DNA of 64,000 bases, from contig CAWETU010000001.1 in the NCBI GenBank assembly GCA_963812135.1, forward strand, positions 224,001 to 288,000, given 5' to 3'. This document shows, in pieces, positions 1-64,000 of this stretch (position 1 is its first letter; each line of letters begins with the position of its first letter). Position numbers and translations under genes: made by a program. The DNA comes from Vulcanimicrobiota bacterium (GTDB lineage: Bacteria > Vulcanimicrobiota > Vulcanimicrobiia > Eremiobacterales > Eremiobacteraceae). The notes below the pieces were generated by a model, which was not told where the DNA came from, ran no database searches, and saw only the letters and a list, made by a program, of their open reading frames with translations.

Positions 1-395
1 GTCACGTCGGGCGCGAGATTGCGCGCCGCGAACATCGTGATCTGCATGAGCGTCTCGACCGGCAGCTTGCGGCCGTAACCTTGATACGCGAGCGTGGCGT
101 CCCAGAAGCGGTCGCACACCACGATGCGGCCTTCCTCGAGCGCGGGCTCGATGACCTTATCGACGAGCTCAGCCCGCGATGCCGACAGCAAGAGCGTCTC
201 GGCCTCACGCGACATCTGGCCCAGCGGGTCGATCAGCAGCTCGCGCAGTTTCTCGCCGAGCGTCGTGCCGCCAGGCTCCCGGGTGAAGATGAACGGGATC
301 GTGGTCTGCGCGAGATAGTCGTGCAGCAGCTGGACCTGCGTCGTCTTGCCTGCGCCCTCGATACCCTCGAAGGTGACGAACAGCCCTCGAGCTAT
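1..395 (-). CDS. tmk: Thymidylate kinase (runs off the left edge; inferred ATA start)
   Basis: Not in the ORF track. Manual translation gives (I)[19 protein letters not shown]...TREPGGT...[16 protein letters not shown] (P-loop, REP and DR motifs). The putative start ATA (395-393) overlaps the upstream TAG. Confidence 0.93.
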
Positions 396-2014
396 TGAAG
401 CGCTTCCTTGAAGAGGCGCACGCGCCGGTTCGGTTCGGCGCCCGTCGAGCGCGACTGCAGGTTGTATTTCTCCGCCATCTGGTGCTGCAGCCGGCGGATG
501 TACGAGGATTGCGGCGAGAGCTCGACCGGCTTGCTGTGCAGCATGACCTGGTAGACGGCCTCTTCCGCCTCGCGTAGCGCGAGCTCTTCGTCATCCATGG
601 TCGGCAGATCGAAAAGATCGCGCATGCACGACTGGATCTGTGAGGTGGTGTTGGTCTTAAGCGCGTAGATCGGCACGTTCTGCGCCGCCATAGCCTTGAG
701 TTTGCCGTGGTCGCGGCGCTCGAGCGCCTTGAGGGTGAGCACGACGTCGGCATCATCCCAGTGCCGCACTACTTGGGCTGGCACCCGCAGGTTGGAGACG
801 GCGCGCTCGATCTTCGAGCGGCTCACGCCATAGGGGAACACGCGGACCGTCTCGTTCGCGCTGTCCTCCTCTTCCGGCTCGACCTCGAAGGGCGCGCTCA
901 ACGCGCGCGCGATCGGCGACCGCGCAACACCGCTCCGGTGGTGCCCATTTCCGTTGCCGCCGTCGTAGCGCGTCTGGACAGTCTGCGCTTCGGCCTGCTG
1001 CACAACTTCGACGCCACCGCGCTCGTTGCGGACGCGGATCTCCGGCTTGGGCTCGTGACCGCGCAGCATGGCATCGACGACGTCGTCGATCGGCGCGTGG
1101 ATGGCCAGCCGGTTGCGGTCTTGGATCTCGATGACGACGTCGAAGGTGGGCGGCGCTTTGCGCTCGAGCACGGTCTTGCGCGTGCCGCGGCGCTTGGCTT
1201 CTTCGTCCGACAGCGTGACCGCGCCGATGCCGCCGATCAGGTCGGACAATGTCGGATTGACCATGAGGTTGTCGAGATCGATGCCGTGCGCGGTGCCGAT
1301 GAGCTGCACGCCGCGCTCGGCGATCGTACGCGCCGCCAGCGCCTCGGCTTCAGTGCCGATCTCGTCGATCACGATCACTTCGGGCATGTGGTTCTCGACC
1401 GCTTCGATCATCACGGCGTGCTGGTTCGAAGGCGTGTCGACTTGCATGCGGCGCGCGTGGCCTATGCCGGCGTGCGGCACATCGCCATCGCCCGCGATCT
1501 CGTTGCTCGTGTCCACTATGACGACGCGTTTGCGCAGATCGCCGGAGGACAGCACGCGCGCCACTTCGCGCAGCATCGTCGTCTTGCCGACGCCCGGCTT
1601 GCCGAGCAGTAAAATGGATTTGCCCGCGCGCACGACGTCGAGGATGATGTCTATCGTGCCATAGACGGCGCGCCCGACGCGGCTCGTCAGACCGACGATC
1701 TTGCCGGAGCGGTTGCGCAAGCACGAGATGCGGTGCAGCGTCTGCTCGATGCCCGCGCGGTTGTCTTTGCCGAACGCCCCGATGCGCCCGACCACGTAGG
1801 CGATGTCGTCCGCATCGACCGGCACCTGCGAGAGGTAGCAGAAGTCATGCGGAAAACGGGCCTCCGGCAGGCGGCCGAGGTCGAGAATCACTTCGATGAG
1901 GTCGTGGAGATTCGAGAGCCGCGTGAGCGCCTGGCGGATAGCCGGCGGAAAGATGTCGAGGAGCGCGTAGAGTTCCCAGTCGCCGCTTTCGTTCGCGGCA
2001 AGGTCCTCTTTCAA
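392..2014 (-). CDS. SpoIIIAA/Ycf45-like AAA ATPase with C-terminal R3H domain
   Basis: Walker [32 protein letters not shown]-terminal RRLQH (R3H). TTG start with GAGGTG SD. Confidence 0.85.
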
Positions 2015-2034
2015 GTAATCGTCACCTCTCGGTG

Positions 2035-3531
2035 TTATTTCTCTGGAAGCACGCGGATGGTGCGCAGCTTATCGTCCACCGGGCCTTGGATGTGGACGCC
2101 GGCTTTGAGCTCCAGCCGCAGATAATCGATGATCTCTTTCGTCAGTCGCTCCCCCGGACACACGATGGGGATGCCGGGCGGATATGGCGTCACCACCTCT
2201 GCGCAGACGCGCCCTGCACTGCTTCTGAACGGTACTTCGACGTGATCGCTCAGGAAGGCCTCCCTAGGCGTCACGACGAGTTCGGGAATCGGGGGTAAAC
2301 GGTATGATTTTTTCTTAATGCGCTCGTCGAGAACGCCCGTCGGGGAGTAGATGTCGATCTGGCGGTCCTCGCGCGCCAGTTCGGCGACGGCATAGACGAG
2401 CCGGTCGATGTGGTCTTGCGTGCTTCCGATGCTGACCAGCGCGACGACATTGAACAGATCCGCCAGCTCGACTTGGACGTTGTAGCGGTTGCGCAGTATC
2501 TGGTCCGCCTCGTAGCCGGTGTAGCCGAGACCTTTGACCGTGATGACGATGCGCGTTTCATCGTAGCCCGCTACCCCGGGCCGGCCGATCTGGTCGGTCC
2601 CCATGCAGTAGACGCCGCGCACCGCGTTGAGCCGCTGGCGTGCGTCGCGAGAAAGCGCCAGCGTGCGGCCGAGCAGCGCTTCTCCCTGCGTCGCCATCTG
2701 CATGCGCGCGACGTCGAGCGACGCCAGCAGCACCTGGTTCGGGCTCGTGCTCTGGAAGATTCGCAGGGTGCTGCGCAGCCGTCCGACGTCGATGCGCGAA
2801 CCACGGGTATGGATCATCGAGGCCTGGCTCATGGCGGACAGCAGCTTGTGGGTCGAGTTGACGCAGACATCGGCGCCGATCGACGTGGCCGAAGGCGGCA
2901 GCTCGGGATGGAAATGCAGGTGCGGTCCCCACGCCTCATCGACCAGGAAGAGTTTGTCCTTGGAATGGGCGAGCTGCTCGATCGCCTGCAAGTCGGCGGT
3001 CGCGCCATAGTACGTGGGGCTCGTGATGAACACGGCCTTGACCTCGGGATGTTCCGCGAGCGTCCGCTCGACGGTCTGCGGCGTCACGCAGTGGTCGACG
3101 TGCAGCGCCTGATCGACTTCCGGCTGCATATAGACGGGACGCGCCGCGCTCATGATGAGCGCGCTGACGGCCGACTTGTGGCTGTTGCGCGGGAGCGCGA
3201 CCGCGTCTCCTGGACGCAACGCGGTCATCAGCATCGCCTGATTGCCGGCCGTGGAGCCGTTGATGAGGAAGTGCGTCGTGTCGGCGCCCCATGCGTGGGC
3301 GGCGAGCTTGTGCGCGTCGAGCAGCGGACCGGACGGCATGTTGAGGTCGTCGAGATTGCCGACCTGCGTCAAGTCGATCGCCGTGACGTTGTCGCCGATG
3401 AAGTCGCGCAGGCGCTTGTGCATGCCGATGCCCTGCTTGTGGCCAGGCGTGTGGAACGGGATCGTGCCGGAGGTGACGTAGTCCATGAGCACGTCGAAAT
3501 AGGGCGTACGGCGCTGATCGAGTCGGGGCAC
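2035..3531 (-). CDS. PLP-dependent Arg/Lys/Orn decarboxylase (YaaO/SpeA-like)
   Basis: [19 protein letters not shown] (PLP lysine), PYPPGIP. GTG start at 3531 after AAGGAG. Confidence 0.9.
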
Positions 3532-3556
3532 GAGGTTCGGCTCCTTTAAATGATGT

Positions 3557-3581
3557 GTAGAGCCCGAGCGAATGCTCGGGT
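3557..3581 (+). repeat. GTAG-type REP-like palindrome
   Basis: GTAG followed by hairpin gcccgagc-gaat-gctcgggt. Related units at 54980-55026. Confidence 0.5.
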
Positions 3582-3780
3582 GTTCCTGCAAGCGGACGCT
3601 CGCAGGCGCGCGAGGAGCCTAAATTACCAGAATTCCCAGAACTGCCGGCAGACGGGGAGCAGCCGGTGAAGTTGATCGAGACGGGCGACGTGCCGATCCA
3701 TGAAGGTACGTTTTTCGGGATTGTGGCTCCGCGCCCTTTCATCACAGTTTGAACACTCGGCGGCACGGAGCGTCGATCTG

Positions 3781-3810
3781 TGTTACACTACGAGGACAAC
3801 GATATATCGT
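3781..3810 (+). promoter_or_regulatory. Putative extended -10 (TGtTACACT) followed by a 12-bp palindromic operator-like site ACGATATATCGT
   Basis: TGTTACACT at 3781-3789; perfect palindrome at 3799-3810. Confidence 0.45.
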
Positions 3811-3819
3811 CAATCTTAC

Positions 3820-3853
3820 GGAGCGGCCGCAATCGCGGCCGCTCCTCATTTTC
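3820..3853 (+). terminator. GC-rich hairpin with pyrimidine tail (terminator/attenuator-like)
   Basis: GGAGCGGCCGC-aatc-GCGGCCGCTCC (11-bp perfect stem), then TCATTTTC. Confidence 0.5.
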
Positions 3854-3864
3854 TAGGAGGCCCC

Positions 3865-4035
3865 GTGCCAACCACCATGCTCACGCCCGAAAACGAATCG
3901 ATCGATCCAGGCGACGAGATCGCCCATGAAATCGCCCAGCACGGGGACCCCGTGTTAGGTTTTGCGCGAGTCATCACGCACGTACACCCGACCGCAAATG
4001 TCTTCCGTGGCTGGGGCCCAAAGGTCTTGGCCTAA
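3865..4035 (+). CDS. Small hypothetical protein (56 aa)
   Basis: AGGAGG at 3855-3860, GTG at 3865: MPTTMLTPENESIDPGDEIAHEIAQHGDPVLGFARVITHVHPTANVFRGWGPKVLA. Confidence 0.55.
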   Translation: MPTTMLTPENESIDPGDEIAHEIAQHGDPVLGFARVITHVHPTANVFRGWGPKVLA

Positions 4036-4058
4036 GCCAGGAGAAGGGCGGCGTCCTG

Positions 4059-5039
4059 ATGAGAGCGCTGCGCATCAGCAAGCCCGGCGGCCCCGAGGTG
4101 CTCGAGGTCGCTGACGTACCGGCGCCGGAACCAAAGCGTGACGAGTTGCTCGTCCGCGTGCGGGCCGCCGGCGTCAATCGCGCGGACACGATGCAGCGGC
4201 GCGGCCACTATCCCCCACCGCCTGGATTCCCCGAAGATATCCCCGGACTCGAATTCGCGGGCGAGGTTGCAGCGACCGGCTCGGACGTCCGGCACCATCG
4301 CGTCGGACAGCGTGTATTCGGCTTGACAGGTGGCGGCGCGCAAGCCGAGTACTTGGTCGTTCCCGAGACGCTCGCGCTTCCCACGCCCGAGGGGCTTTCC
4401 GACATCGAAGCGGGTGCGATCCCGGAAGCCTACATCACCGCACACGATGCGCTCTTGACGCAAGGATCGCTGGCGCCGGGTGAGACGGTGCTCATCCATG
4501 CCATCGGTTCCGGAGTTGGGCTTGCGGCGCTGCAGATCGCGCATGCTATGGGCTGCAAGGTGTTGGGGACGTCGCGCAGTCCCGCAAAGTTGGCGGACGC
4601 GGTCGCGCTCGGATTAGATGTGCCAATCGACGTCGCTACAGAGCTGTTCGACGACGCGGTGATGCGCGCGACGCACGGCCGCGGCGTGGACGTCATCATC
4701 GATTTCATCGGCGCCGATTATTTCGAGCGGAATCTCAACTCGCTGGCGACCAAAGGCCGTCTGATCTTCGTCTCAACGCTCAGCGGGACCGAGGTCGCCC
4801 TGTCTATCCGGGTTTTGATGGCGAAACGGCTCCGGCTCGCGGGAACGATGCTGCGCCACCGCTCGCTCGATGAGAAGGTCGCGGCGACGCGCGCGTTTGC
4901 CCACCAGGTGTTGCCGTTGCTGGCGAATGGCGCGATCAAGGTGCCGATCGACCACGTCTATCCGGTGGCCGACGCGGCCGCCGCCCACCGGCGCATGGAA
5001 GCGAACGAGAACTTCGGAAAACTGGTGCTCGAGATCTGA
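4059..5039 (+). CDS. NAD(P)H:quinone oxidoreductase (zeta-crystallin/PIG3-like MDR family)
   Basis: GVNRAD..QRRG.YPPP, IPGLE, HAIGSGVG, C-terminal FGKLVL. Confidence 0.9.
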   Translation: MRALRISKPGGPEVLEVADVPAPEPKRDELLVRVRAAGVNRADTMQRRGHYPPPPGFPEDIPGLEFAGEVAATGSDVRHHRVGQRVFGLTGGGAQAEYLVVPETLALPTPEGLSDIEAGAIPEAYITAHDALLTQGSLAPGETVLIHAIGSGVGLAALQIAHAMGCKVLGTSRSPAKLADAVALGLDVPIDVATELFDDAVMRATHGRGVDVIIDFIGADYFERNLNSLATKGRLIFVSTLSGTEVALSIRVLMAKRLRLAGTMLRHRSLDEKVAATRAFAHQVLPLLANGAIKVPIDHVYPVADAAAAHRRMEANENFGKLVLEI

Positions 5040-5045
5040 CGCGAG

Positions 5046-5735
5046 CTACGCGGTCGCGGGCCTCCACGCGTCGCCTTTTCGGACCGTGCCGCCGTTGACG
5101 ACTGAGCAATAGACGCCGAAGATGCCGTCGTGCTTCTCGACGATGAAGCGCAAGAACGCGGGGTCGATCTCCAACGTTTCCGGGTCGATCGTCGGTATCG
5201 CGCAACGCAGGTTCGGTTTGGCCGCTTCGAGTTCGACGTCTCCCACCGTAAAGCGCTTGCCGATCCATTCAAGCTCGGCATACGGTTTTGCATCCGGTCC
5301 GTCGAGCACGATGTTCGGCCGAAAACGCTTGTAACTCCGAAGCGATCCGTACTCTTGCGACAACGCGCGCGCCGATGCCAGGTTGATCACCAACACGTCT
5401 GAGTCGTCGTGGTTGTCGCCGGTCGTGTCTTCGTGCAACGCCATCGGCCGCCCAACTAGTGCCTGCAACGACTTCTCGAAATCCGGCGCGTCCGAGCGCA
5501 GCCGCGTGCCGTCAGGGGCGGCCACTGTGACCGCGCCGCCTTCGATGGATGCGGCGAAGCCGAGCAAATCTGGAACGTCGCGCGCTGTCAGGCGCTTGCC
5601 TGCGCGCAGCTCGCTCTGATCGACGAGCATGAAGCGGCGATCGCCTTCAGGTCCGCCTGTGTTGAAACGCAACGCGCCGAGCCGCTCGCCTTTGAACGAC
5701 TTCACCGGATAGCGCCACAGTTCGGCGACGTTCAG
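5046..5735 (-). CDS. MOSC-domain protein (inferred CTG start)
   Basis: LWRYPVKS N-terminal motif, GDRRF, RFRPNIV, RC motif, FGVY. The ORF-track start (5705) cuts the N-terminal motif. Confidence 0.85.
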   Translation of the reverse strand: MNVAELWRYPVKSFKGERLGALRFNTGGPEGDRRFMLVDQSELRAGKRLTARDVPDLLGFAASIEGGAVTVAAPDGTRLRSDAPDFEKSLQALVGRPMALHEDTTGDNHDDSDVLVINLASARALSQEYGSLRSYKRFRPNIVLDGPDAKPYAELEWIGKRFTVGDVELEAAKPNLRCAIPTIDPETLEIDPAFLRFIVEKHDGIFGVYCSVVNGGTVRKGDAWRPATA

Positions 5736-6262
5736 GATTCGATCCGCTCTTCGATCGACACGTCGTACAGGAACAGGAACTTATACCACTCGCCCGGCAC
5801 GGTGTGACGCTTGACCTGGATCCACGGGATGTACTTCGGCCGGCGCGGCTTGCGCAGCAGATGCAGGTTCGCGTCTTGCGGCGTGCGGTTGTTCTTGCGG
5901 TTGTTGCACGTCAGACACGCGCAGACGAGATTCTCCCACGTCGACGGACCGCCCGCGCTCTTGGGCACGATGTGGTCGACCGTCATGGGACCGTTCGACT
6001 TGTGGCCGCAATACTGACAGCGATAGTCGTCGCGCAGCAGCACGTTCTTCTTCGTGAGCGCGACCTGTTGGCGCGGCCGGCGGATGTAGTACAGCATGCG
6101 GATGATCGAGGGCATGCGCATCTGGAACGTCGCCGCGCGCAGTAGCCGCTCGTGCTGGTGGAGCACCTCGGCCTTGCCGGCGAAGACGAGCTTGACCGCG
6201 CGCTGCAGCGACGTGACGTTGAGCGCTTCGTAGGTTGCGTTGAGGACCAGCACGTCTGTCAC
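5732..6262 (-). CDS. HNH endonuclease (McrA-like, stand-alone)
   Basis: VLVLNATYE, RD.Y.CQYCG, TVDHIVPKS.GG, WENLVCAC..CN..K. Confidence 0.9.
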   Translation of the reverse strand: MTDVLVLNATYEALNVTSLQRAVKLVFAGKAEVLHQHERLLRAATFQMRMPSIIRMLYYIRRPRQQVALTKKNVLLRDDYRCQYCGHKSNGPMTVDHIVPKSAGGPSTWENLVCACLTCNNRKNNRTPQDANLHLLRKPRRPKYIPWIQVKRHTVPGEWYKFLFLYDVSIEERIES

Positions 6263-6337
6263 GACGCCTGCTCCCTACCTGCGGCTCGCATGGTACTACT
6301 GTCTTGGGCGCTTGGGGGGAGGTCGCCCTGCTAACCC

Positions 6338-6940
6338 TTATCGGGCGGCCTTCGGCGCGGCCCGCTCGACGAGCTCTATGAACAGCTTGTGGATGCGCGG
6401 ATCATCGGTCAATTCCGGGTGGAACGAGGTGCCGAGCAAGTTGCCCTGGCGCACCATGACCCCTTTGCCGTCCAGCGAAGCGATTATCTTCGCATTATCC
6501 CGCGCCGCTTCGATCCACGGCGCACGGATGAACACGCCCGGAAACGGTTTGCCGCCAAGACCGGCGATGGTCAGCGGCACTTCTGCGCTCTCGACTTGGC
6601 GGCCGAACGCATTGCGCTTCACGTCGATGTGCAGCAAGCCGAGCGTCGGCTGCTCGGATCCGATGACCTTTTCAGCCATCACGATCATGCCCATGCACGT
6701 GCCCCACACCGGCATGCCCTTCTTGACGCGCTCGAGGAGCGGCTTGGTCAGTCCGAAGCGGTTGAGCATCGCGCCGACCGTCGTCGACTCGCCGCCGGGG
6801 ATGATGAGCCCGTCGACGCGGGCAAGCTCCTCGCGCGTCTTGACTCGGACGCCCTCGACCTTGCAATGCTCGAGCATCGCGAGGTGTTCTTCGACGTCGC
6901 CTTGCAGGCTGAGCACGCCTATGCGAAGCGTTTGATTCAC
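6338..6940 (-). CDS. pdxT: PLP synthase glutaminase subunit
   Basis: [42 protein letters not shown] start overlaps the pdxS stop (GTGA). Confidence 0.95.
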
Positions 6941-7866
6941 CAACCCCGGCCGGCGAGCAATTGTTCTTTGGGGATCTGGCTGATCTCCAAGCCGGGCATC
7001 GCGGCGCCGAGCTCTTTGCTCACTTCGAGGACGACCTTCGGATCGTCGAAGTAATGCGTCGCCTCGACGATCGCTTTCGCGGTCTTCGCGGGGTTCGAGC
7101 TCTTGAAGATGCCAGAGCCGACGAAGACGCCTTCCGATCCGAGCTGCATGCACAGTGCCGCGTCGGCCGGCGTCGCGATGCCGCCGGCGACAAACGTCAC
7201 CACCGGCAAGCGGCCATGTTCGGCGACTTCGCGCACGAGCTCGACCGGCGCGCCGAGGTCTTTGGCAGCGGCCACGAATTCTTCTTCGGACAACGTGGAG
7301 AGCCGGCGGATCTCGCTGGTCACGTCGCGCAGGTGGCGTATCGCTTCGACGATATTGCCGGAACCGGCTTCGCCCTTGGTGCGGATCATCGCCGCGCCTT
7401 CGGTGATCCGGCGGAGCGCTTCGCCCAGATTGCGCGCGCCGCATACGAACGGCACGGTGAACGGACGTTTGTCGATGTGGTAGTGCTCGTCGGCGGGCGT
7501 GAGCACTTCGCTCTCGTCGATGAAGTCGACGCCGAGCGCCTCAAGCACTTGCGCCTCGACGAAGTGGCCGATGCGCGCCTTGGCCATGACGGGGATCGTG
7601 ACTGCATCCATGATGCGCTGGATGACCTCGATCGCGGCCATGCGCGCCACGCCGCCTTCTTTGCGGATGTCGGCGGGCACGCGTTCCAATGCCATCACGG
7701 CGACCGCGCCGGCCTCTTGGGCGATCGTCGCCTGCTCGGGCGTCGTGACGTCCATAATGACGCCGCCTTTGAGCATCTGCGCGAGACCGCGCTTGACTTT
7801 CTCCGTGCCCTTGTGTTTTTGGACCTTCTCTTGTTGCTTGTCAGCTTTTTCCGCTTTGTCAGCCAT
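6937..7866 (-). CDS. pdxS: PLP synthase lyase subunit
   Basis: [46 protein letters not shown] at 7866 after GAAGGA. Confidence 0.97.
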
Positions 7867-7973
7867 GATGATTCCTTCGTTGCGCGATGTCGGTCGAATA
7901 AATTCGACCGCTACCATGATTCTATAGCGCCGGGATGGTGCTCCGTAACCCCTCTAGATACAACCAGGACGCC

Positions 7974-7996
7974 AAAAAGGCGGCCGTAGCCGCCTT
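7974..7996 (-). terminator. Intrinsic terminator downstream of the pilT-like gene
   Basis: Minus strand AAGGCGGC-tacg-GCCGCCTT-TTT. Confidence 0.7.
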
Positions 7997-8019
7997 CTTG
8001 ATCCGTCGCGGGACGCGAC

Positions 8020-9150
8020 CTAGAAGGTCGCCGAGCCCTGCAGATCCGCACCGCTCGTGATGTGCCCTTCGATCGCGAGCCGGAATTCTGTCGGTTTGTC
8101 TGCCTTCGAAAATGCTTCTTTTTCCGTGACAAGGCCGCTCTGGTACAGATCGAGCAGCGACTGCGTGAAGGTCTGCATGCCTTCCATGCGCCCGGTCCCC
8201 ATGTACCCGTACATCTCGCTGAACTTGGCCTCCATGATGAGGCTCTTGATCGTCGGCGTGGCGATGAGCACTTCCACGGCGGGCACGCGGCCAGAGCCGT
8301 CGATGCGGCCGAGCAGGCGCTGCGAGATGATGCCGCGCAGCGACGTCGCCAATTGCACCATGAACATCTTGCGGTTCGCTTCCGGCAAAGCGTCCATGAT
8401 ACGCTCGAGCGCTTGGGTCGTGTTCTGGGTGTGCAGCGTCGAGAGCACCAAGTGGCCGGTCTCGGCCGCGGTGAGCGCGGTGATGATCGATTCGGGGTCG
8501 CGCATCTCACCGATGAGGATCACGTCCGGGTCTTGCCGCAGCGCTTGCTTGAGGGCGATCGTGTAGGACTCGGTGTCGATGCCGACCTCGCGCTGCGAAA
8601 TGATCGAAAGCTTGTCGACGTGGATGTATTCGATCGGATCCTCGATGGTCACGATATGACGGCGCTGCGTGGAATTGATGTAATCGATCATCGCGGCAAG
8701 GGTCGTCGATTTGCCCGTGCCGGTCGCGCCGGTGAGCAGGACGATGCCGTCTTGATGCTCGCAAAGATCGCGCAGCGATGCCGGCAGGCGCAGCTCTTCG
8801 AACGACGGGATGTCGAGACGCACGGTACGGTAGGCGGCGCTGATCGTGCCGCGTTGAAAATACGCGTTGACGCGGAAGCGGCCATGTCCGTGCAGGCCGT
8901 ACGCGTAGTCCACCTCTTTGGTCTCGAGAAACTCTTGCTGCTGCGCGCGCGTCATCGAGGAGAAGATCAGGTTCTCGCACTCGGGCAGCGACAGCGGCCG
9001 CTCCGACAGGGGCGTGAGCACGCCGTGCACTCGCGCGATCGGCGGCGCCGCGGCCTTCAGGTGAAGGTCGGAGGCTCCCATCGCCAGCATCTGACGTAGG
9101 AGGCTGTCAAGGTCAAGCGTCGTCGAGGGACGACCGTTGGAACTGTCCAC
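8020..9150 (-). CDS. pilT: PilT/PilU-family retraction ATPase
   Basis: SDLHL, GATGTGKSTT, TIEDPIE, LRQDPDVILIGEMRD, ETGHLVLSTLH, GMQT. The AIRNLIRE motif is degenerate (TIKSLIME). Confidence 0.88.
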   Translation of the reverse strand: MDSSNGRPSTTLDLDSLLRQMLAMGASDLHLKAAAPPIARVHGVLTPLSERPLSLPECENLIFSSMTRAQQQEFLETKEVDYAYGLHGHGRFRVNAYFQRGTISAAYRTVRLDIPSFEELRLPASLRDLCEHQDGIVLLTGATGTGKSTTLAAMIDYINSTQRRHIVTIEDPIEYIHVDKLSIISQREVGIDTESYTIALKQALRQDPDVILIGEMRDPESIITALTAAETGHLVLSTLHTQNTTQALERIMDALPEANRKMFMVQLATSLRGIISQRLLGRIDGSGRVPAVEVLIATPTIKSLIMEAKFSEMYGYMGTGRMEGMQTFTQSLLDLYQSGLVTEKEAFSKADKPTEFRLAIEGHITSGADLQGSATF

Positions 9151-9263
9151 GAATGGGTACTCCCTTTGTCTTCTTATTATATCGGCATTTCAGGCGTTTC
9201 TCCTCGATGGCGCCAGGGGGCGTGGGACAAGGACGGGCTTTTCAGCCGTCCGAAGGCAGCCGT

Positions 9264-10145
9264 ATGACTGCCGGCCCCCCGCTTGTGCTCCCCGCACGGG
9301 CCAAGCTCAACCTGCGGTTAGACGTGCTCGGCATGCAGCCAGGGGGCTTGCACGGCGTCCGGTCGCTCATCGGGGACCTGGTCTTCGGGGACGAGGTCGA
9401 GATCAGCGAAGCCGATGGTCCTTTCCGAGTGCTGACCGAGGGTGCCATCATCCCCGAGCGCGAGAATCTCGCTTGGTTGGCCGCCACGCGCCTCGGCATC
9501 GATTTACAAGGCTTGACCGTCCGCGTCCGCAAGCGCATCCCGATGCAAGCGGGCCTGGGCGGCGGAAGCTCGGACGCCGCAGCGGTGCTGCGCGGACTGC
9601 GCGACATCTTCGCCAAACGCGGCGCGCCGATCCCCGACGAGCGTATCCGCAACGCGGCCAAAGTCGGCTCCGATGTTCCCGCATGTCTCGTGCGCGGCTT
9701 CAAGATCGTCGAAGGCACCGGCGATCACGTGCGCCGCGTGCCGCTGCCCGCACCGCCGTGGGGTCTGGTGCTGCTGCGGCCTCCCGCCGGCGTGCCGACG
9801 GCCGAAGCATATCGGCTCATCGACGCCGGACGCGCGACCGCGCCGTCGACATCGTCCGAGACGGATCTGCTCGAGCTGATCAAGACGATCGAGATGCACG
9901 ATTTTGCGCGCGCGTGTTCGCTGCTCTACAACGACTTCCAGCCCGTGATCGAACTGATCTTTCCAGCCGTCGCTGAGATCCGCCAGCGGCTGCGCGCGGC
10001 CGGGGCGGCGGCGACGCTGCTGTGCGGCAGCGGGTCGTGCGTCGCCGGCTTTTTCGAGTCGCGCGCCGCGGCGGCCGCGGCGCACAAAGCGCTCAAGACG
10101 AAAGAAGGCGAGTGGGCGACGTCCACGTGCTTCGCCGATGCCTGA
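9264..10145 (+). CDS. ispE: 4-diphosphocytidyl-2-C-methyl-D-erythritol kinase
   Basis: AKLNL.L, KRIPMQAGLGGGSSDAA, GSDVP, NDFQ, GSGS. Confidence 0.92.
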   Translation: MTAGPPLVLPARAKLNLRLDVLGMQPGGLHGVRSLIGDLVFGDEVEISEADGPFRVLTEGAIIPERENLAWLAATRLGIDLQGLTVRVRKRIPMQAGLGGGSSDAAAVLRGLRDIFAKRGAPIPDERIRNAAKVGSDVPACLVRGFKIVEGTGDHVRRVPLPAPPWGLVLLRPPAGVPTAEAYRLIDAGRATAPSTSSETDLLELIKTIEMHDFARACSLLYNDFQPVIELIFPAVAEIRQRLRAAGAAATLLCGSGSCVAGFFESRAAAAAAHKALKTKEGEWATSTCFADA

Positions 10146-10944
10146 TCCGCGCTTCGCGGTCGTCGCGCTCGCGGGCGGCTCGCTCGAAACGGATTTTCGC
10201 GACGCGGGCTACTCGGCCGTCAACAAAGCGTACCTGCCGCTCGGCGGCGAGCTCATGATCGAACGCGTGCTGCGCGCGTTTCGAAACGCGTCCTCGATCG
10301 GGCGCGTGCGCGTCGTGACGCAACCCGACGCGTTTGCCGCGGCGTTCGGCGCGCGGGCGGCTGACTTGTGCGATGAGGTGATTCCGCCCGGCAAGGGTTT
10401 GATCGATAGCATGCTCGCGGGTTTTGCGGGGCTCGCGCCGGACGAGCACGTGCTGGTCTCCGCCACTGACGTGCCGCTGCTGACGCCGCTGGCGGTCGAT
10501 GCGTTCGCGGACCGCGTGCGTGCCGCAGGCGATTGCGACATCGGGTATGGGTTCGTGAGCCGTGCCGCGCATGACGCGAAGTATCCTCAGGTGCGACACA
10601 CGTGGGTCCGCTTGCGCGAAGGGACGTTCTGCGGCGGCGGCATCAGCATGCTGCGCGCAGGCGCCGCGGCGCAGGCGGCCAATCTGCTGCGCCGGGTCGC
10701 GGCGCTGCGCAAGTCGCCGCTGCGTCTTGCGATGTTGTTCTCGCCGGCGACTTGGGCGCGCATGGTGCTCGGCGGCTTGCGCATCAGCGAGCTCGAGCGC
10801 CGCGCCGACGAACTGTCGGGCTTGCGCTGTCGCGGCGTGCTGTGCGACGAGCCGGAACTGGCGGTGAACGTCGACCGGCTCGACGATCTGCAAATGGTCG
10901 AGGACATCCTGCGGGGACGAGCACATGCCGGAATCGCGGGTTGA
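10138..10944 (+). CDS. NTP-transferase (MobA/GlmU-like fold) family protein
   Basis: LAGG..., NKAYL.L, DVPLL, VNVD motifs; overlaps the ispE end. Confidence 0.7.
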   Translation: MPDPRFAVVALAGGSLETDFRDAGYSAVNKAYLPLGGELMIERVLRAFRNASSIGRVRVVTQPDAFAAAFGARAADLCDEVIPPGKGLIDSMLAGFAGLAPDEHVLVSATDVPLLTPLAVDAFADRVRAAGDCDIGYGFVSRAAHDAKYPQVRHTWVRLREGTFCGGGISMLRAGAAAQAANLLRRVAALRKSPLRLAMLFSPATWARMVLGGLRISELERRADELSGLRCRGVLCDEPELAVNVDRLDDLQMVEDILRGRAHAGIAG

Positions 10945-10947
10945 GTA

Positions 10948-11496
10948 TTAGTCTTCGACGAGCTCTTCGTCCACGACGCCGATGCCCTGCGCTCGGTAAT
11001 CTCTCGTGAGGCGCTGATAAGCGAGGGTCGAGACCTCGAGCCACTGCGCGGCGCCGCCTTCGATCTTCTTCTTGATCTTGGCCGGCGCGCCAGCGGCGAG
11101 ATAGCCGGCCGGGATCTCCTGCTCTTCGAGGACGACCGTGCCAGCGGCGATGAGGCTGCCCGCGCCGATCTTCGCGCGATCGAGCACGACCGCGTTCATG
11201 CCGATGAGCGCGTAGCTGCCGACGTGGCACGCCTCGAGGATCGCGCCGTGTCCGATGGTGACGTGATCCTCGATGATCGTGTCGTGCCCTTCGTAGACGT
11301 GGATGACGACGTTGTCTTGCACCGACGTGTGCGCGCCGATGCGGATCGCGGCTTCGTCGCCGCGCAGGACCGCGCCGAACCAGACGCTCGCGCCGTCTCC
11401 GATCTCGACATCCCCGATCAACGCCGCGGTCGGCGCGATGAACGCGCCCTTTCCGATCTTCGGCGTCTTGCCGTTGAACGGGAGGATGCAGGCCAT
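10948..11496 (-). CDS. Gamma-carbonic anhydrase-family hexapeptide-repeat protein
   Basis: IGDV.IG..ASVW.GAVLRGD, QDNVVIH, TIGH. Confidence 0.9.
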   Translation of the reverse strand: MACILPFNGKTPKIGKGAFIAPTAALIGDVEIGDGASVWFGAVLRGDEAAIRIGAHTSVQDNVVIHVYEGHDTIIEDHVTIGHGAILEACHVGSYALIGMNAVVLDRAKIGAGSLIAAGTVVLEEQEIPAGYLAAGAPAKIKKKIEGGAAQWLEVSTLAYQRLTRDYRAQGIGVVDEELVED

Positions 11497-11500
11497 CGCG

Positions 11501-14500
11501 CTACTCCTCGTGGTCGTCGAGGCCTTGATGGAACGGCGGATTCAGTTCCGGACGCACGATCTCGGTGTCATCGAGGCGACGCTGCTCGGCGCGCTCGCGC
11601 GCGCGGCGGCGGCGCTCCTCTAGCTCTTGTTCGCTCGAGACGAACAGACTGCGATCGTCCTCGACGCTGCCGAGCGTCACCTCGTACGGCGCCGCGTCCG
11701 CGTCGAATCCGCGATCGACTTCGACGCTATTGACTTCCACTGGCGCTGCCGGGGCGTCCTGATATGGATAGAGCTGACGCACCTTGCCTTTGGGCGGCGC
11801 TTCACCCGCGGCGCTGAAGATCGCACCGTGCGACGGCCGGCGCTTGCCGAACGGCGCCGGCTTTTTCGCCGAACCGTTTTCGGATTCGATGATCGGTTCG
11901 GGTTCCGCGTCCGGCGGCGGATAGAGCTGCTTGACCGGCTGGCTCGGCCGCGATTGCGACCGGCCACCGCCGCGTCCACCGCGTCCACGATCGCCGCGAT
12001 CTCCGCGGCCGCCACGATCTCGATCGCCGCGGTCGCGACCGCCGCGCTCAGGGCGCTCACCATCGCGATCGGCGGCAGGCCGCTCGCCCCGATCCGGCCG
12101 TATGCGGCCGTCACGTCGCGGTTCGCGATCGTCATCGCGGCGCGGGCGCACGGTGTCCGCGGGCACGAACTCGATATCGATCGACGCCGGACGAACCGGC
12201 GCGACGACGGTATCTAGATCATCATCGACGTCCGTTTCGCCGAACGGTTCGGCTGGACGCGCCGGCACGCGACGCGCGTCGCGCGGCGGCCGGATCGATG
12301 CATCTCGCAAGGGCCGGCGTTCGGGCCGCTCGCTCGGGCGCGGACGACGTTCATCGCGCTCAACTGGGCGCCGCTCATCACGCTCGCGCGGGAGCCGCTC
12401 GTCGCGTTCGGTCGGGCGGCGCTCGTCGCGTTCGCGCGGCAATCGCTCATCGCGCTCGCGCGGACGGCGTTCGGTGGCGTCAGGATCGATCTCGACGGGC
12501 GCGCCGTAGAGCTGCCGGATAGGCCCCTGGAATCTGCGCGGTCGGCGCTCGCGTTCGACCGGCTCTTCCCCGATCGGCGCATCTCTGTGTTCGTCAGGCA
12601 GCACTTCAACGTCGACGACATCGCCTTCGATGTCGACGATCGCGTCAGTCTGGACTTCGCCGGTCTTGCGACCGCCGCGTCCGCGGCGCCGGCGTCTCCG
12701 GCGCGGCCCTTCGGCGCTGTCATCTTGTTCGTCACCGGCTCGCGGCGTCGGAACCGCAGCGGCGATCGGCTTGGTCCTGTCAGGCACCACGACCACTGAC
12801 GACTCGTCGTTGTCCTCGTAGTCGATGTCGGATTCGCCGCCGACGACGAGCGGTTTGAAACCGCGCTCTTCGGCGGGGCCGCGACCGCGTCGTCCTTGCG
12901 GACCACGTCCGCCGCGCCCTGGCCCGGAACGAGATTCGTCGCGTCCGCCACGAGCGGTGCGGCTTTCATCGCGGCCACGAGCCGGTGCGCTCGCACGCCC
13001 CGCGGGCGCGCGTCCTGCCGAAGGCCGGCTTGGCGTCGAACTCACGCCGCGCGTGCGGCCCGCGGGCCGGCCACGCATCGTGTAGTCCTCTTCTTCGTCC
13101 TCGTCGAGTCCGAAGACATTGCTCGGCACGACGACGCGATCGAGGCGCGCCGGCTGTGCCGGCGGCAATGGTTTGGCCGCATCCTCGCCTTCAGCCGCGG
13201 CTTTGCCGCGACGGCGGCGGCGGCGTTTGGCGACGGCGAGCGGTTCGGCAAGCTCTGCGTGGACCAAGTTGCCGTCTTCCGACGTGACGCGCAGTTTGAC
13301 CGTCTGGCCGACGCCGTTGGCGGCGTCCTTGACTTCGATGAGCCAGTTGTCGATGACCGCGACGCCTGATGCGGGATCCGGCATGCGCACCGGCAGCAGA
13401 TCGGCTTCGATCTCCTTGCCGACCTGAACGGGGCGCCGTTGACGCTGCGCCGGCTCGATGAGCACTTGCTCGCGATGGCGTTGCGGTTGGACGTACAGCC
13501 GCAGATCGGCGTTGAGCGACTTGCCGAGTTTCTCGAACTCTTCGCGATACCAACCCATCAGCTGGGTGGCGACCGACGGATCGGTCACGAGATCCCAGTT
13601 CTTGACGCTGCCTTGATCGATGCCGTTCTGACGGATCTGGCGGAGCAGGCCGATCGCGAGCGTCTCGCTCGACATGACGTCGCCCAGGCCGTTGCAGTAC
13701 GGGCACTCGGAGCGCAGCTGGCCCGCGAGGTCTTTGCCGACGCGCTTACGCGTGAACTCGAGCAGGCCGAGATTGGAGAACATCTGGATGGTGCTGCGGG
13801 TGCGGTCGCGCCGCAGCGCGTCGGACAGGGTCGTGATGACCTGCTCGCGGCTGCGCTCGTGCGACATGTCGATGAAGTCGACGACGATGATGCCGCCGAT
13901 GTCGCGCAGCCGCACTTGGCGCGCGATCTCGGCCGCTGCTTCGATATTCGTGCGCACGATCGTGTCTTCGAGATTGCGCCCGCCGGTGAACTTGCCGGTG
14001 TTGACGTCGACGACCGTGAGCGCTTCGGTGGATTCGATGATGAGGTGGCCGCCCGAGGGCAGGAAGATCTTCGGCTTGAGCAGCTTTTGCAGCTCGTCGT
14101 CGATGCCGCGGACCTGGAAGAGGTTGCCCGGCCCCTGCCACAGTTTCAGACGGCTCAGATATTGCGGACCGAATAGCGACATCGTCGAACGGATCTCTTC
14201 GTATTGCTCTTTCGAGTCGATGACGACGCTCTCGACGTCGCTCGTGAGGAAATCGCGGACCGCTTTGAAGACCAGATTGAGGTCCTTGTGCAGCAGCGCC
14301 GGCGCAGAGGCGCGGCGGTACGACTCAAGGATGCTGTGCCAGAGCCTGACCTGGACGCCGATGTCGGCGAGCAGTTCGGCTTCGCTCACGCCCGCGGCCG
14401 CGGTGCGCACGATGGTGGCCATGCCTTCCGGACGCATGCGCCGCATGATGTGCTTCAGCCGCTCGCGCTCCTTGTCGTCTTCGATGCGCGATGAGACCCC

Positions 14501-14914
14501 GGAGTACCGGCCGGTCGGCATGAGGACGAGATAGCGTCCGGGCAGGGAGATATTGGTCGAGACGCGTGCGCCTTTGAGGCCGCGCGGCTCCTTGACGATC
14601 TGGACGAGGATCTCGTCGCCGACCTTGAGCATCTCGCCGACGGTGTGCCCGCGGCGGCGCTCGGTCATCTCTTCATCCCCGATATTGATCGGGTCGCGAC
14701 GGATGTCGTCTACATAGAGGAAGGCATTGCGGCCGAGGCCGATGTTGACGAAGCACGCCCCCATGCCCGGGAGGACGTTCTCGACGCGACCTTTGTAGAT
14801 CGAGCCGATGACCTTTTCTTCGCGTTCGAAGTAGATCTCAGCAAGCGCGCCTTCTTCCAGGACGGCGACGCGGTTTTCCCAATCGTCGGTTGAGATAAGG
14901 ATCTCGGTTTTCAA
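11501..14914 (-). CDS. rne: Ribonuclease E/G with TRAM-like domain and long disordered C-terminus
   Basis: S1 domain (GSIYKGRV..VLPGM), QIVKEP, DVNTG, RLRDIGGIIVVDFIDM, CPYC.G; Arg/Asp/Pro-rich tail of about 580 aa. Confidence 0.92.
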   Translation of the reverse strand: MKTEILISTDDWENRVAVLEEGALAEIYFEREEKVIGSIYKGRVENVLPGMGACFVNIGLGRNAFLYVDDIRRDPINIGDEEMTERRRGHTVGEMLKVGDEILVQIVKEPRGLKGARVSTNISLPGRYLVLMPTGRYSGVSSRIEDDKERERLKHIMRRMRPEGMATIVRTAAAGVSEAELLADIGVQVRLWHSILESYRRASAPALLHKDLNLVFKAVRDFLTSDVESVVIDSKEQYEEIRSTMSLFGPQYLSRLKLWQGPGNLFQVRGIDDELQKLLKPKIFLPSGGHLIIESTEALTVVDVNTGKFTGGRNLEDTIVRTNIEAAAEIARQVRLRDIGGIIVVDFIDMSHERSREQVITTLSDALRRDRTRSTIQMFSNLGLLEFTRKRVGKDLAGQLRSECPYCNGLGDVMSSETLAIGLLRQIRQNGIDQGSVKNWDLVTDPSVATQLMGWYREEFEKLGKSLNADLRLYVQPQRHREQVLIEPAQRQRRPVQVGKEIEADLLPVRMPDPASGVAVIDNWLIEVKDAANGVGQTVKLRVTSEDGNLVHAELAEPLAVAKRRRRRRGKAAAEGEDAAKPLPPAQPARLDRVVVPSNVFGLDEDEEEDYTMRGRPAGRTRGVSSTPSRPSAGRAPAGRASAPARGRDESRTARGGRDESRSGPGRGGRGPQGRRGRGPAEERGFKPLVVGGESDIDYEDNDESSVVVVPDRTKPIAAAVPTPRAGDEQDDSAEGPRRRRRRRGRGGRKTGEVQTDAIVDIEGDVVDVEVLPDEHRDAPIGEEPVERERRPRRFQGPIRQLYGAPVEIDPDATERRPRERDERLPRERDERRPTERDERLPRERDERRPVERDERRPRPSERPERRPLRDASIRPPRDARRVPARPAEPFGETDVDDDLDTVVAPVRPASIDIEFVPADTVRPRRDDDREPRRDGRIRPDRGERPAADRDGERPERGGRDRGDRDRGGRGDRGDRGRGGRGGGRSQSRPSQPVKQLYPPPDAEPEPIIESENGSAKKPAPFGKRRPSHGAIFSAAGEAPPKGKVRQLYPYQDAPAAPVEVNSVEVDRGFDADAAPYEVTLGSVEDDRSLFVSSEQELEERRRRARERAEQRRLDDTEIVRPELNPPFHQGLDDHEE
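12340..12472 (-). repeat. 24-nt coding tandem repeat (ER[R/L]P[R/T/V]ERD) in rne
   Basis: ERRPRERD-ERLPRERD-ERRPTERD-ERLPRERD-ERRPVERD-ERRP. Confidence 0.85.
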
Positions 14915-15445
14915 AAAATTCTACCTTTAGAGAGTCAAAGTGAGAAGAGCGCCCCGATCGAAGATCGGGCGCTGATGAGCCTGTGTGGTCTAACATGAGC
15001 GCGGGCCGTGTGCCTGCGGTCGTCGATCGTGAAATGTGTTGCTCCAACCGGTGGTGTGCGGTCCCCCGCGAGCGGCTGGCTGCCAGTCCGGCGGCCGGCT
15101 CAAGCGGAAACGGGTCCGCAGCTGAGCGCTCCCTCGTTGGGAGCGGCCGGAGGAGCTTTTGTCGCGGTCGGTCGTTGCGTTGTGCTAGAAGAGCGGCTTC
15201 GAAAACTGTTCTCTCTGGCGGCGTCCTCTTATCATTTTCGGGACCATGCGGCGCCAGGCGTGCAACGGGGTTACGCGGTTCGGGCCTCCGGCGGGGTGGC
15301 CCAGCTCATGTCCTTTTCGGGGGAACCCGGTTGTTCGCCTCTCGGGTCGCGCCCTTGGGCCACGACTAAGGTGTTGTCCCTCGAGGCCCGAAGCTTATAG
15401 AATAAGGCCTTTGAAGGTCCCACCTCGCACCGACCGGAGGGTTCC

Positions 15446-16387
15446 ATGCCGAGACGTTTATGCCTCGCTCTTCTTTGTCTTGTGGTCGCCGGCTGTTCAT
15501 CGAAATCCACCTCGCCGACGCCCCCCACACCCCCGCCGTTCACACGGTTGTATGTGACGACGTTCGACACGGCGCCCAACTCGATGTTGGAAGTGTTCGC
15601 GCCTCCGATCACCGCCGCGTCGACCCCGGCCGTCAATGTGACGAGCGCGGCGAGCGGTCTGAATGGCCCTGGCGGTATCGCGATCGACAAATCTGGAAAC
15701 GTCTATGCCGTCAACGATAACGCTCCTCGAAATGTCACCATCTACGCGCAGCCGTTCACCGCGAGCAGCACGCCAACGACGACGATCGTGATACCGGTGG
15801 CGGCGAACAACCCGTATACCATATCGCTCGATCCCGCCGGCGACATTTGGGTCGGGGACCGTTCGGGCGTGAACAGTCACCTCTACGAGTTCACTCCGCC
15901 CTTTAGCAACGCCTCAACGCCCGCGCTCACCCTTACGAATGCGAACGGTCTCACCGACGCGACCGGCACCGCGTTCGACGGGGCCGGGCACATGGCCGTG
16001 GCCCAAGAAGTTTCGAGCAACGTGCTGATCTATAACTTGCCGATCACCGCTGCCAGCACGCCGGCTGCAACCATCGCCTTGGCTGCGAACGGGCAGGGCG
16101 TCGTCTTCGACGGCGCTGGCAATCTCTATGCGACGCTCGAATCAGGCGCGGGCGGTGTCGCGGTGTTTCACCCACCGTTCTCGAATGCGTCCACGCCTGC
16201 GTTCACGTTTGGGAACACCGTCGGCGCATTCCCGACGTTCGACTCGAGCGGAAACCTGTGGGTGCCGGACTTCTCACTGCACGTGCTCGAGTATTCGCCG
16301 CCGTTCTCCGCGGCGACAACGGCCGCTGTGACACTGCCGGTAGCGGATGCGACCGGGTCGGCGGCGGGCGCCGCGTTCGGGCCGTAG
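15446..16387 (+). CDS. Lipoprotein with six NHL-like repeats (beta-propeller)
   Basis: Lipobox VVAGC, Pro-rich linker, six repeats of (D..GN).....[FY].PP[FI][ST].ASTPA; GGAGG SD. Confidence 0.75.
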   Translation: MPRRLCLALLCLVVAGCSSKSTSPTPPTPPPFTRLYVTTFDTAPNSMLEVFAPPITAASTPAVNVTSAASGLNGPGGIAIDKSGNVYAVNDNAPRNVTIYAQPFTASSTPTTTIVIPVAANNPYTISLDPAGDIWVGDRSGVNSHLYEFTPPFSNASTPALTLTNANGLTDATGTAFDGAGHMAVAQEVSSNVLIYNLPITAASTPAATIALAANGQGVVFDGAGNLYATLESGAGGVAVFHPPFSNASTPAFTFGNTVGAFPTFDSSGNLWVPDFSLHVLEYSPPFSAATTAAVTLPVADATGSAAGAAFGP

Positions 16388-16396
16388 TCTCTTGGA

Positions 16397-17026
16397 TCAG
16401 CGGCGGTTGAGGAAACCGCCGCGGCCGGGAGTGCAGTACGGGCGGGTCGCATCCGGAATCTTATCGCCGAGCGTGCCGCCGCTCGCGGGCTTATCGGTCC
16501 AAACTGATCCGCCGCCGTTTTGAGGTGTCGAATCGCCGGAGTCTCCAGGTCCAGAACCACCCGCGCCGTTCACGCCGGATGCGGCGGTGCCATTCGCCGA
16601 TGCGGTCGCGCTCGTGGCCGAGGCAGACGAGGCCGATGCGGTTTGAGGCTGCTGGCGGGCTGCTGAAGCGGGTGCGCTCGCAATCCCAGGGGCAGCCGAC
16701 TGCGCGGCGATCGCGCCGCGCGTGTGCTCGACCATGCGATGCACATGCGTCGGCTGAGAGACGCCGATCCGGATGGGTTTCTCGGGATGAATCGGTTGCG
16801 TGATCCGGTGGAGTTGCGTCGCGATGTGCGGCGTCCGTGAGAGCGTCTGGATGATGACGTTGTGCGAGTTCTGTGGCGAGAACGCGGGGTTGGTCGACAC
16901 GAAGTAGGCCGCCGCCGCGAAGAAGATGCAGATCGCCACTACCACGTGCAAACTGACGGACGTGCCGACGCCGAGCGGCAGATCTCGCCGGTTCTCGCTT
17001 TTGGTGGTGAGCGGTCGTTCGCTCAA
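16397..17026 (-). CDS. Membrane-anchored hypothetical protein with TonB-like N-terminus
   Basis: N-terminal TM with S-x3-H motif, low-complexity Ala/Ser/Gly linker; AGGAGG SD before TTG. Confidence 0.55.
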   Translation of the reverse strand: MSERPLTTKSENRRDLPLGVGTSVSLHVVVAICIFFAAAAYFVSTNPAFSPQNSHNVIIQTLSRTPHIATQLHRITQPIHPEKPIRIGVSQPTHVHRMVEHTRGAIAAQSAAPGIASAPASAARQQPQTASASSASATSATASANGTAASGVNGAGGSGPGDSGDSTPQNGGGSVWTDKPASGGTLGDKIPDATRPYCTPGRGGFLNRR

Positions 17027-17109
17027 CCTACGAACCTCCTACGCTGGATTGTAACTACTTGCGCGAGCTGCGCCGATCCGCCTTCGACGGCTTCCGCGTG
17101 TTGAAATAA

Positions 17110-18219
17110 CTAGTCGAATTGCATCTTGTCGCGCTGCAGGTGGATATTGAGCAAGATGCCGACCGCCATGAAGCACGTGATGAGACTCGAGCCGCCGTAC
17201 GAGATAAATGGAAGCGGGATGCCGGTGACGGGCATGATGCCGACGGTCATGCCGATGTTCACGAGGATGTGGAACGCGAACATCGCGATAATGCCGGCCG
17301 CCACGAGAACCCCGAACTTGTCGCGCGCGGCGGTGATCGCGAGGGTGCCCGTGCCCAGCAGCACGCCATAGAGCGACAGCAGCAGCAGCGCGCCCAAGAA
17401 CCCGAGCTCCTCGCCGATGACCGCGAAGATGAAATCCGTCGCATGCTCGGGCACGAAGCCGAGTTGGGTCTGGGTTCCGTGGTACAGCCCCTTGCCGGTC
17501 AGCTCGCCCGAGCCGACGGCGATCTTCGATTGGATGAGGCTCCAGCCGGCGCCCTGAGGGTCGTGTTTGGGATCCAAGAACACGAGCAGCCGTTGCCGCT
17601 GATATCCTTTTAAGAAGTAGGGCGTGATCACGGCGATCGTGCCGGCGGCGGCGATGGTCGCCGCGTAGGCCGCGAAATGCAGCAGATTCGGCAGGGCGAA
17701 GAACAGCATCGCCGTGAGGATCGCCATCAGGACGAGCGCCGTTCCAAGATCCGGTTGCTTCATCACGAGCGCCGCGGGTATGGCGACGAGTACGAGCGGC
17801 AGCCACAAGTCGCGCAGGCGCGACCAACTGCGGCGTGGGTCGGCGAGGATCGCGCCAAGCGCGAGAATCGTGAAGAGCTTGGCCGGCTCGGACGGCTGGA
17901 ACACGAACGGACCGAATCCGATCCAGCGCTGCGCGCCAAGCGCCTGGTGGCCTGCGAGCGCCACGGCCGCCAGCATGAGTATGTTCACGATGTAGATGGG
18001 CCACGCGAGCCGCTGCCACAGATGATAGTCGATGAACGCAAGCGCGATCATCAGCAGCACGCCGATGATGAGATACGCGAGCTGGTGGACGAAGTCGCTG
18101 TGACCGCCCGGCAGATGCAACGTCGCGCTCTTGATGATCACCAGGCCGAAGACGCCGAGCGCGATCGCCGACGCGGCGAGCGGATAGTTGAACGATTGAT
18201 ACCACGGGCGCTCGAGCAT
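17110..18219 (-). CDS. rodA: Rod shape-determining SEDS glycosyltransferase
   Basis: GAQRWI, QPSE.AK, KQPDLGT, GSG...GKG, PEHATDFIF, TGIPLPFISYGGSS. Confidence 0.93.
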   Translation of the reverse strand: MLERPWYQSFNYPLAASAIALGVFGLVIIKSATLHLPGGHSDFVHQLAYLIIGVLLMIALAFIDYHLWQRLAWPIYIVNILMLAAVALAGHQALGAQRWIGFGPFVFQPSEPAKLFTILALGAILADPRRSWSRLRDLWLPLVLVAIPAALVMKQPDLGTALVLMAILTAMLFFALPNLLHFAAYAATIAAAGTIAVITPYFLKGYQRQRLLVFLDPKHDPQGAGWSLIQSKIAVGSGELTGKGLYHGTQTQLGFVPEHATDFIFAVIGEELGFLGALLLLSLYGVLLGTGTLAITAARDKFGVLVAAGIIAMFAFHILVNIGMTVGIMPVTGIPLPFISYGGSSLITCFMAVGILLNIHLQRDKMQFD

Positions 18220-18258
18220 AGAGTTCGAGCTTTCGATGGGGCGGCGGACCGCCCTGCG

Positions 18259-18690
18259 CTATGGCGTGGTCGGCTCGTCCGGCGGCGGCTGTTGCTGCGA
18301 CTGATCCTGCGCTGAGTGCTTGCGCCGGCGGCGCCTGCGACGCGTGCGCGGCTGCGCGGCTGAACCGTCGAGCAAAAGCGCGCCGTTTTGGTGTCCGCCA
18401 TTGGCCGCCGCTGCTTGCGTAGGCTCGGCCGTCAACGGCTTGACCTTGAGCACCGGGATATTCGCCAGCAGCATGAACTGGCGCTCGGCATTTTCGAAGT
18501 GGACGTCCAGACCACGTTCGTCGATGTCGAGGTAGCGACGCACGACGCTGAGCATCTCGCCCTTCATCGAGTCGAAGACTTCTGGCGCGAGCGAGACGCG
18601 ATCGGACATGAGCACGAGGCGCAAGCGTTCTTTGGCCTGCGTCTTGCTCGTCTCTTCTTTGCGGAAGAACTTGTTGATGAAGTCAATCAT
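18259..18690 (-). CDS. minE: Cell division topological specificity factor with basic C-terminal extension
   Basis: SK..AKERLRLVL..DR, L.ANIP; poly-Arg tail. Confidence 0.92.
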   Translation of the reverse strand: MIDFINKFFRKEETSKTQAKERLRLVLMSDRVSLAPEVFDSMKGEMLSVVRRYLDIDERGLDVHFENAERQFMLLANIPVLKVKPLTAEPTQAAAANGGHQNGALLLDGSAAQPRTRRRRRRRKHSAQDQSQQQPPPDEPTTP

Positions 18691-18696
18691 TGCTGT

Positions 18697-19656
18697 TTAT
18701 CTCCCGCCCGCGCGCGGCTTGCCGAAGCCGAACGTCGACTTCACGCGCGACACAAAATCGTCAGGTGCTTGGAAGGATGGGATCGCGACCTGCTCGCCGA
18801 GCAGGCGTTTGACGATCCGTCTGAACGCTGCACCGGTTTGCGAGCCTTCGATGTCGATGACCGGCGTGCCGCGATTCGTCGCGATGATGATCTCTTTCTC
18901 GTCCGGCACGACCCCGACGAGCTCGAGGCGCAAGATGTCGACGACGTCGTTGACGCTCATCATCGTGCCCTTCTTGACCATTGCCGGCCGGACGCGATTG
19001 ACGATGAGCTTGGCCTCGACGTCCGGCGGCAGCAGACCGATGATGCGATCGGCGTCGCGCACCGCGGATACCTCCGGCGTCGTCACGATGATCGCTTCCT
19101 TGGCGCCGACGATCGCATTGCGAAAGCCCTTCTCGATGCCCGCCGGGCTGTCGATGAGCACGAAATCGAAGCGCTCGGCGAGCGTCTTGACGAGCGCCGC
19201 CATCGCGTCGGTCGGCACGTCGTCCTTTTCGCGGTTCTGCGCGGCCGGCAATAGATGCAGCGTGCGGCGGACCCGATCGCGCACGAGCGCGTCATCGAGC
19301 GAGCACTTCTCTTCGATGACGTCGAGCAGGTGCTTGTGGACGCGGTTCTCGAGGCCGAGCACGACGTCGAGATTGCGCAGCCCGACGTCCGCGTCGACGA
19401 CCACGACGTTCTTGCCCGCTTCGGCAAGCCCGGTGCCGAGATTCGCGGTCGTCGTCGTCTTGCCGACGCCGCCTTTGCCCGACGTGATGACGATGGTCCG
19501 GCCCAGCGCTTGCGCGGGTTTTGCAGGTGCGCGCGGTGCGGGGCGCTCGCTCGCGACCGCAGGCGTCGAAGCGGCCGCCGCGATCGCCTCTTCCACCGTC
19601 AGCGCGGCGCGCGGGCGGCTTGTCTCGTTCTCGCCTTGCGTGTCCATCATCCTCAC
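18697..19656 (-). CDS. minD: Septum site-determining ATPase MinD (copy 2, intact, N-terminal extension)
   Basis: TSGKGGVGKTT, DADVGLRNLD, DSPAGIE, TTPEVSAVRDADR, C-terminal amphipathic helix. Confidence 0.93.
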   Translation of the reverse strand: MRMMDTQGENETSRPRAALTVEEAIAAAASTPAVASERPAPRAPAKPAQALGRTIVITSGKGGVGKTTTTANLGTGLAEAGKNVVVVDADVGLRNLDVVLGLENRVHKHLLDVIEEKCSLDDALVRDRVRRTLHLLPAAQNREKDDVPTDAMAALVKTLAERFDFVLIDSPAGIEKGFRNAIVGAKEAIIVTTPEVSAVRDADRIIGLLPPDVEAKLIVNRVRPAMVKKGTMMSVNDVVDILRLELVGVVPDEKEIIIATNRGTPVIDIEGSQTGAAFRRIVKRLLGEQVAIPSFQAPDDFVSRVKSTFGFGKPRAGGR

Positions 19657-20439
19657 GATCCGATGACGAGCCGGCGAAGCTTGCCGAACAAGCCGTCGTC
19701 GGCGAGATTGGTGAACGGCACGTCCTCGCCCAACAAGCGCCGCGCGATCGCGGTGTAGATGCGCGCGAGCCTACGCGTGCCGTCGAGCACGACGGGTTCG
19801 CCGCGATTGGTCGTGTCGATGATCTCCTCGTCGTCAGGCACGACGCCGACGATCTCCCGGCCCAGTATCTCCTTCACGTCGTCGACGCTGAGCATGTCGC
19901 CGCTGCGCACCATCTCCGTCCGCACGCGGTTGACGATGAGTTTGGCGCGCCGGCTGCCGAGCATGCCGAGGATACGGTCCGCGTCGCGGATGGCCGATAC
20001 TTCCGGCGTCGTCACCACGAGCGCTTGATCCGCGCCTGCGACGGCGTTGCGGAAGCCGTGCTCGATGCCGGCCGGACAATCGATCAAGACGATGTCGAAA
20101 TCCACCGCCAGCTTGCGCATCGCGACGCGCATCTGATCTTCGGAGACCGATTCCTTATCCTTGACCTGCGATGCCGGCAGCAGATACAGATCGTCGAAGC
20201 GCCGATCTTTGATGAGCGCTTGGCGCGGCTGGCAGCGATCTTCGACAAGGTCGACGAGATCGTAGACGATGCGTTTCTCGAGCCCCAGCACGAGATCGAG
20301 ATTGCGCAGCCCGATATCGGCGTCGACGAGCGCCACCTTTTGGCCCAACTTGGCGAACGCTCCGCCAAGATTCGCGGTGGTCGTCGTCTTCCCGACGCCG
20401 CCCTTTACCCGATGTGACGACGTAGACGGTTCCTGGCAA
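19653..20439 (-). pseudogene. minD: MinD copy 1, frameshifted by one extra base in the Walker A codons (real lesion or sequence error)
   Basis: GGAGGAG SD and TTG 20439: LPGTVYVVTSGK-GGG-C-GGC-GTC-GGG-AAG. Removing one base near 20401-20403 gives SGKGGVGKTT and a 261-aa MinD. Confidence 0.85.
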
Positions 20440-20455
20440 TCTTCTCCTCCGCTTT

Positions 20456-21160
20456 TCAGCTTGCGGGTTCGGTCGAGATGCGGCCATCGCGCAAGCGCGC
20501 GACTTCCGGCGCGGCCGCTTTCTTGCGCCGCTCGTCCGGCGCGACCGCGACTTTGCTCGCGATGCGCAGTTGCATCGGTTCGAGGCGCAAGGCGAAGACC
20601 TTTGCCGTTTCGTCGCCTTCCGCTCCGGCGTGCGCCAAGCCGCGCATCGCACCCCAGACGACGATATCGCCGGCGGCGACGAGCTCGCCCCCCGCGTTGA
20701 CGTCACCGATGATCACGATGTTGCCACGCGATGTCATGCTTTGGCCCGATCGGACGGTTCCTTTGTGATACACCGTCTCGCCGGCCGCCGTCGCCTGCCC
20801 GTTACGCGCTTTTCGAGGCGACCGCTCGTCACGGGGCGTGATCCGATCGTCGCGCGAGCGGGGCGCTGCCGCGATGCTCGCGCCGACGAGGCGCAAACCG
20901 GCCGACTTTGCAAGTGCCGCGACGTCATCGGCGTCGCAGACAGCCCCATCTGCGACGATGCCGAACTGCTCGAGCGTCGCGATGATCGCCGCCAGTTCGG
21001 CTCCCTCGGCGGGTTGGGAGCCGAGCAGCAGCACGGCTCGGCTGCCCTTGTAGAAACCCGGCTGGCTCTCAAGGCGGTCGCGCAGCTGCGCGACCGCGCC
21101 GGACAACGGCCGCTCGTGGAGGTGCAGCAGCAACCCCGATTTCGTGCCTTTTATCTGCAA
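20456..21160 (-). CDS. minC: Septum site-determining protein MinC
   Basis: LQIKGTKSGL N-terminus; TVRSGQ, GDVNAGGE, G..HAG.G C-domain. Start uncertain (TTG 21160). Confidence 0.88.
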   Translation of the reverse strand: MQIKGTKSGLLLHLHERPLSGAVAQLRDRLESQPGFYKGSRAVLLLGSQPAEGAELAAIIATLEQFGIVADGAVCDADDVAALAKSAGLRLVGASIAAAPRSRDDRITPRDERSPRKARNGQATAAGETVYHKGTVRSGQSMTSRGNIVIIGDVNAGGELVAAGDIVVWGAMRGLAHAGAEGDETAKVFALRLEPMQLRIASKVAVAPDERRKKAAAPEVARLRDGRISTEPAS

Positions 21161-21268
21161 ATCGCCATATTCCGGTCGAATGAATCCGACCGCTCCAAAA
21201 CCGCGCGCACCGACCTGCGTCCCGAGCACAACCCTGCCGATACATTGCGGGGGTTCACGAGTTTCCCT

Positions 21269-21311
21269 TGTGGACAGGGCTGTGAAAGAACTGTGAAAGA
21301 AATGTGGACGA
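21269..21311. promoter_or_regulatory. Four tandem TGTG(G/A)A 9-mers at 11-12 bp spacing (DnaA-box-like or response-regulator sites)
   Basis: TGTGGACAG, TGTGAAAGA, TGTGAAAGA, TGTGGACGA at 21269, 21281, 21292 and 21303. Confidence 0.5.
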
Positions 21312-21394
21312 TTTTGAGCACGACAAGCCGGCGGCAGAGGTGCCCGGACGAGGGCCGTCGCAAAGTAGGCCATTCCCTTCTCAGGAGCCAGCCC

Positions 21395-23371
21395 ATGAAA
21401 TTTTGGAAGCGCTTCGTTGCCGGCACGTTGCTGGTCGTCATACCGCTCGCCAGCATGCCATTGCCTGCCGCCGCCGTCTCGACGCAGTCGGAGATCAAGC
21501 AGGGGCAGGATGAAGTCAAGCACATCGACGCCGAGAACGCGATCGTCAACGATCCGGTGCTCAACAACTGGGTCCAGACGATCGCCGACAACCTCAAGCG
21601 CGAGCGGGCGCGCCCCGACATCAACTACACGTTCAAGATCATCGACACCGACGACATCAACGCGTTCTCGCTGCCGGGCGGCTTCATCTACGTGAACTTC
21701 GGACTGCTCAACTTCGTCAACTCCGACGACGAGCTCGCCGGCGTGATGGGCCACGAGATGGGCCACGTCGAGCGCCGTCACGTCGTCACGCTGCCCGCCA
21801 AGGCGCAAGCGCTCAACCTGCTGATCGGGATCCTTTCGATCTTCTCTGTGTTCGCCTACCGCTTTGGCGGACTCATCGGCAGCGCCGCGCTCTACAAAAT
21901 CTCGCGCCAGGACGAGCTGCAAGCCGACCAGTACGGCCTGATGCTCATGAGCCGCGCGGGCTACGATCCCAACGCGATGGTCTCGTTCATGGACCGCCTC
22001 GGCAAGGAGGAAGGTCCGGACGGCGATGTGCTCGCCAAATACTTCGAAGATCACCCTGGTTCAGAAGCGCGCGTCTCGCATCTGCTCGGCTATCCGCAGC
22101 TGTCGAAGACCGACACGCCGCAGATCCTCGCGCAGGCGATCCACGACGAACAAGAGGGCCGCTACGCCTACGCATTGACCAAATATAACGACGTGCTCAA
22201 GACCGACCCGAACAACGACCTGGCGTTGCTGCACAAGGGCCAGGTCGAGCTTGCGCTCGGCAGCATGGAGCAAAGCCAGAACGCGTTGACCCAGGTCGCG
22301 AAGAACCACCAGACCGAGGCGGGCACCGCGGCAGCGCAACATGATCTCGCGATGATGGCAGCCGATCCGGCGCCGAAAAAAGACTTCATGGCGAAGAACC
22401 TCGATCCGTTGCGGAACGCGATCGTGACCGTCCAGAACAACGTGCACAACAACGCGACGGCGATCGACGAGCGCGTCAGGCTCGAGCGCACGGACCTGGC
22501 GAACTTCAATCAGCGGCTGCAAGACCTATCGTACGAGATCCCCGACCTGTCGCAGGTGGACATCCGCCCGGGCAGCCGGCTTGAAGGCGTGGTCTACGAC
22601 CTCGAGCACATGTCCAAAGACATCAACCTGGTGCTCGCCAAGGGCGAATACATCACCATGAACGCCGCCGGTCTTTCCAAGGACATCGTCGGTACGCTCA
22701 ACGAGATGCAAGCGCCGTTGCGTGACGCTGCGCCAAACGGCGTCGCGCTCCGCACGTTCCCGTACTACAACAGTTTGCTAACGCAGCTGAACCAATCGTC
22801 GACCGACTCGTTGACCGCCGTCTCCGCCAGCCGCGGAGCGACGGCGCTCGCGTGGCAGAGCGTGCCCGCACTCGACGCGTACTTCAAGAAGCTCTCGCGT
22901 GCGCAGCTCGACTTCGGAGGCGACTTGTCGCCGTCGACGGCCGCGGAACTCAAACCGCTCGCGGCGGCCGCGATCGCTCAACTCGATGTTGCCGCCGACG
23001 CGGCTGAAAAGTCGCACGCGCTGTACTTCGCGTCGCAGTCGCGCCAAGTCCAAGCGCAGATCACGCTTCTCGGCGTCACCTATCCGGAGATGCGCTACGA
23101 CAGTCTCGCCAGCGCGATCCACGCGCGGTTGGGCATCGACGCGCCGAGCTACGCGGAAGCGCAGCAGCTCGGCATGTCGCCCGGAGACGTCGCAGTCGCG
23201 TCATGGCTCGCTGCCGAAGAGCGCGTGCCGGTCACGAACGTCATCAACGAGCAGCGGCAAGCCAACAAGCCGTTCATCGACCTGGCGCTTTCCAAACAAT
23301 TCGCGCCGGAGTCGCTCGAAGTGACGCTCGGGCTGTGGTTCGAGGGCTACGCCGAGAAACCGTCCGACTGA
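21395..23371 (+). CDS. Secreted M48 zinc metalloprotease (BepA-like) with TPR and helical C-terminus
   Basis: Signal peptide, INAFSLPGG, HEMGH, E..AD..G, HP. ATG 21395 after AGGAG. Confidence 0.85.
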   Translation: MKFWKRFVAGTLLVVIPLASMPLPAAAVSTQSEIKQGQDEVKHIDAENAIVNDPVLNNWVQTIADNLKRERARPDINYTFKIIDTDDINAFSLPGGFIYVNFGLLNFVNSDDELAGVMGHEMGHVERRHVVTLPAKAQALNLLIGILSIFSVFAYRFGGLIGSAALYKISRQDELQADQYGLMLMSRAGYDPNAMVSFMDRLGKEEGPDGDVLAKYFEDHPGSEARVSHLLGYPQLSKTDTPQILAQAIHDEQEGRYAYALTKYNDVLKTDPNNDLALLHKGQVELALGSMEQSQNALTQVAKNHQTEAGTAAAQHDLAMMAADPAPKKDFMAKNLDPLRNAIVTVQNNVHNNATAIDERVRLERTDLANFNQRLQDLSYEIPDLSQVDIRPGSRLEGVVYDLEHMSKDINLVLAKGEYITMNAAGLSKDIVGTLNEMQAPLRDAAPNGVALRTFPYYNSLLTQLNQSSTDSLTAVSASRGATALAWQSVPALDAYFKKLSRAQLDFGGDLSPSTAAELKPLAAAAIAQLDVAADAAEKSHALYFASQSRQVQAQITLLGVTYPEMRYDSLASAIHARLGIDAPSYAEAQQLGMSPGDVAVASWLAAEERVPVTNVINEQRQANKPFIDLALSKQFAPESLEVTLGLWFEGYAEKPSD

Positions 23372-23390
23372 CGAACCATCTCGACACGAG

Positions 23391-23421
23391 ATCCCGGCCT
23401 CTTAAAAGGCCGGGATTTTTT
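23391..23421 (+). terminator. Intrinsic terminator
   Basis: ATCCCGGCCT-cttaaa-AGGCCGGGAT-TTTTT. Confidence 0.85.
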
Positions 23422-23464
23422 GTTGCAACAAGGTCGCCTCGAAGTGGGTACGGTACATAGCGTT

Positions 23465-24484
23465 ATGTCATCTGACCTTCCGGCGCTTCCACGGGCTGAC
23501 GGTCCCGGCGCCCAGCTCTCGCAATGGGTCGCGCATTTCCGCGAGCGCGTCAATCTCAGCGTGCTCGATGCGCAAGCCGCCCGGCCCGTGCGTTTGCTTC
23601 TCGCAGGCGAGGGCGCAGCGGAGCTTGCCGACGTCTTGGATCCCGAACGAGCGGCTCGGGGTTCAGTGCTCCAGACGCTCGACGACGCCCCCGGCTGGAT
23701 GGTCGCTGACAGCGCGAGCCGCGTCATCATCTATTGTCCGCTCGCCGGCACTGTGCCCGAGGAAGCACTGGCGCATTTCGAATCGTCGAGCTTGCCGGTG
23801 TTCGTCGTCGACAGGCCGCCACTTGGCGGGGCAGATGGCGTGCGCCCGACCGCGCCGCACTCGCACAAGCCGGGTCCGGGCACACCGGCGCGATATTATG
23901 TCAGCGCGCTCAACGCAGCGGAAGTCGTCAAATACCTGCTGCCCGACATCGTGTCGGCGTGCCGCGACGTCGAGATTTCCCTGGCCGCGCATTTGCCGAT
24001 CTTCCGCCCGAGCGTCGCGGCGAAGATCACCGTCGACTGCGCGCTGCGCAGCTTACAGGTAGCGGGCGCTTCAGCGCTCGTCGACCACGTGCCGGTGCTC
24101 GGTCTCATCCTCGGCAGCATCGCGTCCGCCGGCGACACCATCGCGATCACGGGCATGCAAGTCAACATGCTGCTGCGCATCGCCGCGGCGTACGGCAAGA
24201 AGGCGGAATTCGCGCGCATCGCCGAGCTGATGCCGGTGATCGGCGGCGGGTACGGCTGGCGCGCGCTCGCGCGCGAGGCCTCGGGCTTCATCCCCTTGGC
24301 GGGTCCGGTGATCAAAGCCGGTATCGCGTACGCCGGCACGCTCGTGATCGGCCAGGCCGCCGCGTTTTACTACGAGACCGGCAACAAGATGGCGCCGGAG
24401 AAGATCGGCGCGCTATATCGCGAGGCGGTCGAGCGCGCCAAGAACGTCGCCGTCGAATTCATCGAACGCCTGCGCAAGAAATAA
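23465..24484 (+). CDS. DUF697/YcjF-like membrane protein
   Basis: C-terminal region with Q..M..RIA..YG, glycine-zipper helices and IP..GP.IK..IAYAGT...G. Confidence 0.6.
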   Translation: MSSDLPALPRADGPGAQLSQWVAHFRERVNLSVLDAQAARPVRLLLAGEGAAELADVLDPERAARGSVLQTLDDAPGWMVADSASRVIIYCPLAGTVPEEALAHFESSSLPVFVVDRPPLGGADGVRPTAPHSHKPGPGTPARYYVSALNAAEVVKYLLPDIVSACRDVEISLAAHLPIFRPSVAAKITVDCALRSLQVAGASALVDHVPVLGLILGSIASAGDTIAITGMQVNMLLRIAAAYGKKAEFARIAELMPVIGGGYGWRALAREASGFIPLAGPVIKAGIAYAGTLVIGQAAAFYYETGNKMAPEKIGALYREAVERAKNVAVEFIERLRKK

Positions 24485-24485
24485 C

Positions 24486-25085
24486 TCAGAGCGTCCGCCT
24501 GCCCTCGAGCGCGCGCGCCAGCGTCGTCTCGTCGGCGTAATCGAGCTCGCCGCCGATCGGCAATCCATACGCGAGGCGCGTGACCTTCACGCCGGCCGGC
24601 TCGATCAAGCGGTGCAGGTACAAGGCTGTCGATTCGCCTTCCGCGTTCGGATTGGTCGCGATGATGACTTCTTTGACGCCTTCGGGCGCGAGGCGATCGA
24701 GCAATTCCTTGACGTGCAGCTGTCCGACGCCGATGCCTTCCATGGGCGAGATGAGGCCGCCGAGCACGTGGTAGCGTCCGTTGAACGTCATCGCGCGCTC
24801 CACCGCGTACACATCCTTGGCCTCGCCGACCACGCAGATGAGCGACGGATCGCGCCGCGGATCCAAGCAGATCGAGCACTCGTCGCCCTCGGTCAGACTG
24901 AAGCAGCGTTTGCAGAACCGTATCTTGTCTTTGACCGCGACGATCGCGTCGGCCAGCGCCTGCGCGTCTTGCCGGCTCGCCGACAGCAAATAGAAGGCGA
25001 GCCTTGCGGCGGTCTTCGGTCCCACCGTCGGCAGCTTCTCAAGCTCGCCGATGAGCGACGACAGCGGGCCTGCGAGATGGTCCAA
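24486..25085 (-). CDS. recR: Recombination mediator RecR
   Basis: LP.VGPKTA.RLA, C4 zinc finger, YHVLGG.ISP, ATNPNAEGE, LEGR. Confidence 0.96.
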   Translation of the reverse strand: MDHLAGPLSSLIGELEKLPTVGPKTAARLAFYLLSASRQDAQALADAIVAVKDKIRFCKRCFSLTEGDECSICLDPRRDPSLICVVGEAKDVYAVERAMTFNGRYHVLGGLISPMEGIGVGQLHVKELLDRLAPEGVKEVIIATNPNAEGESTALYLHRLIEPAGVKVTRLAYGLPIGGELDYADETTLARALEGRRTL

Positions 25086-25092
25086 GGAGTGG

Positions 25093-25395
25093 CTAGAAGC
25101 CGGGGATGCCGAGACCGCCGGCGAGCGGCCCCATGCGCGAGCGCGACAGCTCGGTGACTTTGGCTTGCGCGTCTTTGAACGCGATGCCGATCAGATCTTC
25201 GAGCGTCTCGACGTCCTGCGGATCTGCGGCGGCCTTGTCGATCTTCACGCCGCGCAATTGGCCATGGCCATCGAGCGTCACCGTGACTGCGCCCGAGCCG
25301 GCCGTGCCCGTCACCGTCTCGTTGCCCAGCTCTTCTTGGATCTTGGCGAGCTGCTGTTGCAGCTCGCGAGCCTGTTTCAAAAGGTTAGGATTCAT
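25093..25395 (-). CDS. ybaB: YbaB/EbfC nucleoid-associated protein
   Basis: KQA..LQ, G.AG.G.VTV, D.E.LEDLI; lies between dnaX and recR. Confidence 0.92.
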   Translation of the reverse strand: MNPNLLKQARELQQQLAKIQEELGNETVTGTAGSGAVTVTLDGHGQLRGVKIDKAAADPQDVETLEDLIGIAFKDAQAKVTELSRSRMGPLAGGLGIPGF

Positions 25396-25398
25396 CGG

Positions 25399-27093
25399 CT
25401 ACAAGAGCTCCGTTCCAAGGACCGACTCGGCGAGCGCGAAGCCGGAATTTTCGTCGCGAACCGTCGCGGCTTGGCGCGGCGGCGCGCTGCCGAGCTCGAA
25501 CGCGATGCGCGGCCTGATCCCGCTGACATGTTCGATCGCGCCGGCGATCAGGGCGCTCGTGCCGGCGTCGCTCAAGCTCTCCAGGAAATGTTTCTTCGTG
25601 ACGGAGAGCGTCACCGTTTGATCGTTCGCGTCGGTGACCGTCGCGTGCTGCAGATACGCGAACACCGTATTCGAACGTTCGCGCACGGCGGTCATGACGA
25701 GATGCCACATCGCGCGCAGCTTTGTCGGCGTCAGCGATCCGGCCGCGTTGACACCCGGTGATGGCGAGACTTCGGGGACGGGGGCGCTCGCTGGAGACGC
25801 AGCGCTCTTGCCGGTCTTGCGCGCCGCCGGCGCCGCAGCAGCGGGCGTCGGCGCGGGCTTTGCCGGAGCTGGAGCGCCGCCAGATGGCGTGCTGGACGAT
25901 CCCGAGCGCTCCTCGAGCGACCGCAGCCGGTCCGAGAGGCCTTGCAGGGTGAGTTCGTCGGCCGGCACGATGATGCGCGTCAACGCGAGTTCGAGATCGA
26001 TGCGCGGCTGAGTCGACCAACGCTGCGCGACGCAATCGGAAAGCACGCGCAGCGCGGCCATGATCTTGGCGCGCCCGAGCGCGGCGGCACGCGTCGCGAT
26101 CGCCTCCGCCTCGTCCGGCGGCGCTTCCATGTCCAGCACTTCGCGGCTCGTCCGAGCGAGCAGCGCCAACCGGAACCAACGCAGCAGCTCTTTGGAAAGC
26201 CATGCCGCGTCCACGCCCATCGCTCCCGAGTCCGCGACGGCCTGCAGCGCCGCACCCGCATCCGACGCGATGACTGCGTCCACCAAGCGCTCGACGATCT
26301 CGCGATGCGACTCGCCGAACGCGGCGTCGAGCACCTGCGCGTCGATCGTTTTGCCGCCGGCAAATCCGCGCGCCTGTTCGAGCAGCACGAGCGCGTCGCG
26401 CAACGCGCCGTCGGCGAGGTGCGCGATGCGACGCGCCGCCGCGTCGTCCAACGCGATCTTCTCTCGCTTGGCCACCTCTTCGAGGCGTTTCGCGATCACC
26501 GGCGGCGTCATGCGCCGGAACTCATAGCGCTGGCAGCGCGACAGAATGGTGGCGGGCACGCGGTGCAGCTCGGTGGTCGCCAGCACGAACACGACGTATT
26601 CGGGCGGCTCTTCGAGCGTCTTGAGCAACGCGTTGAACGCTTCCGAGGTCAGCATGTGGACCTCGTCGATGATGTAGACCTTCTTGCGGAACTGCGAGGG
26701 GGCGAACTGCACGCGGTCGCGCAGCTCGCGGATCTCGTTGATGCCGCGATTGCTGGCGGCGTCGATCTCGACGACGTCGAACGCGGTGCCGGCGGCGATC
26801 GAGGTGCACGCCTCGCAGATCCCGCACGGGTCCGGCCGCGGTCCGTTGGTCAAGCAATCGAGGCACTTGGCGAGGATGCGCGCAGCCGACGTCTTGCCGG
26901 TGCCGCGCGGCCCGGAGAAGAGGTATGCGTGCGCGACGCGGCTCGATTTGACGGCCGACGTGAGGCCCTGCACGACCGCCGGTTGCCCGACGAGTTCGTC
27001 GAACGCAGCAGGGCGGTGTTTGCGATAGAGCGTCAGCGGTGCAGATGAGGCGGTTTCAGGCACGTTATGCGCTTCGGTCGATTCGCGCCGCAT
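25399..27093 (-). CDS. dnaX: DNA polymerase III subunit gamma/tau (start may be GTG 27063)
   Basis: LYRKHRP, GPRGTGKT, EIDAAS, IIDEVHML, NALLKTLEEPP, SRC. Confidence 0.96.
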   Translation of the reverse strand: MRRESTEAHNVPETASSAPLTLYRKHRPAAFDELVGQPAVVQGLTSAVKSSRVAHAYLFSGPRGTGKTSAARILAKCLDCLTNGPRPDPCGICEACTSIAAGTAFDVVEIDAASNRGINEIRELRDRVQFAPSQFRKKVYIIDEVHMLTSEAFNALLKTLEEPPEYVVFVLATTELHRVPATILSRCQRYEFRRMTPPVIAKRLEEVAKREKIALDDAAARRIAHLADGALRDALVLLEQARGFAGGKTIDAQVLDAAFGESHREIVERLVDAVIASDAGAALQAVADSGAMGVDAAWLSKELLRWFRLALLARTSREVLDMEAPPDEAEAIATRAAALGRAKIMAALRVLSDCVAQRWSTQPRIDLELALTRIIVPADELTLQGLSDRLRSLEERSGSSSTPSGGAPAPAKPAPTPAAAAPAARKTGKSAASPASAPVPEVSPSPGVNAAGSLTPTKLRAMWHLVMTAVRERSNTVFAYLQHATVTDANDQTVTLSVTKKHFLESLSDAGTSALIAGAIEHVSGIRPRIAFELGSAPPRQAATVRDENSGFALAESVLGTELL

Positions 27094-27095
27094 TC

Positions 27096-28655
27096 CTAGA
27101 CGCGGCGCGACGCGATGCGTGCGAGCTCGACGTAGTCGACCTTCGCGTTGTGCCGTTTATCCACAGGGATGTGCGGCAGCAGCGCGATCTCGTCGAGCTG
27201 CGCCCATGCGAGACGCCGTTTCAAAGCATCCCTGTCCAGCTTGACGCCGGCCGCGGGTTCGACGAACAGGACGCGCCGCTCTTTGATGCGTGCGATGGCG
27301 CAGCGGGCGACGCCGGTCGCATCGCTGGCGGCGCATTCGACGGCGAACGGATAGAGCGTGCCGCGGTCGTCGCGGATCGCCCCGGCGCAGCGCCCCAACA
27401 GCCAAAGGCGGCCGTGCGTATCTCGATAGCCGAGATCTCCGGTGCGATGCCATGCGACGCCGTCGACGCGGAACTTGGTCTCTGCGTCGCCGATGCCGCC
27501 GAGATAGCCCGGCAAGACGTGCGGACCGCTCACCACGATCTCGCCGGGCGTGCCGGCGGGCAACCGCTGCGCTTCGAATTCAGCCGCAGCCATCGCCTCG
27601 ATGGGCGTGCCCCAACGGTTCGGGATGATCGAAAGCTCGATCGAGGGCACGGGGACGCCCGCCAGAAGGCCGGCGCCGGCGTGCATCGCCTCACGATCGT
27701 CCGGCAAGACGTCGTCGCGCGCGATGTCGGCGATCGGCTCGGCCTCGGTCGACCCGTACACCGCGGTGATGCGCGCGCGTGGCGCCGCAGCGGCGGCAAG
27801 ATCGAGTTGCTCCGGAAAGACCGGCGCGCCGCCCGCGAACACGCGGCGCACGCCCTTGAGCGAACGCCCGCGCGAGACGCAATACAGCGCGAGACGCTTC
27901 AGCAGCGCCGGCGACGCGACGATGCTGCGCGCGTCGTACCGCTCCATCTGTTCGAACAGCGCCGCCGGGTCGGCGGCGCCGGGCCGGCGCACGTCGACGC
28001 CGGGGATAAGACTGGTGACGCCGGCGGCGAGATTCGCGAGCAGCACGATCGGCATCGTGGCGGTGTCGACCGTGCCGGCATCGAGGCGCAACGCGGCGGA
28101 CAACGCCGTGAGCTGTGCGGCGAGCACGCCGTGACTGCGCGCGGCTGCCTTGGGCGCGCCGGTGCTGCCGCTGGTGAACGTGATGAGCGCCGGGTCATCG
28201 GGAGCCCGCGGCACGAGGGGCGTCCGCGCGCGCTGCGTCCCAAGCCGGATCGTCGCCGGCAGCGCAGACGCGCTGAACGCGCGCGGGATCGCGCGCACCG
28301 CCGGCGACACGAGACGCAACGCGTGCGCGCGCGGGCTTGCGAAGAGCGCGGCGGGTCGCACGACCGCGCAGCAACGCTCGATGAAGGCCCGGCCGTTCGA
28401 TGGATCGATGAACGCCGCCACGAGCCCGAGGCGCAGCATGCCGACGAGCGCGACATACAAGTCGATCCCCATGGGCGAAAAGACGAGCACCGCGTCGCCG
28501 GCGGATAGGCCGCTGCTCGCAAATGTCGCGGCAGCCGCTTCGCCGCGCGCCGCCAACTGCGCGAACGTGATGCGGCGATCGCGGCCGCCTTCGACGATCG
28601 CGAGCGAATCCGCGCGCTCGATGACCTGCTCGTCGAGCAGCTCGACGACGTTCAC
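27096..28655 (-). CDS. ANL-superfamily adenylating enzyme (OleC-like)
   Basis: FTSGSTGAPK, YGSTEAEP, WHRTGDLG, GR, C-terminal PVDKRHNAKV. Confidence 0.85.
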   Translation of the reverse strand: MNVVELLDEQVIERADSLAIVEGGRDRRITFAQLAARGEAAAATFASSGLSAGDAVLVFSPMGIDLYVALVGMLRLGLVAAFIDPSNGRAFIERCCAVVRPAALFASPRAHALRLVSPAVRAIPRAFSASALPATIRLGTQRARTPLVPRAPDDPALITFTSGSTGAPKAAARSHGVLAAQLTALSAALRLDAGTVDTATMPIVLLANLAAGVTSLIPGVDVRRPGAADPAALFEQMERYDARSIVASPALLKRLALYCVSRGRSLKGVRRVFAGGAPVFPEQLDLAAAAAPRARITAVYGSTEAEPIADIARDDVLPDDREAMHAGAGLLAGVPVPSIELSIIPNRWGTPIEAMAAAEFEAQRLPAGTPGEIVVSGPHVLPGYLGGIGDAETKFRVDGVAWHRTGDLGYRDTHGRLWLLGRCAGAIRDDRGTLYPFAVECAASDATGVARCAIARIKERRVLFVEPAAGVKLDRDALKRRLAWAQLDEIALLPHIPVDKRHNAKVDYVELARIASRRV

Positions 28656-29581
28656 GCGCCCGCGAGCTCCTTCGCGAAGAGCGTATAGCCGCGCATGGTG
28701 GCGCCGAAACGCTCGCTCAGATCGACCGATGCGTTCTCGTCGTACATCAAGGCGTGGATGCAGCGCGTGTAGCCGCGCGCGTGCGCCGCGCTGCGACAGC
28801 GCTCGAGCAGCACGCCTCCAAGGCCCGTGAAGCGCGCATGCGGATCGCGCGCCAGCGTCTTGACGATCATCGTATCGGCCGGCAGCCCGCGTTTGGGACG
28901 CAATAGATCCGGCAATCCGAACACGAAACCGGCGACGCGGGCGTCGTGCTCTGCGATGAAGACGATCGCGGGATCGATCATCTCGCGCAGCGGCGCGTAC
29001 ATCGCCACGAACTCCTCCTCGCCGATCGGACTGTACAGGAAGTTGCTCGCGAAGCTCGCCAGCGACACGCGGTGGATCGCGCGCATCTCGGTCTCAAAGC
29101 GCTGCAGATCGAGCGGCCGGATGCGGACGCCGCTCGATGCGAGCCGCTGTTCGATCTCGGGCGCTTTGGGATCGCGGATCTCCAAGCCGCGGTCGAGCGC
29201 CGACGTGTAGTGGGCCAGCGGCTCGAAGCCGGCCGCGCGGAAATACGCGGGCCACTCATCGGGATTGTGCGGTTCGAGGAAAAACGGCGGGTCGGCGCCG
29301 CGCTCGGTGACGAAGCGATACGAATGCCAGGTGCTGCCGTCCATCGGCCCCACCGCCAGCGTGCAGCCTTGCGCTGCGAGCTGCTCGGTCGCGCGAGCGA
29401 GCACGATTGCAGCAGCGCGCTCGCCGTCGGCTTCGAAATCGCCGATCCGTCCGACGCGGTGCGCGGCATACGCCGGCGGGTCGTTCCACCACACGCCGCA
29501 GCGCGCGTGCTGCCCGCCCTCGATCTCCACACGCACCTGCGCGTCGGCCCGCTGAGATGGTTGTGCGGGCTGTCCGCTCAT
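28652..29581 (-). CDS. GNAT N-acyltransferase (YghO/bacterial ceramide synthase-like)
   Basis: GPM..ST, PPFFLEPHNP..W...F..AGF, IRPLD..RF..E, NF.YSPI.EEE, GFVFGLPD. ATG 29581 overlaps the upstream TGA. Confidence 0.65.
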   Translation of the reverse strand: MSGQPAQPSQRADAQVRVEIEGGQHARCGVWWNDPPAYAAHRVGRIGDFEADGERAAAIVLARATEQLAAQGCTLAVGPMDGSTWHSYRFVTERGADPPFFLEPHNPDEWPAYFRAAGFEPLAHYTSALDRGLEIRDPKAPEIEQRLASSGVRIRPLDLQRFETEMRAIHRVSLASFASNFLYSPIGEEEFVAMYAPLREMIDPAIVFIAEHDARVAGFVFGLPDLLRPKRGLPADTMIVKTLARDPHARFTGLGGVLLERCRSAAHARGYTRCIHALMYDENASVDLSERFGATMRGYTLFAKELAGA

Positions 29582-30972
29582 GGAAGTGCAGGCGCTCCAG
29601 CCGCGGATCGAAACGCCCATAGGACTGCGAGGCCCGCCGCAGACACGAGCAGCGCCACAATGCCTTGCCGCACCCAGCGCGTTTCCATCTGATAATCGTT
29701 GACGCTGGGCTGCACCCAATAGAAAACCTGCACCCCCGCGGCCACGAACGGCAGGGCGAGCAACCCTGCGTCGACCCACGCACGCGTTTCGTGCACGTAT
29801 GCGAAGAACGGGATGATCGGCGCAAAGATCGCGAGCCAGCTCACCAACGACGCGGCGATAAGCGCCCGGACGCGCCCGAGCGTGGGTCGCTCGTGCATCG
29901 TGTGCCTCGCCTCGAAGATCGCCATGTGGATGGCGAAGCCCAACATATACGCGAAGAAGAACGCCGGTTGTCGCACGCCAAGCGGAAGGTGTGGATCGCC
30001 GTACGTCGCCGCGAGCACCACCCAGATCACCCCGGCGAGACTCACGCTTTCGACCGTGTGGACATTGTGGCGGCGATATCCCTCGTCTTTTGCGGAGACG
30101 CGGACGCCGTGGCGAGCATCGTTGATCACGATCGCCGCCGGCGCGAGCAGCCACATCCATCCGCCGAGCGCCCAGGCGACGAACGCGAACAACACGCATG
30201 CCATCAGTGCGTCGTCGTCGAGCGTCGATTGACGCCGTAGCGCATAGGAGAATGCGACAAACGCTAGCACGACGGCCAGTCGTATGACGAGCTCGGGCCA
30301 GCTCAAGTGGATGAAGTTCTGGAGCAGCGCGAAGCCGGCCAGCGGAATGGTGAGGTTGTCCAGGCCGCGCCACGCGATCGCCTCGACCAACATGACCAAG
30401 AAGCCGAGGATGACGGCGATGAGCAGCGCTTCCAGCCGGCCGGTCGTCGAGAACAGCAACAACGGGATATGGACGCACAGGAACGCGACGCCGAAGCACG
30501 CGAGCGAACCTTCGACGCTCTTGATGCCGTCGGGTGTGGCGAAGCGGACAGAACCGTAGCGCACGCCGACCAATGCCGCGACGGCGTCGGCGAACGTCAG
30601 CGTGAGGATCGGGATGCTGAACAGCAGTTTGTCGCCGTGCGATAGCACGAACAGCGTCGCAACGCCGATCGTATAGAAGAACTCGCCGAACGACTCGCGG
30701 TTCACCGCGTGCAGCACGCTGCCGAACTCGCGCTTCATCGCGGGCAACACCCGGATCGAGAGCAACGCCAGCGCTGCGAGCGAGGACAGGACGATGACCG
30801 GCCACGTGGCCGAGAAGATCCATGGCAGCGTGAGGCTGACCAGACCCATCCCTAGGTGCAACAGCTTGCGCGCGAGCTCCGGACCGAGCCTCGAGCGCGC
30901 CGCGCGCAGGCCGAGGAAGAGCGTGCCGAACGCGCCGAGCACGAGCGCGATGCCGAGCAGCGGCGGTATCAT
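29578..30972 (-). CDS. Polytopic CTP-dependent kinase/cytidylyltransferase-fold protein (phytol/dolichol kinase-like)
   Basis: RKLLH, AD.VAALVG..YG, KSVEGS, GLDNLTIP; many TM helices. Confidence 0.75.
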   Translation of the reverse strand: MIPPLLGIALVLGAFGTLFLGLRAARSRLGPELARKLLHLGMGLVSLTLPWIFSATWPVIVLSSLAALALLSIRVLPAMKREFGSVLHAVNRESFGEFFYTIGVATLFVLSHGDKLLFSIPILTLTFADAVAALVGVRYGSVRFATPDGIKSVEGSLACFGVAFLCVHIPLLLFSTTGRLEALLIAVILGFLVMLVEAIAWRGLDNLTIPLAGFALLQNFIHLSWPELVIRLAVVLAFVAFSYALRRQSTLDDDALMACVLFAFVAWALGGWMWLLAPAAIVINDARHGVRVSAKDEGYRRHNVHTVESVSLAGVIWVVLAATYGDPHLPLGVRQPAFFFAYMLGFAIHMAIFEARHTMHERPTLGRVRALIAASLVSWLAIFAPIIPFFAYVHETRAWVDAGLLALPFVAAGVQVFYWVQPSVNDYQMETRWVRQGIVALLVSAAGLAVLWAFRSAAGAPALP

Positions 30973-32069
30973 GCGCGCACCTGCTCGACCACCAGCGCGT
31001 CATAAAAAAACGCTTTGTCTTGGTCGTGCAGGCGCGCCGCCTCGTCGATGAGCGGGAGCAGACGATTCGCCATCGCTTCGGGGCGGCTGCGCGGCACCAT
31101 CATGTTCCAGTAGACGAGGCGAGCGCCAGGCGTGCACGCGCCGGCCACCTGCTCGAGCAACGCGGCGTAGTTCTCGGCGGACATGTATTCGAAGATGTCG
31201 CTCAAGTTCGCGCCGTCGAATGCCGGCACGCTCGCTTGTTGCAGGTACGTCTCCAGCGGCAGGCGGTGCCACTCCAACCGATCGAGGTTGGCGCGGATGC
31301 GCTCGAAGTTCTCGGCGCGCAGCGCGAAGGGAAGCGCGTCGCCGTGGCGGCCGGTAAGGATCCAATGCAGGTAGGGGTTGGCGGCCGGCTCGAGATCGAC
31401 GAGCGCGTGGCGGCTGCGCGCGAGCAGGCGGTCGCCGATCGCGCCGTCGACGTAGTCGAAGAATCGCGGGTCGCGCCCGAAACGCCCCATCACCGTGCGC
31501 GAGAAGAACAATCTGAACAGCATGCGCCAACGCCACGAATCCCACGTGCGATCGTAGAACTCCGCGCGGCTCGGCGCATCCTTCGGCTCGAGCAGTTCGT
31601 CGACCGTGCGGCGCGAGTGCAGCATGGGCAAGACGCGCGAGCGGAACAGGGCGAAGTAATCTTCGAACTTTCCGGCGGCGCCGATGCCGTGCGCGATCGC
31701 GTCAACACGATCGTCCCAGAACGAGCTGGCCTCGCCGGAGAGTTGCGCGCGACATCGTTGATACAGGACGGGCCGGCGTTCGCTTGGGGTCGAGCCGATG
31801 AGCTCGAGCAGCTCTGCATGCGAGAGCGTGCGGTACGCAGCCACGCGCAGCTCCAAGCATGCGAGCTGCGCCTGCGAAAGATCGAGCGCCACCACTTTTT
31901 GCGGACCGCAGGCGAGCAGCGCGAGGGCGTTGTCGCCAGCGGATGCGATCGAGAGATACCTCTTGCCGGGCTGCACCTGCAGCGCTTGCAGCAGGACGTC
32001 GGCGTCTTCCCAGCATTGGGCGTAGCGGATAATCGTGAAATCTGATTTCTGCGCGACCTCACTGCGCAT
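30969..32069 (-). CDS. BtaA/DUF3419 SAM-dependent 3-amino-3-carboxypropyl transferase-like
   Basis: IRYAQCWED, IASAGDNAL, DLS..Q, GKFE.YF, NPYL, LSDIFEYM. Confidence 0.8.
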   Translation of the reverse strand: MRSEVAQKSDFTIIRYAQCWEDADVLLQALQVQPGKRYLSIASAGDNALALLACGPQKVVALDLSQAQLACLELRVAAYRTLSHAELLELIGSTPSERRPVLYQRCRAQLSGEASSFWDDRVDAIAHGIGAAGKFEDYFALFRSRVLPMLHSRRTVDELLEPKDAPSRAEFYDRTWDSWRWRMLFRLFFSRTVMGRFGRDPRFFDYVDGAIGDRLLARSRHALVDLEPAANPYLHWILTGRHGDALPFALRAENFERIRANLDRLEWHRLPLETYLQQASVPAFDGANLSDIFEYMSAENYAALLEQVAGACTPGARLVYWNMMVPRSRPEAMANRLLPLIDEAARLHDQDKAFFYDALVVEQVRA

Positions 32070-34764
32070 GTGCCAGCTCCGCCGCCAGCTGGATGCGGGT
32101 CAGCACGCCGGTGGCGCCGTCGAACTCGACGTGGTCGCCGTCTTTGAGCCACGACGTCAGACCTTCGATCGAAACGATCGCCGGAATGCCCATCTCGCGC
32201 GCGACGATCGCCGCGTGCGAGAGCAGGCTGCCGCGCTCCACCAAAATGCCGCTCGCGGCGGGGAAGAGCATCACCCAGCTCGGGTCGGTGCGTTCGGCGA
32301 CGAGCACGTCGCCCTTGTGCAGCGTCGCCGCATGCGGATCGCGCACGACGCGAACGGTCCCGCGGACTACGCCGGGGCAACACCCGGTCCCGGTGCGCGT
32401 CTCGCCTGTCGCACGCGGCGCTGCGCCGTTCGGAATCGGTGGGTCTTCGACGTCGATCGAGACATCGGCGCCATCGACCGGGCCGTGCGTCACGAAGCGA
32501 TCGGGCGGTGGGGGCATCTGGCGGTAGCGTTCGAACTCCGCCTTGCGTGCGGCGACGCGAGCTTTGAGGTCAACGGCGGCATCAGGTCTCTCGACCTCTC
32601 CGAGCGCCTCGTCGAGCTCGAGGTAGAAGATGTCGCGCGGTTCGTCCAGCAACCCGCGCTCGGCAAAGCACCGGCCCAACGCTATGAAGATCGCGCGGAT
32701 GCGGCCGAAGAGCCGCGTGCGCCCGAATCGCAGGTTCTCGCGATCGACGATGCGGCCGCGTGCGTTCTTCACGATCCAGGCGAACATCGCGCGGCGCAGC
32801 GGTGCGCGTGCGAGCGCCGTGGCCACGCGCTGTTCCGCCGCCGCACGCAGCGACGGGTGTAGCCCGGTCGCGTCAGCGCTCGCCGGTAACGCCTGCGCTG
32901 CGAGCCGTCCAACCGCTCGGAGCAACATCGAGGGATCGTCGCGCAAGGTCGGGCTCTCGAGTTTGAGCTCGCCGTCGCAGCGATCGCCGAATTCGCGCAT
33001 GTAGTTCTCGAGGAGCTCGTTCACGCGACTGTCGCGGCGCAACGCTGCCAACGCGTCGGATGTCGGCGCGTTGGCCAATGCCTCGACAAGCGCCGGCTCG
33101 GCTGCAGCCGCAACGGCGAGCGCGCGGATGGCCGCGGCAGGGCGGGTGCTGATCATGCCGCCTTGCCCGCAGAGCAGATCGTTTTGCAGCGTGCCGGCGC
33201 TGTCGCCGCACCATGTGTTGCACGCGCGCCGCAAGAGGCCGTAGAAGATCATCGCAAAGAAATCATTGATGAGCGGCGCATCCCAATCGTTGACCAAGCG
33301 TTGCTCGAGGCGGCGATATTCGCGCACGATTTCGTCAGGGCCGAGGCCCGCTAGTCGCTGCGGGTCGGACGCGAGCGCGTCGTCGAGCACGTGATAGAAG
33401 CGCCGCATGCGCGCGCGCAGCGTCAGGTGGTGCCACGCCAGCGCCGCGCTCGTGCGCGCGACGGCGAGCGCGTCCGCGAGCCGGCTGCCCGTCTGGGCGC
33501 CGCGCACGTCGGCGAGCACGGACTCAGGCAGCGCCTCCTTGACGCCCATCATCTGTTCCATGAAGCGGCGGTTGATGCGGAATCCGGGCAGCAGCGCGAG
33601 CAAGCGATACCAATTCAGCAGATTGTAGTAGATGCGGCCGCGGATAAGGCCGAGCATGTTGCGAAACGTCTCGTCGTGCGCCGCTGCGACGCGATCGGGG
33701 ATGGCCAAGAGCCGGAAGAACTGGCGGTACGCGCTGTCGTAGGCGTGCTGCGCGAACGTGAAGGTGAGCGGCGTCGTCATGCCGCCGTAGCTCTCCGCGA
33801 TGTTGCTGTTATCCCAGATCGTGATATCGCCGGCGTGTGCTGTCGCGGCCAGCGACGTGATCGGCCGCGCTTGCAACAGATACAGCCGTCCGCTCCGATA
33901 CGCCCACTCGATGTCCTGGGGCGCGCCGAAATGCTGCTCGGCCTTGCGAGCGAGCTGCGCGACCTCGCGCACTGCGGCGTCGTCGAGCGCGGGCTGCTTG
34001 GCATGATCCGTCGAGATCTCGACCGCCTCGACGCCTTCGACGCTCGTCGGACTGCGCCGATGGGCGGCGCGCTTGTCGGCGATGATGCGCTCGACGATGC
34101 GGTCCCCGCGATCGACTTTGTACGTGTCGGCGTCCGCTTCGCCCGAGACAAGCGCGGTGCCCAGCCCGAACACGGCGCTGATCACGGCGATGTCGCGTGC
34201 CCCGCTGACCGGATCGGCGGAAAACGCGACGCCCGACGCGTCTGCGTCGATCATGCGTTGCACCAGCACGACGGGCGGCGCGGGCGCAGGCGCGAGGCCG
34301 CGATTGCCTCGGTACGCGGCCACTCGCTGCGTGAACGCAGATGCCCAGACCCGCGCGACGCGGTCGGCGACCTGATCGGCAGGGACGAAGAGATAGCTTT
34401 CGAGCTGCCCGGCGAAGGATTGTTGCGCGGCGTCTTCGTCGGCAGCGGAGGAGCGCACGGCGAAGACGTCGCCGGAACTCGCCGCGAGCGCGCGCACGGC
34501 GTCGTCAATCGCAGCCACGACGTCCTCGAGCGGCCGCACCGTGCGCAGCGTCGTCAGGTCATCGTCGGTCGGCGAAGCGTGCGAGAGCGCGGCCTGCTGT
34601 TCCGCCGTGAGGCTTGCGCGCCACGCGTCCGTCGAGATCGCGAACCATTGCGGCACCGGCATCCGTGCGGCGGTGAGCGATGCGAGCGCGCTGCCCTTTC
34701 CTCCGAAGCGGGCGATCGCATCGGCTGCGGCGACGTCGTCGCTAGAGCGGACGATGTAGCTCAT
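32059..34764 (-). CDS. PEP-synthase/rifampicin-phosphotransferase-like dikinase (ATP-grasp, substrate domain, His-swivel)
   Basis: GGKG, AVRSSA.DED..SFAGQ, PQDIEWA, LQARPIT; C-terminal TDPSW and GSLLSHAAIVARE. ATG 34764 overlaps the upstream TGA. Confidence 0.88.
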   Translation of the reverse strand: MSYIVRSSDDVAAADAIARFGGKGSALASLTAARMPVPQWFAISTDAWRASLTAEQQAALSHASPTDDDLTTLRTVRPLEDVVAAIDDAVRALAASSGDVFAVRSSAADEDAAQQSFAGQLESYLFVPADQVADRVARVWASAFTQRVAAYRGNRGLAPAPAPPVVLVQRMIDADASGVAFSADPVSGARDIAVISAVFGLGTALVSGEADADTYKVDRGDRIVERIIADKRAAHRRSPTSVEGVEAVEISTDHAKQPALDDAAVREVAQLARKAEQHFGAPQDIEWAYRSGRLYLLQARPITSLAATAHAGDITIWDNSNIAESYGGMTTPLTFTFAQHAYDSAYRQFFRLLAIPDRVAAAHDETFRNMLGLIRGRIYYNLLNWYRLLALLPGFRINRRFMEQMMGVKEALPESVLADVRGAQTGSRLADALAVARTSAALAWHHLTLRARMRRFYHVLDDALASDPQRLAGLGPDEIVREYRRLEQRLVNDWDAPLINDFFAMIFYGLLRRACNTWCGDSAGTLQNDLLCGQGGMISTRPAAAIRALAVAAAAEPALVEALANAPTSDALAALRRDSRVNELLENYMREFGDRCDGELKLESPTLRDDPSMLLRAVGRLAAQALPASADATGLHPSLRAAAEQRVATALARAPLRRAMFAWIVKNARGRIVDRENLRFGRTRLFGRIRAIFIALGRCFAERGLLDEPRDIFYLELDEALGEVERPDAAVDLKARVAARKAEFERYRQMPPPPDRFVTHGPVDGADVSIDVEDPPIPNGAAPRATGETRTGTGCCPGVVRGTVRVVRDPHAATLHKGDVLVAERTDPSWVMLFPAASGILVERGSLLSHAAIVAREMGIPAIVSIEGLTSWLKDGDHVEFDGATGVLTRIQLAAELAHAQ

Positions 34765-35687
34765 CGCTGCACGAGCGCGCTGCCCGCGCGCACGGCCATC
34801 GGAATGACGCCCAGACCGAGGTACATGCCGAGCGTCCACACGCCTGACATGAGCTCGATCGCCTTTGACGCCGCATGCGTCGGCCGCCGCACGAACGTCA
34901 GCGCCGACCAGGCGGCCACAGCCGCCAGCGCGCCGAGCAGCAGCGCACCGGGCAGCGTGAAATTGATCTGCGCCGCTGCTCCGACGCCGAGCGCTGCGGT
35001 CGCGAGCACAGCGCCGAGCCACACGAGCGGAGCGGCGCGGCGGCCCCACAACACCGTGTAGGTCTCCACGCCGCGCTCTTCATCTTCGCTGGCGCGGATC
35101 TTACGGCCGACTTCGATCACGATGCCGTTCACGAAACTCACCGCCAGGAACCAGAAGAGACCGGCCGGTGGTGGTACGCGCGCCACGAGCCAGTCGAAGG
35201 CGGTGACATAGAAGTCGATCAGCGGCATGATGAACATATGCGAAAGCAGGTAGCTGACCGGATGCACCTTCAGCCATCCGCTGACGAAGAACTCTTTCGT
35301 CATCAGCCCGAAATAAGCCCACACGCCGGCGAGAATGAGACACAGCGCCGGATCGATCAGCAGCGCGATGGCCAGCTGGATGAGCGCTCCCGCGACGCCG
35401 ACCACGCCGAGCTCCCGCAGACTGACCAGGCCGCGCTGCACGGGCCGATACGGGCGGTACGCGAGATCGTCGTCGTAGTCTTTGAACTCGTCAGCGATAC
35501 GCAGCTGCGCGAAGAAGATGAACGACGATGCGAAGCCGCTCAGCAACAGCGGCCACGGCGGGAAATGGCTGCTGCCCCGCAGCAGCGCGGAGAAGCACAT
35601 CGCCGAGGCGCTGAACGCCGCGATCAGCGGACCGTGCGCGAGCACCGGAAAGCGCTCGCGCTGGTAGACGATGAAGCGTCCGATCAC
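34761..35687 (-). CDS. UbiA-superfamily membrane prenyltransferase-like protein
   Basis: RIADEFKD..DD...RP.RPVQRG Asp-rich motif, multiple TMs, RKIR...E..GVETY. Confidence 0.75.
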   Translation of the reverse strand: MIGRFIVYQRERFPVLAHGPLIAAFSASAMCFSALLRGSSHFPPWPLLLSGFASSFIFFAQLRIADEFKDYDDDLAYRPYRPVQRGLVSLRELGVVGVAGALIQLAIALLIDPALCLILAGVWAYFGLMTKEFFVSGWLKVHPVSYLLSHMFIMPLIDFYVTAFDWLVARVPPPAGLFWFLAVSFVNGIVIEVGRKIRASEDEERGVETYTVLWGRRAAPLVWLGAVLATAALGVGAAAQINFTLPGALLLGALAAVAAWSALTFVRRPTHAASKAIELMSGVWTLGMYLGLGVIPMAVRAGSALVQR

Positions 35688-36880
35688 GCGTGTCGGTCAG
35701 GTTGCGGCTCCGGCGTGCCGCGTGCGAGCCGTTCGTGCGCGCTCGCGAACTCAGCGGCGCAGAGCGCGCCCGAGATCGAGAGCTCGCCGGCGAGGCACAC
35801 GCCGGCGCAGATCTCGGCGAACGCGTTGGCCGGCTGTTCAGCCGGCAGTCCGAGTATGTCGAGACACGCGCGCTGCGATGGCAGCCCGGTCCCGCCGCCG
35901 ACCGCGCCGACGATCACGTTCGGCAGCGTGACGGAGGCGTAGAGGTCACCGTTCTCCGTCAACGTGAAGCGCGAGATGCCGATCGCCGATTCGGCGACGC
36001 ATGCCGCATCTTGGCCGCAGGCGATGTACAGCGCGGCGAGCCCGTTCGCGTAATGCCCCTCGATGCCGATCGCGCCGCTCATCACGGCGCCGACCGCGCC
36101 CATCTGCCAGTATTCGGTCAAATGCCGCGGCGTCGCATGCAGCCATTCCTCGCTCAGCCGTGAAGGCAGCGTCACTTCGGCGATCGCGCGGCGGCCGCGC
36201 AAGCCGAGCATCGACATGACCGTCGCTTTCTTGTCGCCGGAGAAATTGGCTTCGAGGAAGTGATGCTGCGGTTTGACCGGTGAGCGCTGCGCGATGAAGG
36301 TGCACATGGCCTGCGTCGCGATGGTCGCCATGTTCTGGCCGGCCGCCTCGCCGGTGGCGAACGAGAACGTCACGTAGACGCGATTACCTTCCACTGTGGT
36401 GCGCAACGACTCGAGCCGGCCGTGACGAGTGGTCGCGCCAGCGACGCCACGCAGCGCTTCGAGCTGGTCGCGGATCCATGACGCGAACGAGTTCGCTTCG
36501 GCCAGATCGACGAACGCGAAACCCGGTGCGCGGGTCACAGACGACGCATCCACGAGCGCGGTGCAGCCGCCTACCGCGGTGATGAGCTGGGCACCGCGGC
36601 TATAGGAAGCGACGAGCGCAGCTTCGGTCGTGGCCAGCGGCAGGTAGAAATCGCCGCGCGCATGGGCGCCGTTGACGCGCAGCGGCCCGGCAACGCCGAC
36701 CGGCACCTTCACCGTGCCGATGAAGTTTTCGATGTTGCGCGCGAAGGCTGTCAGTCGCGCGAGGGTGTGCGCATCAGCAAGCTCTGCGCGCACGGCATCC
36801 GACGCGCCGAGCTGATCCCAGCGCCGCGCCACCGACTCCGATGTCAGCTGCGCCGATCGATCGATCTTCGGCTTGTCCAC
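35684..36880 (-). CDS. Class I HMG-CoA reductase-like protein
   Basis: ENFIG, PLATTEAALVAS, EAAGQNM, DKK, GQD, GAVGGGT, AHERL. Confidence 0.9.
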   Translation of the reverse strand: MDKPKIDRSAQLTSESVARRWDQLGASDAVRAELADAHTLARLTAFARNIENFIGTVKVPVGVAGPLRVNGAHARGDFYLPLATTEAALVASYSRGAQLITAVGGCTALVDASSVTRAPGFAFVDLAEANSFASWIRDQLEALRGVAGATTRHGRLESLRTTVEGNRVYVTFSFATGEAAGQNMATIATQAMCTFIAQRSPVKPQHHFLEANFSGDKKATVMSMLGLRGRRAIAEVTLPSRLSEEWLHATPRHLTEYWQMGAVGAVMSGAIGIEGHYANGLAALYIACGQDAACVAESAIGISRFTLTENGDLYASVTLPNVIVGAVGGGTGLPSQRACLDILGLPAEQPANAFAEICAGVCLAGELSISGALCAAEFASAHERLARGTPEPQPDRHA

Positions 36881-37024
36881 GGGCCCTCATTTGTACCAGG
36901 CGATGCCCAGTTAGTGACCGGAACGTGCTCTATCCTGGTATTTGCATCGCCGGCGCGCGTACCGTCCCGTGCGCGGGGCACGCGTCCCCGGCTTGAAAGG
37001 CGTCAAGCAGGCGCGAGGGAGCCG

Positions 37025-37652
37025 CTAGGGCCAGCGGAGTTCGAGCGGATCGGTCGCCGGCGTCTTGTCCGCGCCGGTGAGCGCGAAGCCCTCGATCCCG
37101 CCAGGCGATTGTTCGAAATAGCGCGCCGCGTCGCCGCGACCATCGGCGACGAGCTCGCCCACTTTTGCGGTCGTTCCGCCGCGAGTCTCCCACAACGCAT
37201 AGCGCGCATGCGGCGAAAGACCGTCCGCGACGACATAGATCCAATGGCCGTCGGCGGCCTGTATGACCTTGGCGTCGCCGCCCTTGCCGGTCAACGGATG
37301 GTGGACGAAGTGGCTGTGCACGAGCGCATCGACCGGCACGCTGACGGCCTCGTTTCGCAGCTGCACGTTCCACAAGATCAAGCCCAGACACGCCGCGATC
37401 GCGCCGGCGGCGATCCACGTGGACACCGGCCGTCGCGGCCGCAGCACGGTGACGCCGATATCGGGCGACATGCGCTTCACCGGACGTCGGCGCCTCAAGC
37501 GACGCGAGCGCGCCGACGCCTGCCATCGCATCGGCGAGCAACACGGCGCAGGTCGGGCACGTATCCGCGTGGTCGAGCAGCGCGCGCGCGGTCGCGTCGT
37601 CCAAACTGCCGAGCGCGAAGGCCTCGATCTCGTCGTACGGATGTTGCGTCAT
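37025..37652 (-). pseudogene. RskA-like zinc-finger anti-sigma factor, split by one extra base
   Basis: Frame A: H..TC.TC ZAS motif up to LEAP. Frame B: RPVKR..., TM helix, extracytoplasmic domain with Y.LW. Removing one base near 37487 gives a 208-aa ORF. Confidence 0.8.
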
Positions 37653-38206
37653 GGCGATTGCGACCCCATCGCCCGCGCAAGTCTCGACAATCCGAGTTGT
37701 GCGCGCCGCTTCACCGTGCCCAAGGGCGCGCCGGTCCGCTGCGCGATCTGGGCGAGCGTCATCGAGCCGAAATAGGCATACGTGATCACCGTCTTCTGTT
37801 CCGCCGGAAGCTCTTCGAGCGCCGCGCGCACGCCGTGCGCCGCTTCGTGCGCGGCTACTTCATCGAAAGGATCAGCGGCCACGCCGCCCTCGAAGCTGCG
37901 CTCTTCGCGCGCGTTGCGGCGCGATTCAGAACGCACGATACCGAGCGCCGCGTTGCGGGTGACGGTGAACAGCCATGGCCCGATCCCTCCGGTTCGGACG
38001 ACCAGTCCGTGTCGGTGTTGCCACAGGGCCAAGAACGCTTCTTGCACGGCGTCCTCGGCGCGAGCGTCGTCGTGCAGCACGCGGTAGGCCACACCTTTGC
38101 AGCGCGCCGCGTAGCCTTTATAGGCGTCCTCGAGCGCGGTGGCATCGTCTGCCGCTAGGCGCCGGACGAGTTCTGCGTCCACTCCCTCAGCGATTTCCCT
38201 TGACAC
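37649..38206 (-). CDS. ECF sigma-70 factor (SigK-like)
   Basis: AEDAVQEAFL..W, WLFTV.RN, LP..Q..VI..AYF, EIA-like HTH, PLGTVKRR. Confidence 0.9.
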   Translation of the reverse strand: MSREIAEGVDAELVRRLAADDATALEDAYKGYAARCKGVAYRVLHDDARAEDAVQEAFLALWQHRHGLVVRTGGIGPWLFTVTRNAALGIVRSESRRNAREERSFEGGVAADPFDEVAAHEAAHGVRAALEELPAEQKTVITYAYFGSMTLAQIAQRTGAPLGTVKRRAQLGLSRLARAMGSQSP

Positions 38207-38329
38207 GCATGTTATGTTTAGGTTGTCCGATCACTGTATGCCGCGGCTCGTCCCAACGGTTCATTCGAATCCCCGGGACGTCCCGCCAAGCCGCCGAAAC
38301 AGCCTGTTTTGGGGGCGAGTACAAGGGTA

Positions 38330-38460
38330 TATAATGGTCGGGAAGCCCGACCGAATAACTCGGTCGAGCGACCCGTTGAGCCGGTCCTCAAAACGTATAA
38401 GAGGCCGGCGGTTCGTCATCGGCGACGGGCTAAATTCGACCGCTACAGAGGCAAGAGAAC
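38330..38460 (+). promoter_or_regulatory. Putative -10 box (TATAAT) and structured recQ leader
   Basis: TATAAT at 38330-38335, followed by hairpins GGTCGGG/CCCGACC and GCCGGtCCTC/GAGGCCGGC and closing helix CGGTCGA/TCGACCG. Confidence 0.5.
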
Positions 38461-40113
38461 ATGAAGGTCGATCTCGACCTTAACGAAGCGCTCCGCACCC
38501 ATTTCGGCTACGAGAGCTTCCAACCCGGTCAAGAAGAAGTCATCCGGCGTGTGCTGGATGGCAAAGATACGCTTGCCATTTTGGCGACCGGCGCCGGCAA
38601 GTCGCTGTGCTACCAGCTTCCCGCATTGCTGCTGCCGGGCACGACCGTCGTCGTGTCGCCGCTCATCGCCCTCATGAAGGACCAGATCGACATGCTGGCC
38701 GAGGCGGGCATCAGCAGCACGATCGCGCTGAACAGCACGCTCTCCGATGAAGAAGAGATCTCCTATCTCGAGCGCGTGGCGCGCGGCAACCTCAAGCTCA
38801 TCTACGTCACGCCAGAGCGGTTAGAAGATGAGAGCTTCGTCGACGTCCTCAAACGCCTGCACGTGCCGCTGTTCGTCGTGGACGAGGCGCACTGCATCTC
38901 GCAATGGGGCCACGATTTCCGCCCCGCATATTTGAATCTGGGGCGCGTGATCGCCGCGCTCGGCAAGCCAACCGTGCTCGCGCTGACCGCGACCGCGACG
39001 CCCGCCGTGCGCGAAGACATCGTGACGCAGCTCGGCATACCGCATACCAAGCCGATCGTGCGCGGATTCGACCGCCCCAACCTCGTCTATGAGGTGGCGC
39101 GCACCGCGACGGAAGCCGATAAGCTGCGCGTGCTCAAGAACAAATTCAGCGGCTCGCTGTCGGGCGCGCTCGGGATCATCTACACGGCGACGATCAAGAA
39201 CACCTACGCCGTGGCGGAGTACTGCCGCGACGAGCTGGGCATCGAAGCCGACGTGTATCACAGCAAATTGCAAAAGGCCGAACGCGAGCGCGTGCACGAT
39301 CGCTTCATGAACGAAGACGTGAAGATCGTCGTCGCCACCAACGCGTTCGGGCTTGGCATCGACAAACCGAACATCCGCTTCGTGATCCACTACGATTTGC
39401 CGGGCAGCGTCGAGGCGTACACGCAAGAAGCTGGCCGTGCCGGCCGCGACGGCATCGAATCGACCTGCTTGCTGCTGTATCGCCAAAGCGACACGCGCGT
39501 GCAGAACTACTTCCTCACCGGCAAGTATCCCGACGTCGAAGAAGTCCAAAAGGTCTTCGGCACGCTGCAGTACTTCGAGAGCCAAGACAACGGCGTGTCG
39601 CTGTCCGATCTGCGCAAGATCTCGCAGCTGCCGCTGACAAAGCTCAAGGTCATCCTCGCTCTGCTCAAAAAAGGCGGCTTCATCCAGAACGTGACGAAGT
39701 CGACCTACGGCCTGCCGCCGTTGCTCAAGCAGAGCAAGGGCTTGGCGCTCAATCTCGCCAGCTATGAGACCAAGCGTTCGTACGACCAGAGCAAGCTGCA
39801 GATGATCCTGCAGTATTGCGAGACGCGCAGCTGCCGTCGCAAGTTCATCCTCAACTATTTCGGCGAAGATTACGACCTGCCCAACTGCGGCGCGTGCGAC
39901 AACTGCCGTGCGCAGCTCGCCAAGGGCGCGACGATCGAAGTGCTCGACACGCCACGCGTGAGCGAGTTCCGCATCGGCGACATCGTGCACCATCCCAAGT
40001 TCGGGGAGGGCACCGTCGAGCGAGCCGAGCGCGACCTGGTCACGGTGCTGTTCCCGGCGCACGGATACAAGACGCTGCTCGCGACAGCTGTGGCCCGCCA
40101 ACAAATCGCCTAG
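38461..40113 (+). CDS. recQ: RecQ-family helicase (RecS/RecQ2-like, no HRDC seen)
   Basis: TGAGKSLCYQ, VDEAHCISQWGHDFRP, TATA, GIDK.NIR, QEAGRAGRDG, CRR...CGACDNC. Confidence 0.92.
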   Translation: MKVDLDLNEALRTHFGYESFQPGQEEVIRRVLDGKDTLAILATGAGKSLCYQLPALLLPGTTVVVSPLIALMKDQIDMLAEAGISSTIALNSTLSDEEEISYLERVARGNLKLIYVTPERLEDESFVDVLKRLHVPLFVVDEAHCISQWGHDFRPAYLNLGRVIAALGKPTVLALTATATPAVREDIVTQLGIPHTKPIVRGFDRPNLVYEVARTATEADKLRVLKNKFSGSLSGALGIIYTATIKNTYAVAEYCRDELGIEADVYHSKLQKAERERVHDRFMNEDVKIVVATNAFGLGIDKPNIRFVIHYDLPGSVEAYTQEAGRAGRDGIESTCLLLYRQSDTRVQNYFLTGKYPDVEEVQKVFGTLQYFESQDNGVSLSDLRKISQLPLTKLKVILALLKKGGFIQNVTKSTYGLPPLLKQSKGLALNLASYETKRSYDQSKLQMILQYCETRSCRRKFILNYFGEDYDLPNCGACDNCRAQLAKGATIEVLDTPRVSEFRIGDIVHHPKFGEGTVERAERDLVTVLFPAHGYKTLLATAVARQQIA

Positions 40114-41822
40114 TGGCGCTCGTCCGGTCTGCGCGCTTCGTCCGCGCCGCCGTCACCGGCGGCGCGTTCGCGATCGCTCTGACGATCGCCGCGTATGGCG
40201 GCGGCGCGCGCGGTGACCAAACTGCCGCGCCGACGATGACGCCTTCGCCCGCGACCACCACGACGCCGAATGGACCGCAGCCGATCTACCCGCCCAGCCC
40301 GTGCGCGTCGGGCGCCGGCGACTGCAGCCCCGCGCCGCAAGGCACGTATATGGCGACCGAGCCGCCCGCGCCGGCGACTGTCCAAGTGAATCCCAACGCA
40401 GTGCGCGTGCTGCTCGGGCACAGCGCGTCCGCCCGGCTGCTGTCGCCGCCGAGCGGCATCGTGATCCTGTCGGGCCAGGACGAGAACGTGGTGCGCGCGA
40501 TCTTCAACCCGGTCGACCGCACGATCGATCTCTTCGGATTGCATCCCGGCAACACGCAGATCACCATCACGAGCCAACAAGGTCTGACGGCGACCCTGAG
40601 CGTGTCGGTGCAGGTTTCCGCGGGGCGATCGGACGCGTTCACGGCGATCAACATCACGGGGCATCCCGCGTCGTCGGCGTTCGTCGCGGAAATGGCTGCG
40701 CAAGCGGCCACGCACGTGACCTACGCGCAAGCCGGCGCGCACATCAACGCGGGCATCGCCGAGGATTCGCGCGAGCTGCCGCCCGACGACACTGCGATCG
40801 TCCACGTGCCGGTGGACGTCACGGGCGACAATTATTTCGCGTACCACACCACCGTCGCGGTCCGCGTCACGAACCTCGCGCAGCCCCAGCTCGCGCCGCG
40901 ATTCATGCTCGTCTCGGATTTCCCGGAGACGATCACCGAGGAGGGCACGCTTTTCTACAGCGACGTGACGATCGACAAGCCCGCGCGGCTGCTGTACTAC
41001 CACTACGCGCCGCAGGGCGCGCCGCTACGGCGCGTCCTCGTGAAGGTGCAAAACGCGGGCAATGACGCGAGCCTGCTCGAGATGATCGCCGGCATCGGGG
41101 GCCCATACACGGATATCCTCGGCGTCGGCCACGGGTCGACGCTGCGTTTCTTGCAGCACGATGCGGCGGGCGAAGGCCAGGTCTTCGAAGTGCCGCCACA
41201 GGCGACGATCAACGTGATCGATCAGCTGCTGCCCGCGGGCAATCTGGTGGCAGGCCTCATGCAGATGCGCGTCATCACGGGACCCGGGTTGCGCGTGGCG
41301 GTCGTCGTGCAAGCCGCCGACGCATCGCCAATCGAGCCCATCTCCGAAACGCTGCTCTCAAGCTCGGTGAACCACGCCCGCGGCGTCTACGAGGTTCCCG
41401 AGTTCTTCTACGACGAGTCCTACACGGTCGGCGACACGCCGACCACGCTCGCCATCGGGAAGCTGCCGCTGCCGAATCTGGTGCAGGGCGCCGTGCTGGG
41501 CGGCGATTACGGCGTGAAGCAAAGCGCCGACGTCAATCTGCTCAATCCGACCGACCAGCCGGCCGATGTCGGACTGTGGTTCGAGCCGCGCGGCGGCCGC
41601 GCGACCGGCACGCTGTTGATCAACGGCGACATCGTCCAGCTCCATCCCGTCGAACCGATGAAACCGGCGCTCGTGCGCCGCTTCAGCGTGCCGGCGCGCG
41701 GCTTCGTGCACGTGAGCGTCGTGACCATGCCCGAAGGGGGTTCGTCGTACCCCGTGAACTTGCTGTTCGCATCGGATCCGCCGCCGGGCGCGGGCTGGAA
41801 CGTTTCCTCAGCGGTGCACTAG
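40113..41822 (+). CDS. Secreted hypothetical protein (Ig-like N-terminus; possibly DUF3370-like)
   Basis: GTG start overlaps the recQ TAG; signal-like N-terminus, Pro/Thr linker, SDFPE...EG.L motif. Confidence 0.6.
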   Translation: MALVRSARFVRAAVTGGAFAIALTIAAYGGGARGDQTAAPTMTPSPATTTTPNGPQPIYPPSPCASGAGDCSPAPQGTYMATEPPAPATVQVNPNAVRVLLGHSASARLLSPPSGIVILSGQDENVVRAIFNPVDRTIDLFGLHPGNTQITITSQQGLTATLSVSVQVSAGRSDAFTAINITGHPASSAFVAEMAAQAATHVTYAQAGAHINAGIAEDSRELPPDDTAIVHVPVDVTGDNYFAYHTTVAVRVTNLAQPQLAPRFMLVSDFPETITEEGTLFYSDVTIDKPARLLYYHYAPQGAPLRRVLVKVQNAGNDASLLEMIAGIGGPYTDILGVGHGSTLRFLQHDAAGEGQVFEVPPQATINVIDQLLPAGNLVAGLMQMRVITGPGLRVAVVVQAADASPIEPISETLLSSSVNHARGVYEVPEFFYDESYTVGDTPTTLAIGKLPLPNLVQGAVLGGDYGVKQSADVNLLNPTDQPADVGLWFEPRGGRATGTLLINGDIVQLHPVEPMKPALVRRFSVPARGFVHVSVVTMPEGGSSYPVNLLFASDPPPGAGWNVSSAVH

Positions 41823-41841
41823 AAGAGGAGCGCGCTTTTGT

Positions 41842-42255
41842 ATGCCTCACGAACCTCTGGTAAATCCCAACGATGCCCACAACGAGCGGCTGAGCCCGGT
41901 CGAACGCTTCTGCAAGCGCATTTCGGACTCGACCGGGGCGCCGATCGCGCTTGCGATCGTGATCGTCGGACAGTTCGTCTGGATCATCTTTGGTCAAGTG
42001 ACAGGTCGCGATCCGTTCCCATTCATCTTTCTGTTGACGATCTCCAACGTCGTCCAGCTGACGCTGCTGTTCGTCATCTCCGTCGCGCAACGCCAGGCGA
42101 GCCAGCATGCGGAGATGCGAGCAGAACTCGATCACGAGTGGATCGGCCGCCTGCTGGACCATCAGGAACTGCAAGAGGAGCTGCTCCTCCGCATCGCCGC
42201 GAAGACCGGCGCCGACACGGCGGACTTGAAAGCTCGCGCTGACTCGATGAAGTGA
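41842..42255 (+). CDS. DUF1003-like small membrane protein
   Basis: ER....I....G, two TMs flanking DPFPFIFL, SVAQ.RQ. Confidence 0.7.
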   Translation: MPHEPLVNPNDAHNERLSPVERFCKRISDSTGAPIALAIVIVGQFVWIIFGQVTGRDPFPFIFLLTISNVVQLTLLFVISVAQRQASQHAEMRAELDHEWIGRLLDHQELQEELLLRIAAKTGADTADLKARADSMK

Positions 42256-42260
42256 CGTCC

Positions 42261-45200
42261 TCAGACGTCTGAGGGCACGGCGGTCTCAGGCGGGCGCAAC
42301 ACCGGCGTGCTCGCGACGCCGCGGCGGCGGTTCACGAACTTGCCGCCGAAACGCTGCACGATCCAATAGTAGATCGTCGGTACTACCAGCAATGAGAGCA
42401 ATGTCGAGGCGATCAAGCCGCCGATCACCACCGTAGCGAGCGGCGCCTGCGTCGAGCTGCCCGCTTCGATTCCGATCGCCAGCGGCAACATGCCGCCGAT
42501 CGTGGCGAGCGTCGTCATCAGGATCGGACGCAGCCGCATCGGGCCGGCTTTGAGCAACGCATCGCGCGCCGGGACTCCGTCTTCACGCAGCTGGCGCGTG
42601 AACTCGATGACCAAAATGGAGTTCTTCACCGCGATGCCCACGAGCATGAGCGACCCGATGAACGCGGTGAGCCCGAACGCGCGGTGCGTCAGCATCAGCG
42701 ACGCGACGATGCCGACCAGCGACAACGGCACGGCTGCCATGATCACGAGCGGGTCGACGTACGATTCGAACTGCGCGGCCAAGAGCATATAGATCAGCAG
42801 GATCGCGAGGCCGACCGCGAGCCACATCGAGTTGAAGCTCGTTTGACCGCGTTGGATCTCGGGACCGTACTCCCAACGATAGCCAGTCGGCAACGGGTAG
42901 TGGCGCATGAGCACGCCTGCATCGGCCACGATCGGACCCAGGGGCCTGCCGCTGATCGGCGCCGATATCTCGATGCGGCGCTGCCGGTCCTCGCGGCTGA
43001 TGGCCGACGGACCAAGACCCGGTGTCAGCGTCGCCACATCGCCAAGCGTCACGCCGTAGCCGACCGGCCCGGCGATCGCGGCGTTCGGGTTCGCGTTGGT
43101 CGACGTATTGGTGGAGAGTGGCGTGAACTCGAGCGCCTTGAGCGACGAAAACGTGCGGCGCTGTGTCGGCGACAGTTCGATGATGATCGGGTACTGGATG
43201 CCGTTGATCTGATAATAGGAGGCGATCTGACCGCTCGTCGCCGTGCTGATGAAGTTGGCAAGATCGCCTGTTCCCAAGCCGGCCACCATGAGCCGCGTGC
43301 GATCGACTGTGACGTTGATCTCCGGCTGCGAGTTGGTCACGTTCTTGTCCGGATCGCCGACGCCGGGGATCTTCGAGATCGCGGCCATGACGCCGTCCGA
43401 GACCGTCTGCAGCGTGTTGATATCCGGCCCGAAGATCTCAAGCTCGAGCGCCGTCTGTCCTTGCGAGATCTGACGCTGGACGATGTCGATCGTCTGGCCG
43501 CGCGCGATGACGCCGACCATGGCCGCGCGCAGTTCCGGTGGTGCGGAACGCCCGAGCGAGCCGATCCCGTTGAGCCGCGCGCGCCATTCTCTTACGAATG
43601 CGGCGGACGCGGACGCGCTCGTCCCCGGCTTGAGCGCCACTTGGATGCTGGCGCGATTGGTGATCGGACGGACGTTGCCGCCACCCCCGGTCTGGCCGAC
43701 CGTCGCGCCCACGGCGACCACGCGCGGGTCTTTGAGCAGCGCGTTCTCCACCACCGTCGAGATCTGATTCGTCACTGCCAATGCGGCGCCGTTGGGCGCT
43801 TGCAGATCGAACTGCAAGAAGCGCGAGTCCGATGGCGGGAAGATCTCTGTCGGCACGACGCCCAGCGCCAGGACGCCGATGGTGATCGCGAGCAGCGCCG
43901 CCGCCGAACCGATCACTCGTGCGGGCCTGTCCAAGCAGTAATTGAGCGCGGCGCGATAGGCGGCTTCCAGGCGGGCGTAGAGCCGGTCAAAGCGCGCGCC
44001 GAAGGACTCACGGGCCGGCGGCTCCGAGGCGCCGTCCGCCGCCTGCCCCTGGTCTCGGCGCAGCAGCTCGGTGGCGAGCATCGGCACCGTCAGGATCGCG
44101 ACGATGAACGAGATGCCGACGCCGCTCATAACGACGATCGCGAAGGGGCCGAAGATCAGTCCCTGGATGCCCGGGATCAACATGAGCGGCAAGAACACGG
44201 TGACGACCGTGATCGACGACGCGAAGACGGCGCCGAGGATTTGCGTGGTCGCGCCTTCGGCCGCATCCGCCGGTTGCATCCCGGTGCGCAAGAAGCGCGA
44301 GATGTTCTCGATCACGACGACGGCGTCGTCCACGATGAGGCCGACGGCCAGTGCCAAACCTCCCAGCGTCATCACGTTGAGCGACTGGTGCGTCACGTAC
44401 CCGATGAACAGCGCGCCAAGCACGGAGATCGGCAGTGAGACGGCGACGATGACCGTCGCCCGCCACGAGTGCAAGAAGAGCAAGATGATCAGCACCGCGA
44501 GGATGGCGCCGTAGAGGGCGGTGTGCTGCAGCGACGCGAGCGCGGTCAAGATGAACTCGCGCTGATCGAGCATCGTGCTCCATTTGATGGTCGGGTGGCG
44601 CTGATTGATGTCGTTGATCTTGTCGTTGATGCCTGCGGCGACGTCGACGATGTTCGCGTTGGGCTGCGCGGTGATCGTGAGCTGCACCGACGGCGCGCCG
44701 TTGACGCGCGAGAAGACGCGCTGCTCCTGGATCGAATCGCTGACCGTTGCGACGTCGCGCAGCCGGACGGGCACGCCGCCCGACATCGCGACGATCGTGT
44801 CGGCGATCTGGGCGGGCGCCTTGTAGAGCGCGTTGGTGCGGATGCCGTATTCCTGCGCGCCGATCTGGATGAGCCCAGCAGGCAGATCTACGTTCTCGCT
44901 CTTGATGCGCGACAGCAGCATGTCGAGCGTGAGGCCGACCGATGCGAGGCGGTGTTCGTCGGGCTGGATCATGATGGCGCGCTGGGTCACGCCTGAGACG
45001 CCGACGCTGCCGACGCCGCGCACCGACGCGAGTTCGTCCGACAGCTCGTTGACGATCAAGTCCGAAAGATCGCGCTGCGTGCGCGTCGGATCGGTCAGCT
45101 GGAGCGAGAGCACCGGCGTGGCGTTGGGGTCCGCCTTGATGATCTGCGGCTCTTGCAGGTTCGGATCGTTCGGCAGCGACGCGCGGATGCGGGCGATCTG

Positions 45201-45530
45201 TTGCTGGACGTCGACTGCCGCGACGTTGATGTCCGTGCCGTACAGGAACTGGACCCGCACGGTGGACTGGCCCTCGGACGACGTCGACTCGAGGATATCG
45301 ATGCCCGAAACGCGGCTCACCGCGTTCTCGATCGGACGCGTCACCGTGGTCTCGATGGTCTCGGGCGAGGCGTTGGTGTACGCCGTGCTGACGCTGAGCA
45401 CCGGCGGGGCGAACGACGGGAGCAGCGCGACCGGCAGGCGCGGCCAGGCGAAGATTCCAAGCACGACGATCGCGGCGGACAACATCGCGACGGCGACTCG
45501 ACGGGTGACGGCGAAACGGGCGATGGACAT
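42261..45530 (-). CDS. RND (AcrB/SwrC-type) efflux permease
   Basis: VTRPIE, G.IVDDAVVVIENI, AAQFES, GIAVKNSIL, RLRPILMTT. Confidence 0.93.
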   Translation of the reverse strand: MSIARFAVTRRVAVAMLSAAIVVLGIFAWPRLPVALLPSFAPPVLSVSTAYTNASPETIETTVTRPIENAVSRVSGIDILESTSSEGQSTVRVQFLYGTDINVAAVDVQQQIARIRASLPNDPNLQEPQIIKADPNATPVLSLQLTDPTRTQRDLSDLIVNELSDELASVRGVGSVGVSGVTQRAIMIQPDEHRLASVGLTLDMLLSRIKSENVDLPAGLIQIGAQEYGIRTNALYKAPAQIADTIVAMSGGVPVRLRDVATVSDSIQEQRVFSRVNGAPSVQLTITAQPNANIVDVAAGINDKINDINQRHPTIKWSTMLDQREFILTALASLQHTALYGAILAVLIILLFLHSWRATVIVAVSLPISVLGALFIGYVTHQSLNVMTLGGLALAVGLIVDDAVVVIENISRFLRTGMQPADAAEGATTQILGAVFASSITVVTVFLPLMLIPGIQGLIFGPFAIVVMSGVGISFIVAILTVPMLATELLRRDQGQAADGASEPPARESFGARFDRLYARLEAAYRAALNYCLDRPARVIGSAAALLAITIGVLALGVVPTEIFPPSDSRFLQFDLQAPNGAALAVTNQISTVVENALLKDPRVVAVGATVGQTGGGGNVRPITNRASIQVALKPGTSASASAAFVREWRARLNGIGSLGRSAPPELRAAMVGVIARGQTIDIVQRQISQGQTALELEIFGPDINTLQTVSDGVMAAISKIPGVGDPDKNVTNSQPEINVTVDRTRLMVAGLGTGDLANFISTATSGQIASYYQINGIQYPIIIELSPTQRRTFSSLKALEFTPLSTNTSTNANPNAAIAGPVGYGVTLGDVATLTPGLGPSAISREDRQRRIEISAPISGRPLGPIVADAGVLMRHYPLPTGYRWEYGPEIQRGQTSFNSMWLAVGLAILLIYMLLAAQFESYVDPLVIMAAVPLSLVGIVASLMLTHRAFGLTAFIGSLMLVGIAVKNSILVIEFTRQLREDGVPARDALLKAGPMRLRPILMTTLATIGGMLPLAIGIEAGSSTQAPLATVVIGGLIASTLLSLLVVPTIYYWIVQRFGGKFVNRRRGVASTPVLRPPETAVPSDV

Positions 45531-45588
45531 AGGCTGCTTGCTTTTTCGCGCTAGAGCCTAGGAATGTCTGCCTCTGCGGCGCTCGCTT

Positions 45589-46377
45589 TCATAATTTGGC
45601 GCTAACCTGCGCTTGCACGCGGTAACGCCACAGATTCGCTTGGCCGTTCCCACCAATCCCCCAGATATCGAACGCGCTCAACGTGGTCGCCCTGCCGATG
45701 TTCGCGGTGATGCTCGGACCGATCGCGGACACGAAGATTCCGCCCCGCGCAAAGTTGACGCGCGCTTCGTACAAGAGCGCGACCGCGCCAGAGCGCGGCG
45801 TCAGGACATACGGCGTCGCGCTGAGATCATAGTAGCTCGTCCACGACGAGCCGGGCGGCACGATGACGCTTTGCGCGAAGCGGTTCTCCAGGCTTAACCC
45901 GCCGCTGTTCCAGCGCCAGCGGACGTCGTAGTGCGGGCGCACCTGCATGTCATCACTCTTGACGCCGTTCGTCACGGTCGGCAGCCAGAGCTCGCCCACA
46001 AGCGCGTGGTCGAAGGCTTGCCCCTTGACGCCGTCGATGTAGACGAGCGCGATGCTGCCCAGCCCGCTTTTCGGAGCCCGCATCGCGGCGAAACTCGTGA
46101 CGAGCGGCAGATAGATCTTTATGCTGCGGCGTTTGCTGAACGCCTTTCCGAACGTGAGGCGGTACTGCGCCATTCCCGCGCCGTTGCGCTTCGATTCGAA
46201 GAAGTAACGCGCGGCGAACGTGTGGCTGACCTCAAACGCATCGTCCGACGTTGTCTCGAGCGTGCTCCGGTCAGGACTTGCGCGGGCGGAACCGCTGCTC
46301 TCGTCGCCGCGCGAGGCGGTCGCGCCCGCGAACGCGATTGCGCACGCGGCGACGGCCGCTAGCCACCGCGGTTTCAT
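45589..46377 (-). CDS. Secreted hypothetical protein, possible outer-membrane beta-barrel
   Basis: Signal peptide, alternating aromatic beta-strands; ATG 46377 overlaps the GT stop (ATGA). Confidence 0.5.
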   Translation of the reverse strand: MKPRWLAAVAACAIAFAGATASRGDESSGSARASPDRSTLETTSDDAFEVSHTFAARYFFESKRNGAGMAQYRLTFGKAFSKRRSIKIYLPLVTSFAAMRAPKSGLGSIALVYIDGVKGQAFDHALVGELWLPTVTNGVKSDDMQVRPHYDVRWRWNSGGLSLENRFAQSVIVPPGSSWTSYYDLSATPYVLTPRSGAVALLYEARVNFARGGIFVSAIGPSITANIGRATTLSAFDIWGIGGNGQANLWRYRVQAQVSAKL

Positions 46378-47405
46378 GTGGCGCAAACCTCTTCATAGAC
46401 ATTCATCAGCCGCGCGGCGACGGCGGACCACGTATACTCGCTTGCGATCGTGCGTCCGAGCGCGACACGATTGTGCGCCGCAGGCCCACCGCTCGTCGCT
46501 GAGTCGAGCATCGCGGCGAATGCGCTGTCGTCGCCCGCAGGCGCGTACCACGCCGCATCGCCCAGGACTTCGCGGTGGACTGGGATGTCGGACGCGATGA
46601 CCGGCACGCCGGCGGCGAGCGCCTGGAGCGGCGGCAGATCAAACCCCTCGTACTGCGACGGCGCGATCAGCGCGGTCGCGCGACCATACAGTGCGAGCAG
46701 CTCCTCGTCGGCGATGAATCCGCGCAGTTCCACGCGCGGGCCGATGTTCAAGCGTTCGATCTCGCGGCGCACCTCATCCGCGTACGGAGTGAGCGGACCA
46801 ACTGAAGTCAGCCGCGCCTCCGTGCTGCGCGCCACCGCGCGCACCGCCGTCAACAGATCCTTGCGCTCCTCGACGGTGCCGACGGCGAGCACCAGGGGCG
46901 GCGCCTGTGCCTGACGCTCGAGCGCGAAGTAGCGTTCGTCCACGCCAGCGCCGGCGACGGCGATCCGTGCCGCATCGATGCCCAGCGCGTCGGCGATCTC
47001 GAGGCGCGCCACGTGCGTGTCGGCGACCAGCTTGTCGGCGGCGCGAGCGAGGCGCGGTTGCCATCTCCCGAAATACCAGCGAATATGCGCGCGCCCGCGA
47101 TTACCCGCGCGCCGCCACGCGAGATCGTGCAGCGTGAGCACGCATGGGTGCGGCGGGCGCCAGGGCAGCGTGCCGCCGGTCCAATGCACGACGTCCGCGT
47201 GGGCTTCCCGCGCGAGCCGCCGCGCGCGAAGCTGGTCCCAATAGATGCGCCGGTCGAAGCGCCACAGATCGAAGCGGTCGTCGCGCAATTCGACGACGTC
47301 CACGTCGCCCCGCGCGCGCAGCGCGTCGGCCACGCGCGTGGCGTACACGCCGAGCCCAGTAGGCGTGCCGAGCGCGAACTGCGTGTCGAGAGCGACGCGC
47401 AACAT
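46374..47405 (-). CDS. GT4 glycosyltransferase
   Basis: TGLGVY, LTLHDL, VGTVEERKDL, PS.YEGF.LP.L.A.A.G.PVI.SD. Confidence 0.88.
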   Translation of the reverse strand: MLRVALDTQFALGTPTGLGVYATRVADALRARGDVDVVELRDDRFDLWRFDRRIYWDQLRARRLAREAHADVVHWTGGTLPWRPPHPCVLTLHDLAWRRAGNRGRAHIRWYFGRWQPRLARAADKLVADTHVARLEIADALGIDAARIAVAGAGVDERYFALERQAQAPPLVLAVGTVEERKDLLTAVRAVARSTEARLTSVGPLTPYADEVRREIERLNIGPRVELRGFIADEELLALYGRATALIAPSQYEGFDLPPLQALAAGVPVIASDIPVHREVLGDAAWYAPAGDDSAFAAMLDSATSGGPAAHNRVALGRTIASEYTWSAVAARLMNVYEEVCAT

Positions 47406-48202
47406 CAGCGCGGCTTGGACGGCGCCGGCGACGGAGATGGACCGAGCTCGAGCAACGCCTGCTCTGCATCGGATTGGTGCGGGTGCATCGCCAAGACGCG
47501 CCGGAACGCATCGCGCGCGGCGCTCTTGTCGCCCCAATCACGCTGCGCGAACGCGTACGACAACAAGTATCCCTCGTTGAACGGCGCGATGTCGCTCGCA
47601 CGCTTGAATGCGAAAATCGCCTGTTGCCGATAACCCGCCGCCTTGTCGGGTTTGGCAAAGCTCGCGTCCACCGACAGCTTGCCGATCTTCGCATATGCGG
47701 CCGCGAGATCGGCGCGCAGCAGCATGTTGCCGGTGAGGCGCTGCACGAGCGCGTCTTCGAGCGCGATCGCATCGTCGTAGCCGCCCGCCGTAGCCATGCG
47801 GTCTTCGGCCGCCGCGAGGCGCCCGGCGGCGTTCGCCTGCAAGTAGTCCGCCACCGCGGCAGCAGGATCGCCGAGCCGCGTATATGCGTCGCCCATCTCG
47901 GCGACGCACGCCGCGCCGCAGTTCGAGCGTTCGAAATCGCGCAACGCGGCGGCAGGGTCGCGATCGAGCTCCGCGCGGCCGCGGTCCTCGAGGAGCAGTC
48001 GAGAATCCGGCCAGAGCGTGAGCCCGCGATCGAACCATGCGAACGCCGCGCGCGCGTCGCCTTTCGCAAGCGCGAGGTTGCCCAGGTCGTCGAACCACCA
48101 CGCCGCCAGCGGCCGCCAGCCGAACGCGGCGAACAGCGCGAGCGCGAGCGCGGCGGAGACGACGACGTCCTTGCGCATGCCAAAAGATTGGGGGCCAGGC
48201 AT
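47405..48202 (-). CDS. Membrane-anchored TPR protein
   Basis: N-terminal TM, helical TPR-like repeats; ATG 48202 after AAGGGGG. Confidence 0.65.
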   Translation of the reverse strand: MPGPQSFGMRKDVVVSAALALALFAAFGWRPLAAWWFDDLGNLALAKGDARAAFAWFDRGLTLWPDSRLLLEDRGRAELDRDPAAALRDFERSNCGAACVAEMGDAYTRLGDPAAAVADYLQANAAGRLAAAEDRMATAGGYDDAIALEDALVQRLTGNMLLRADLAAAYAKIGKLSVDASFAKPDKAAGYRQQAIFAFKRASDIAPFNEGYLLSYAFAQRDWGDKSAARDAFRRVLAMHPHQSDAEQALLELGPSPSPAPSKPR

Positions 48203-48237
48203 TGCCTGACCCCCTTTGTCTTCGAGTCTACGTCGCG

Positions 48238-50904
48238 TCAGAACTTGACGGTGAAGTAGATGTTCTGCCGGTTTTGGTTCCAGTTGTAGCTCGGCAGCTG
48301 GTTGTCTTGCCAGTGATAGTTCGTGAAGAAGAAGTTGATCGACGAGTTCGTGTTCGGGATGTTGTAGAGCACGCCGGCGTTCAACGCGGTCTTCGTCTGG
48401 CTGATGCTCTGGTTCAGCGTGTTGAGCGCCTCGCCGCCCCACGCCTGATTGACGTAGGAAACGTTCGCGGTCAACGCCGCTGTGATCGGCAACGCCAGCG
48501 AGCCGCTGCCCGCCAAGTGGCGCACGTTCTGGTAGTTCGGGTAGAAGTAGACCACTTGACCCGTGCCGGTCAGCTCAGCGCTGCCGAGCGGGTTGTAGGC
48601 GTTCGGAATGCCCAAGAGCGGGTCGGCCGCGTACACGAACGGCGTCGTGTCGAGACGCTGGATGCGCTCGTACAAGGCGTCGAAGTTCAGCGTCGCGGTG
48701 CGATCCCAGATCGGCAAGCCGAGCGTGAAGCCGCCGCCGACCGTCTGGTACTTGCCGCCAACGCCCGTCGAGAATTGCGGGCCGAAGATGGCCGCTGCGA
48801 GCGAGTTCGGACGGATCTCCTGCAGCTGTTGGCCGCCGAGGCGCAGCTTCAGGTTGACGCCGCCGATGCGCACCGGGAAGTTGAACTGGGCCGACGGTCC
48901 GCGCGTGTTCGGCGCGAACGAGCTGTAGAAATACGGTCCTTGCGCCTTGAACTGGTTGAACAGCGGGAAGTCGAACGTGCCGAACGGGAACTGGCCGCTG
49001 TTCTGCAGCAGCGCGCCGCCGTAGCCGTTCGCCAACGCGATGTTGTCGACTTGTTGGTTGATCCCGAAGGTGTTGCCGATGCCGAAGCCCGTCGGCAACT
49101 GCGGGAAGTTCCAGAAGGAGAACAGCCCTGGGGCTTGGCCAGCCCACATGAACTGTGCGCCGTCGATGTAGTACGGACCCACGCTCTGATAGGAGAGCGT
49201 CTGGTCGCCTCCCCATAGTTTGAACTTCACGCCGACGACGCCGGCCGTGTCGCTCTGGGTTGGAACGCGTTGGAAGTCAGGCGTGTACTTGCTGGTCGCG
49301 ACTTCGCCGTACAGCGCCGGGGTGATGATCGGGCCCCAGCGACGCGTCAGCGGGAGCACAAAGTCGAAGCCGAAGACCGTGTCGCTGACGATGGTATTCG
49401 GAATCGACGCGCTCTGCAAGTAGATCGTGTTGCCAGCTGCGGCTGAGTCGCCGCGCAGATCGAAGAGCCGGTTGATGCTGAAGCCCACCTGAGCGCTCGG
49501 GATGCCGGGGATGCGGTAGACAGCGCGGCCGCCGACGTCAAAGCGCTGCGGGAACGTGCTGTTAGACACCGAGTAGCCCTGGTATGTGACCGCCACCGTC
49601 ACGCCGGCCGGTAATGGCTGGAACGCGCCGGAGAACACCACCGCGTTGGGCGTCTGCACGAAGCTGAAGCTCGGCTCGTTCGGCTGGTTTGGACCGGTGA
49701 AGAAGCAACCGGCGAGACATGCCGGCGGGCCCATGTAATACGACACGAAGACCGTGCCGGGCTGGGCGTTCTGGCTGAGCGTGACCGAGGACAGCGTGCC
49801 GTTGCCGGACGTGAACGTATCGGTCGTTGGCGCCGAGCTATAGACGTTGCTCGTCTGCTGGAAATAGTACGGGCCGAGGTACGTGTTCGATTGGATGTAC
49901 CCGGTGTTCGGCGGATATCCCGGTGCGTTTGTGAGGATGCCGACCGGATCGATCTTCGTACCGTAGGCCTGCACGTCGAGGTATTTCATGATCGTCGCTG
50001 TGACGTCCACGCCGTTCGGGTATGGGCGGAACGGGTCGGTATAGTTGATATGGAAGTTATCCGCCGGGCTGTAGGTCAGTCCGGTCAGCGAGCCTTTGAT
50101 GTTCTCGAGCTGGCCGATGCGGATATTGAGCCCGGTGACGCCGTTCATGTTCGGCACGTTGACTTCAAGGGTCGGGTTGATGCCGACGCCTGTCTGCTGC
50201 TGACGGTAGCCACCCGTCATGTAGTCGGCGATCTTGATCGGGAGCGAGATGATGAGGTTCTGGTTCACCGCGTACGACGGGGTGAACTCCCACTGCGCGC
50301 GCGGCAGCAAAAGGCCCGGTCCGACGCGACCATAGTACGGATCGTTGCTCTGGTCGTTCTCGATGAACTGATCCGTGAAATTGAAGACCGGGTCCGAACG
50401 CGCGAGACACACGCCGCCGGTCGGACACGAGGGCGCACCGGGAAGCACGTTGGGGTTCTGGATCTGCTCGCGCTGCGAGTAGCTCGACCACAGAGTGCCG
50501 TGCACCGTGAAGCCTTGCGCGAACTTCGTCGCTTTGTCGAGCGCGGCGAGCTTGTCCTCGATCTGCGTCACGCGCACGCCCATGCCGTCGAGCTCGTCTT
50601 TGTACGCGTCCATCAAGCGGGCGAGTTTTTGCAGGTCGGCTTTGCTCGCGCCGCCTTCTGCTTCGACTTTGGCGATGGCACGCGCCAACGCGACCGCGAC
50701 CTCGTTACGCGTCATCGGCCGGTTCCCAAGGAACTTGCCGTTGGGATAACCAGCGAGGATGCCGTCTGCGGCGAGCGTTTGGATGTAGTCGGCGGCCCAG
50801 CTATTCGCTGGAACGTCGTTGAATGGGGTTGCAGACGCCGGCCGGACAGACAAAACAGAAGCGACGACGAACGCGCTTACCGCGAGGTAGGCGAATCTCT
50901 TCAA
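48238..50904 (-). CDS. SLH-domain outer-membrane protein (OmpM-like porin/tether)
   Basis: Signal peptide, FNDVP..SWA, GYPNG.F.G.R.MTR.E (SLH), coiled coil, beta-rich body, C-terminal YFTVKF. Confidence 0.85.
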   Translation of the reverse strand: MKRFAYLAVSAFVVASVLSVRPASATPFNDVPANSWAADYIQTLAADGILAGYPNGKFLGNRPMTRNEVAVALARAIAKVEAEGGASKADLQKLARLMDAYKDELDGMGVRVTQIEDKLAALDKATKFAQGFTVHGTLWSSYSQREQIQNPNVLPGAPSCPTGGVCLARSDPVFNFTDQFIENDQSNDPYYGRVGPGLLLPRAQWEFTPSYAVNQNLIISLPIKIADYMTGGYRQQQTGVGINPTLEVNVPNMNGVTGLNIRIGQLENIKGSLTGLTYSPADNFHINYTDPFRPYPNGVDVTATIMKYLDVQAYGTKIDPVGILTNAPGYPPNTGYIQSNTYLGPYYFQQTSNVYSSAPTTDTFTSGNGTLSSVTLSQNAQPGTVFVSYYMGPPACLAGCFFTGPNQPNEPSFSFVQTPNAVVFSGAFQPLPAGVTVAVTYQGYSVSNSTFPQRFDVGGRAVYRIPGIPSAQVGFSINRLFDLRGDSAAAGNTIYLQSASIPNTIVSDTVFGFDFVLPLTRRWGPIITPALYGEVATSKYTPDFQRVPTQSDTAGVVGVKFKLWGGDQTLSYQSVGPYYIDGAQFMWAGQAPGLFSFWNFPQLPTGFGIGNTFGINQQVDNIALANGYGGALLQNSGQFPFGTFDFPLFNQFKAQGPYFYSSFAPNTRGPSAQFNFPVRIGGVNLKLRLGGQQLQEIRPNSLAAAIFGPQFSTGVGGKYQTVGGGFTLGLPIWDRTATLNFDALYERIQRLDTTPFVYAADPLLGIPNAYNPLGSAELTGTGQVVYFYPNYQNVRHLAGSGSLALPITAALTANVSYVNQAWGGEALNTLNQSISQTKTALNAGVLYNIPNTNSSINFFFTNYHWQDNQLPSYNWNQNRQNIYFTVKF

Positions 50905-51195
50905 AGCGGTCCTCCTTAACGAGAGGCACAGACGTCGGGGGCCGTTTCGAACCTTGATGCGCGCAGAATCTTCGTTACCTGCTTAGCGAATCCAGTTCCG
51001 ATGGTTCCCGAATCCACCGGACATTTCAACGTAATCCGGCGGCACAAATATTCGGCGCCGTATCGCCCATGAGGACAAAGGCGAAGCGTCGCACCGGCAA
51101 CCTGCACGGGCTGGGTTGGCCGCTAAAATTGCCCATTCCTGCCCTTGGCTGCTCGGCCGACGCCTGGGGCTGTTCCCGAGGGGTGGGACCCCAAA

Positions 51196-51615
51196 TCATG
51201 GGTTTGTCCGGCTGAGAAATCGCTCGACGATGAGCAATGCGGCGTACCCGTCAAGCGGCGCTTCGGGCACCAACAAACCGCGTGGAATCAGGCGCGCGAG
51301 CCCGCGCGGCGGATGATCTTCGTAGTATCGCCGGCGCGCCTCCAAGGTCGTACGGCTCTCGTCCACCACCGCGATCGGCACCTCTGGGAACGACGCGCGG
51401 CACATCGAAACGACCGCGTTGGACGTGGTCGCGTGGCCGATGCAGACGCGGGCGATGTCGCCTGCCGCGGCCTCGCCGGCGAGATACGCGGGCATGTCCG
51501 CGGTCGGAACCACGCGCAACTCGATGCGTTCGCCATCCTCATAGACGGTCGCGACGCCGCACTTGGTCCGCCCGGGGTCGATGCCGATGAGCCGCTTGCG
51601 CTGGCTTACGCTCAT
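51196..51615 (-). CDS. YqgF/RuvX-like RNase H-fold protein
   Basis: IGIDPG.TKCG.A, VDE..TT.EAR..Y, D..AA. Confidence 0.8.
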   Translation of the reverse strand: MSVSQRKRLIGIDPGRTKCGVATVYEDGERIELRVVPTADMPAYLAGEAAAGDIARVCIGHATTSNAVVSMCRASFPEVPIAVVDESRTTLEARRRYYEDHPPRGLARLIPRGLLVPEAPLDGYAALLIVERFLSRTNP

Positions 51616-52547
51616 CGCGCCGGCGTGACGATCAGCTCGGTCGACAGCGGTCCGGCCGCCTTGATGTCGCGCGTCGCGACCGCGCGTAGCACCGCCGGCC
51701 CGTGGATGCTGGTCAGCTGCTTGTAGGCGGTGTCGAACGCGGACACGCTCGCGTCGGGCGTGTCGGCGATCGTGGGAGGCATGCCGTGGCTGATCGCGTT
51801 GTCGGTGATGGCGATGCGCAGCTGTTGGAGCGCAGAGCCTGCGAGCTGCTGGTTGTGCCCGTCGGGCACCGTGATCGCCGCGATCACATCGCCCTTGTGA
51901 TAGATCATCGAGTTGCGGAAGACGTTGAACGAGATCGACATCGCGCCGTGCCGGAAGATGTTCTCGCCCGCGACCGGCACGACGATCGCGTCATCGGGCT
52001 GGTACGTCTTGATCTGAGCCGCGAGCGTGGCCAGCTTGCCGCGCACGGCTGGCGTGAGCTCTTTCGGATACGGCTGCACGTCGGGGATGTGGGCGTAGTG
52101 CTCGGCGACGACGCTGAACAGCTCGGAGAGATTGCGTTCGATCGTCGCGACGTCGTCGGTAGTGTCGACGAGCACGGGCCGCGAGATCGGCTCGCCGTTG
52201 CGGAAGACGAGCGGTGCCTCGCGGATGAAACCCAACAGCTGATCGCGCTGTCCGGTCAGTGTCTTGATCTCGTCGCGCAGCGTGTTGATGGAGAACAGCG
52301 CCTGGCGCGCTTCCTGGTTCACGGCCGCGACCACGCCGACGACGAAGAGCGCGATCAGCATGCCGAACCCGACCGCGAAGATCGTGCTCGTGTAGCGCGG
52401 CCGCAATCCGAAGAGCGTCATGCGGCGCCGGCCGACCTGGTGCCCCACCCGATCCCCGACGAAGGCGATGAGTCCGGCGAGCACGATGATGGCGGCGACC
52501 GTGATGACCGGCCGGATGTCGAAGGCGAGCAGCGTTGCGAAGATCAT
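51612..52547 (-). CDS. DUF3084 family protein
   Basis: IAFVGD.VG..VGRRR.TLFGLRPR.T; follows lptF/G. Confidence 0.8.
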   Translation of the reverse strand: MIFATLLAFDIRPVITVAAIIVLAGLIAFVGDRVGHQVGRRRMTLFGLRPRYTSTIFAVGFGMLIALFVVGVVAAVNQEARQALFSINTLRDEIKTLTGQRDQLLGFIREAPLVFRNGEPISRPVLVDTTDDVATIERNLSELFSVVAEHYAHIPDVQPYPKELTPAVRGKLATLAAQIKTYQPDDAIVVPVAGENIFRHGAMSISFNVFRNSMIYHKGDVIAAITVPDGHNQQLAGSALQQLRIAITDNAISHGMPPTIADTPDASVSAFDTAYKQLTSIHGPAVLRAVATRDIKAAGPLSTELIVTPAR

Positions 52548-52553
52548 CGCGCG

Positions 52554-53639
52554 TTACACCTTCGCCGCCAGCTGGAGCAGCCAGACGCCGATCGCGCCGA
52601 AGATGATGTTCGGCAGCCACGCCATGACGAGGCTCAGCTCCGGCGTCGTGCGGCCGAGCGCGAGGCAGATCGTGGTGACGACATAGAACGCGAACACGAT
52701 CGCGATGCTGATCCCGAAGCCCGCTCCCGACGTCGACCGCTGGCGCCGGATGCCGAGCGGGAGCGCGAGCAGCGTGAAGACGAGACTCGCGAACGGCCGC
52801 GCCAGTTTGCTGTCGTAGGTGACGAGTAGCAGCGCATAGCGCGATTGATCGCCTTGTTGCCTGGCGGTGTTGAGCAACGGGCGCAGTTGGTTGCGGCTCA
52901 GGTCCTCCGGCCGCTTGGACAGCTCGATCAGTTGCGAAGGGCTCGCGCCGATGTTGACGCTCGTGACCGGCAAGTCGCCGACGGTGCAGCAGACCGGCGC
53001 CAAGCGGTACGAGATCGCGTCGTGCAGCACCCAGGTCGAGTTCTGATAGCGTGCGCGCGGCGCCACGAGCAGCGACAGTAGCGTGTCAGCGCGATACACC
53101 TGTACGGTGATCTCCGCGAGCTGCTGCGTGGTCGTGTCGAAACCGCCTGCGTATGTCACCTGCGCGTCGCCGTTGGGAAGCCGCGTGCGCACGACCTCGT
53201 TCGAGAGGATGTTCACGTTGCCCGACTGGATCTCGCTTTGCAGGATCTCATTGGCTCTGGCCGTCGCGCCCGGCACCACGAACTCCTGAAACCCCAGCGC
53301 GATGAGCGACGCGAGCAGGCCGACTGCCGCCACCGGCGCTGCGATGCGATAGAGGCTGACGCCGCCGGCGCGCATCGCCGTGATCTCCGAGTCTCCCGAC
53401 AGCCGGCTCATCGAGAGCAGCACCGACAGGAGCATGGACATCGGGAAGGTCAGCACGAGCGTCTGCGGCAGCGTATAGATGAAGTATTTCGCCGCAGCCA
53501 GCAGGCTCGCGTGCTCTTCGGAGACGAGCCGCGCGACGTTGAGCAGCTCGCCCGCGACGAAGAGCAGCGTGAACGCGGCCAATCCGAACAAGAACGGGCC
53601 GCCGAGCTCGCTGACCATGTAACGGTCGAGCAGCTTCAC
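52554..53639 (-). CDS. LptF/LptG LPS export permease
   Basis: LDRY, SE.TAMRAGG.SL.R, PE.LS, AWLPN. Confidence 0.9.
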   Translation of the reverse strand: MKLLDRYMVSELGGPFLFGLAAFTLLFVAGELLNVARLVSEEHASLLAAAKYFIYTLPQTLVLTFPMSMLLSVLLSMSRLSGDSEITAMRAGGVSLYRIAAPVAAVGLLASLIALGFQEFVVPGATARANEILQSEIQSGNVNILSNEVVRTRLPNGDAQVTYAGGFDTTTQQLAEITVQVYRADTLLSLLVAPRARYQNSTWVLHDAISYRLAPVCCTVGDLPVTSVNIGASPSQLIELSKRPEDLSRNQLRPLLNTARQQGDQSRYALLLVTYDSKLARPFASLVFTLLALPLGIRRQRSTSGAGFGISIAIVFAFYVVTTICLALGRTTPELSLVMAWLPNIIFGAIGVWLLQLAAKV

Positions 53640-54391
53640 AGACGAAAGCTCTCTCCCAGGTAGAAGCTGCGTGCGACCGGCGAATCGGCGACGTCTTGCG
53701 CGCTGCCCGACACTTCGATGCGGCCGCGGTTGAGGATGTACGCGCGATCGACGATCGCGAGCGTCTCGCGCACCGAGTGGTCGGTGATGAGCACGCCCAG
53801 CCCCTTGGCCTTGAGCAGGCGGATGATCTCTTGGATGTCGGCGACCGCGATCGGGTCGATGCCGGTGAAGGGTTCATCGAGCAACAGGAACGCCGGATCG
53901 GTCGCGATGGCGCGCGCGATCTCGACTCGCCGGCGCTCGCCGCCCGACAGCGTCTCCGCCTTTGCGTGGATGAGGCCTTCGAGGCCGAACTCACCGAGCA
54001 GCGTGGGCAGGCGTTCGTCCTGCTCGTGGCGCGGCACGCCGCGCTGTTCCCAGATGAGCCGGATGTTGTCTTCGATCGTCAAGCGCCTGAAGACCGACGA
54101 CTCCTGCGCGAGGTATCCCAGCCCTTCGCGCGCGCGCATGTGCATCGGCTGGTGCGTGATGTCCACTCGCGAGCCGTTGTCGCCGACCAGCAGCACCTCG
54201 CCGTCGTTCGGGCGCACCAGGCCGACCACCATATAAAAGGTAGTCGTCTTGCCGGCGCCGTTGGGGCCGAGCAGCCCGACGACTTCGCCGCCTCGCACGT
54301 TGAGGCTCACGTGGTCGACCACCGTCCGCGGGCCATAGCTCTTCGTGAGTCCGCGGACATCGATCTCTTTCGGCGTGCCTGTCGGTTGCAA
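53636..54391 (-). CDS. lptB: LPS export ABC ATPase
   Basis: GPNGAGKTT, YLAQE.SVFR, LSGGERRRVEIAR, LDEPF.G.DP, ITDH.VRE. Start approximate. Confidence 0.93.
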   Translation of the reverse strand: MQPTGTPKEIDVRGLTKSYGPRTVVDHVSLNVRGGEVVGLLGPNGAGKTTTFYMVVGLVRPNDGEVLLVGDNGSRVDITHQPMHMRAREGLGYLAQESSVFRRLTIEDNIRLIWEQRGVPRHEQDERLPTLLGEFGLEGLIHAKAETLSGGERRRVEIARAIATDPAFLLLDEPFTGIDPIAVADIQEIIRLLKAKGLGVLITDHSVRETLAIVDRAYILNRGRIEVSGSAQDVADSPVARSFYLGESFRL

Positions 54392-54396
54392 CGCTC

Positions 54397-56259
54397 CTAC
54401 TTTCCGAACGTCATGGTCTGCTCGCCGTTGGGACCCCAAACGCGGACGCGGCGCAGATCGAGGTCGGCCTCTGCGCGATCGCCGTCGATTGAGTTGCCGC
54501 GGTCGTCGTTCGCTTTGACGTGACCAGCCGCGATGAGCACGTGGCGGTTGCCGTCGTATTCCATGGAGTCCGCGGACATGGACGACCCGTTTGCGGCCCC
54601 GGCCCGGACACCGCCGCTGAGCGCGACGTTGCGGTCGTTCGGGCGCACTTCTGCTGTCGGGGCCGTTACCCTCATGCGCAGCGTCCTTCCTTTATAGAAG
54701 CTGAGGAGGACGTTGCGCAGCGTTCCTTTTGAATCCGCCGTCTGATACTCGACTTCGTCGGCGCGCAACAAATACTCGAGCAGGCCGTTGTGGATCTCTT
54801 TGAGTTCGACCGGCCGGCCCGGTTCGGCACGCGCGATGATGTAGTATGGTGGTTGCGCCTGCGCGCTGGTGGACGGATTCGGGGTCGGGTTGGCCGGCGC
54901 CGGCGACTTGCTCGCGCAGCCGGCGAGCAGCGCGACGACACCGAGCGCGGTGACGGCGATCGTCGCGCCCGATCGGAACGTAGGACCCGAGCGAAGCTCT
55001 GGTGTACGCTCGAGCGAAGCTCGAGCATCGTCGACATCCGCACTGCGCCGGCCCAGCGCGAACATAAGCCCCATCATCGGCCACCATAAAAGGAAGACGA
55101 ACGTCGACACGACGTCGAGCACGTTCTGGAACGCGGATGCGATGAACGCAGCCGCCAAGCCATAGAACAGCAGGGTCCGCTCACGATCGTCCGACGAGAT
55201 CTGCCGGATGGTCCGTCGCGCCTGCGCGACTCCAGCGACGACCAGCCAGACGAACGCGGCGAATCCGAGCAAACCGTTCTCGACGAGCACGTTGAGCGAC
55301 AGATCATGCGCGTGGACCTCGTCCACCGCGGCATCCGGCTGTTTGAGCATGGGATACACTTTGGAAAAACCCAGCGGGCCGACGCCGGTCAGCGCGAAGC
55401 GCTCCGCCATGCGAACCGCGCCCTGCCATACGGCGATGCGCGACGGGTTCTCGCTCGGATCGTGGGCGACGTCGCGAAAGCTGGTCGTGCCCAAGATCAG
55501 CGCGACGATCGCCGCACTCACGTACGTCGCGCGCGCCGCGCGGCCGAATCGCCAGACGAGGATGGGCAAGCCGATGATGAGGCCGAGCCACGCCGCGCGC
55601 GACACCGAGAGCGCCAGCGCGATCGTGCCGACGATCGCCGCAGCGGCGCCAAGCCGCCGGAGCAGCAGCGGGGCACCCGCCTGGGCTATCCCGAGCGCGA
55701 TGAAGAACAGCAAGTAGCCGCCGAACTCGTTCGGCTGCAAGAACGTCCCTGCGGCGCGCCCGTGCTGGTACGCGAACATCTCGGGCGGATGGCGCGTCAA
55801 CGTGAGCGCGACGCCGAACACCGTCGCCGCGATGCCGACGGTGAAGTAGCACGTGAGCAAGGTGCGCCGGACGCGGTCATTCGACATATTCCAAAAGATC
55901 GCGACGAACGCGATGAAGTTGCCGACCTCGCACACGAGCTCGAACGCGCTCGACGCCGGGGAGACGCCGATCGCGCCCGCTAGTGCAGCCGTCGCGATCA
56001 CCGCGAGCAGTGGCAGCGCGAGCGGCGGCTGGACGAGCGCGTGCCAACCGCGGCGCAGGATCACGGCGACGAACGTCACCAGTGAGGCGATCATCATCAC
56101 GATCAGGAGGACGACCGCATAGATCCGGCCGCCGACCGCGATGCCTCGCGGCACGACGTCGGCGAGCAAGACGAGCATCGGCAGCACCGGCCCGAGTGTG
56201 AAGAAAGCGAACGGGAGCACGAGCTCGGCGCGCCGCCCGAAGGACAACGGGTTGGTCAC
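54397..56259 (-). CDS. O-antigen ligase (WaaL/Wzy_C)-LptC fusion
   Basis: N-part: RA.GTF.QPNEF, SRAAW, R...W...G.G, HAH. C-part: TM with LAGC and beta-jellyroll-like LptC sequence, directly upstream of lptB. Confidence 0.7.
   Translation of the reverse strand: MTNPLSFGRRAELVLPFAFFTLGPVLPMLVLLADVVPRGIAVGGRIYAVVLLIVMMIASLVTFVAVILRRGWHALVQPPLALPLLAVIATAALAGAIGVSPASSAFELVCEVGNFIAFVAIFWNMSNDRVRRTLLTCYFTVGIAATVFGVALTLTRHPPEMFAYQHGRAAGTFLQPNEFGGYLLFFIALGIAQAGAPLLLRRLGAAAAIVGTIALALSVSRAAWLGLIIGLPILVWRFGRAARATYVSAAIVALILGTTSFRDVAHDPSENPSRIAVWQGAVRMAERFALTGVGPLGFSKVYPMLKQPDAAVDEVHAHDLSLNVLVENGLLGFAAFVWLVVAGVAQARRTIRQISSDDRERTLLFYGLAAAFIASAFQNVLDVVSTFVFLLWWPMMGLMFALGRRSADVDDARASLERTPELRSGPTFRSGATIAVTALGVVALLAGCASKSPAPANPTPNPSTSAQAQPPYYIIARAEPGRPVELKEIHNGLLEYLLRADEVEYQTADSKGTLRNVLLSFYKGRTLRMRVTAPTAEVRPNDRNVALSGGVRAGAANGSSMSADSMEYDGNRHVLIAAGHVKANDDRGNSIDGDRAEADLDLRRVRVWGPNGEQTMTFGK
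54980..55026 (+). repeat. Two tandem REP-like palindromic units inside a coding linker
   Basis: GTAG-gacccgagcgaagctctggt then GTAC-gctcgagcgaagctcgagc, 24-nt period. Confidence 0.55.
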
Positions 56260-57485
56260 CCGGTGTTCTGCGACGCTAGCGCGAGCACAGCCTCCGCGAC
56301 CGCGTTCGCGCCGCCCGGTCCTCCCATGCGCGACCTTCCAACCTGACCCATCGCTCGCATCCGATCCGGATCGCGCAACAAGGCGACGAAATCTTCGGCG
56401 AACCGGCGATCATCGTCGGGCAAGACGAGCAGCGCATCTCCAAGGAGCCGCTGCTGACGCATGCGATACCAGCCGACGCTGGCCGGATCACCCATCGGCG
56501 ATGAAGCGACGACCGGCAGCCCCAAGCCGGCTGCTTGTTCGTTCGCGGTGCCCGCTTGGCCGAGCACGATGTCGCAATCGGCCAAGAGATCACCGAATTC
56601 TCCGGCGACCAAAGTCACGTCGAGCGGCCCCGCTTTTCCGCGCGCCACGACACCGGACTCGCTCTCCGTTGGCGCGAGCGTTGCTCCCGCGCTCTCGCAT
56701 GCCGCGACCAGCGCGCCCGCGGCGACGCCCGGCGCAACAGAGATCAACGCCTGGACCGGCCGCGGCGCAAGCAGTCCGGCGACCAGCGCGAGGCGCCGAA
56801 CGGCGGCGGCCGCGTTGTCTGGCGCGTCCGCCCGGCTGCCCGGCAGCACGCCGACGTGGACCGCGCCAGGGATCGCTCCGAGATCCACGCCGTGCGGTGC
56901 GAGGCCGTCCATCATCAAGTTGCCGGCATAGCGCGCCGGCACCCCCGCATCGGCAAGCGCGCGCGCCGTCTCCGCGTCGCGTGCGAACACGACCCGCGCC
57001 CACCGCGCGATCGCTCGCTCGAGCGCCGAGTGCCCGGCCACGTGTTCCGACTTGGCCGTCGCGACGAACACCGTCGGGCGTCGCGCGAAGTAGAGAGACG
57101 CCGCGAGCGCGTACACGTCGCCGACCGCGACGACGACCGTGCGCGCGCGTTGCCGTCGCAAAAACGCGAATTGGCGCAGGGTCAGCGACAGCAGACCCGC
57201 GCGGACGTCGCGCGCAAGGTTGCGCAGGTTCCAGTATGCGATCAATCCGCCGCTCGGCATCTGCGCCTGCGGGCCGACCACACGAGTCGCCGTCGTAGCG
57301 GTCGTAGCGGTCGAATTTATTCGACCGAACTCGCCGACCAGCGGGAAATGCTCGATCGTGGCGTTGGGTGCGCGCGCCGCGATCGCGTCCGCGAGATAGC
57401 CTGCGATGGCGGCTTCGCCGTACCCGTTGCTGACCAACAGAATATTTGGAGCGGTCGAATCTAATCGACCGGGCGTTGGATTCAT
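56256..57485 (-). CDS. Lipid-A-disaccharide-synthase-related GT-B protein
   Basis: SNGYGE, MPSGG, AVGD, GN.MMD, LPGSR, AGTANEQ..GLG.P, RQ..LLG. Confidence 0.75.
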   Translation of the reverse strand: MNPTPGRLDSTAPNILLVSNGYGEAAIAGYLADAIAARAPNATIEHFPLVGEFGRINSTATTATTATRVVGPQAQMPSGGLIAYWNLRNLARDVRAGLLSLTLRQFAFLRRQRARTVVVAVGDVYALAASLYFARRPTVFVATAKSEHVAGHSALERAIARWARVVFARDAETARALADAGVPARYAGNLMMDGLAPHGVDLGAIPGAVHVGVLPGSRADAPDNAAAAVRRLALVAGLLAPRPVQALISVAPGVAAGALVAACESAGATLAPTESESGVVARGKAGPLDVTLVAGEFGDLLADCDIVLGQAGTANEQAAGLGLPVVASSPMGDPASVGWYRMRQQRLLGDALLVLPDDDRRFAEDFVALLRDPDRMRAMGQVGRSRMGGPGGANAVAEAVLALASQNTG

Positions 57486-58222
57486 CCGACCGTTCGTCCG
57501 AGCAACGGCACCAGGCGAAACGACTTCACGCTCGGCCGTTTGCCGTTGCCTAAGTCCAATTCGAGGCTGCCGGCATTTTCCGCGTACGCACCCGCGTGGA
57601 CGATCGGCACGCCCGCGACAATCTCGGGATCGCGCAGCGTGTGGTGGCTATGGCCGCCGATGATCGCGCCGATGCTCGGATACGCGCGCGCAAGCTCGCG
57701 ATCGGCGTCGAGCCCCAAGTGCGAGAGCACGAGCGTGACGTCTATGCCGTCGTCCGGCGTGAGCAGCTCATCCATCGCCGCTTGCACGGATAAGAATCGC
57801 CAGCCGAAGACCGTCTCCCAGCCGCTTCCCGTGCGATATTGCGGCGCGAGCAGCGCGAGCAGGCGAACGCGCGCCCCGCCCGCCTCCACGACGAGCGAGC
57901 GCCGATACGGCGGCGTCCGGTCGCGCAGATCGAGTAGATTCGAGCAGATCATGGGCATGGGCATGGCTTTGGCGCGCGCCTCGAACCAGGCGTGGACATA
58001 GTGGAACTCGCGGTTGCCGACCGCTTGCGCGCGATACGGCGCCGCAGCGAACTCGCTCGTCACGGGCTCGACTCGCCGGTAGAGCGTCGACGAGCCGCTC
58101 AGGCTGTCGCCGCAATCCACGAGCAGCGCCGAGGGTTCGACGAGCGCGGCGAGCTTGCGGCCGAAACCGCGGCGCCCGTGCACGTCGGCGGTGTGGTAGA
58201 CGACGAGCGTGCCGGCGCTCAT
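57482..58222 (-). CDS. Calcineurin-like metallophosphoesterase (5'-nucleotidase N-domain-like)
   Basis: HT.DVH, D.GD, GNREF, SHLG, GGHSH. Confidence 0.85.
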   Translation of the reverse strand: MSAGTLVVYHTADVHGRRGFGRKLAALVEPSALLVDCGDSLSGSSTLYRRVEPVTSEFAAAPYRAQAVGNREFHYVHAWFEARAKAMPMPMICSNLLDLRDRTPPYRRSLVVEAGGARVRLLALLAPQYRTGSGWETVFGWRFLSVQAAMDELLTPDDGIDVTLVLSHLGLDADRELARAYPSIGAIIGGHSHHTLRDPEIVAGVPIVHAGAYAENAGSLELDLGNGKRPSVKSFRLVPLLGRTVG

Positions 58223-59388
58223 GCGGGCTGCGCCGTCTCCATCGTCGCGGCGACGAAGCGGGCGATCCGCGCGAGCGAATCCGGCGGCCCGAGCACCGTG
58301 CGCAGGGCCGCATAACCGCGCAGCTGCGATTCGCGCTCGGCGCTGTCGGTGAGCAGCGCAGTCGTGCGTTCGACGAGATGCTCGGGCGTCAAGTCATCCT
58401 GCAGCAATTCGGGGACGACGCTTCGGCCGAGCAACAGATTCGGCAGGGTGAGCGGCCCGCGGACGAACTGCGGCACCCGGCGTTGCGCGATGCGATATTG
58501 TGCGCGACTGATCGCGTAGAAAGCGATTTGCGGCACCGCACGCAGCGCCGTTTCCAACACCGCAGTGCCGGACGCCACCCACGCCAGGTCGGTGGCGAGC
58601 ATGGCATCTTGGATCGCGGCGCCGCGCGCGATGACCGGCCGGCCGGCGCTCATCCGTGGCCAGCATCGCTCGATCTGCCGGGCGCGCGCCTCCGAAGCGC
58701 CGGCGATGACAAACGTCGCGCGCACGCTCGCGGTCAGCATCGACGCCGCTGACGCAAGACGCGGCAGCATGAGGTCGATCTCTTCGCGCCGGCTGCCCGG
58801 GAATATGACGATCCGCGGACCGTCGGCCGGCTCGAGTTCCAACTGTGCCGGCCACTGCGCCGCTCGAGTCACGCGCGGCGCGATCGCCGAGACCAGTGGA
58901 TGGCCGAAAAATTCGCAGCGCAGGCCGAGCCGGTGATAGAAATCGCGCTGGCGCGCAAACGGCGTGAGCGGTATCGCGACGCGCGCGACCTCACGCGCCT
59001 GCCGCTCGTTGTCGAGCCATGCGCCCGGCGGGAAATAATAGACGATGGTGCCGCGATAGCCATCGTGGCGCAGCTGCTGCGCCAACCGCAGATTGAACGC
59101 GCCGAAATCGACGGGAAGGATGACGCGCGGCGGGTCGCGGCGCAGCGCGGACGCGTATCGGCGCATGGTCACGTAGAGTCCCGGGATCTTCGCAATTGCG
59201 GACACCGGCCCGATGCTGGCCCACTCGGCCGAGTCGGCGCTGACGCGCGCGCCCGCCGCGCGCAGCCGTTCTGACCCGATCGCCTCGGCCGTCGTATCCG
59301 GCCGCAACCCGCGCAGCTCCGTCAAGAGCAGTGACGCCTGGAGATCGCCTGACGCTTCGCCGGCGCTTAAGAAGATGTCTGAGCTCAC
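58219..59388 (-). CDS. lpxB: Lipid-A-disaccharide synthase
   Basis: AGEASGD, D...FN, GHPL, PGSR..EI, SGT..LE, LPNL. Confidence 0.9.
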   Translation of the reverse strand: MSSDIFLSAGEASGDLQASLLLTELRGLRPDTTAEAIGSERLRAAGARVSADSAEWASIGPVSAIAKIPGLYVTMRRYASALRRDPPRVILPVDFGAFNLRLAQQLRHDGYRGTIVYYFPPGAWLDNERQAREVARVAIPLTPFARQRDFYHRLGLRCEFFGHPLVSAIAPRVTRAAQWPAQLELEPADGPRIVIFPGSRREEIDLMLPRLASAASMLTASVRATFVIAGASEARARQIERCWPRMSAGRPVIARGAAIQDAMLATDLAWVASGTAVLETALRAVPQIAFYAISRAQYRIAQRRVPQFVRGPLTLPNLLLGRSVVPELLQDDLTPEHLVERTTALLTDSAERESQLRGYAALRTVLGPPDSLARIARFVAATMETAQPA

Positions 59389-59404
59389 CGGCGGCGGCCG
59401 CCCG

Positions 59405-60265
59405 TCAGTCCGATGAGGGTGCTTCCTCGGCTTCAGGGGCGCGGCCGCGCCCGATGGCGCGCGTCGTGAAACCGCGCTGCGAGCCGTTGAGGAAGAACGC
59501 CACCAGCTCTTTGCCTTCCTCGGTTGTCACGCGATCGCGCAGCCGCTCGACCGCGCCGGACAACGTCTGGTCGCCCATATAGATGGCGCGGTACGCTTCT
59601 TTGAGCTCCGTCTGCGCTTGCGCGGACACGTTCTGGCGCTTCAGGCCGACGCGATTAAGTCCGCGCACCCACGCCGGATTGCCCTCGACTAGCATGAACG
59701 GCGGGCAGTCCTTGAGCACCTTGCTGCGGCCGCCGATGAATGCGAGCCTGCCGATGCGCACGAACTGATGCACGCCGACCATGCCCGAGAGATTGGCGCC
59801 GTCGCCGACGATGCAGTGGCCCGCGAGCTGCGTGAGATTCGACATGACGACGCTGTCGCCGATGCGGCAATCGTGCGCGATGTGAACATACGCGAGCAGA
59901 TGGCAATCCGACCCGATCGTCGTCTCGGACTGCGGCTCGGTGCCGCGGTTGACGGTGACGTACTCGCGGATCTGATTGCGGTCGCCGATGCGCACGTAGG
60001 ACACGTCGCCGCGGAACTTCTTGTCCTGCGACGTGCCGCCGATCACCGCGAACGGATGGATGACGTTCTCGGCGCCGATCTCCGTGTGGCCCTGCACGAC
60101 GACGTTGGCCAAGAGCTTGGTCCCATCACCGATGGACGCGTTCTTGCCGACGATGCAATACGGGCCGATCTCGACGTCGCGACCGATGCGCGCGCCCGGA
60201 TGCACGACCGCGGTCGCATGGACGTTGAGCGTGTGGATGCTGACGGAGTAGCCCGGCTTGCTCAT
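59405..60265 (-). CDS. lpxA: UDP-GlcNAc acyltransferase
   Basis: Hexapeptide repeats, QDKK, IREY.TVNRGT, H.AHDC, HQF, GLN.VGL.R. Confidence 0.95.
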   Translation of the reverse strand: MSKPGYSVSIHTLNVHATAVVHPGARIGRDVEIGPYCIVGKNASIGDGTKLLANVVVQGHTEIGAENVIHPFAVIGGTSQDKKFRGDVSYVRIGDRNQIREYVTVNRGTEPQSETTIGSDCHLLAYVHIAHDCRIGDSVVMSNLTQLAGHCIVGDGANLSGMVGVHQFVRIGRLAFIGGRSKVLKDCPPFMLVEGNPAWVRGLNRVGLKRQNVSAQAQTELKEAYRAIYMGDQTLSGAVERLRDRVTTEEGKELVAFFLNGSQRGFTTRAIGRGRAPEAEEAPSSD

Positions 60266-60272
60266 GCCGGCG

Positions 60273-60746
60273 TCACATGTCGAGGATGGTGGCGTCGAGC
60301 TGGAACAGCCGCGAGTCCGTCACCACCGAGAACATCAGCAGCGCGCTGCATACCACTTGGTCGTCGACGCGCGATTCCGCTTGCAGGCAGCCGTACGTCC
60401 TGCGCAGCCACTGCACGCTTACTTCCATCATGAGCCGGTCGCCCGGCAGCACGGGCCGGCGGAAGCGCACTTTGTCGACGCCGGCGAGATACGGCACCGA
60501 CGTCGTCGCCGCTTTTGGTTCGAGGATCACGGTGCCGCCGAGCTGCGCCATCGCTTCGATGATGAAGATGCCGGGCATCACCGGATTGTTGGGGAAATGA
60601 CCTTGGAAGAACGGTTCGTTGATCGTGACGTTCTTGAAGCCCGCGGCGCGCTTGAGCGGCTCGAGCTCGGTGATGCGGTCGAGCAGCAGCATCGGATAGC
60701 GATGCGGCAATGTCTCCATGATGCGCCGGATGTCGATGTCAGCCAT
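60273..60746 (-). CDS. fabZ: 3-hydroxyacyl-ACP dehydratase
   Basis: LPHRYP.LL.D, NEPFFQGHFP..PVMPG, EAMAQ. Confidence 0.95.
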   Translation of the reverse strand: MADIDIRRIMETLPHRYPMLLLDRITELEPLKRAAGFKNVTINEPFFQGHFPNNPVMPGIFIIEAMAQLGGTVILEPKAATTSVPYLAGVDKVRFRRPVLPGDRLMMEVSVQWLRRTYGCLQAESRVDDQVVCSALLMFSVVTDSRLFQLDATILDM

Positions 60747-60755
60747 AGCGGACCC

Positions 60756-61592
60756 CTAACCAGCTGCCGGCGCGAGCATCGCGCGCAACGCGCGCGCGGC
60801 GGCCACGTGCAGCGCGTGTCCGGATTTGATCGCGATGACGCGCGCGCGCAGATACATGCCGATCAGCGCGAAATCGCCGATCAGGTCGAGCGCTTTATGG
60901 CGCACGACCTCGTCTGGGAAGCGCAGCTCGCTCATGTAGCCGTCGGTGTCGATCACCACGGCGTTGTCGAGCGAGCCGCCGCGCGCGAGACCGGCCGCCG
61001 CCAGCGCTTCGATCTCGTGCTTGAAACCAAACGTGCGATTCGGCGCGATCTCGCGCAAGAAGTAGTCCGGCGTGATCGGCGGCGTCGCCAGGAATTGATG
61101 GCCGACCGGCTCGGGGAACGAGACGAAGAAGCTGATCGAGAACTCGTCCGCGGGCAATATCGCGAGCAGCTTGTCGTCGTCTTCAAACCAGACGGGTTCG
61201 CGCAGCTCGAGCACGCGTCGCGCCGCGGGTTGCTCGACCACGCCCGCTTCGACGATGGCGCGCGCGAAGGGCAACGCGCTGCCGTCGAGGATCGGCACTT
61301 CGTCTCCCTGGACCGCGATCGTGGCGTTGTCGACGCCCATGCCGGTGAGCGCCGCGAGCACGTGCTCGACCGTGTTCACGACGCCGCGCTCGGAACCAAG
61401 CGTGGTGCAACGCACGGTCGACCGTACCGCATCGGGCGTCGCCGCGATGCGCTCGCCGTCGGCCAGCACAAATGAAAAACCGGCATTCGCCGGCGCTGGC
61501 CCCACGGTCACGGCACTAGCGCCACCGGTGTGCAGACCGACACCGCGCAACGTGAAATCTCGGGCCAGCGTATGCTGCTTGTCGAAGGTCAC
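60756..61592 (-). CDS. lpxC: UDP-3-O-acyl-GlcNAc deacetylase
   Basis: GVGLHTG, TVEH, E.PILDGS, RTFG, HKALDLIGD, GH. Confidence 0.95.
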   Translation of the reverse strand: MTFDKQHTLARDFTLRGVGLHTGGASAVTVGPAPANAGFSFVLADGERIAATPDAVRSTVRCTTLGSERGVVNTVEHVLAALTGMGVDNATIAVQGDEVPILDGSALPFARAIVEAGVVEQPAARRVLELREPVWFEDDDKLLAILPADEFSISFFVSFPEPVGHQFLATPPITPDYFLREIAPNRTFGFKHEIEALAAAGLARGGSLDNAVVIDTDGYMSELRFPDEVVRHKALDLIGDFALIGMYLRARVIAIKSGHALHVAAARALRAMLAPAAG

Positions 61593-61607
61593 GACGGCAC
61601 GTCGGCC

Positions 61608-62648
61608 CTACCGGCGCTTGCGCAGTTCCGCCACTGCGTCCATGAGTTCGCGCACTTGGTCGAACAGCTTAGGCAGTTTTCGGAAGCTAACCTTCTGCGC
61701 CATCTCTTCGCGGATCGGCAACGCGGGCGTGCCCCACACTTTCGAATTCGGCGGCAGATCCGAGGTGATGCCGGTCTGCCCGCCGGCGATGGTCATGTCG
61801 CCGACCGTGATGTGACCGTTCACGCCGACTTGGCCCGCGAACGTGACGAGCGCGCCGACGTCGGTCGAACCGGCGATGCCGACTTGCGCGCACAGCGTGC
61901 TGTCTTCGCCGATCGTGCAATTATGCCCGATCTGCACCAGATTGTCGATCTTCGTGCCGCTGCCGACGACGGTCGATCCGGTGACCGCGCGATCGATCGC
62001 GCTGCACGCGCCGATCTCGACGCGATCGCCGACGACGACGTTGCCGATCTGCGGGATCTTGATCTGCTCCTTGCCCACGCGCACGAAACCGAAACCGTCC
62101 GCGCCGATGACGCAGTTCGCGTGCAGGATGCAGTCGTCGCCGACCACGCAATCGTCCAGCACGCACGCGCGCGGATGGAGCAGCGTGCGCTTGCCGATCG
62201 ACGCATTGCGCCCGACGTACGCGCCCGCCATGATGATCGCGCCGTCGTCCAGCCGAGCGCCCGAGGACACGACCGCTCCCGCGCCGATGAACACGTCCTT
62301 GCCGCGTTCGACGCCGTCGTCGACGACGGCGCTCGGGTGCGTGAACGGTCCGCGCGGCAGCGGCGGCGCGAACGATGCGAGGATCGCGGCCAACGCGGCG
62401 CGCACGTCGCGCGCCAAGACGAGCGATTTGCCGTTCCGGTCGATGCCGGCGGCGGTGTCGGGGACGATGACCGCTGCAGCGCGCGACGCGATCGCTCGGG
62501 CGATCCAGCGATCGTCGACCGCGAAGGTGAGCGTGCCGGGCGCCGCTTCGTCGACCGACGAGACGCGCTCGATCACGAGGCCTTCTTCGCCCGCGACCGT
62601 TGCGCCGGCGATCGCGGCCAAATCGCCGAGGCGGCGCGATGCCGTCAC
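61608..62648 (-). CDS. lpxD: UDP-3-O-acylglucosamine N-acyltransferase
   Basis: IGADGFG, KIPQIG.V, IDR, KIDNLVQIGHN, AQVGIAGS. Confidence 0.95.
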   Translation of the reverse strand: MTASRRLGDLAAIAGATVAGEEGLVIERVSSVDEAAPGTLTFAVDDRWIARAIASRAAAVIVPDTAAGIDRNGKSLVLARDVRAALAAILASFAPPLPRGPFTHPSAVVDDGVERGKDVFIGAGAVVSSGARLDDGAIIMAGAYVGRNASIGKRTLLHPRACVLDDCVVGDDCILHANCVIGADGFGFVRVGKEQIKIPQIGNVVVGDRVEIGACSAIDRAVTGSTVVGSGTKIDNLVQIGHNCTIGEDSTLCAQVGIAGSTDVGALVTFAGQVGVNGHITVGDMTIAGGQTGITSDLPPNSKVWGTPALPIREEMAQKVSFRKLPKLFDQVRELMDAVAELRKRR

Positions 62649-62658
62649 CGTCGAGCGC

Positions 62659-63084
62659 CTATTTCGGCGTCGGCGACGGCGGCGTGATCTTCAGCGCTTT
62701 TTCGACATCGGTCGTGATATCGTCGCCGCCGTACGCCGTGCCTTCCCGGGTCACGACCATCTGATAGTTCTTCTGCTTGGCGATGTCGGTGACAGCGGCG
62801 CGTACTTCGCCCGTGACCTTCTCGTTCCAGGCCTTCTCTTGCGCCTGGAATTGGGCGAGCTGTTTGCGCTTGTCGGCCGCGCTGATCCGGCTCTGCGAAA
62901 TCGCTTGGTAGTTGGCTTGCAGCTGGTTGAAATAGTTCTGGAACTCCGGCCAGTTCTGTTCGACCTCGGTGACCCGCACGACGGCGATGCGCGAATGGCT
63001 CTGCGCGCAGCCGCCGACGGCGACCGCAGCGACGAGCGCGACGGCGGCGAACGAACAGCGTTTGAGTGTGTGTGTCACGATCAA
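62659..63084 (-). CDS. OmpH/Skp-like chaperone (lipoprotein-type N-terminus)
   Basis: VGGC lipobox, IAVV, coiled coil, V......YGG.DIT.DV C-terminus. Confidence 0.75.
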   Translation of the reverse strand: MIVTHTLKRCSFAAVALVAAVAVGGCAQSHSRIAVVRVTEVEQNWPEFQNYFNQLQANYQAISQSRISAADKRKQLAQFQAQEKAWNEKVTGEVRAAVTDIAKQKNYQMVVTREGTAYGGDDITTDVEKALKITPPSPTPK

Positions 63085-64000
63085 CTCCCAGATGGTGATG
63101 GCGTAGTGGATGAGGGGACTTCCGGTGCGGAGGATGACGACGACGGCACGACCGCAGGCAGCGCGGCGATCGCCTTGACGACTTGGTCGGTGATATCGAT
63201 CGCTTTGCCGGCGCCGCGGACGTTGGTGAACACGACGGCGAGTCCGTCGTTGCGCGCGACGCTGCCGATCTGCGACTGCACCTGATCCACGATCTTGGCG
63301 TAGAGATCGCGGCGCTGCGCCGCCAGCGTCTGCGCCTCGTCGCCGAGCGCGACGTCGTCCTGGAACTGCATGTGCGCGATGGCGCTGTACTTCTGCACGA
63401 GCTGCTTGCGCGTCTGCTGATACGACGTCAGCGCTTTTTGGAATTCGGCGGTGTATTGCGCCTGGTTCTCGTTGTGGATCTTGTCGATCTGCGCGCGCTC
63501 TTTCGGGTTCTTCGCGATGGCGGCATTCGCGTTGGCCACCTGCTGCTGGTATTGCGTGCCGATCCCAGAGAGCTGCGTCCGCAGCTGTTCGTTGGTCTGC
63601 TTCTGGCGCGCCTGCAGCTTATCGTTGGTGTCCTTCATCGACGCGAGCCGCGCCTTGTTGTAGCGCGCAGCGGCGTCGCGCTGCAGCGTGTCCTCATACG
63701 TCTTCAGGTCGGCGTTGTCGCGCGTCTTGAGCTGGTTGATCATCGCCTCTTCGCGCGTCTCGATGTTCGCGAGCTGGCTCTCGACCTGCTGGCGGTCCGT
63801 CGGTGACAGGTTGAGGTTTTCGAGCTGCGCTTTGAGGTTGAGACGCTGGCTCTGGCTCTGTTTGGCCAGACTGATCTGATAGTCGGTCTCTTGCTTCTCG
63901 AGCTGCGCGCGCCGCGCGCCGATCTTCAGACCGACCTCTTGCTGGAGTTGGCGCGCCACTTGCTGCAGATGCTGGTTATCCGCCTGGAACAACTGCTTCT
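63081..64000 (-). CDS. Long OmpH/Skp-like coiled-coil protein (5' end outside the window)
   Basis: Gln-rich coiled coils ending in A...GL.VVF.....DITDQV. Confidence 0.7.
   Translation of the reverse strand, partial: KQLFQADNQHLQQVARQLQQEVGLKIGARRAQLEKQETDYQISLAKQSQSQRLNLKAQLENLNLSPTDRQQVESQLANIETREEAMINQLKTRDNADLKTYEDTLQRDAAARYNKARLASMKDTNDKLQARQKQTNEQLRTQLSGIGTQYQQQVANANAAIAKNPKERAQIDKIHNENQAQYTAEFQKALTSYQQTRKQLVQKYSAIAHMQFQDDVALGDEAQTLAAQRRDLYAKIVDQVQSQIGSVARNDGLAVVFTNVRGAGKAIDITDQVVKAIAALPAVVPSSSSSAPEVPSSTTPSPSGS

Follow-up and report, generated by a model that had tools for sequence, protein, structure and literature searches.

On balance, we favour the explanation that a self-contained, horizontally spread cassette of seven genes makes an undescribed amphiphilic lipid derived from a fatty alcohol, via a proposed route in which the enzymes act in the order G7, G1, G5, G3, G2, G4 and G6. 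The product would most likely be a membrane lipid that carries an amino-acid-like head group. The cassette lies within a window of 64,000 nucleotides, that is the whole stretch of DNA that was analysed. No description of the cassette or of its family combination was found in the literature searched, in line with the initial annotation, which had named no characterised pathway of this composition.

Organization of the cassette

Seven open reading frames, G1–G7, occupy 27096–36880 on the minus strand and span 9.8 kb. The families to which the initial annotation had assigned them are upheld.

35684–36880, minus strand: G1, 398 aa, core domain only; predicted HMGR-fold reductase of the FcrA (fatty acyl-CoA reductase) type
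34761–35687, minus strand: G2, 308 aa; UbiA-superfamily membrane transferase
32059–34764, minus strand: G3, 901 aa; swivel-histidine dikinase-type phosphotransferase
30969–32069, minus strand: G4, 366 aa; DUF3419/BtaA-like SAM-dependent 3-amino-3-carboxypropyl transferase
29578–30972, minus strand: G5, 464 aa; polytopic membrane protein, N-half CdsA/polyprenol-kinase-like
28652–29581, minus strand: G6, 309 aa; tandem-repeat GNAT acyl/acetyl-transferase
27096–28655, minus strand: G7, 519 aa; ANL-superfamily adenylating enzyme/acyl-CoA ligase, OleC-related PRK09274 group
36881–36929, minus strand: 49-nt spacer between the anti-sigma stop codon and the GTG start of G1, the upstream edge of the cassette
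37649–38206, minus strand: ECF sigma factor, outside the cassette; it overlaps by ATGA with a zf-HC2 anti-sigma gene at 36930–37652
25399–27093, minus strand: dnaX, outside the cassette; its ATG lies 2 nt past the G7 stop codon (TAG)
24486–25085: recR, following dnaX

The six junctions from G1 to G7 all overlap (GTGA, ATGA, ATGCGCAGTGA of 11 nt, ATGA, ATGA and GTGA), as the initial annotation had read them, and judged from this arrangement G1–G7 are one co-ordinated unit. In four genomes of the same genus, the ECF sigma/anti-sigma pair adjoins dnaX without the cassette, and comparison with these genomes identifies the cassette as a clean 9.8-kb insertion. Its placement directly ahead of dnaX, likewise pointed out before, is due to insertion, and a functional tie to dnaX is not supported.

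Conservation and distribution

To follow the cassette across genomes, 80 loci were fetched via relatives of the membrane protein G5, and a gene was counted as present when its best tblastn HSP reached at least 100 bits. All seven genes were present on one strand in 40 of these 80 loci. Thirty-seven loci have at least 9 kb upstream and at least 4 kb downstream; of these long-flank loci, 31 carry seven genes, four carry six and two carry three. The seven-gene loci share the same gene order and cover ten phyla according to record titles; by this comparison of sequences, the linkage exceeds chance. Several 'partial' loci are split cassettes, the absent genes of which sit elsewhere in the same genome. 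For example, a cyanobacterial genome splits G4-G5-G6, at one locus, from G1-G2-G3, on a different contig, and a Planctomycetota genome has G5-G6-G7 at one locus and G1 plus G4 at another, spaced as in G1-G2-G3-G4. G1 is absent nearby in four of the 37 long-flank loci, and in two of these four genomes a search with this G1 query did not find a relative. No eighth conserved gene family was found around the cassettes, the next commonest plus-strand family occurring in 11 loci and the next ones examined in seven and five. The distribution is patchy (G5 is present in 3/40 relatives), and the G4 tree contains clades that mix phyla. Some variant loci carry added P450, GH3 or PAP2-P450 genes.

G1 as a predicted FcrA-type reductase

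G1 matches PF00368 with an E-value of 9e-108 and retains the catalytic residues E86, K217, D291 and H382. Its score against TIGR00533 is 308 bits, under the cut-off of 441.8. At three HMG-binding positions, E210, M260 and F378 replace S684, K735 and L862 of human HMGR, and the cassette orthologues have Glu at the first of these positions in 44/44 and Phe at the last in 45/45. As a control, S/K/L was recovered in all 23 eukaryotic HMGRs, all 13 GHMP-kinase fusions and the single HMG-CoA-synthase fusion, and E(D)/non-K/F in DUF3419, AMP-binding and APH fusions; the signature thus splits non-mevalonate fusions from true HMGRs.

According to the main text of PMC11948995, FcrA is an HMGR homologue that turns acyl-CoA of C14 and longer, not HMG-CoA, into the alcohol, with a role in wax-ester synthesis and possibly in ether-lipid synthesis. 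Like this class-I-HMGR-derived enzyme of Ca. Promineifilum breve and Natronomonas pharaonis, G1 has the HMGR fold with the catalytic Glu/Lys/Asp/His, a Glu for Ser684, a residue other than Lys where the HMG-binding Lys would stand, and a bulky aromatic residue for Leu862; unlike FcrA, it is devoid of an N-terminal Lad or ACP domain. The wax-ester setting of FcrA differs as well, as a WS/DGAT gene was not found in the host genome in a search run without a positive control, and the terms 'kinase', 'UbiA' and 'synten' appear nowhere in the main text of the FcrA paper (PMC11948995). Judged by its residues, G1 is of the FcrA type and not an HMG-CoA reductase, a signature that says nothing on substrate chain length. 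The earlier proposal that an acid is activated and reduced to an alcohol thereby receives support from outside (PMC11948995).

Families and motifs of the remaining enzymes

Catalytic motifs are intact, as read from the alignments, in G1–G4 and G7. G7 matches PF00501 (E 1e-48). Of the NCBIfam models, NF006754 fits it best with 366 bits (cut-off 478), and it reaches 196–220 bits against OleC models whose cut-offs are 850–900. Its TSGSTGxPK motif (T161, S162, G163, T165, P168, K169) is invariant in 50/50 orthologues, and D499, R501, H502 and K505 of DxRHNAK are present in 49/49 ungapped orthologues. G4 matches PF11899 (E 2e-66) and no NCBIfam model; S43, G45 and N47 of its SAM-binding SAGDN motif are kept in 68/68 orthologues.

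G3 consists of an ATP-grasp PPDK_N domain (PF01326, residues 19–308), a middle region of ~500 aa and a mobile His domain (PF00391, residues 816–886), with no further domain matched. Its score against NF004881 is 795 bits, under the cut-off of 883. With Rph, PigC, RedH and PEP synthase, G3 has both the ATP-grasp (PPDK_N) and the mobile His domain in common, His850 being kept in 52/52 ungapped orthologues. It has no PEP/pyruvate barrel and falls far under every equivalog cut-off (Rph 334/999, RedH 362/1350, PigC 314/1300, PEP synthase 267/740).

G6 matches PF00583 at residues 199–293 (22.2 bits, cut-off 20.7). Foldseek comparison of its predicted model (pLDDT 92.9) retrieved the tandem GNATs 7q3a (E 5e-12, TMq 0.60–0.64), 5kf1 and MshD (2c27, 1ozp), as compared to a TMq of only about 0.40 for the aminoacyl-tRNA-dependent FemX and MprF. 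The predicted acyltransferase may carry acetyl rather than a long chain as its cargo.

G2 matches PF01040 (45 bits, cut-off 34.2), and D66, E67, K69, D70, D74, R195, K196, R198, E203, E204 and G206 are invariant in 47/47 orthologues. Among solved structures, its family profile significantly matches only two, chlorophyll a synthase (E 2.8e-4) followed by DGGGP synthase (E 2.2e-3). G5 has no Pfam or NCBIfam match, and its relatives are labelled 'phytol kinase' or 'phosphatidate cytidylyltransferase' in the sources. Its predicted model (pLDDT 87) best matches CDP-DAG synthase 4q2e_A over 160 aligned residues (model residues 43–222), with an rmsd of 5.6 and a Z of 8.0, a middling score for a helical protein. 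In hhalign, the N-half reaches a probability of 85% against CdsA (E 6e-6), the 42 matched columns lying at the D...G..G...K(S/T)xEG motif, which is seen solely in profile comparisons. For the C-half (about 228–464), the comparison with DUF92 gives a probability of 51% (E 1.6e-4) over 69 columns. Profile and model thus indicate that the N-half resembles CdsA/polyprenol-kinase enzymes; it could also be a cytidylyltransferase, converting a lipid phosphate to a CDP-lipid, instead of a kinase.

Proposed pathway and comparison with known systems

In the proposed route, G7 would adenylate a long-chain fatty acid to yield an acyl-CoA (step 1), which G1 would reduce with NADPH to the fatty alcohol (step 2). 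The CdsA/polyprenol-kinase-like half of G5 would phosphorylate the alcohol, probably with CTP (step 3), and a second phosphoryl transfer by either G3 or the C-half of G5 would generate an alkyl diphosphate (step 4). G2, whose nearest relatives (chlorophyll synthase and DGGGP synthase) are O-transferring enzymes, would link the alkyl group to an acceptor oxygen (step 5). G4 would supply a SAM-derived 3-amino-3-carboxypropyl (homoserine-type) group (step 6), the amine of which would be acylated or acetylated by G6 (step 7). We infer the substrates, the order of steps 3–7, the acceptor and the cellular place of the product.

Steps 3–5 would parallel phytol salvage in plants and cyanobacteria, where the phytol kinase VTE5 and the phytyl-phosphate kinase VTE6 (DUF92) are followed by chlorophyll synthase or homogentisate phytyltransferase of the UbiA family, that is alcohol, phosphate, diphosphate and UbiA-family transfer. 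The N-half of G5 and the nearest solved relative of G2 fit this likeness; however, the cassette alcohol is expected to be saturated or plain fatty and made in situ, the C-half of G5 has no detectable DUF92 membership, and the swivel-His dikinase is extra. To our knowledge, all donors of characterised UbiA enzymes are allylic diphosphates or PRPP, and a saturated alkyl diphosphate would have no precedent among them. In archaeal ether-lipid synthesis, the UbiA-family enzyme DGGGP synthase precedes CarS, of the CdsA superfamily, which likewise places a UbiA O-alkyl transferase beside a CdsA-superfamily membrane enzyme, DGGGP synthase being the second-best solved match of G2; in contrast, the cassette is without GGGPS, CDP-alcohol transferase and isoprenoid supply genes, and its head group would come from SAM. 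With BtaA/BtaB betaine-lipid (DGTS) synthesis it shares the DUF3419 family and SAGDN motif of G4, but a tandem GNAT takes the place of a BtaB-type N-methyltransferase, so that acylation of the amine would be expected instead of methylation.

Alternative explanations

Fusions among long relatives bear on the order of the steps. DUF3419, in 36 long relatives, is fused to a dikinase in 25, HMGR in three, GNAT in one (P0200), MMPL/RND transporters in two and MFS in one. HMGR is joined to an APH/EcKL kinase in 16, and UbiA+HMGR, HMGR+AMP-binding and HMGR+DUF3419+APH (P0223) fusions also occur. The G3-G4 and G1-G4 fusions suit equally well orders in which the SAM-derived group would be attached to the alcohol itself or to a phosphate that G3 had put in place. 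In this alternative, with the cassette and the lipid character unchanged, the aminocarboxypropyl group would be carried by the fatty alcohol without a linker (an O-alkyl-homoserine ether) or by the phosphate made by G3 or G5 (an alkyl-phospho-homoserine, in an order resembling the kinase-then-methyltransferase capping enzyme WbdD), and N-acylation would complete a glycerol-free two-chain lipid, with the UbiA enzyme using an ordinary isoprenoid diphosphate or PRPP. The G1+DUF3419 (P0122, P0123, P0222), triple, dikinase+DUF3419 and G4-G6 type fusions are consistent with this alternative, which also dispenses with the saturated donor. Nevertheless, we regard it as rather unlikely: it gives the two phosphoryl-transfer enzymes and the UbiA enzyme no shared rationale, BtaA enzymes are known to O-alkylate a hydroxyl and not a phosphate, and fusions indicate common pathways, not neighbouring steps.

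It is improbable, though conceivable, that the cassette makes, instead of a bulk membrane lipid, low amounts of a small exported amphiphile, such as a signal, a surfactant or an antibiotic-like N-acyl-homoserine derivative. The patchy, horizontally mixed distribution (the rarity of G5 among relatives, the cross-phylum G4 clades and the clean insertion) and the extra P450, GH3 or PAP2-P450 genes at some variant loci would agree with such a compound, and the transporter fusions to DUF3419 suggest export. However, envelope lipids are among the cargo of MMPL-type transporters, and three of the seven proteins handle lipids or are integral membrane enzymes. Moreover, the gene set is rigid from phylum to phylum and includes few tailoring genes, which sets it apart from typical natural-product clusters.

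The host genome (98.4% complete) encodes Dxr (385 bits, above cut-off), and mevalonate kinase, diphosphomevalonate decarboxylase and HMG-CoA synthase gave no match over cut-off in it; by gene content, it is without a mevalonate pathway. This speaks against the 'isoprenoid-type' character given in the initial annotation. That G1 is a genuine HMG-CoA reductase, as its family name implies, in a mevalonate-derived isoprenoid pathway is therefore hardly credible despite the PF00368 match, the four catalytic residues and the adjoining UbiA and polyprenol-kinase-like proteins, given also its E, M and F in place of the S/K/L of every true HMGR in the control set, its TIGR00533 score and the failure of characterised FcrA to reduce HMG-CoA (main text of PMC11948995).

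Taken together, the initial interpretation is partly supported; what we infer is the product and how the later steps follow one another. If the proposed route is true, the cassette would represent a fatty-alcohol lipid pathway whose product has not yet been described.

Organization of the cassette

The initial annotation had described seven minus-strand open reading frames at 27096-36880, and these are present with the family matches that it claimed. Reading of the sequence also bore out the proposed junctions from G1 to G7, namely GTGA, ATGA, an 11-nt overlap (ATGCGCAGTGA), ATGA, ATGA and GTGA.

Genes of the cassette and of its upstream flank
35684-36880, minus strand: G1, HMG-CoA reductase (HMGR)-fold reductase (HMG-CoA_red PF00368, E 9e-108)
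34761-35687, minus strand: G2, UbiA-type transferase (UbiA PF01040, 45 bits vs cut-off 34.2)
32059-34764, minus strand: G3, swivelling-His dikinase (PPDK_N and mobile PEP-utilizers His domain, without the PEP/pyruvate barrel)
30969-32069, minus strand: G4, BtaA-like protein (DUF3419 PF11899, E 2e-66)
29578-30972, minus strand: G5, 464-aa membrane protein (no Pfam or NCBIfam match)
28652-29581, minus strand: G6, tandem acetyltransferase-type protein (GNAT)
27096-28655, minus strand: G7, adenylating enzyme/acyl-CoA ligase (AMP-binding)
36930-37652, minus strand: zf-HC2 anti-sigma gene, upstream neighbour of G1
37649-38206, minus strand: ECF sigma gene upstream of the cassette, overlapping the anti-sigma gene by ATGA
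38461-40113, plus strand: recQ-like helicase gene, in the flank beyond the ECF sigma gene

The anti-sigma stop codon lies 49 nt upstream of the G1 start. Between 24000 and 38600, neither promoter-like sites (1 vs 1.2 expected) nor terminator-like sites (10 vs 8.1 expected) gave a signal, and tRNA genes and Rfam families (gathering score) were absent from the whole 64-kb window. No RNA runs matched the 9.8-kb cassette; the matches obtained were 15 DNA-type soil or metagenome runs, one of them with a 0.61 share of words.

G1 carries the residue signature of fatty acyl-CoA reductases

Residues of G1 were mapped by HMMER alignment to human HMGR (1dq8) and to 6hr7. The paper on FcrA, a fatty acyl-CoA reductase derived from HMGR, prints the HMG-binding lysine as 'Lys795', which we take to be Lys735 from the alignment and the human numbering. 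G1 keeps the catalytic tetrad of HMGR as E86, K217, D291 and H382 (Glu559, Lys691, Asp767 and His866, respectively) and has E210, M260 and F378 at the positions of human Ser684, Lys735 and Leu862, so that the HMG-binding trio is not matched. According to the FcrA paper, FcrA likewise retains Glu559, Lys691, Asp767 and His866, while Glu stands in place of Ser684, small residues occupy the position of an HMG-binding Lys and a bulky one takes that of Leu862 (PMC11948995). G1 agrees with this description in having Glu at Ser684, a residue other than Lys at the HMG-binding position, a bulky residue at Leu862 and an intact tetrad (PMC11948995).

The signature recurs among the G1 orthologues from cassettes (46 ORFs, some truncated). 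The Ser684 position is Glu in 44/44 ungapped sequences and the Leu862 position is Phe in 45/45, while the Lys735 position, with the G1 of the window counted in, is Met in 31, Val in 10 and another residue in 6, one of which is Lys. As a control, Ser/Lys/Leu was found in 37/37 HMGRs of true context (23/23 eukaryotic enzymes, 13/13 GHMP-kinase fusions and the 1/1 HMG-CoA-synthase fusion). Fusions of HMGR to DUF3419, AMP-binding or APH/EcKL domains have Glu (or Asp), non-Lys and Phe; the single UbiA+HMGR fusion is E/M/R at these positions, and the two HMGR+ketosynthase fusions deviate as well.

In addition, G1 does not reach the TIGR00533 equivalog (308.5 bits vs cut-off 441.8). It is the one HMGR-like gene in the window's genome (98.4% complete), which encodes Dxr (385 bits, over the cut-off of 315.7). 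This genome revealed no mevalonate kinase over cut-off (best match 93.6 bits vs 163) and neither diphosphomevalonate decarboxylase nor the HMG-CoA synthase C-domain. Judged by its residue signature, G1 is probably an FcrA-type enzyme and not an enzyme of the mevalonate pathway. WS/DGAT (PF03007) gave no match in the same genome, nor in any of the 14 control genomes, so that this search had no positive control. The strings 'kinase', 'UbiA' and 'synten' have zero occurrences in the main text of the FcrA paper (PMC11948995).

Families and motifs of the remaining cassette proteins

G2 combines the two hallmarks of the UbiA superfamily, that is a Pfam match over cut-off and two acidic motifs, D66-E67-x-K69-D70-xxx-D74 and E203-E204-x-G206, which are invariant in 47/47 orthologues. 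Among solved proteins, a profile of 25 orthologues retrieved only chlorophyll a synthase (E 2.8e-4) and DGGGP synthase (E 2.2e-3), with no match to other solved UbiA-family structures at E 10 or better, and the single G2 sequence found nothing among PDB sequences at E 1 or better. Both enzymes transfer to an oxygen atom: chlorophyll synthase forms an ester with a carboxylate, and DGGGPS an ether with a hydroxyl. G3 gave no domain matches other than PPDK_N and the mobile His domain; the His850 motif is conserved in 52-53 orthologues, and the protein stays below the equivalog cut-offs of Rph, PigC, RedH and PEP synthase. G4 shows the mark of the BtaA-type fold, DUF3419 with the SAM-binding SAGDN motif, which is conserved in 68 orthologues. 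BtaA (DGHS synthase) itself modifies diacylglycerol and has the N-methyltransferase BtaB as its partner; no methyltransferase was found in the cassette or among its conserved neighbours.

The G6 model (pLDDT 92.9) predicts two GNAT folds in one chain, as in MshD. Foldseek aligned this model with 7q3a (E 5e-12), followed by 5kf1, 2c27 and 1ozp (TMq 0.54-0.64); the fold resembles MAB_4324, clostridial glucosamine N-acetyltransferase and mycothiol synthase MshD, and the aminoacyl-tRNA-dependent enzymes FemX and MprF scored ~0.40. For G7, the best NCBIfam model was NF006754 (366 bits, under the 478 cut-off) and the OleC equivalog was not reached (220.5 and 195.8 bits vs cut-offs of 900 and 850); P-loop and DxRHNAK motifs are conserved in 49-50 orthologues.

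The membrane protein G5 has 173 relatives by word-indexed search, distributed over many phyla and in some cases named 'phytol kinase' or 'phosphatidate cytidylyltransferase' in their source; the named organisms include Gemmatirosa kalamazoonensis and Alkalilimnicola ehrlichii. PF01148 did not match the G5 of the window, and no NCBIfam family matched its 18-member set at a meaningful E value. The G5 model (pLDDT 87.3) had no Foldseek match in the PDB at E 0.001 or better, and the G5 profile retrieved chance rows only from PDB sequences. A fold-wide aligner superposed model residues 43-222 on the CDP-diacylglycerol synthase 4q2e_A (Z 8.0, rmsd 5.6, 160 residues aligned), the single match at Z ≥ 8, with a score that is middling for a helical protein. 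Comparison by hhalign of the N-terminal half (115 sequences) with 13 CdsA sequences from relatives gave a probability of 85% and an E value of 6e-6 over only 42 columns, which correspond to a shared D...G..G...K(S/T)xEG motif.

The C-terminal half was compared with DUF92, to which the plant phytyl-phosphate kinase VTE6 belongs. Pfam returned E 0.023 or weaker for 5 of the 18 members, hhalign a probability of 3% with a shallow and of 51% with a deep alignment (69 columns), and the Atlas score was 0.84; PF01940 did not match in the cassette genomes G042-G045. These signals are weak and partial, so that a VTE6/DUF92 kinase is kept as a lead only and the C-terminal half is left unassigned. A tally of DUF92 in relatives included two genomes flagged as unpublished (G010, G016), on which none of the present claims depends and whose locus was excluded from the alignment A2. 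A 596-aa protein encoded on a 2.77-Mb contig (P0006) matches G5 at 91% identity across 64% of the G5 sequence and carries DUF3419; G4 and G5 may be read as one protein in a near relative, by a true fusion or by a frameshift at the ATGA overlap.

The cassette is conserved across phyla

One genome per species (185,579 species) was scanned with the 18-member G5 alignment. At least 307 stretches encoding a G5 relative were confirmed, of which the best 80 loci were kept, and a gene was scored as present when the window's protein gave a best tblastn HSP of at least 100 bits. All seven genes, always on one strand, were detected in 40 of these best 80 of at least 307 loci, in the order of the window in 24 and with G6-G7 ahead of G1 in 16. 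The initial annotation had treated the seven genes as one unit; indeed, complete cassettes occur by tblastn in ten phyla among the best 80 loci, namely Vulcanimicrobiota, Planctomycetota, Armatimonadota, Pseudomonadota, Acidobacteriota, Verrucomicrobiota, Rhodothermota, Gemmatimonadota, Deinococcota and Thermodesulfobacteriota (labels from submitters' record titles). Among the carriers are Gammaproteobacteria, Eremiobacterota-type bacteria and others. All-against-all ORF clustering in the same 80 loci yielded no eighth conserved family: the most frequent plus-strand cluster beyond the cassette genes was present in 11 loci, two examined clusters in 7 and 5, and many ORF clusters are antisense shadows.

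At least 9 kb upstream and at least 4 kb downstream of G5 are available for 37 of the best 80 loci. Seven genes are found in 31 of them, six in four loci that all lack G1 (L016, L043, L049, L065) and three in two (L019, L055). Two of the four genomes without G1 at the locus have a 41-43% identical HMGR-like gene elsewhere, and this query found none in the other two, whose completeness is not stated. No substitute reductase lies beside the loci without G1, the neighbours being Omp85, EamA, peptidase S66, AAA, P450 and DLH proteins. A stand-alone G4-G5-G6 trio was rejected, since the genomes of partial loci hold further cassette genes elsewhere. In the cyanobacterial genome of L019, G1-G2-G3 are encoded on a different contig (60%, 52% and 48% identity). 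The L055 locus comprises G5-G6-G7, and its Planctomycetota genome has G1 and G4 together on a single further contig, with the spacing of a G1-G2-G3-G4 arrangement. A 61%-identical G1 and a 61%-identical G4 are located elsewhere in the genomes of L009 and L033, respectively. Thus, the cassette genes co-occur even when unlinked. Searches of the genomes of L083, L038 and L077, for which completeness is not stated, did not find G1, nor G4 in two of them.

Some loci have a distinct gene content. In two Planctomycetota loci, G5-G6-G7 are preceded by a ~720-aa protein without Pfam match and a glucuronyl-esterase-like protein and followed by an 882-aa PAP2-cytochrome P450 fusion (L055:14190-16835 and L058:11947-14592); in L058, an MFS transporter is also encoded downstream. 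In a Chloroflexota locus (L038:3916-11275), the G5 homologue stands behind an alpha/beta hydrolase, an enolase-superfamily protein, a GH3-type amido synthetase and a P450. Neither G1 nor G4 was found in this genome with the window's queries, and the membrane enzyme may serve another pathway here.

Probable acquisition at the dnaX locus

Of 40 related genomes, 3 encode a G5 relative (42-50% identity), and one of these 3 is among the six genomes of the same genus. In four same-genus genomes (G002, G003, G005, G006), recQ, sigma, anti-sigma and dnaX follow in the order of the window with the seven genes absent between them. In the comparison with G005, nucleotide homology breaks off at window position 37170 and starts again at 27101, which lies 3 nt beyond the stop codon of G7, and in G005 the end of the anti-sigma gene and dnaX are 41 nt apart. 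This uninterrupted spacer, together with the limits of homology, indicates that the cassette is a 9.8-kb insertion into the spacer or was precisely lost from the other genomes.

A quick maximum-likelihood analysis of 66 G4 rows (LG+G4, with SH-aLRT as the only support measure and taxon labels of the submitters) gave a tree that groups the window with one Vulcanimicrobiota and one Melainabacteria row (99) and contains cross-phylum clades, e.g. four Rhodothermota with three Gemmatimonadota rows (100). Phylum labels require 26 changes on this tree vs a minimum of 14. The nearest named relatives of the window's cassette are Eremiobacterota/Vulcanimicrobiota bacteria. In a further same-genus genome, G004 (L002), at least G3 to G7 (4.3 kb) are present on another contig; its G5 is only 50% identical to that of the window, which suggests a separate acquisition.

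With the cassette inserted, the essential gene dnaX, the ATG of which is 2 nt beyond the G7 stop codon, stands directly behind a foreign gene, and its transcription may rely on read-through or start from a promoter within G7.

Fusion proteins and kinase variants

Domain lists of long relatives were taken from precomputed Pfam hits, and gene calling across overlapping genes could have created some of the predicted fusions as artefacts. The 70 long relatives of G1 comprise fusions (HMGR+DUF3419, 2; UbiA+HMGR, 1; HMGR+AMP-binding, 4; HMGR+ketosynthase, 2; HMGR+APH/EcKL kinase, 16; HMGR+GHMP kinase, 13; HMGR+HMG-CoA synthase, 1), 23 eukaryotic sterol-sensing HMGRs and 8 others. Among the 36 long relatives of G4, dikinase+DUF3419 predominates with 25 proteins, followed by HMGR+DUF3419 with 3, one of which also has an APH kinase; MMPL/RND+DUF3419 accounts for 2, DUF3419+GNAT, DUF3419+MFS and PEMT+DUF3419 for 1 each, and DUF3419 is the sole Pfam domain in 3.

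In thirteen proteins of ~810 aa (P0148-P0164), an HMGR domain with Ser/Lys/Leu is joined to a GHMP kinase domain; these proteins probably combine HMG-CoA reductase with mevalonate kinase. A metagenome scan with the HMGR+APH fusion P0138 returned 14 loci, with the whole fusion in one and the kinase half only, on short contigs, in the remainder. Two of these short contigs (L116 and L120, 25-32% identity) encode an AMP-ligase, DUF3419, an APH-type kinase and then UbiA or a dikinase; here, a soluble kinase may take the place of the membrane protein G5, although these loci are too few to demonstrate such a replacement.

Proposed pathway and its alternatives

The seven genes form a genuine biosynthetic unit, both conserved and mobile, that unites known kinds of enzymes in an undescribed combination. 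Its nearest known counterparts are FcrA, phytol salvage plus chlorophyll synthase, BtaA, the Rph/PigC family and the archaeal DGGGPS-CarS pair; the combination of the cassette occurs in none of them. That no characterized pathway has it, as the initial annotation stated, agrees with the part of the literature covered by our search, in which the cluster is not described.

The first two steps would convert an acid to its acyl-CoA and further to the alcohol, as suggested by the FcrA signature, by the lack of a mevalonate pathway and by the fusions of HMGR to AMP-binding domains. This alcohol, or something close to it, would then be phosphorylated, as indicated by the CdsA/polyprenol-kinase-like features of G5 and the 16 HMGR+APH/EcKL kinase fusions; G5 itself might be a cytidylyltransferase instead of a kinase. 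Two different phosphoryl-transfer enzymes stand beside a UbiA transferase in one cassette, and to our knowledge every known member of the UbiA family requires a diphosphate donor, which together suggests a sequence from alcohol to phosphate to diphosphate to O-transfer. The same logic of alcohol, phosphate, diphosphate and transfer operates in phytol salvage. G4 would then install a SAM-derived, homoserine-type head, which G6 would acylate. The MMPL/RND and MFS fusions to DUF3419 point to a lipid moved across or out of the membrane. On balance, we favour this general scheme of fatty alcohol, (di)phosphate, UbiA O-transfer and N-acylated SAM-derived homoserine-type head.

A product of the same lipid character could arise by different chemistry: the frequent G3+G4 and G1+G4 fusions fit an aminocarboxypropyl group placed directly on the alcohol or on the phosphate, and we know of no precedent for a saturated alkyl diphosphate as donor. 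With the two phosphoryl-transfer enzymes next to UbiA favouring the diphosphate route, we regard this alternative as unlikely. That the product is a low-abundance exported amphiphile appears improbable to us. A true mevalonate role can be dismissed as extremely improbable, as G1 has E/M/F and not S/K/L and the genome has Dxr and no mevalonate pathway over cut-off.

The favoured scheme can be extended, tentatively and with more doubt than confidence, to a new bacterial lipid class made by an unprecedented route. Here, a fatty alcohol would be converted to an alkyl (di)phosphate as in phytol salvage, UbiA would carry out O-transfer with the first non-allylic fatty alkyl donor, and an N-acylated SAM-derived homoserine-type head would complete a glycerol-free or ether-linked amino-acid lipid, gene-transferred through more than 10 phyla of soil, saline and marine bacteria.

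Owing to its compactness (9.8 kb) and the absence of a conserved accessory gene, the cassette is directly testable by heterologous expression. If the proposal is true, a lipid class and its biosynthetic logic, in which phosphorylation activates a fatty alcohol for a UbiA transferase and SAM provides an amino-acid head, would still be undescribed. It would also explain what a large part of those bacterial 'class I HMG-CoA reductases' that lack an accompanying mevalonate pathway do, extend the roles of FcrA beyond wax esters and could account for unassigned amino- or ether-lipids in environmental lipidomics.
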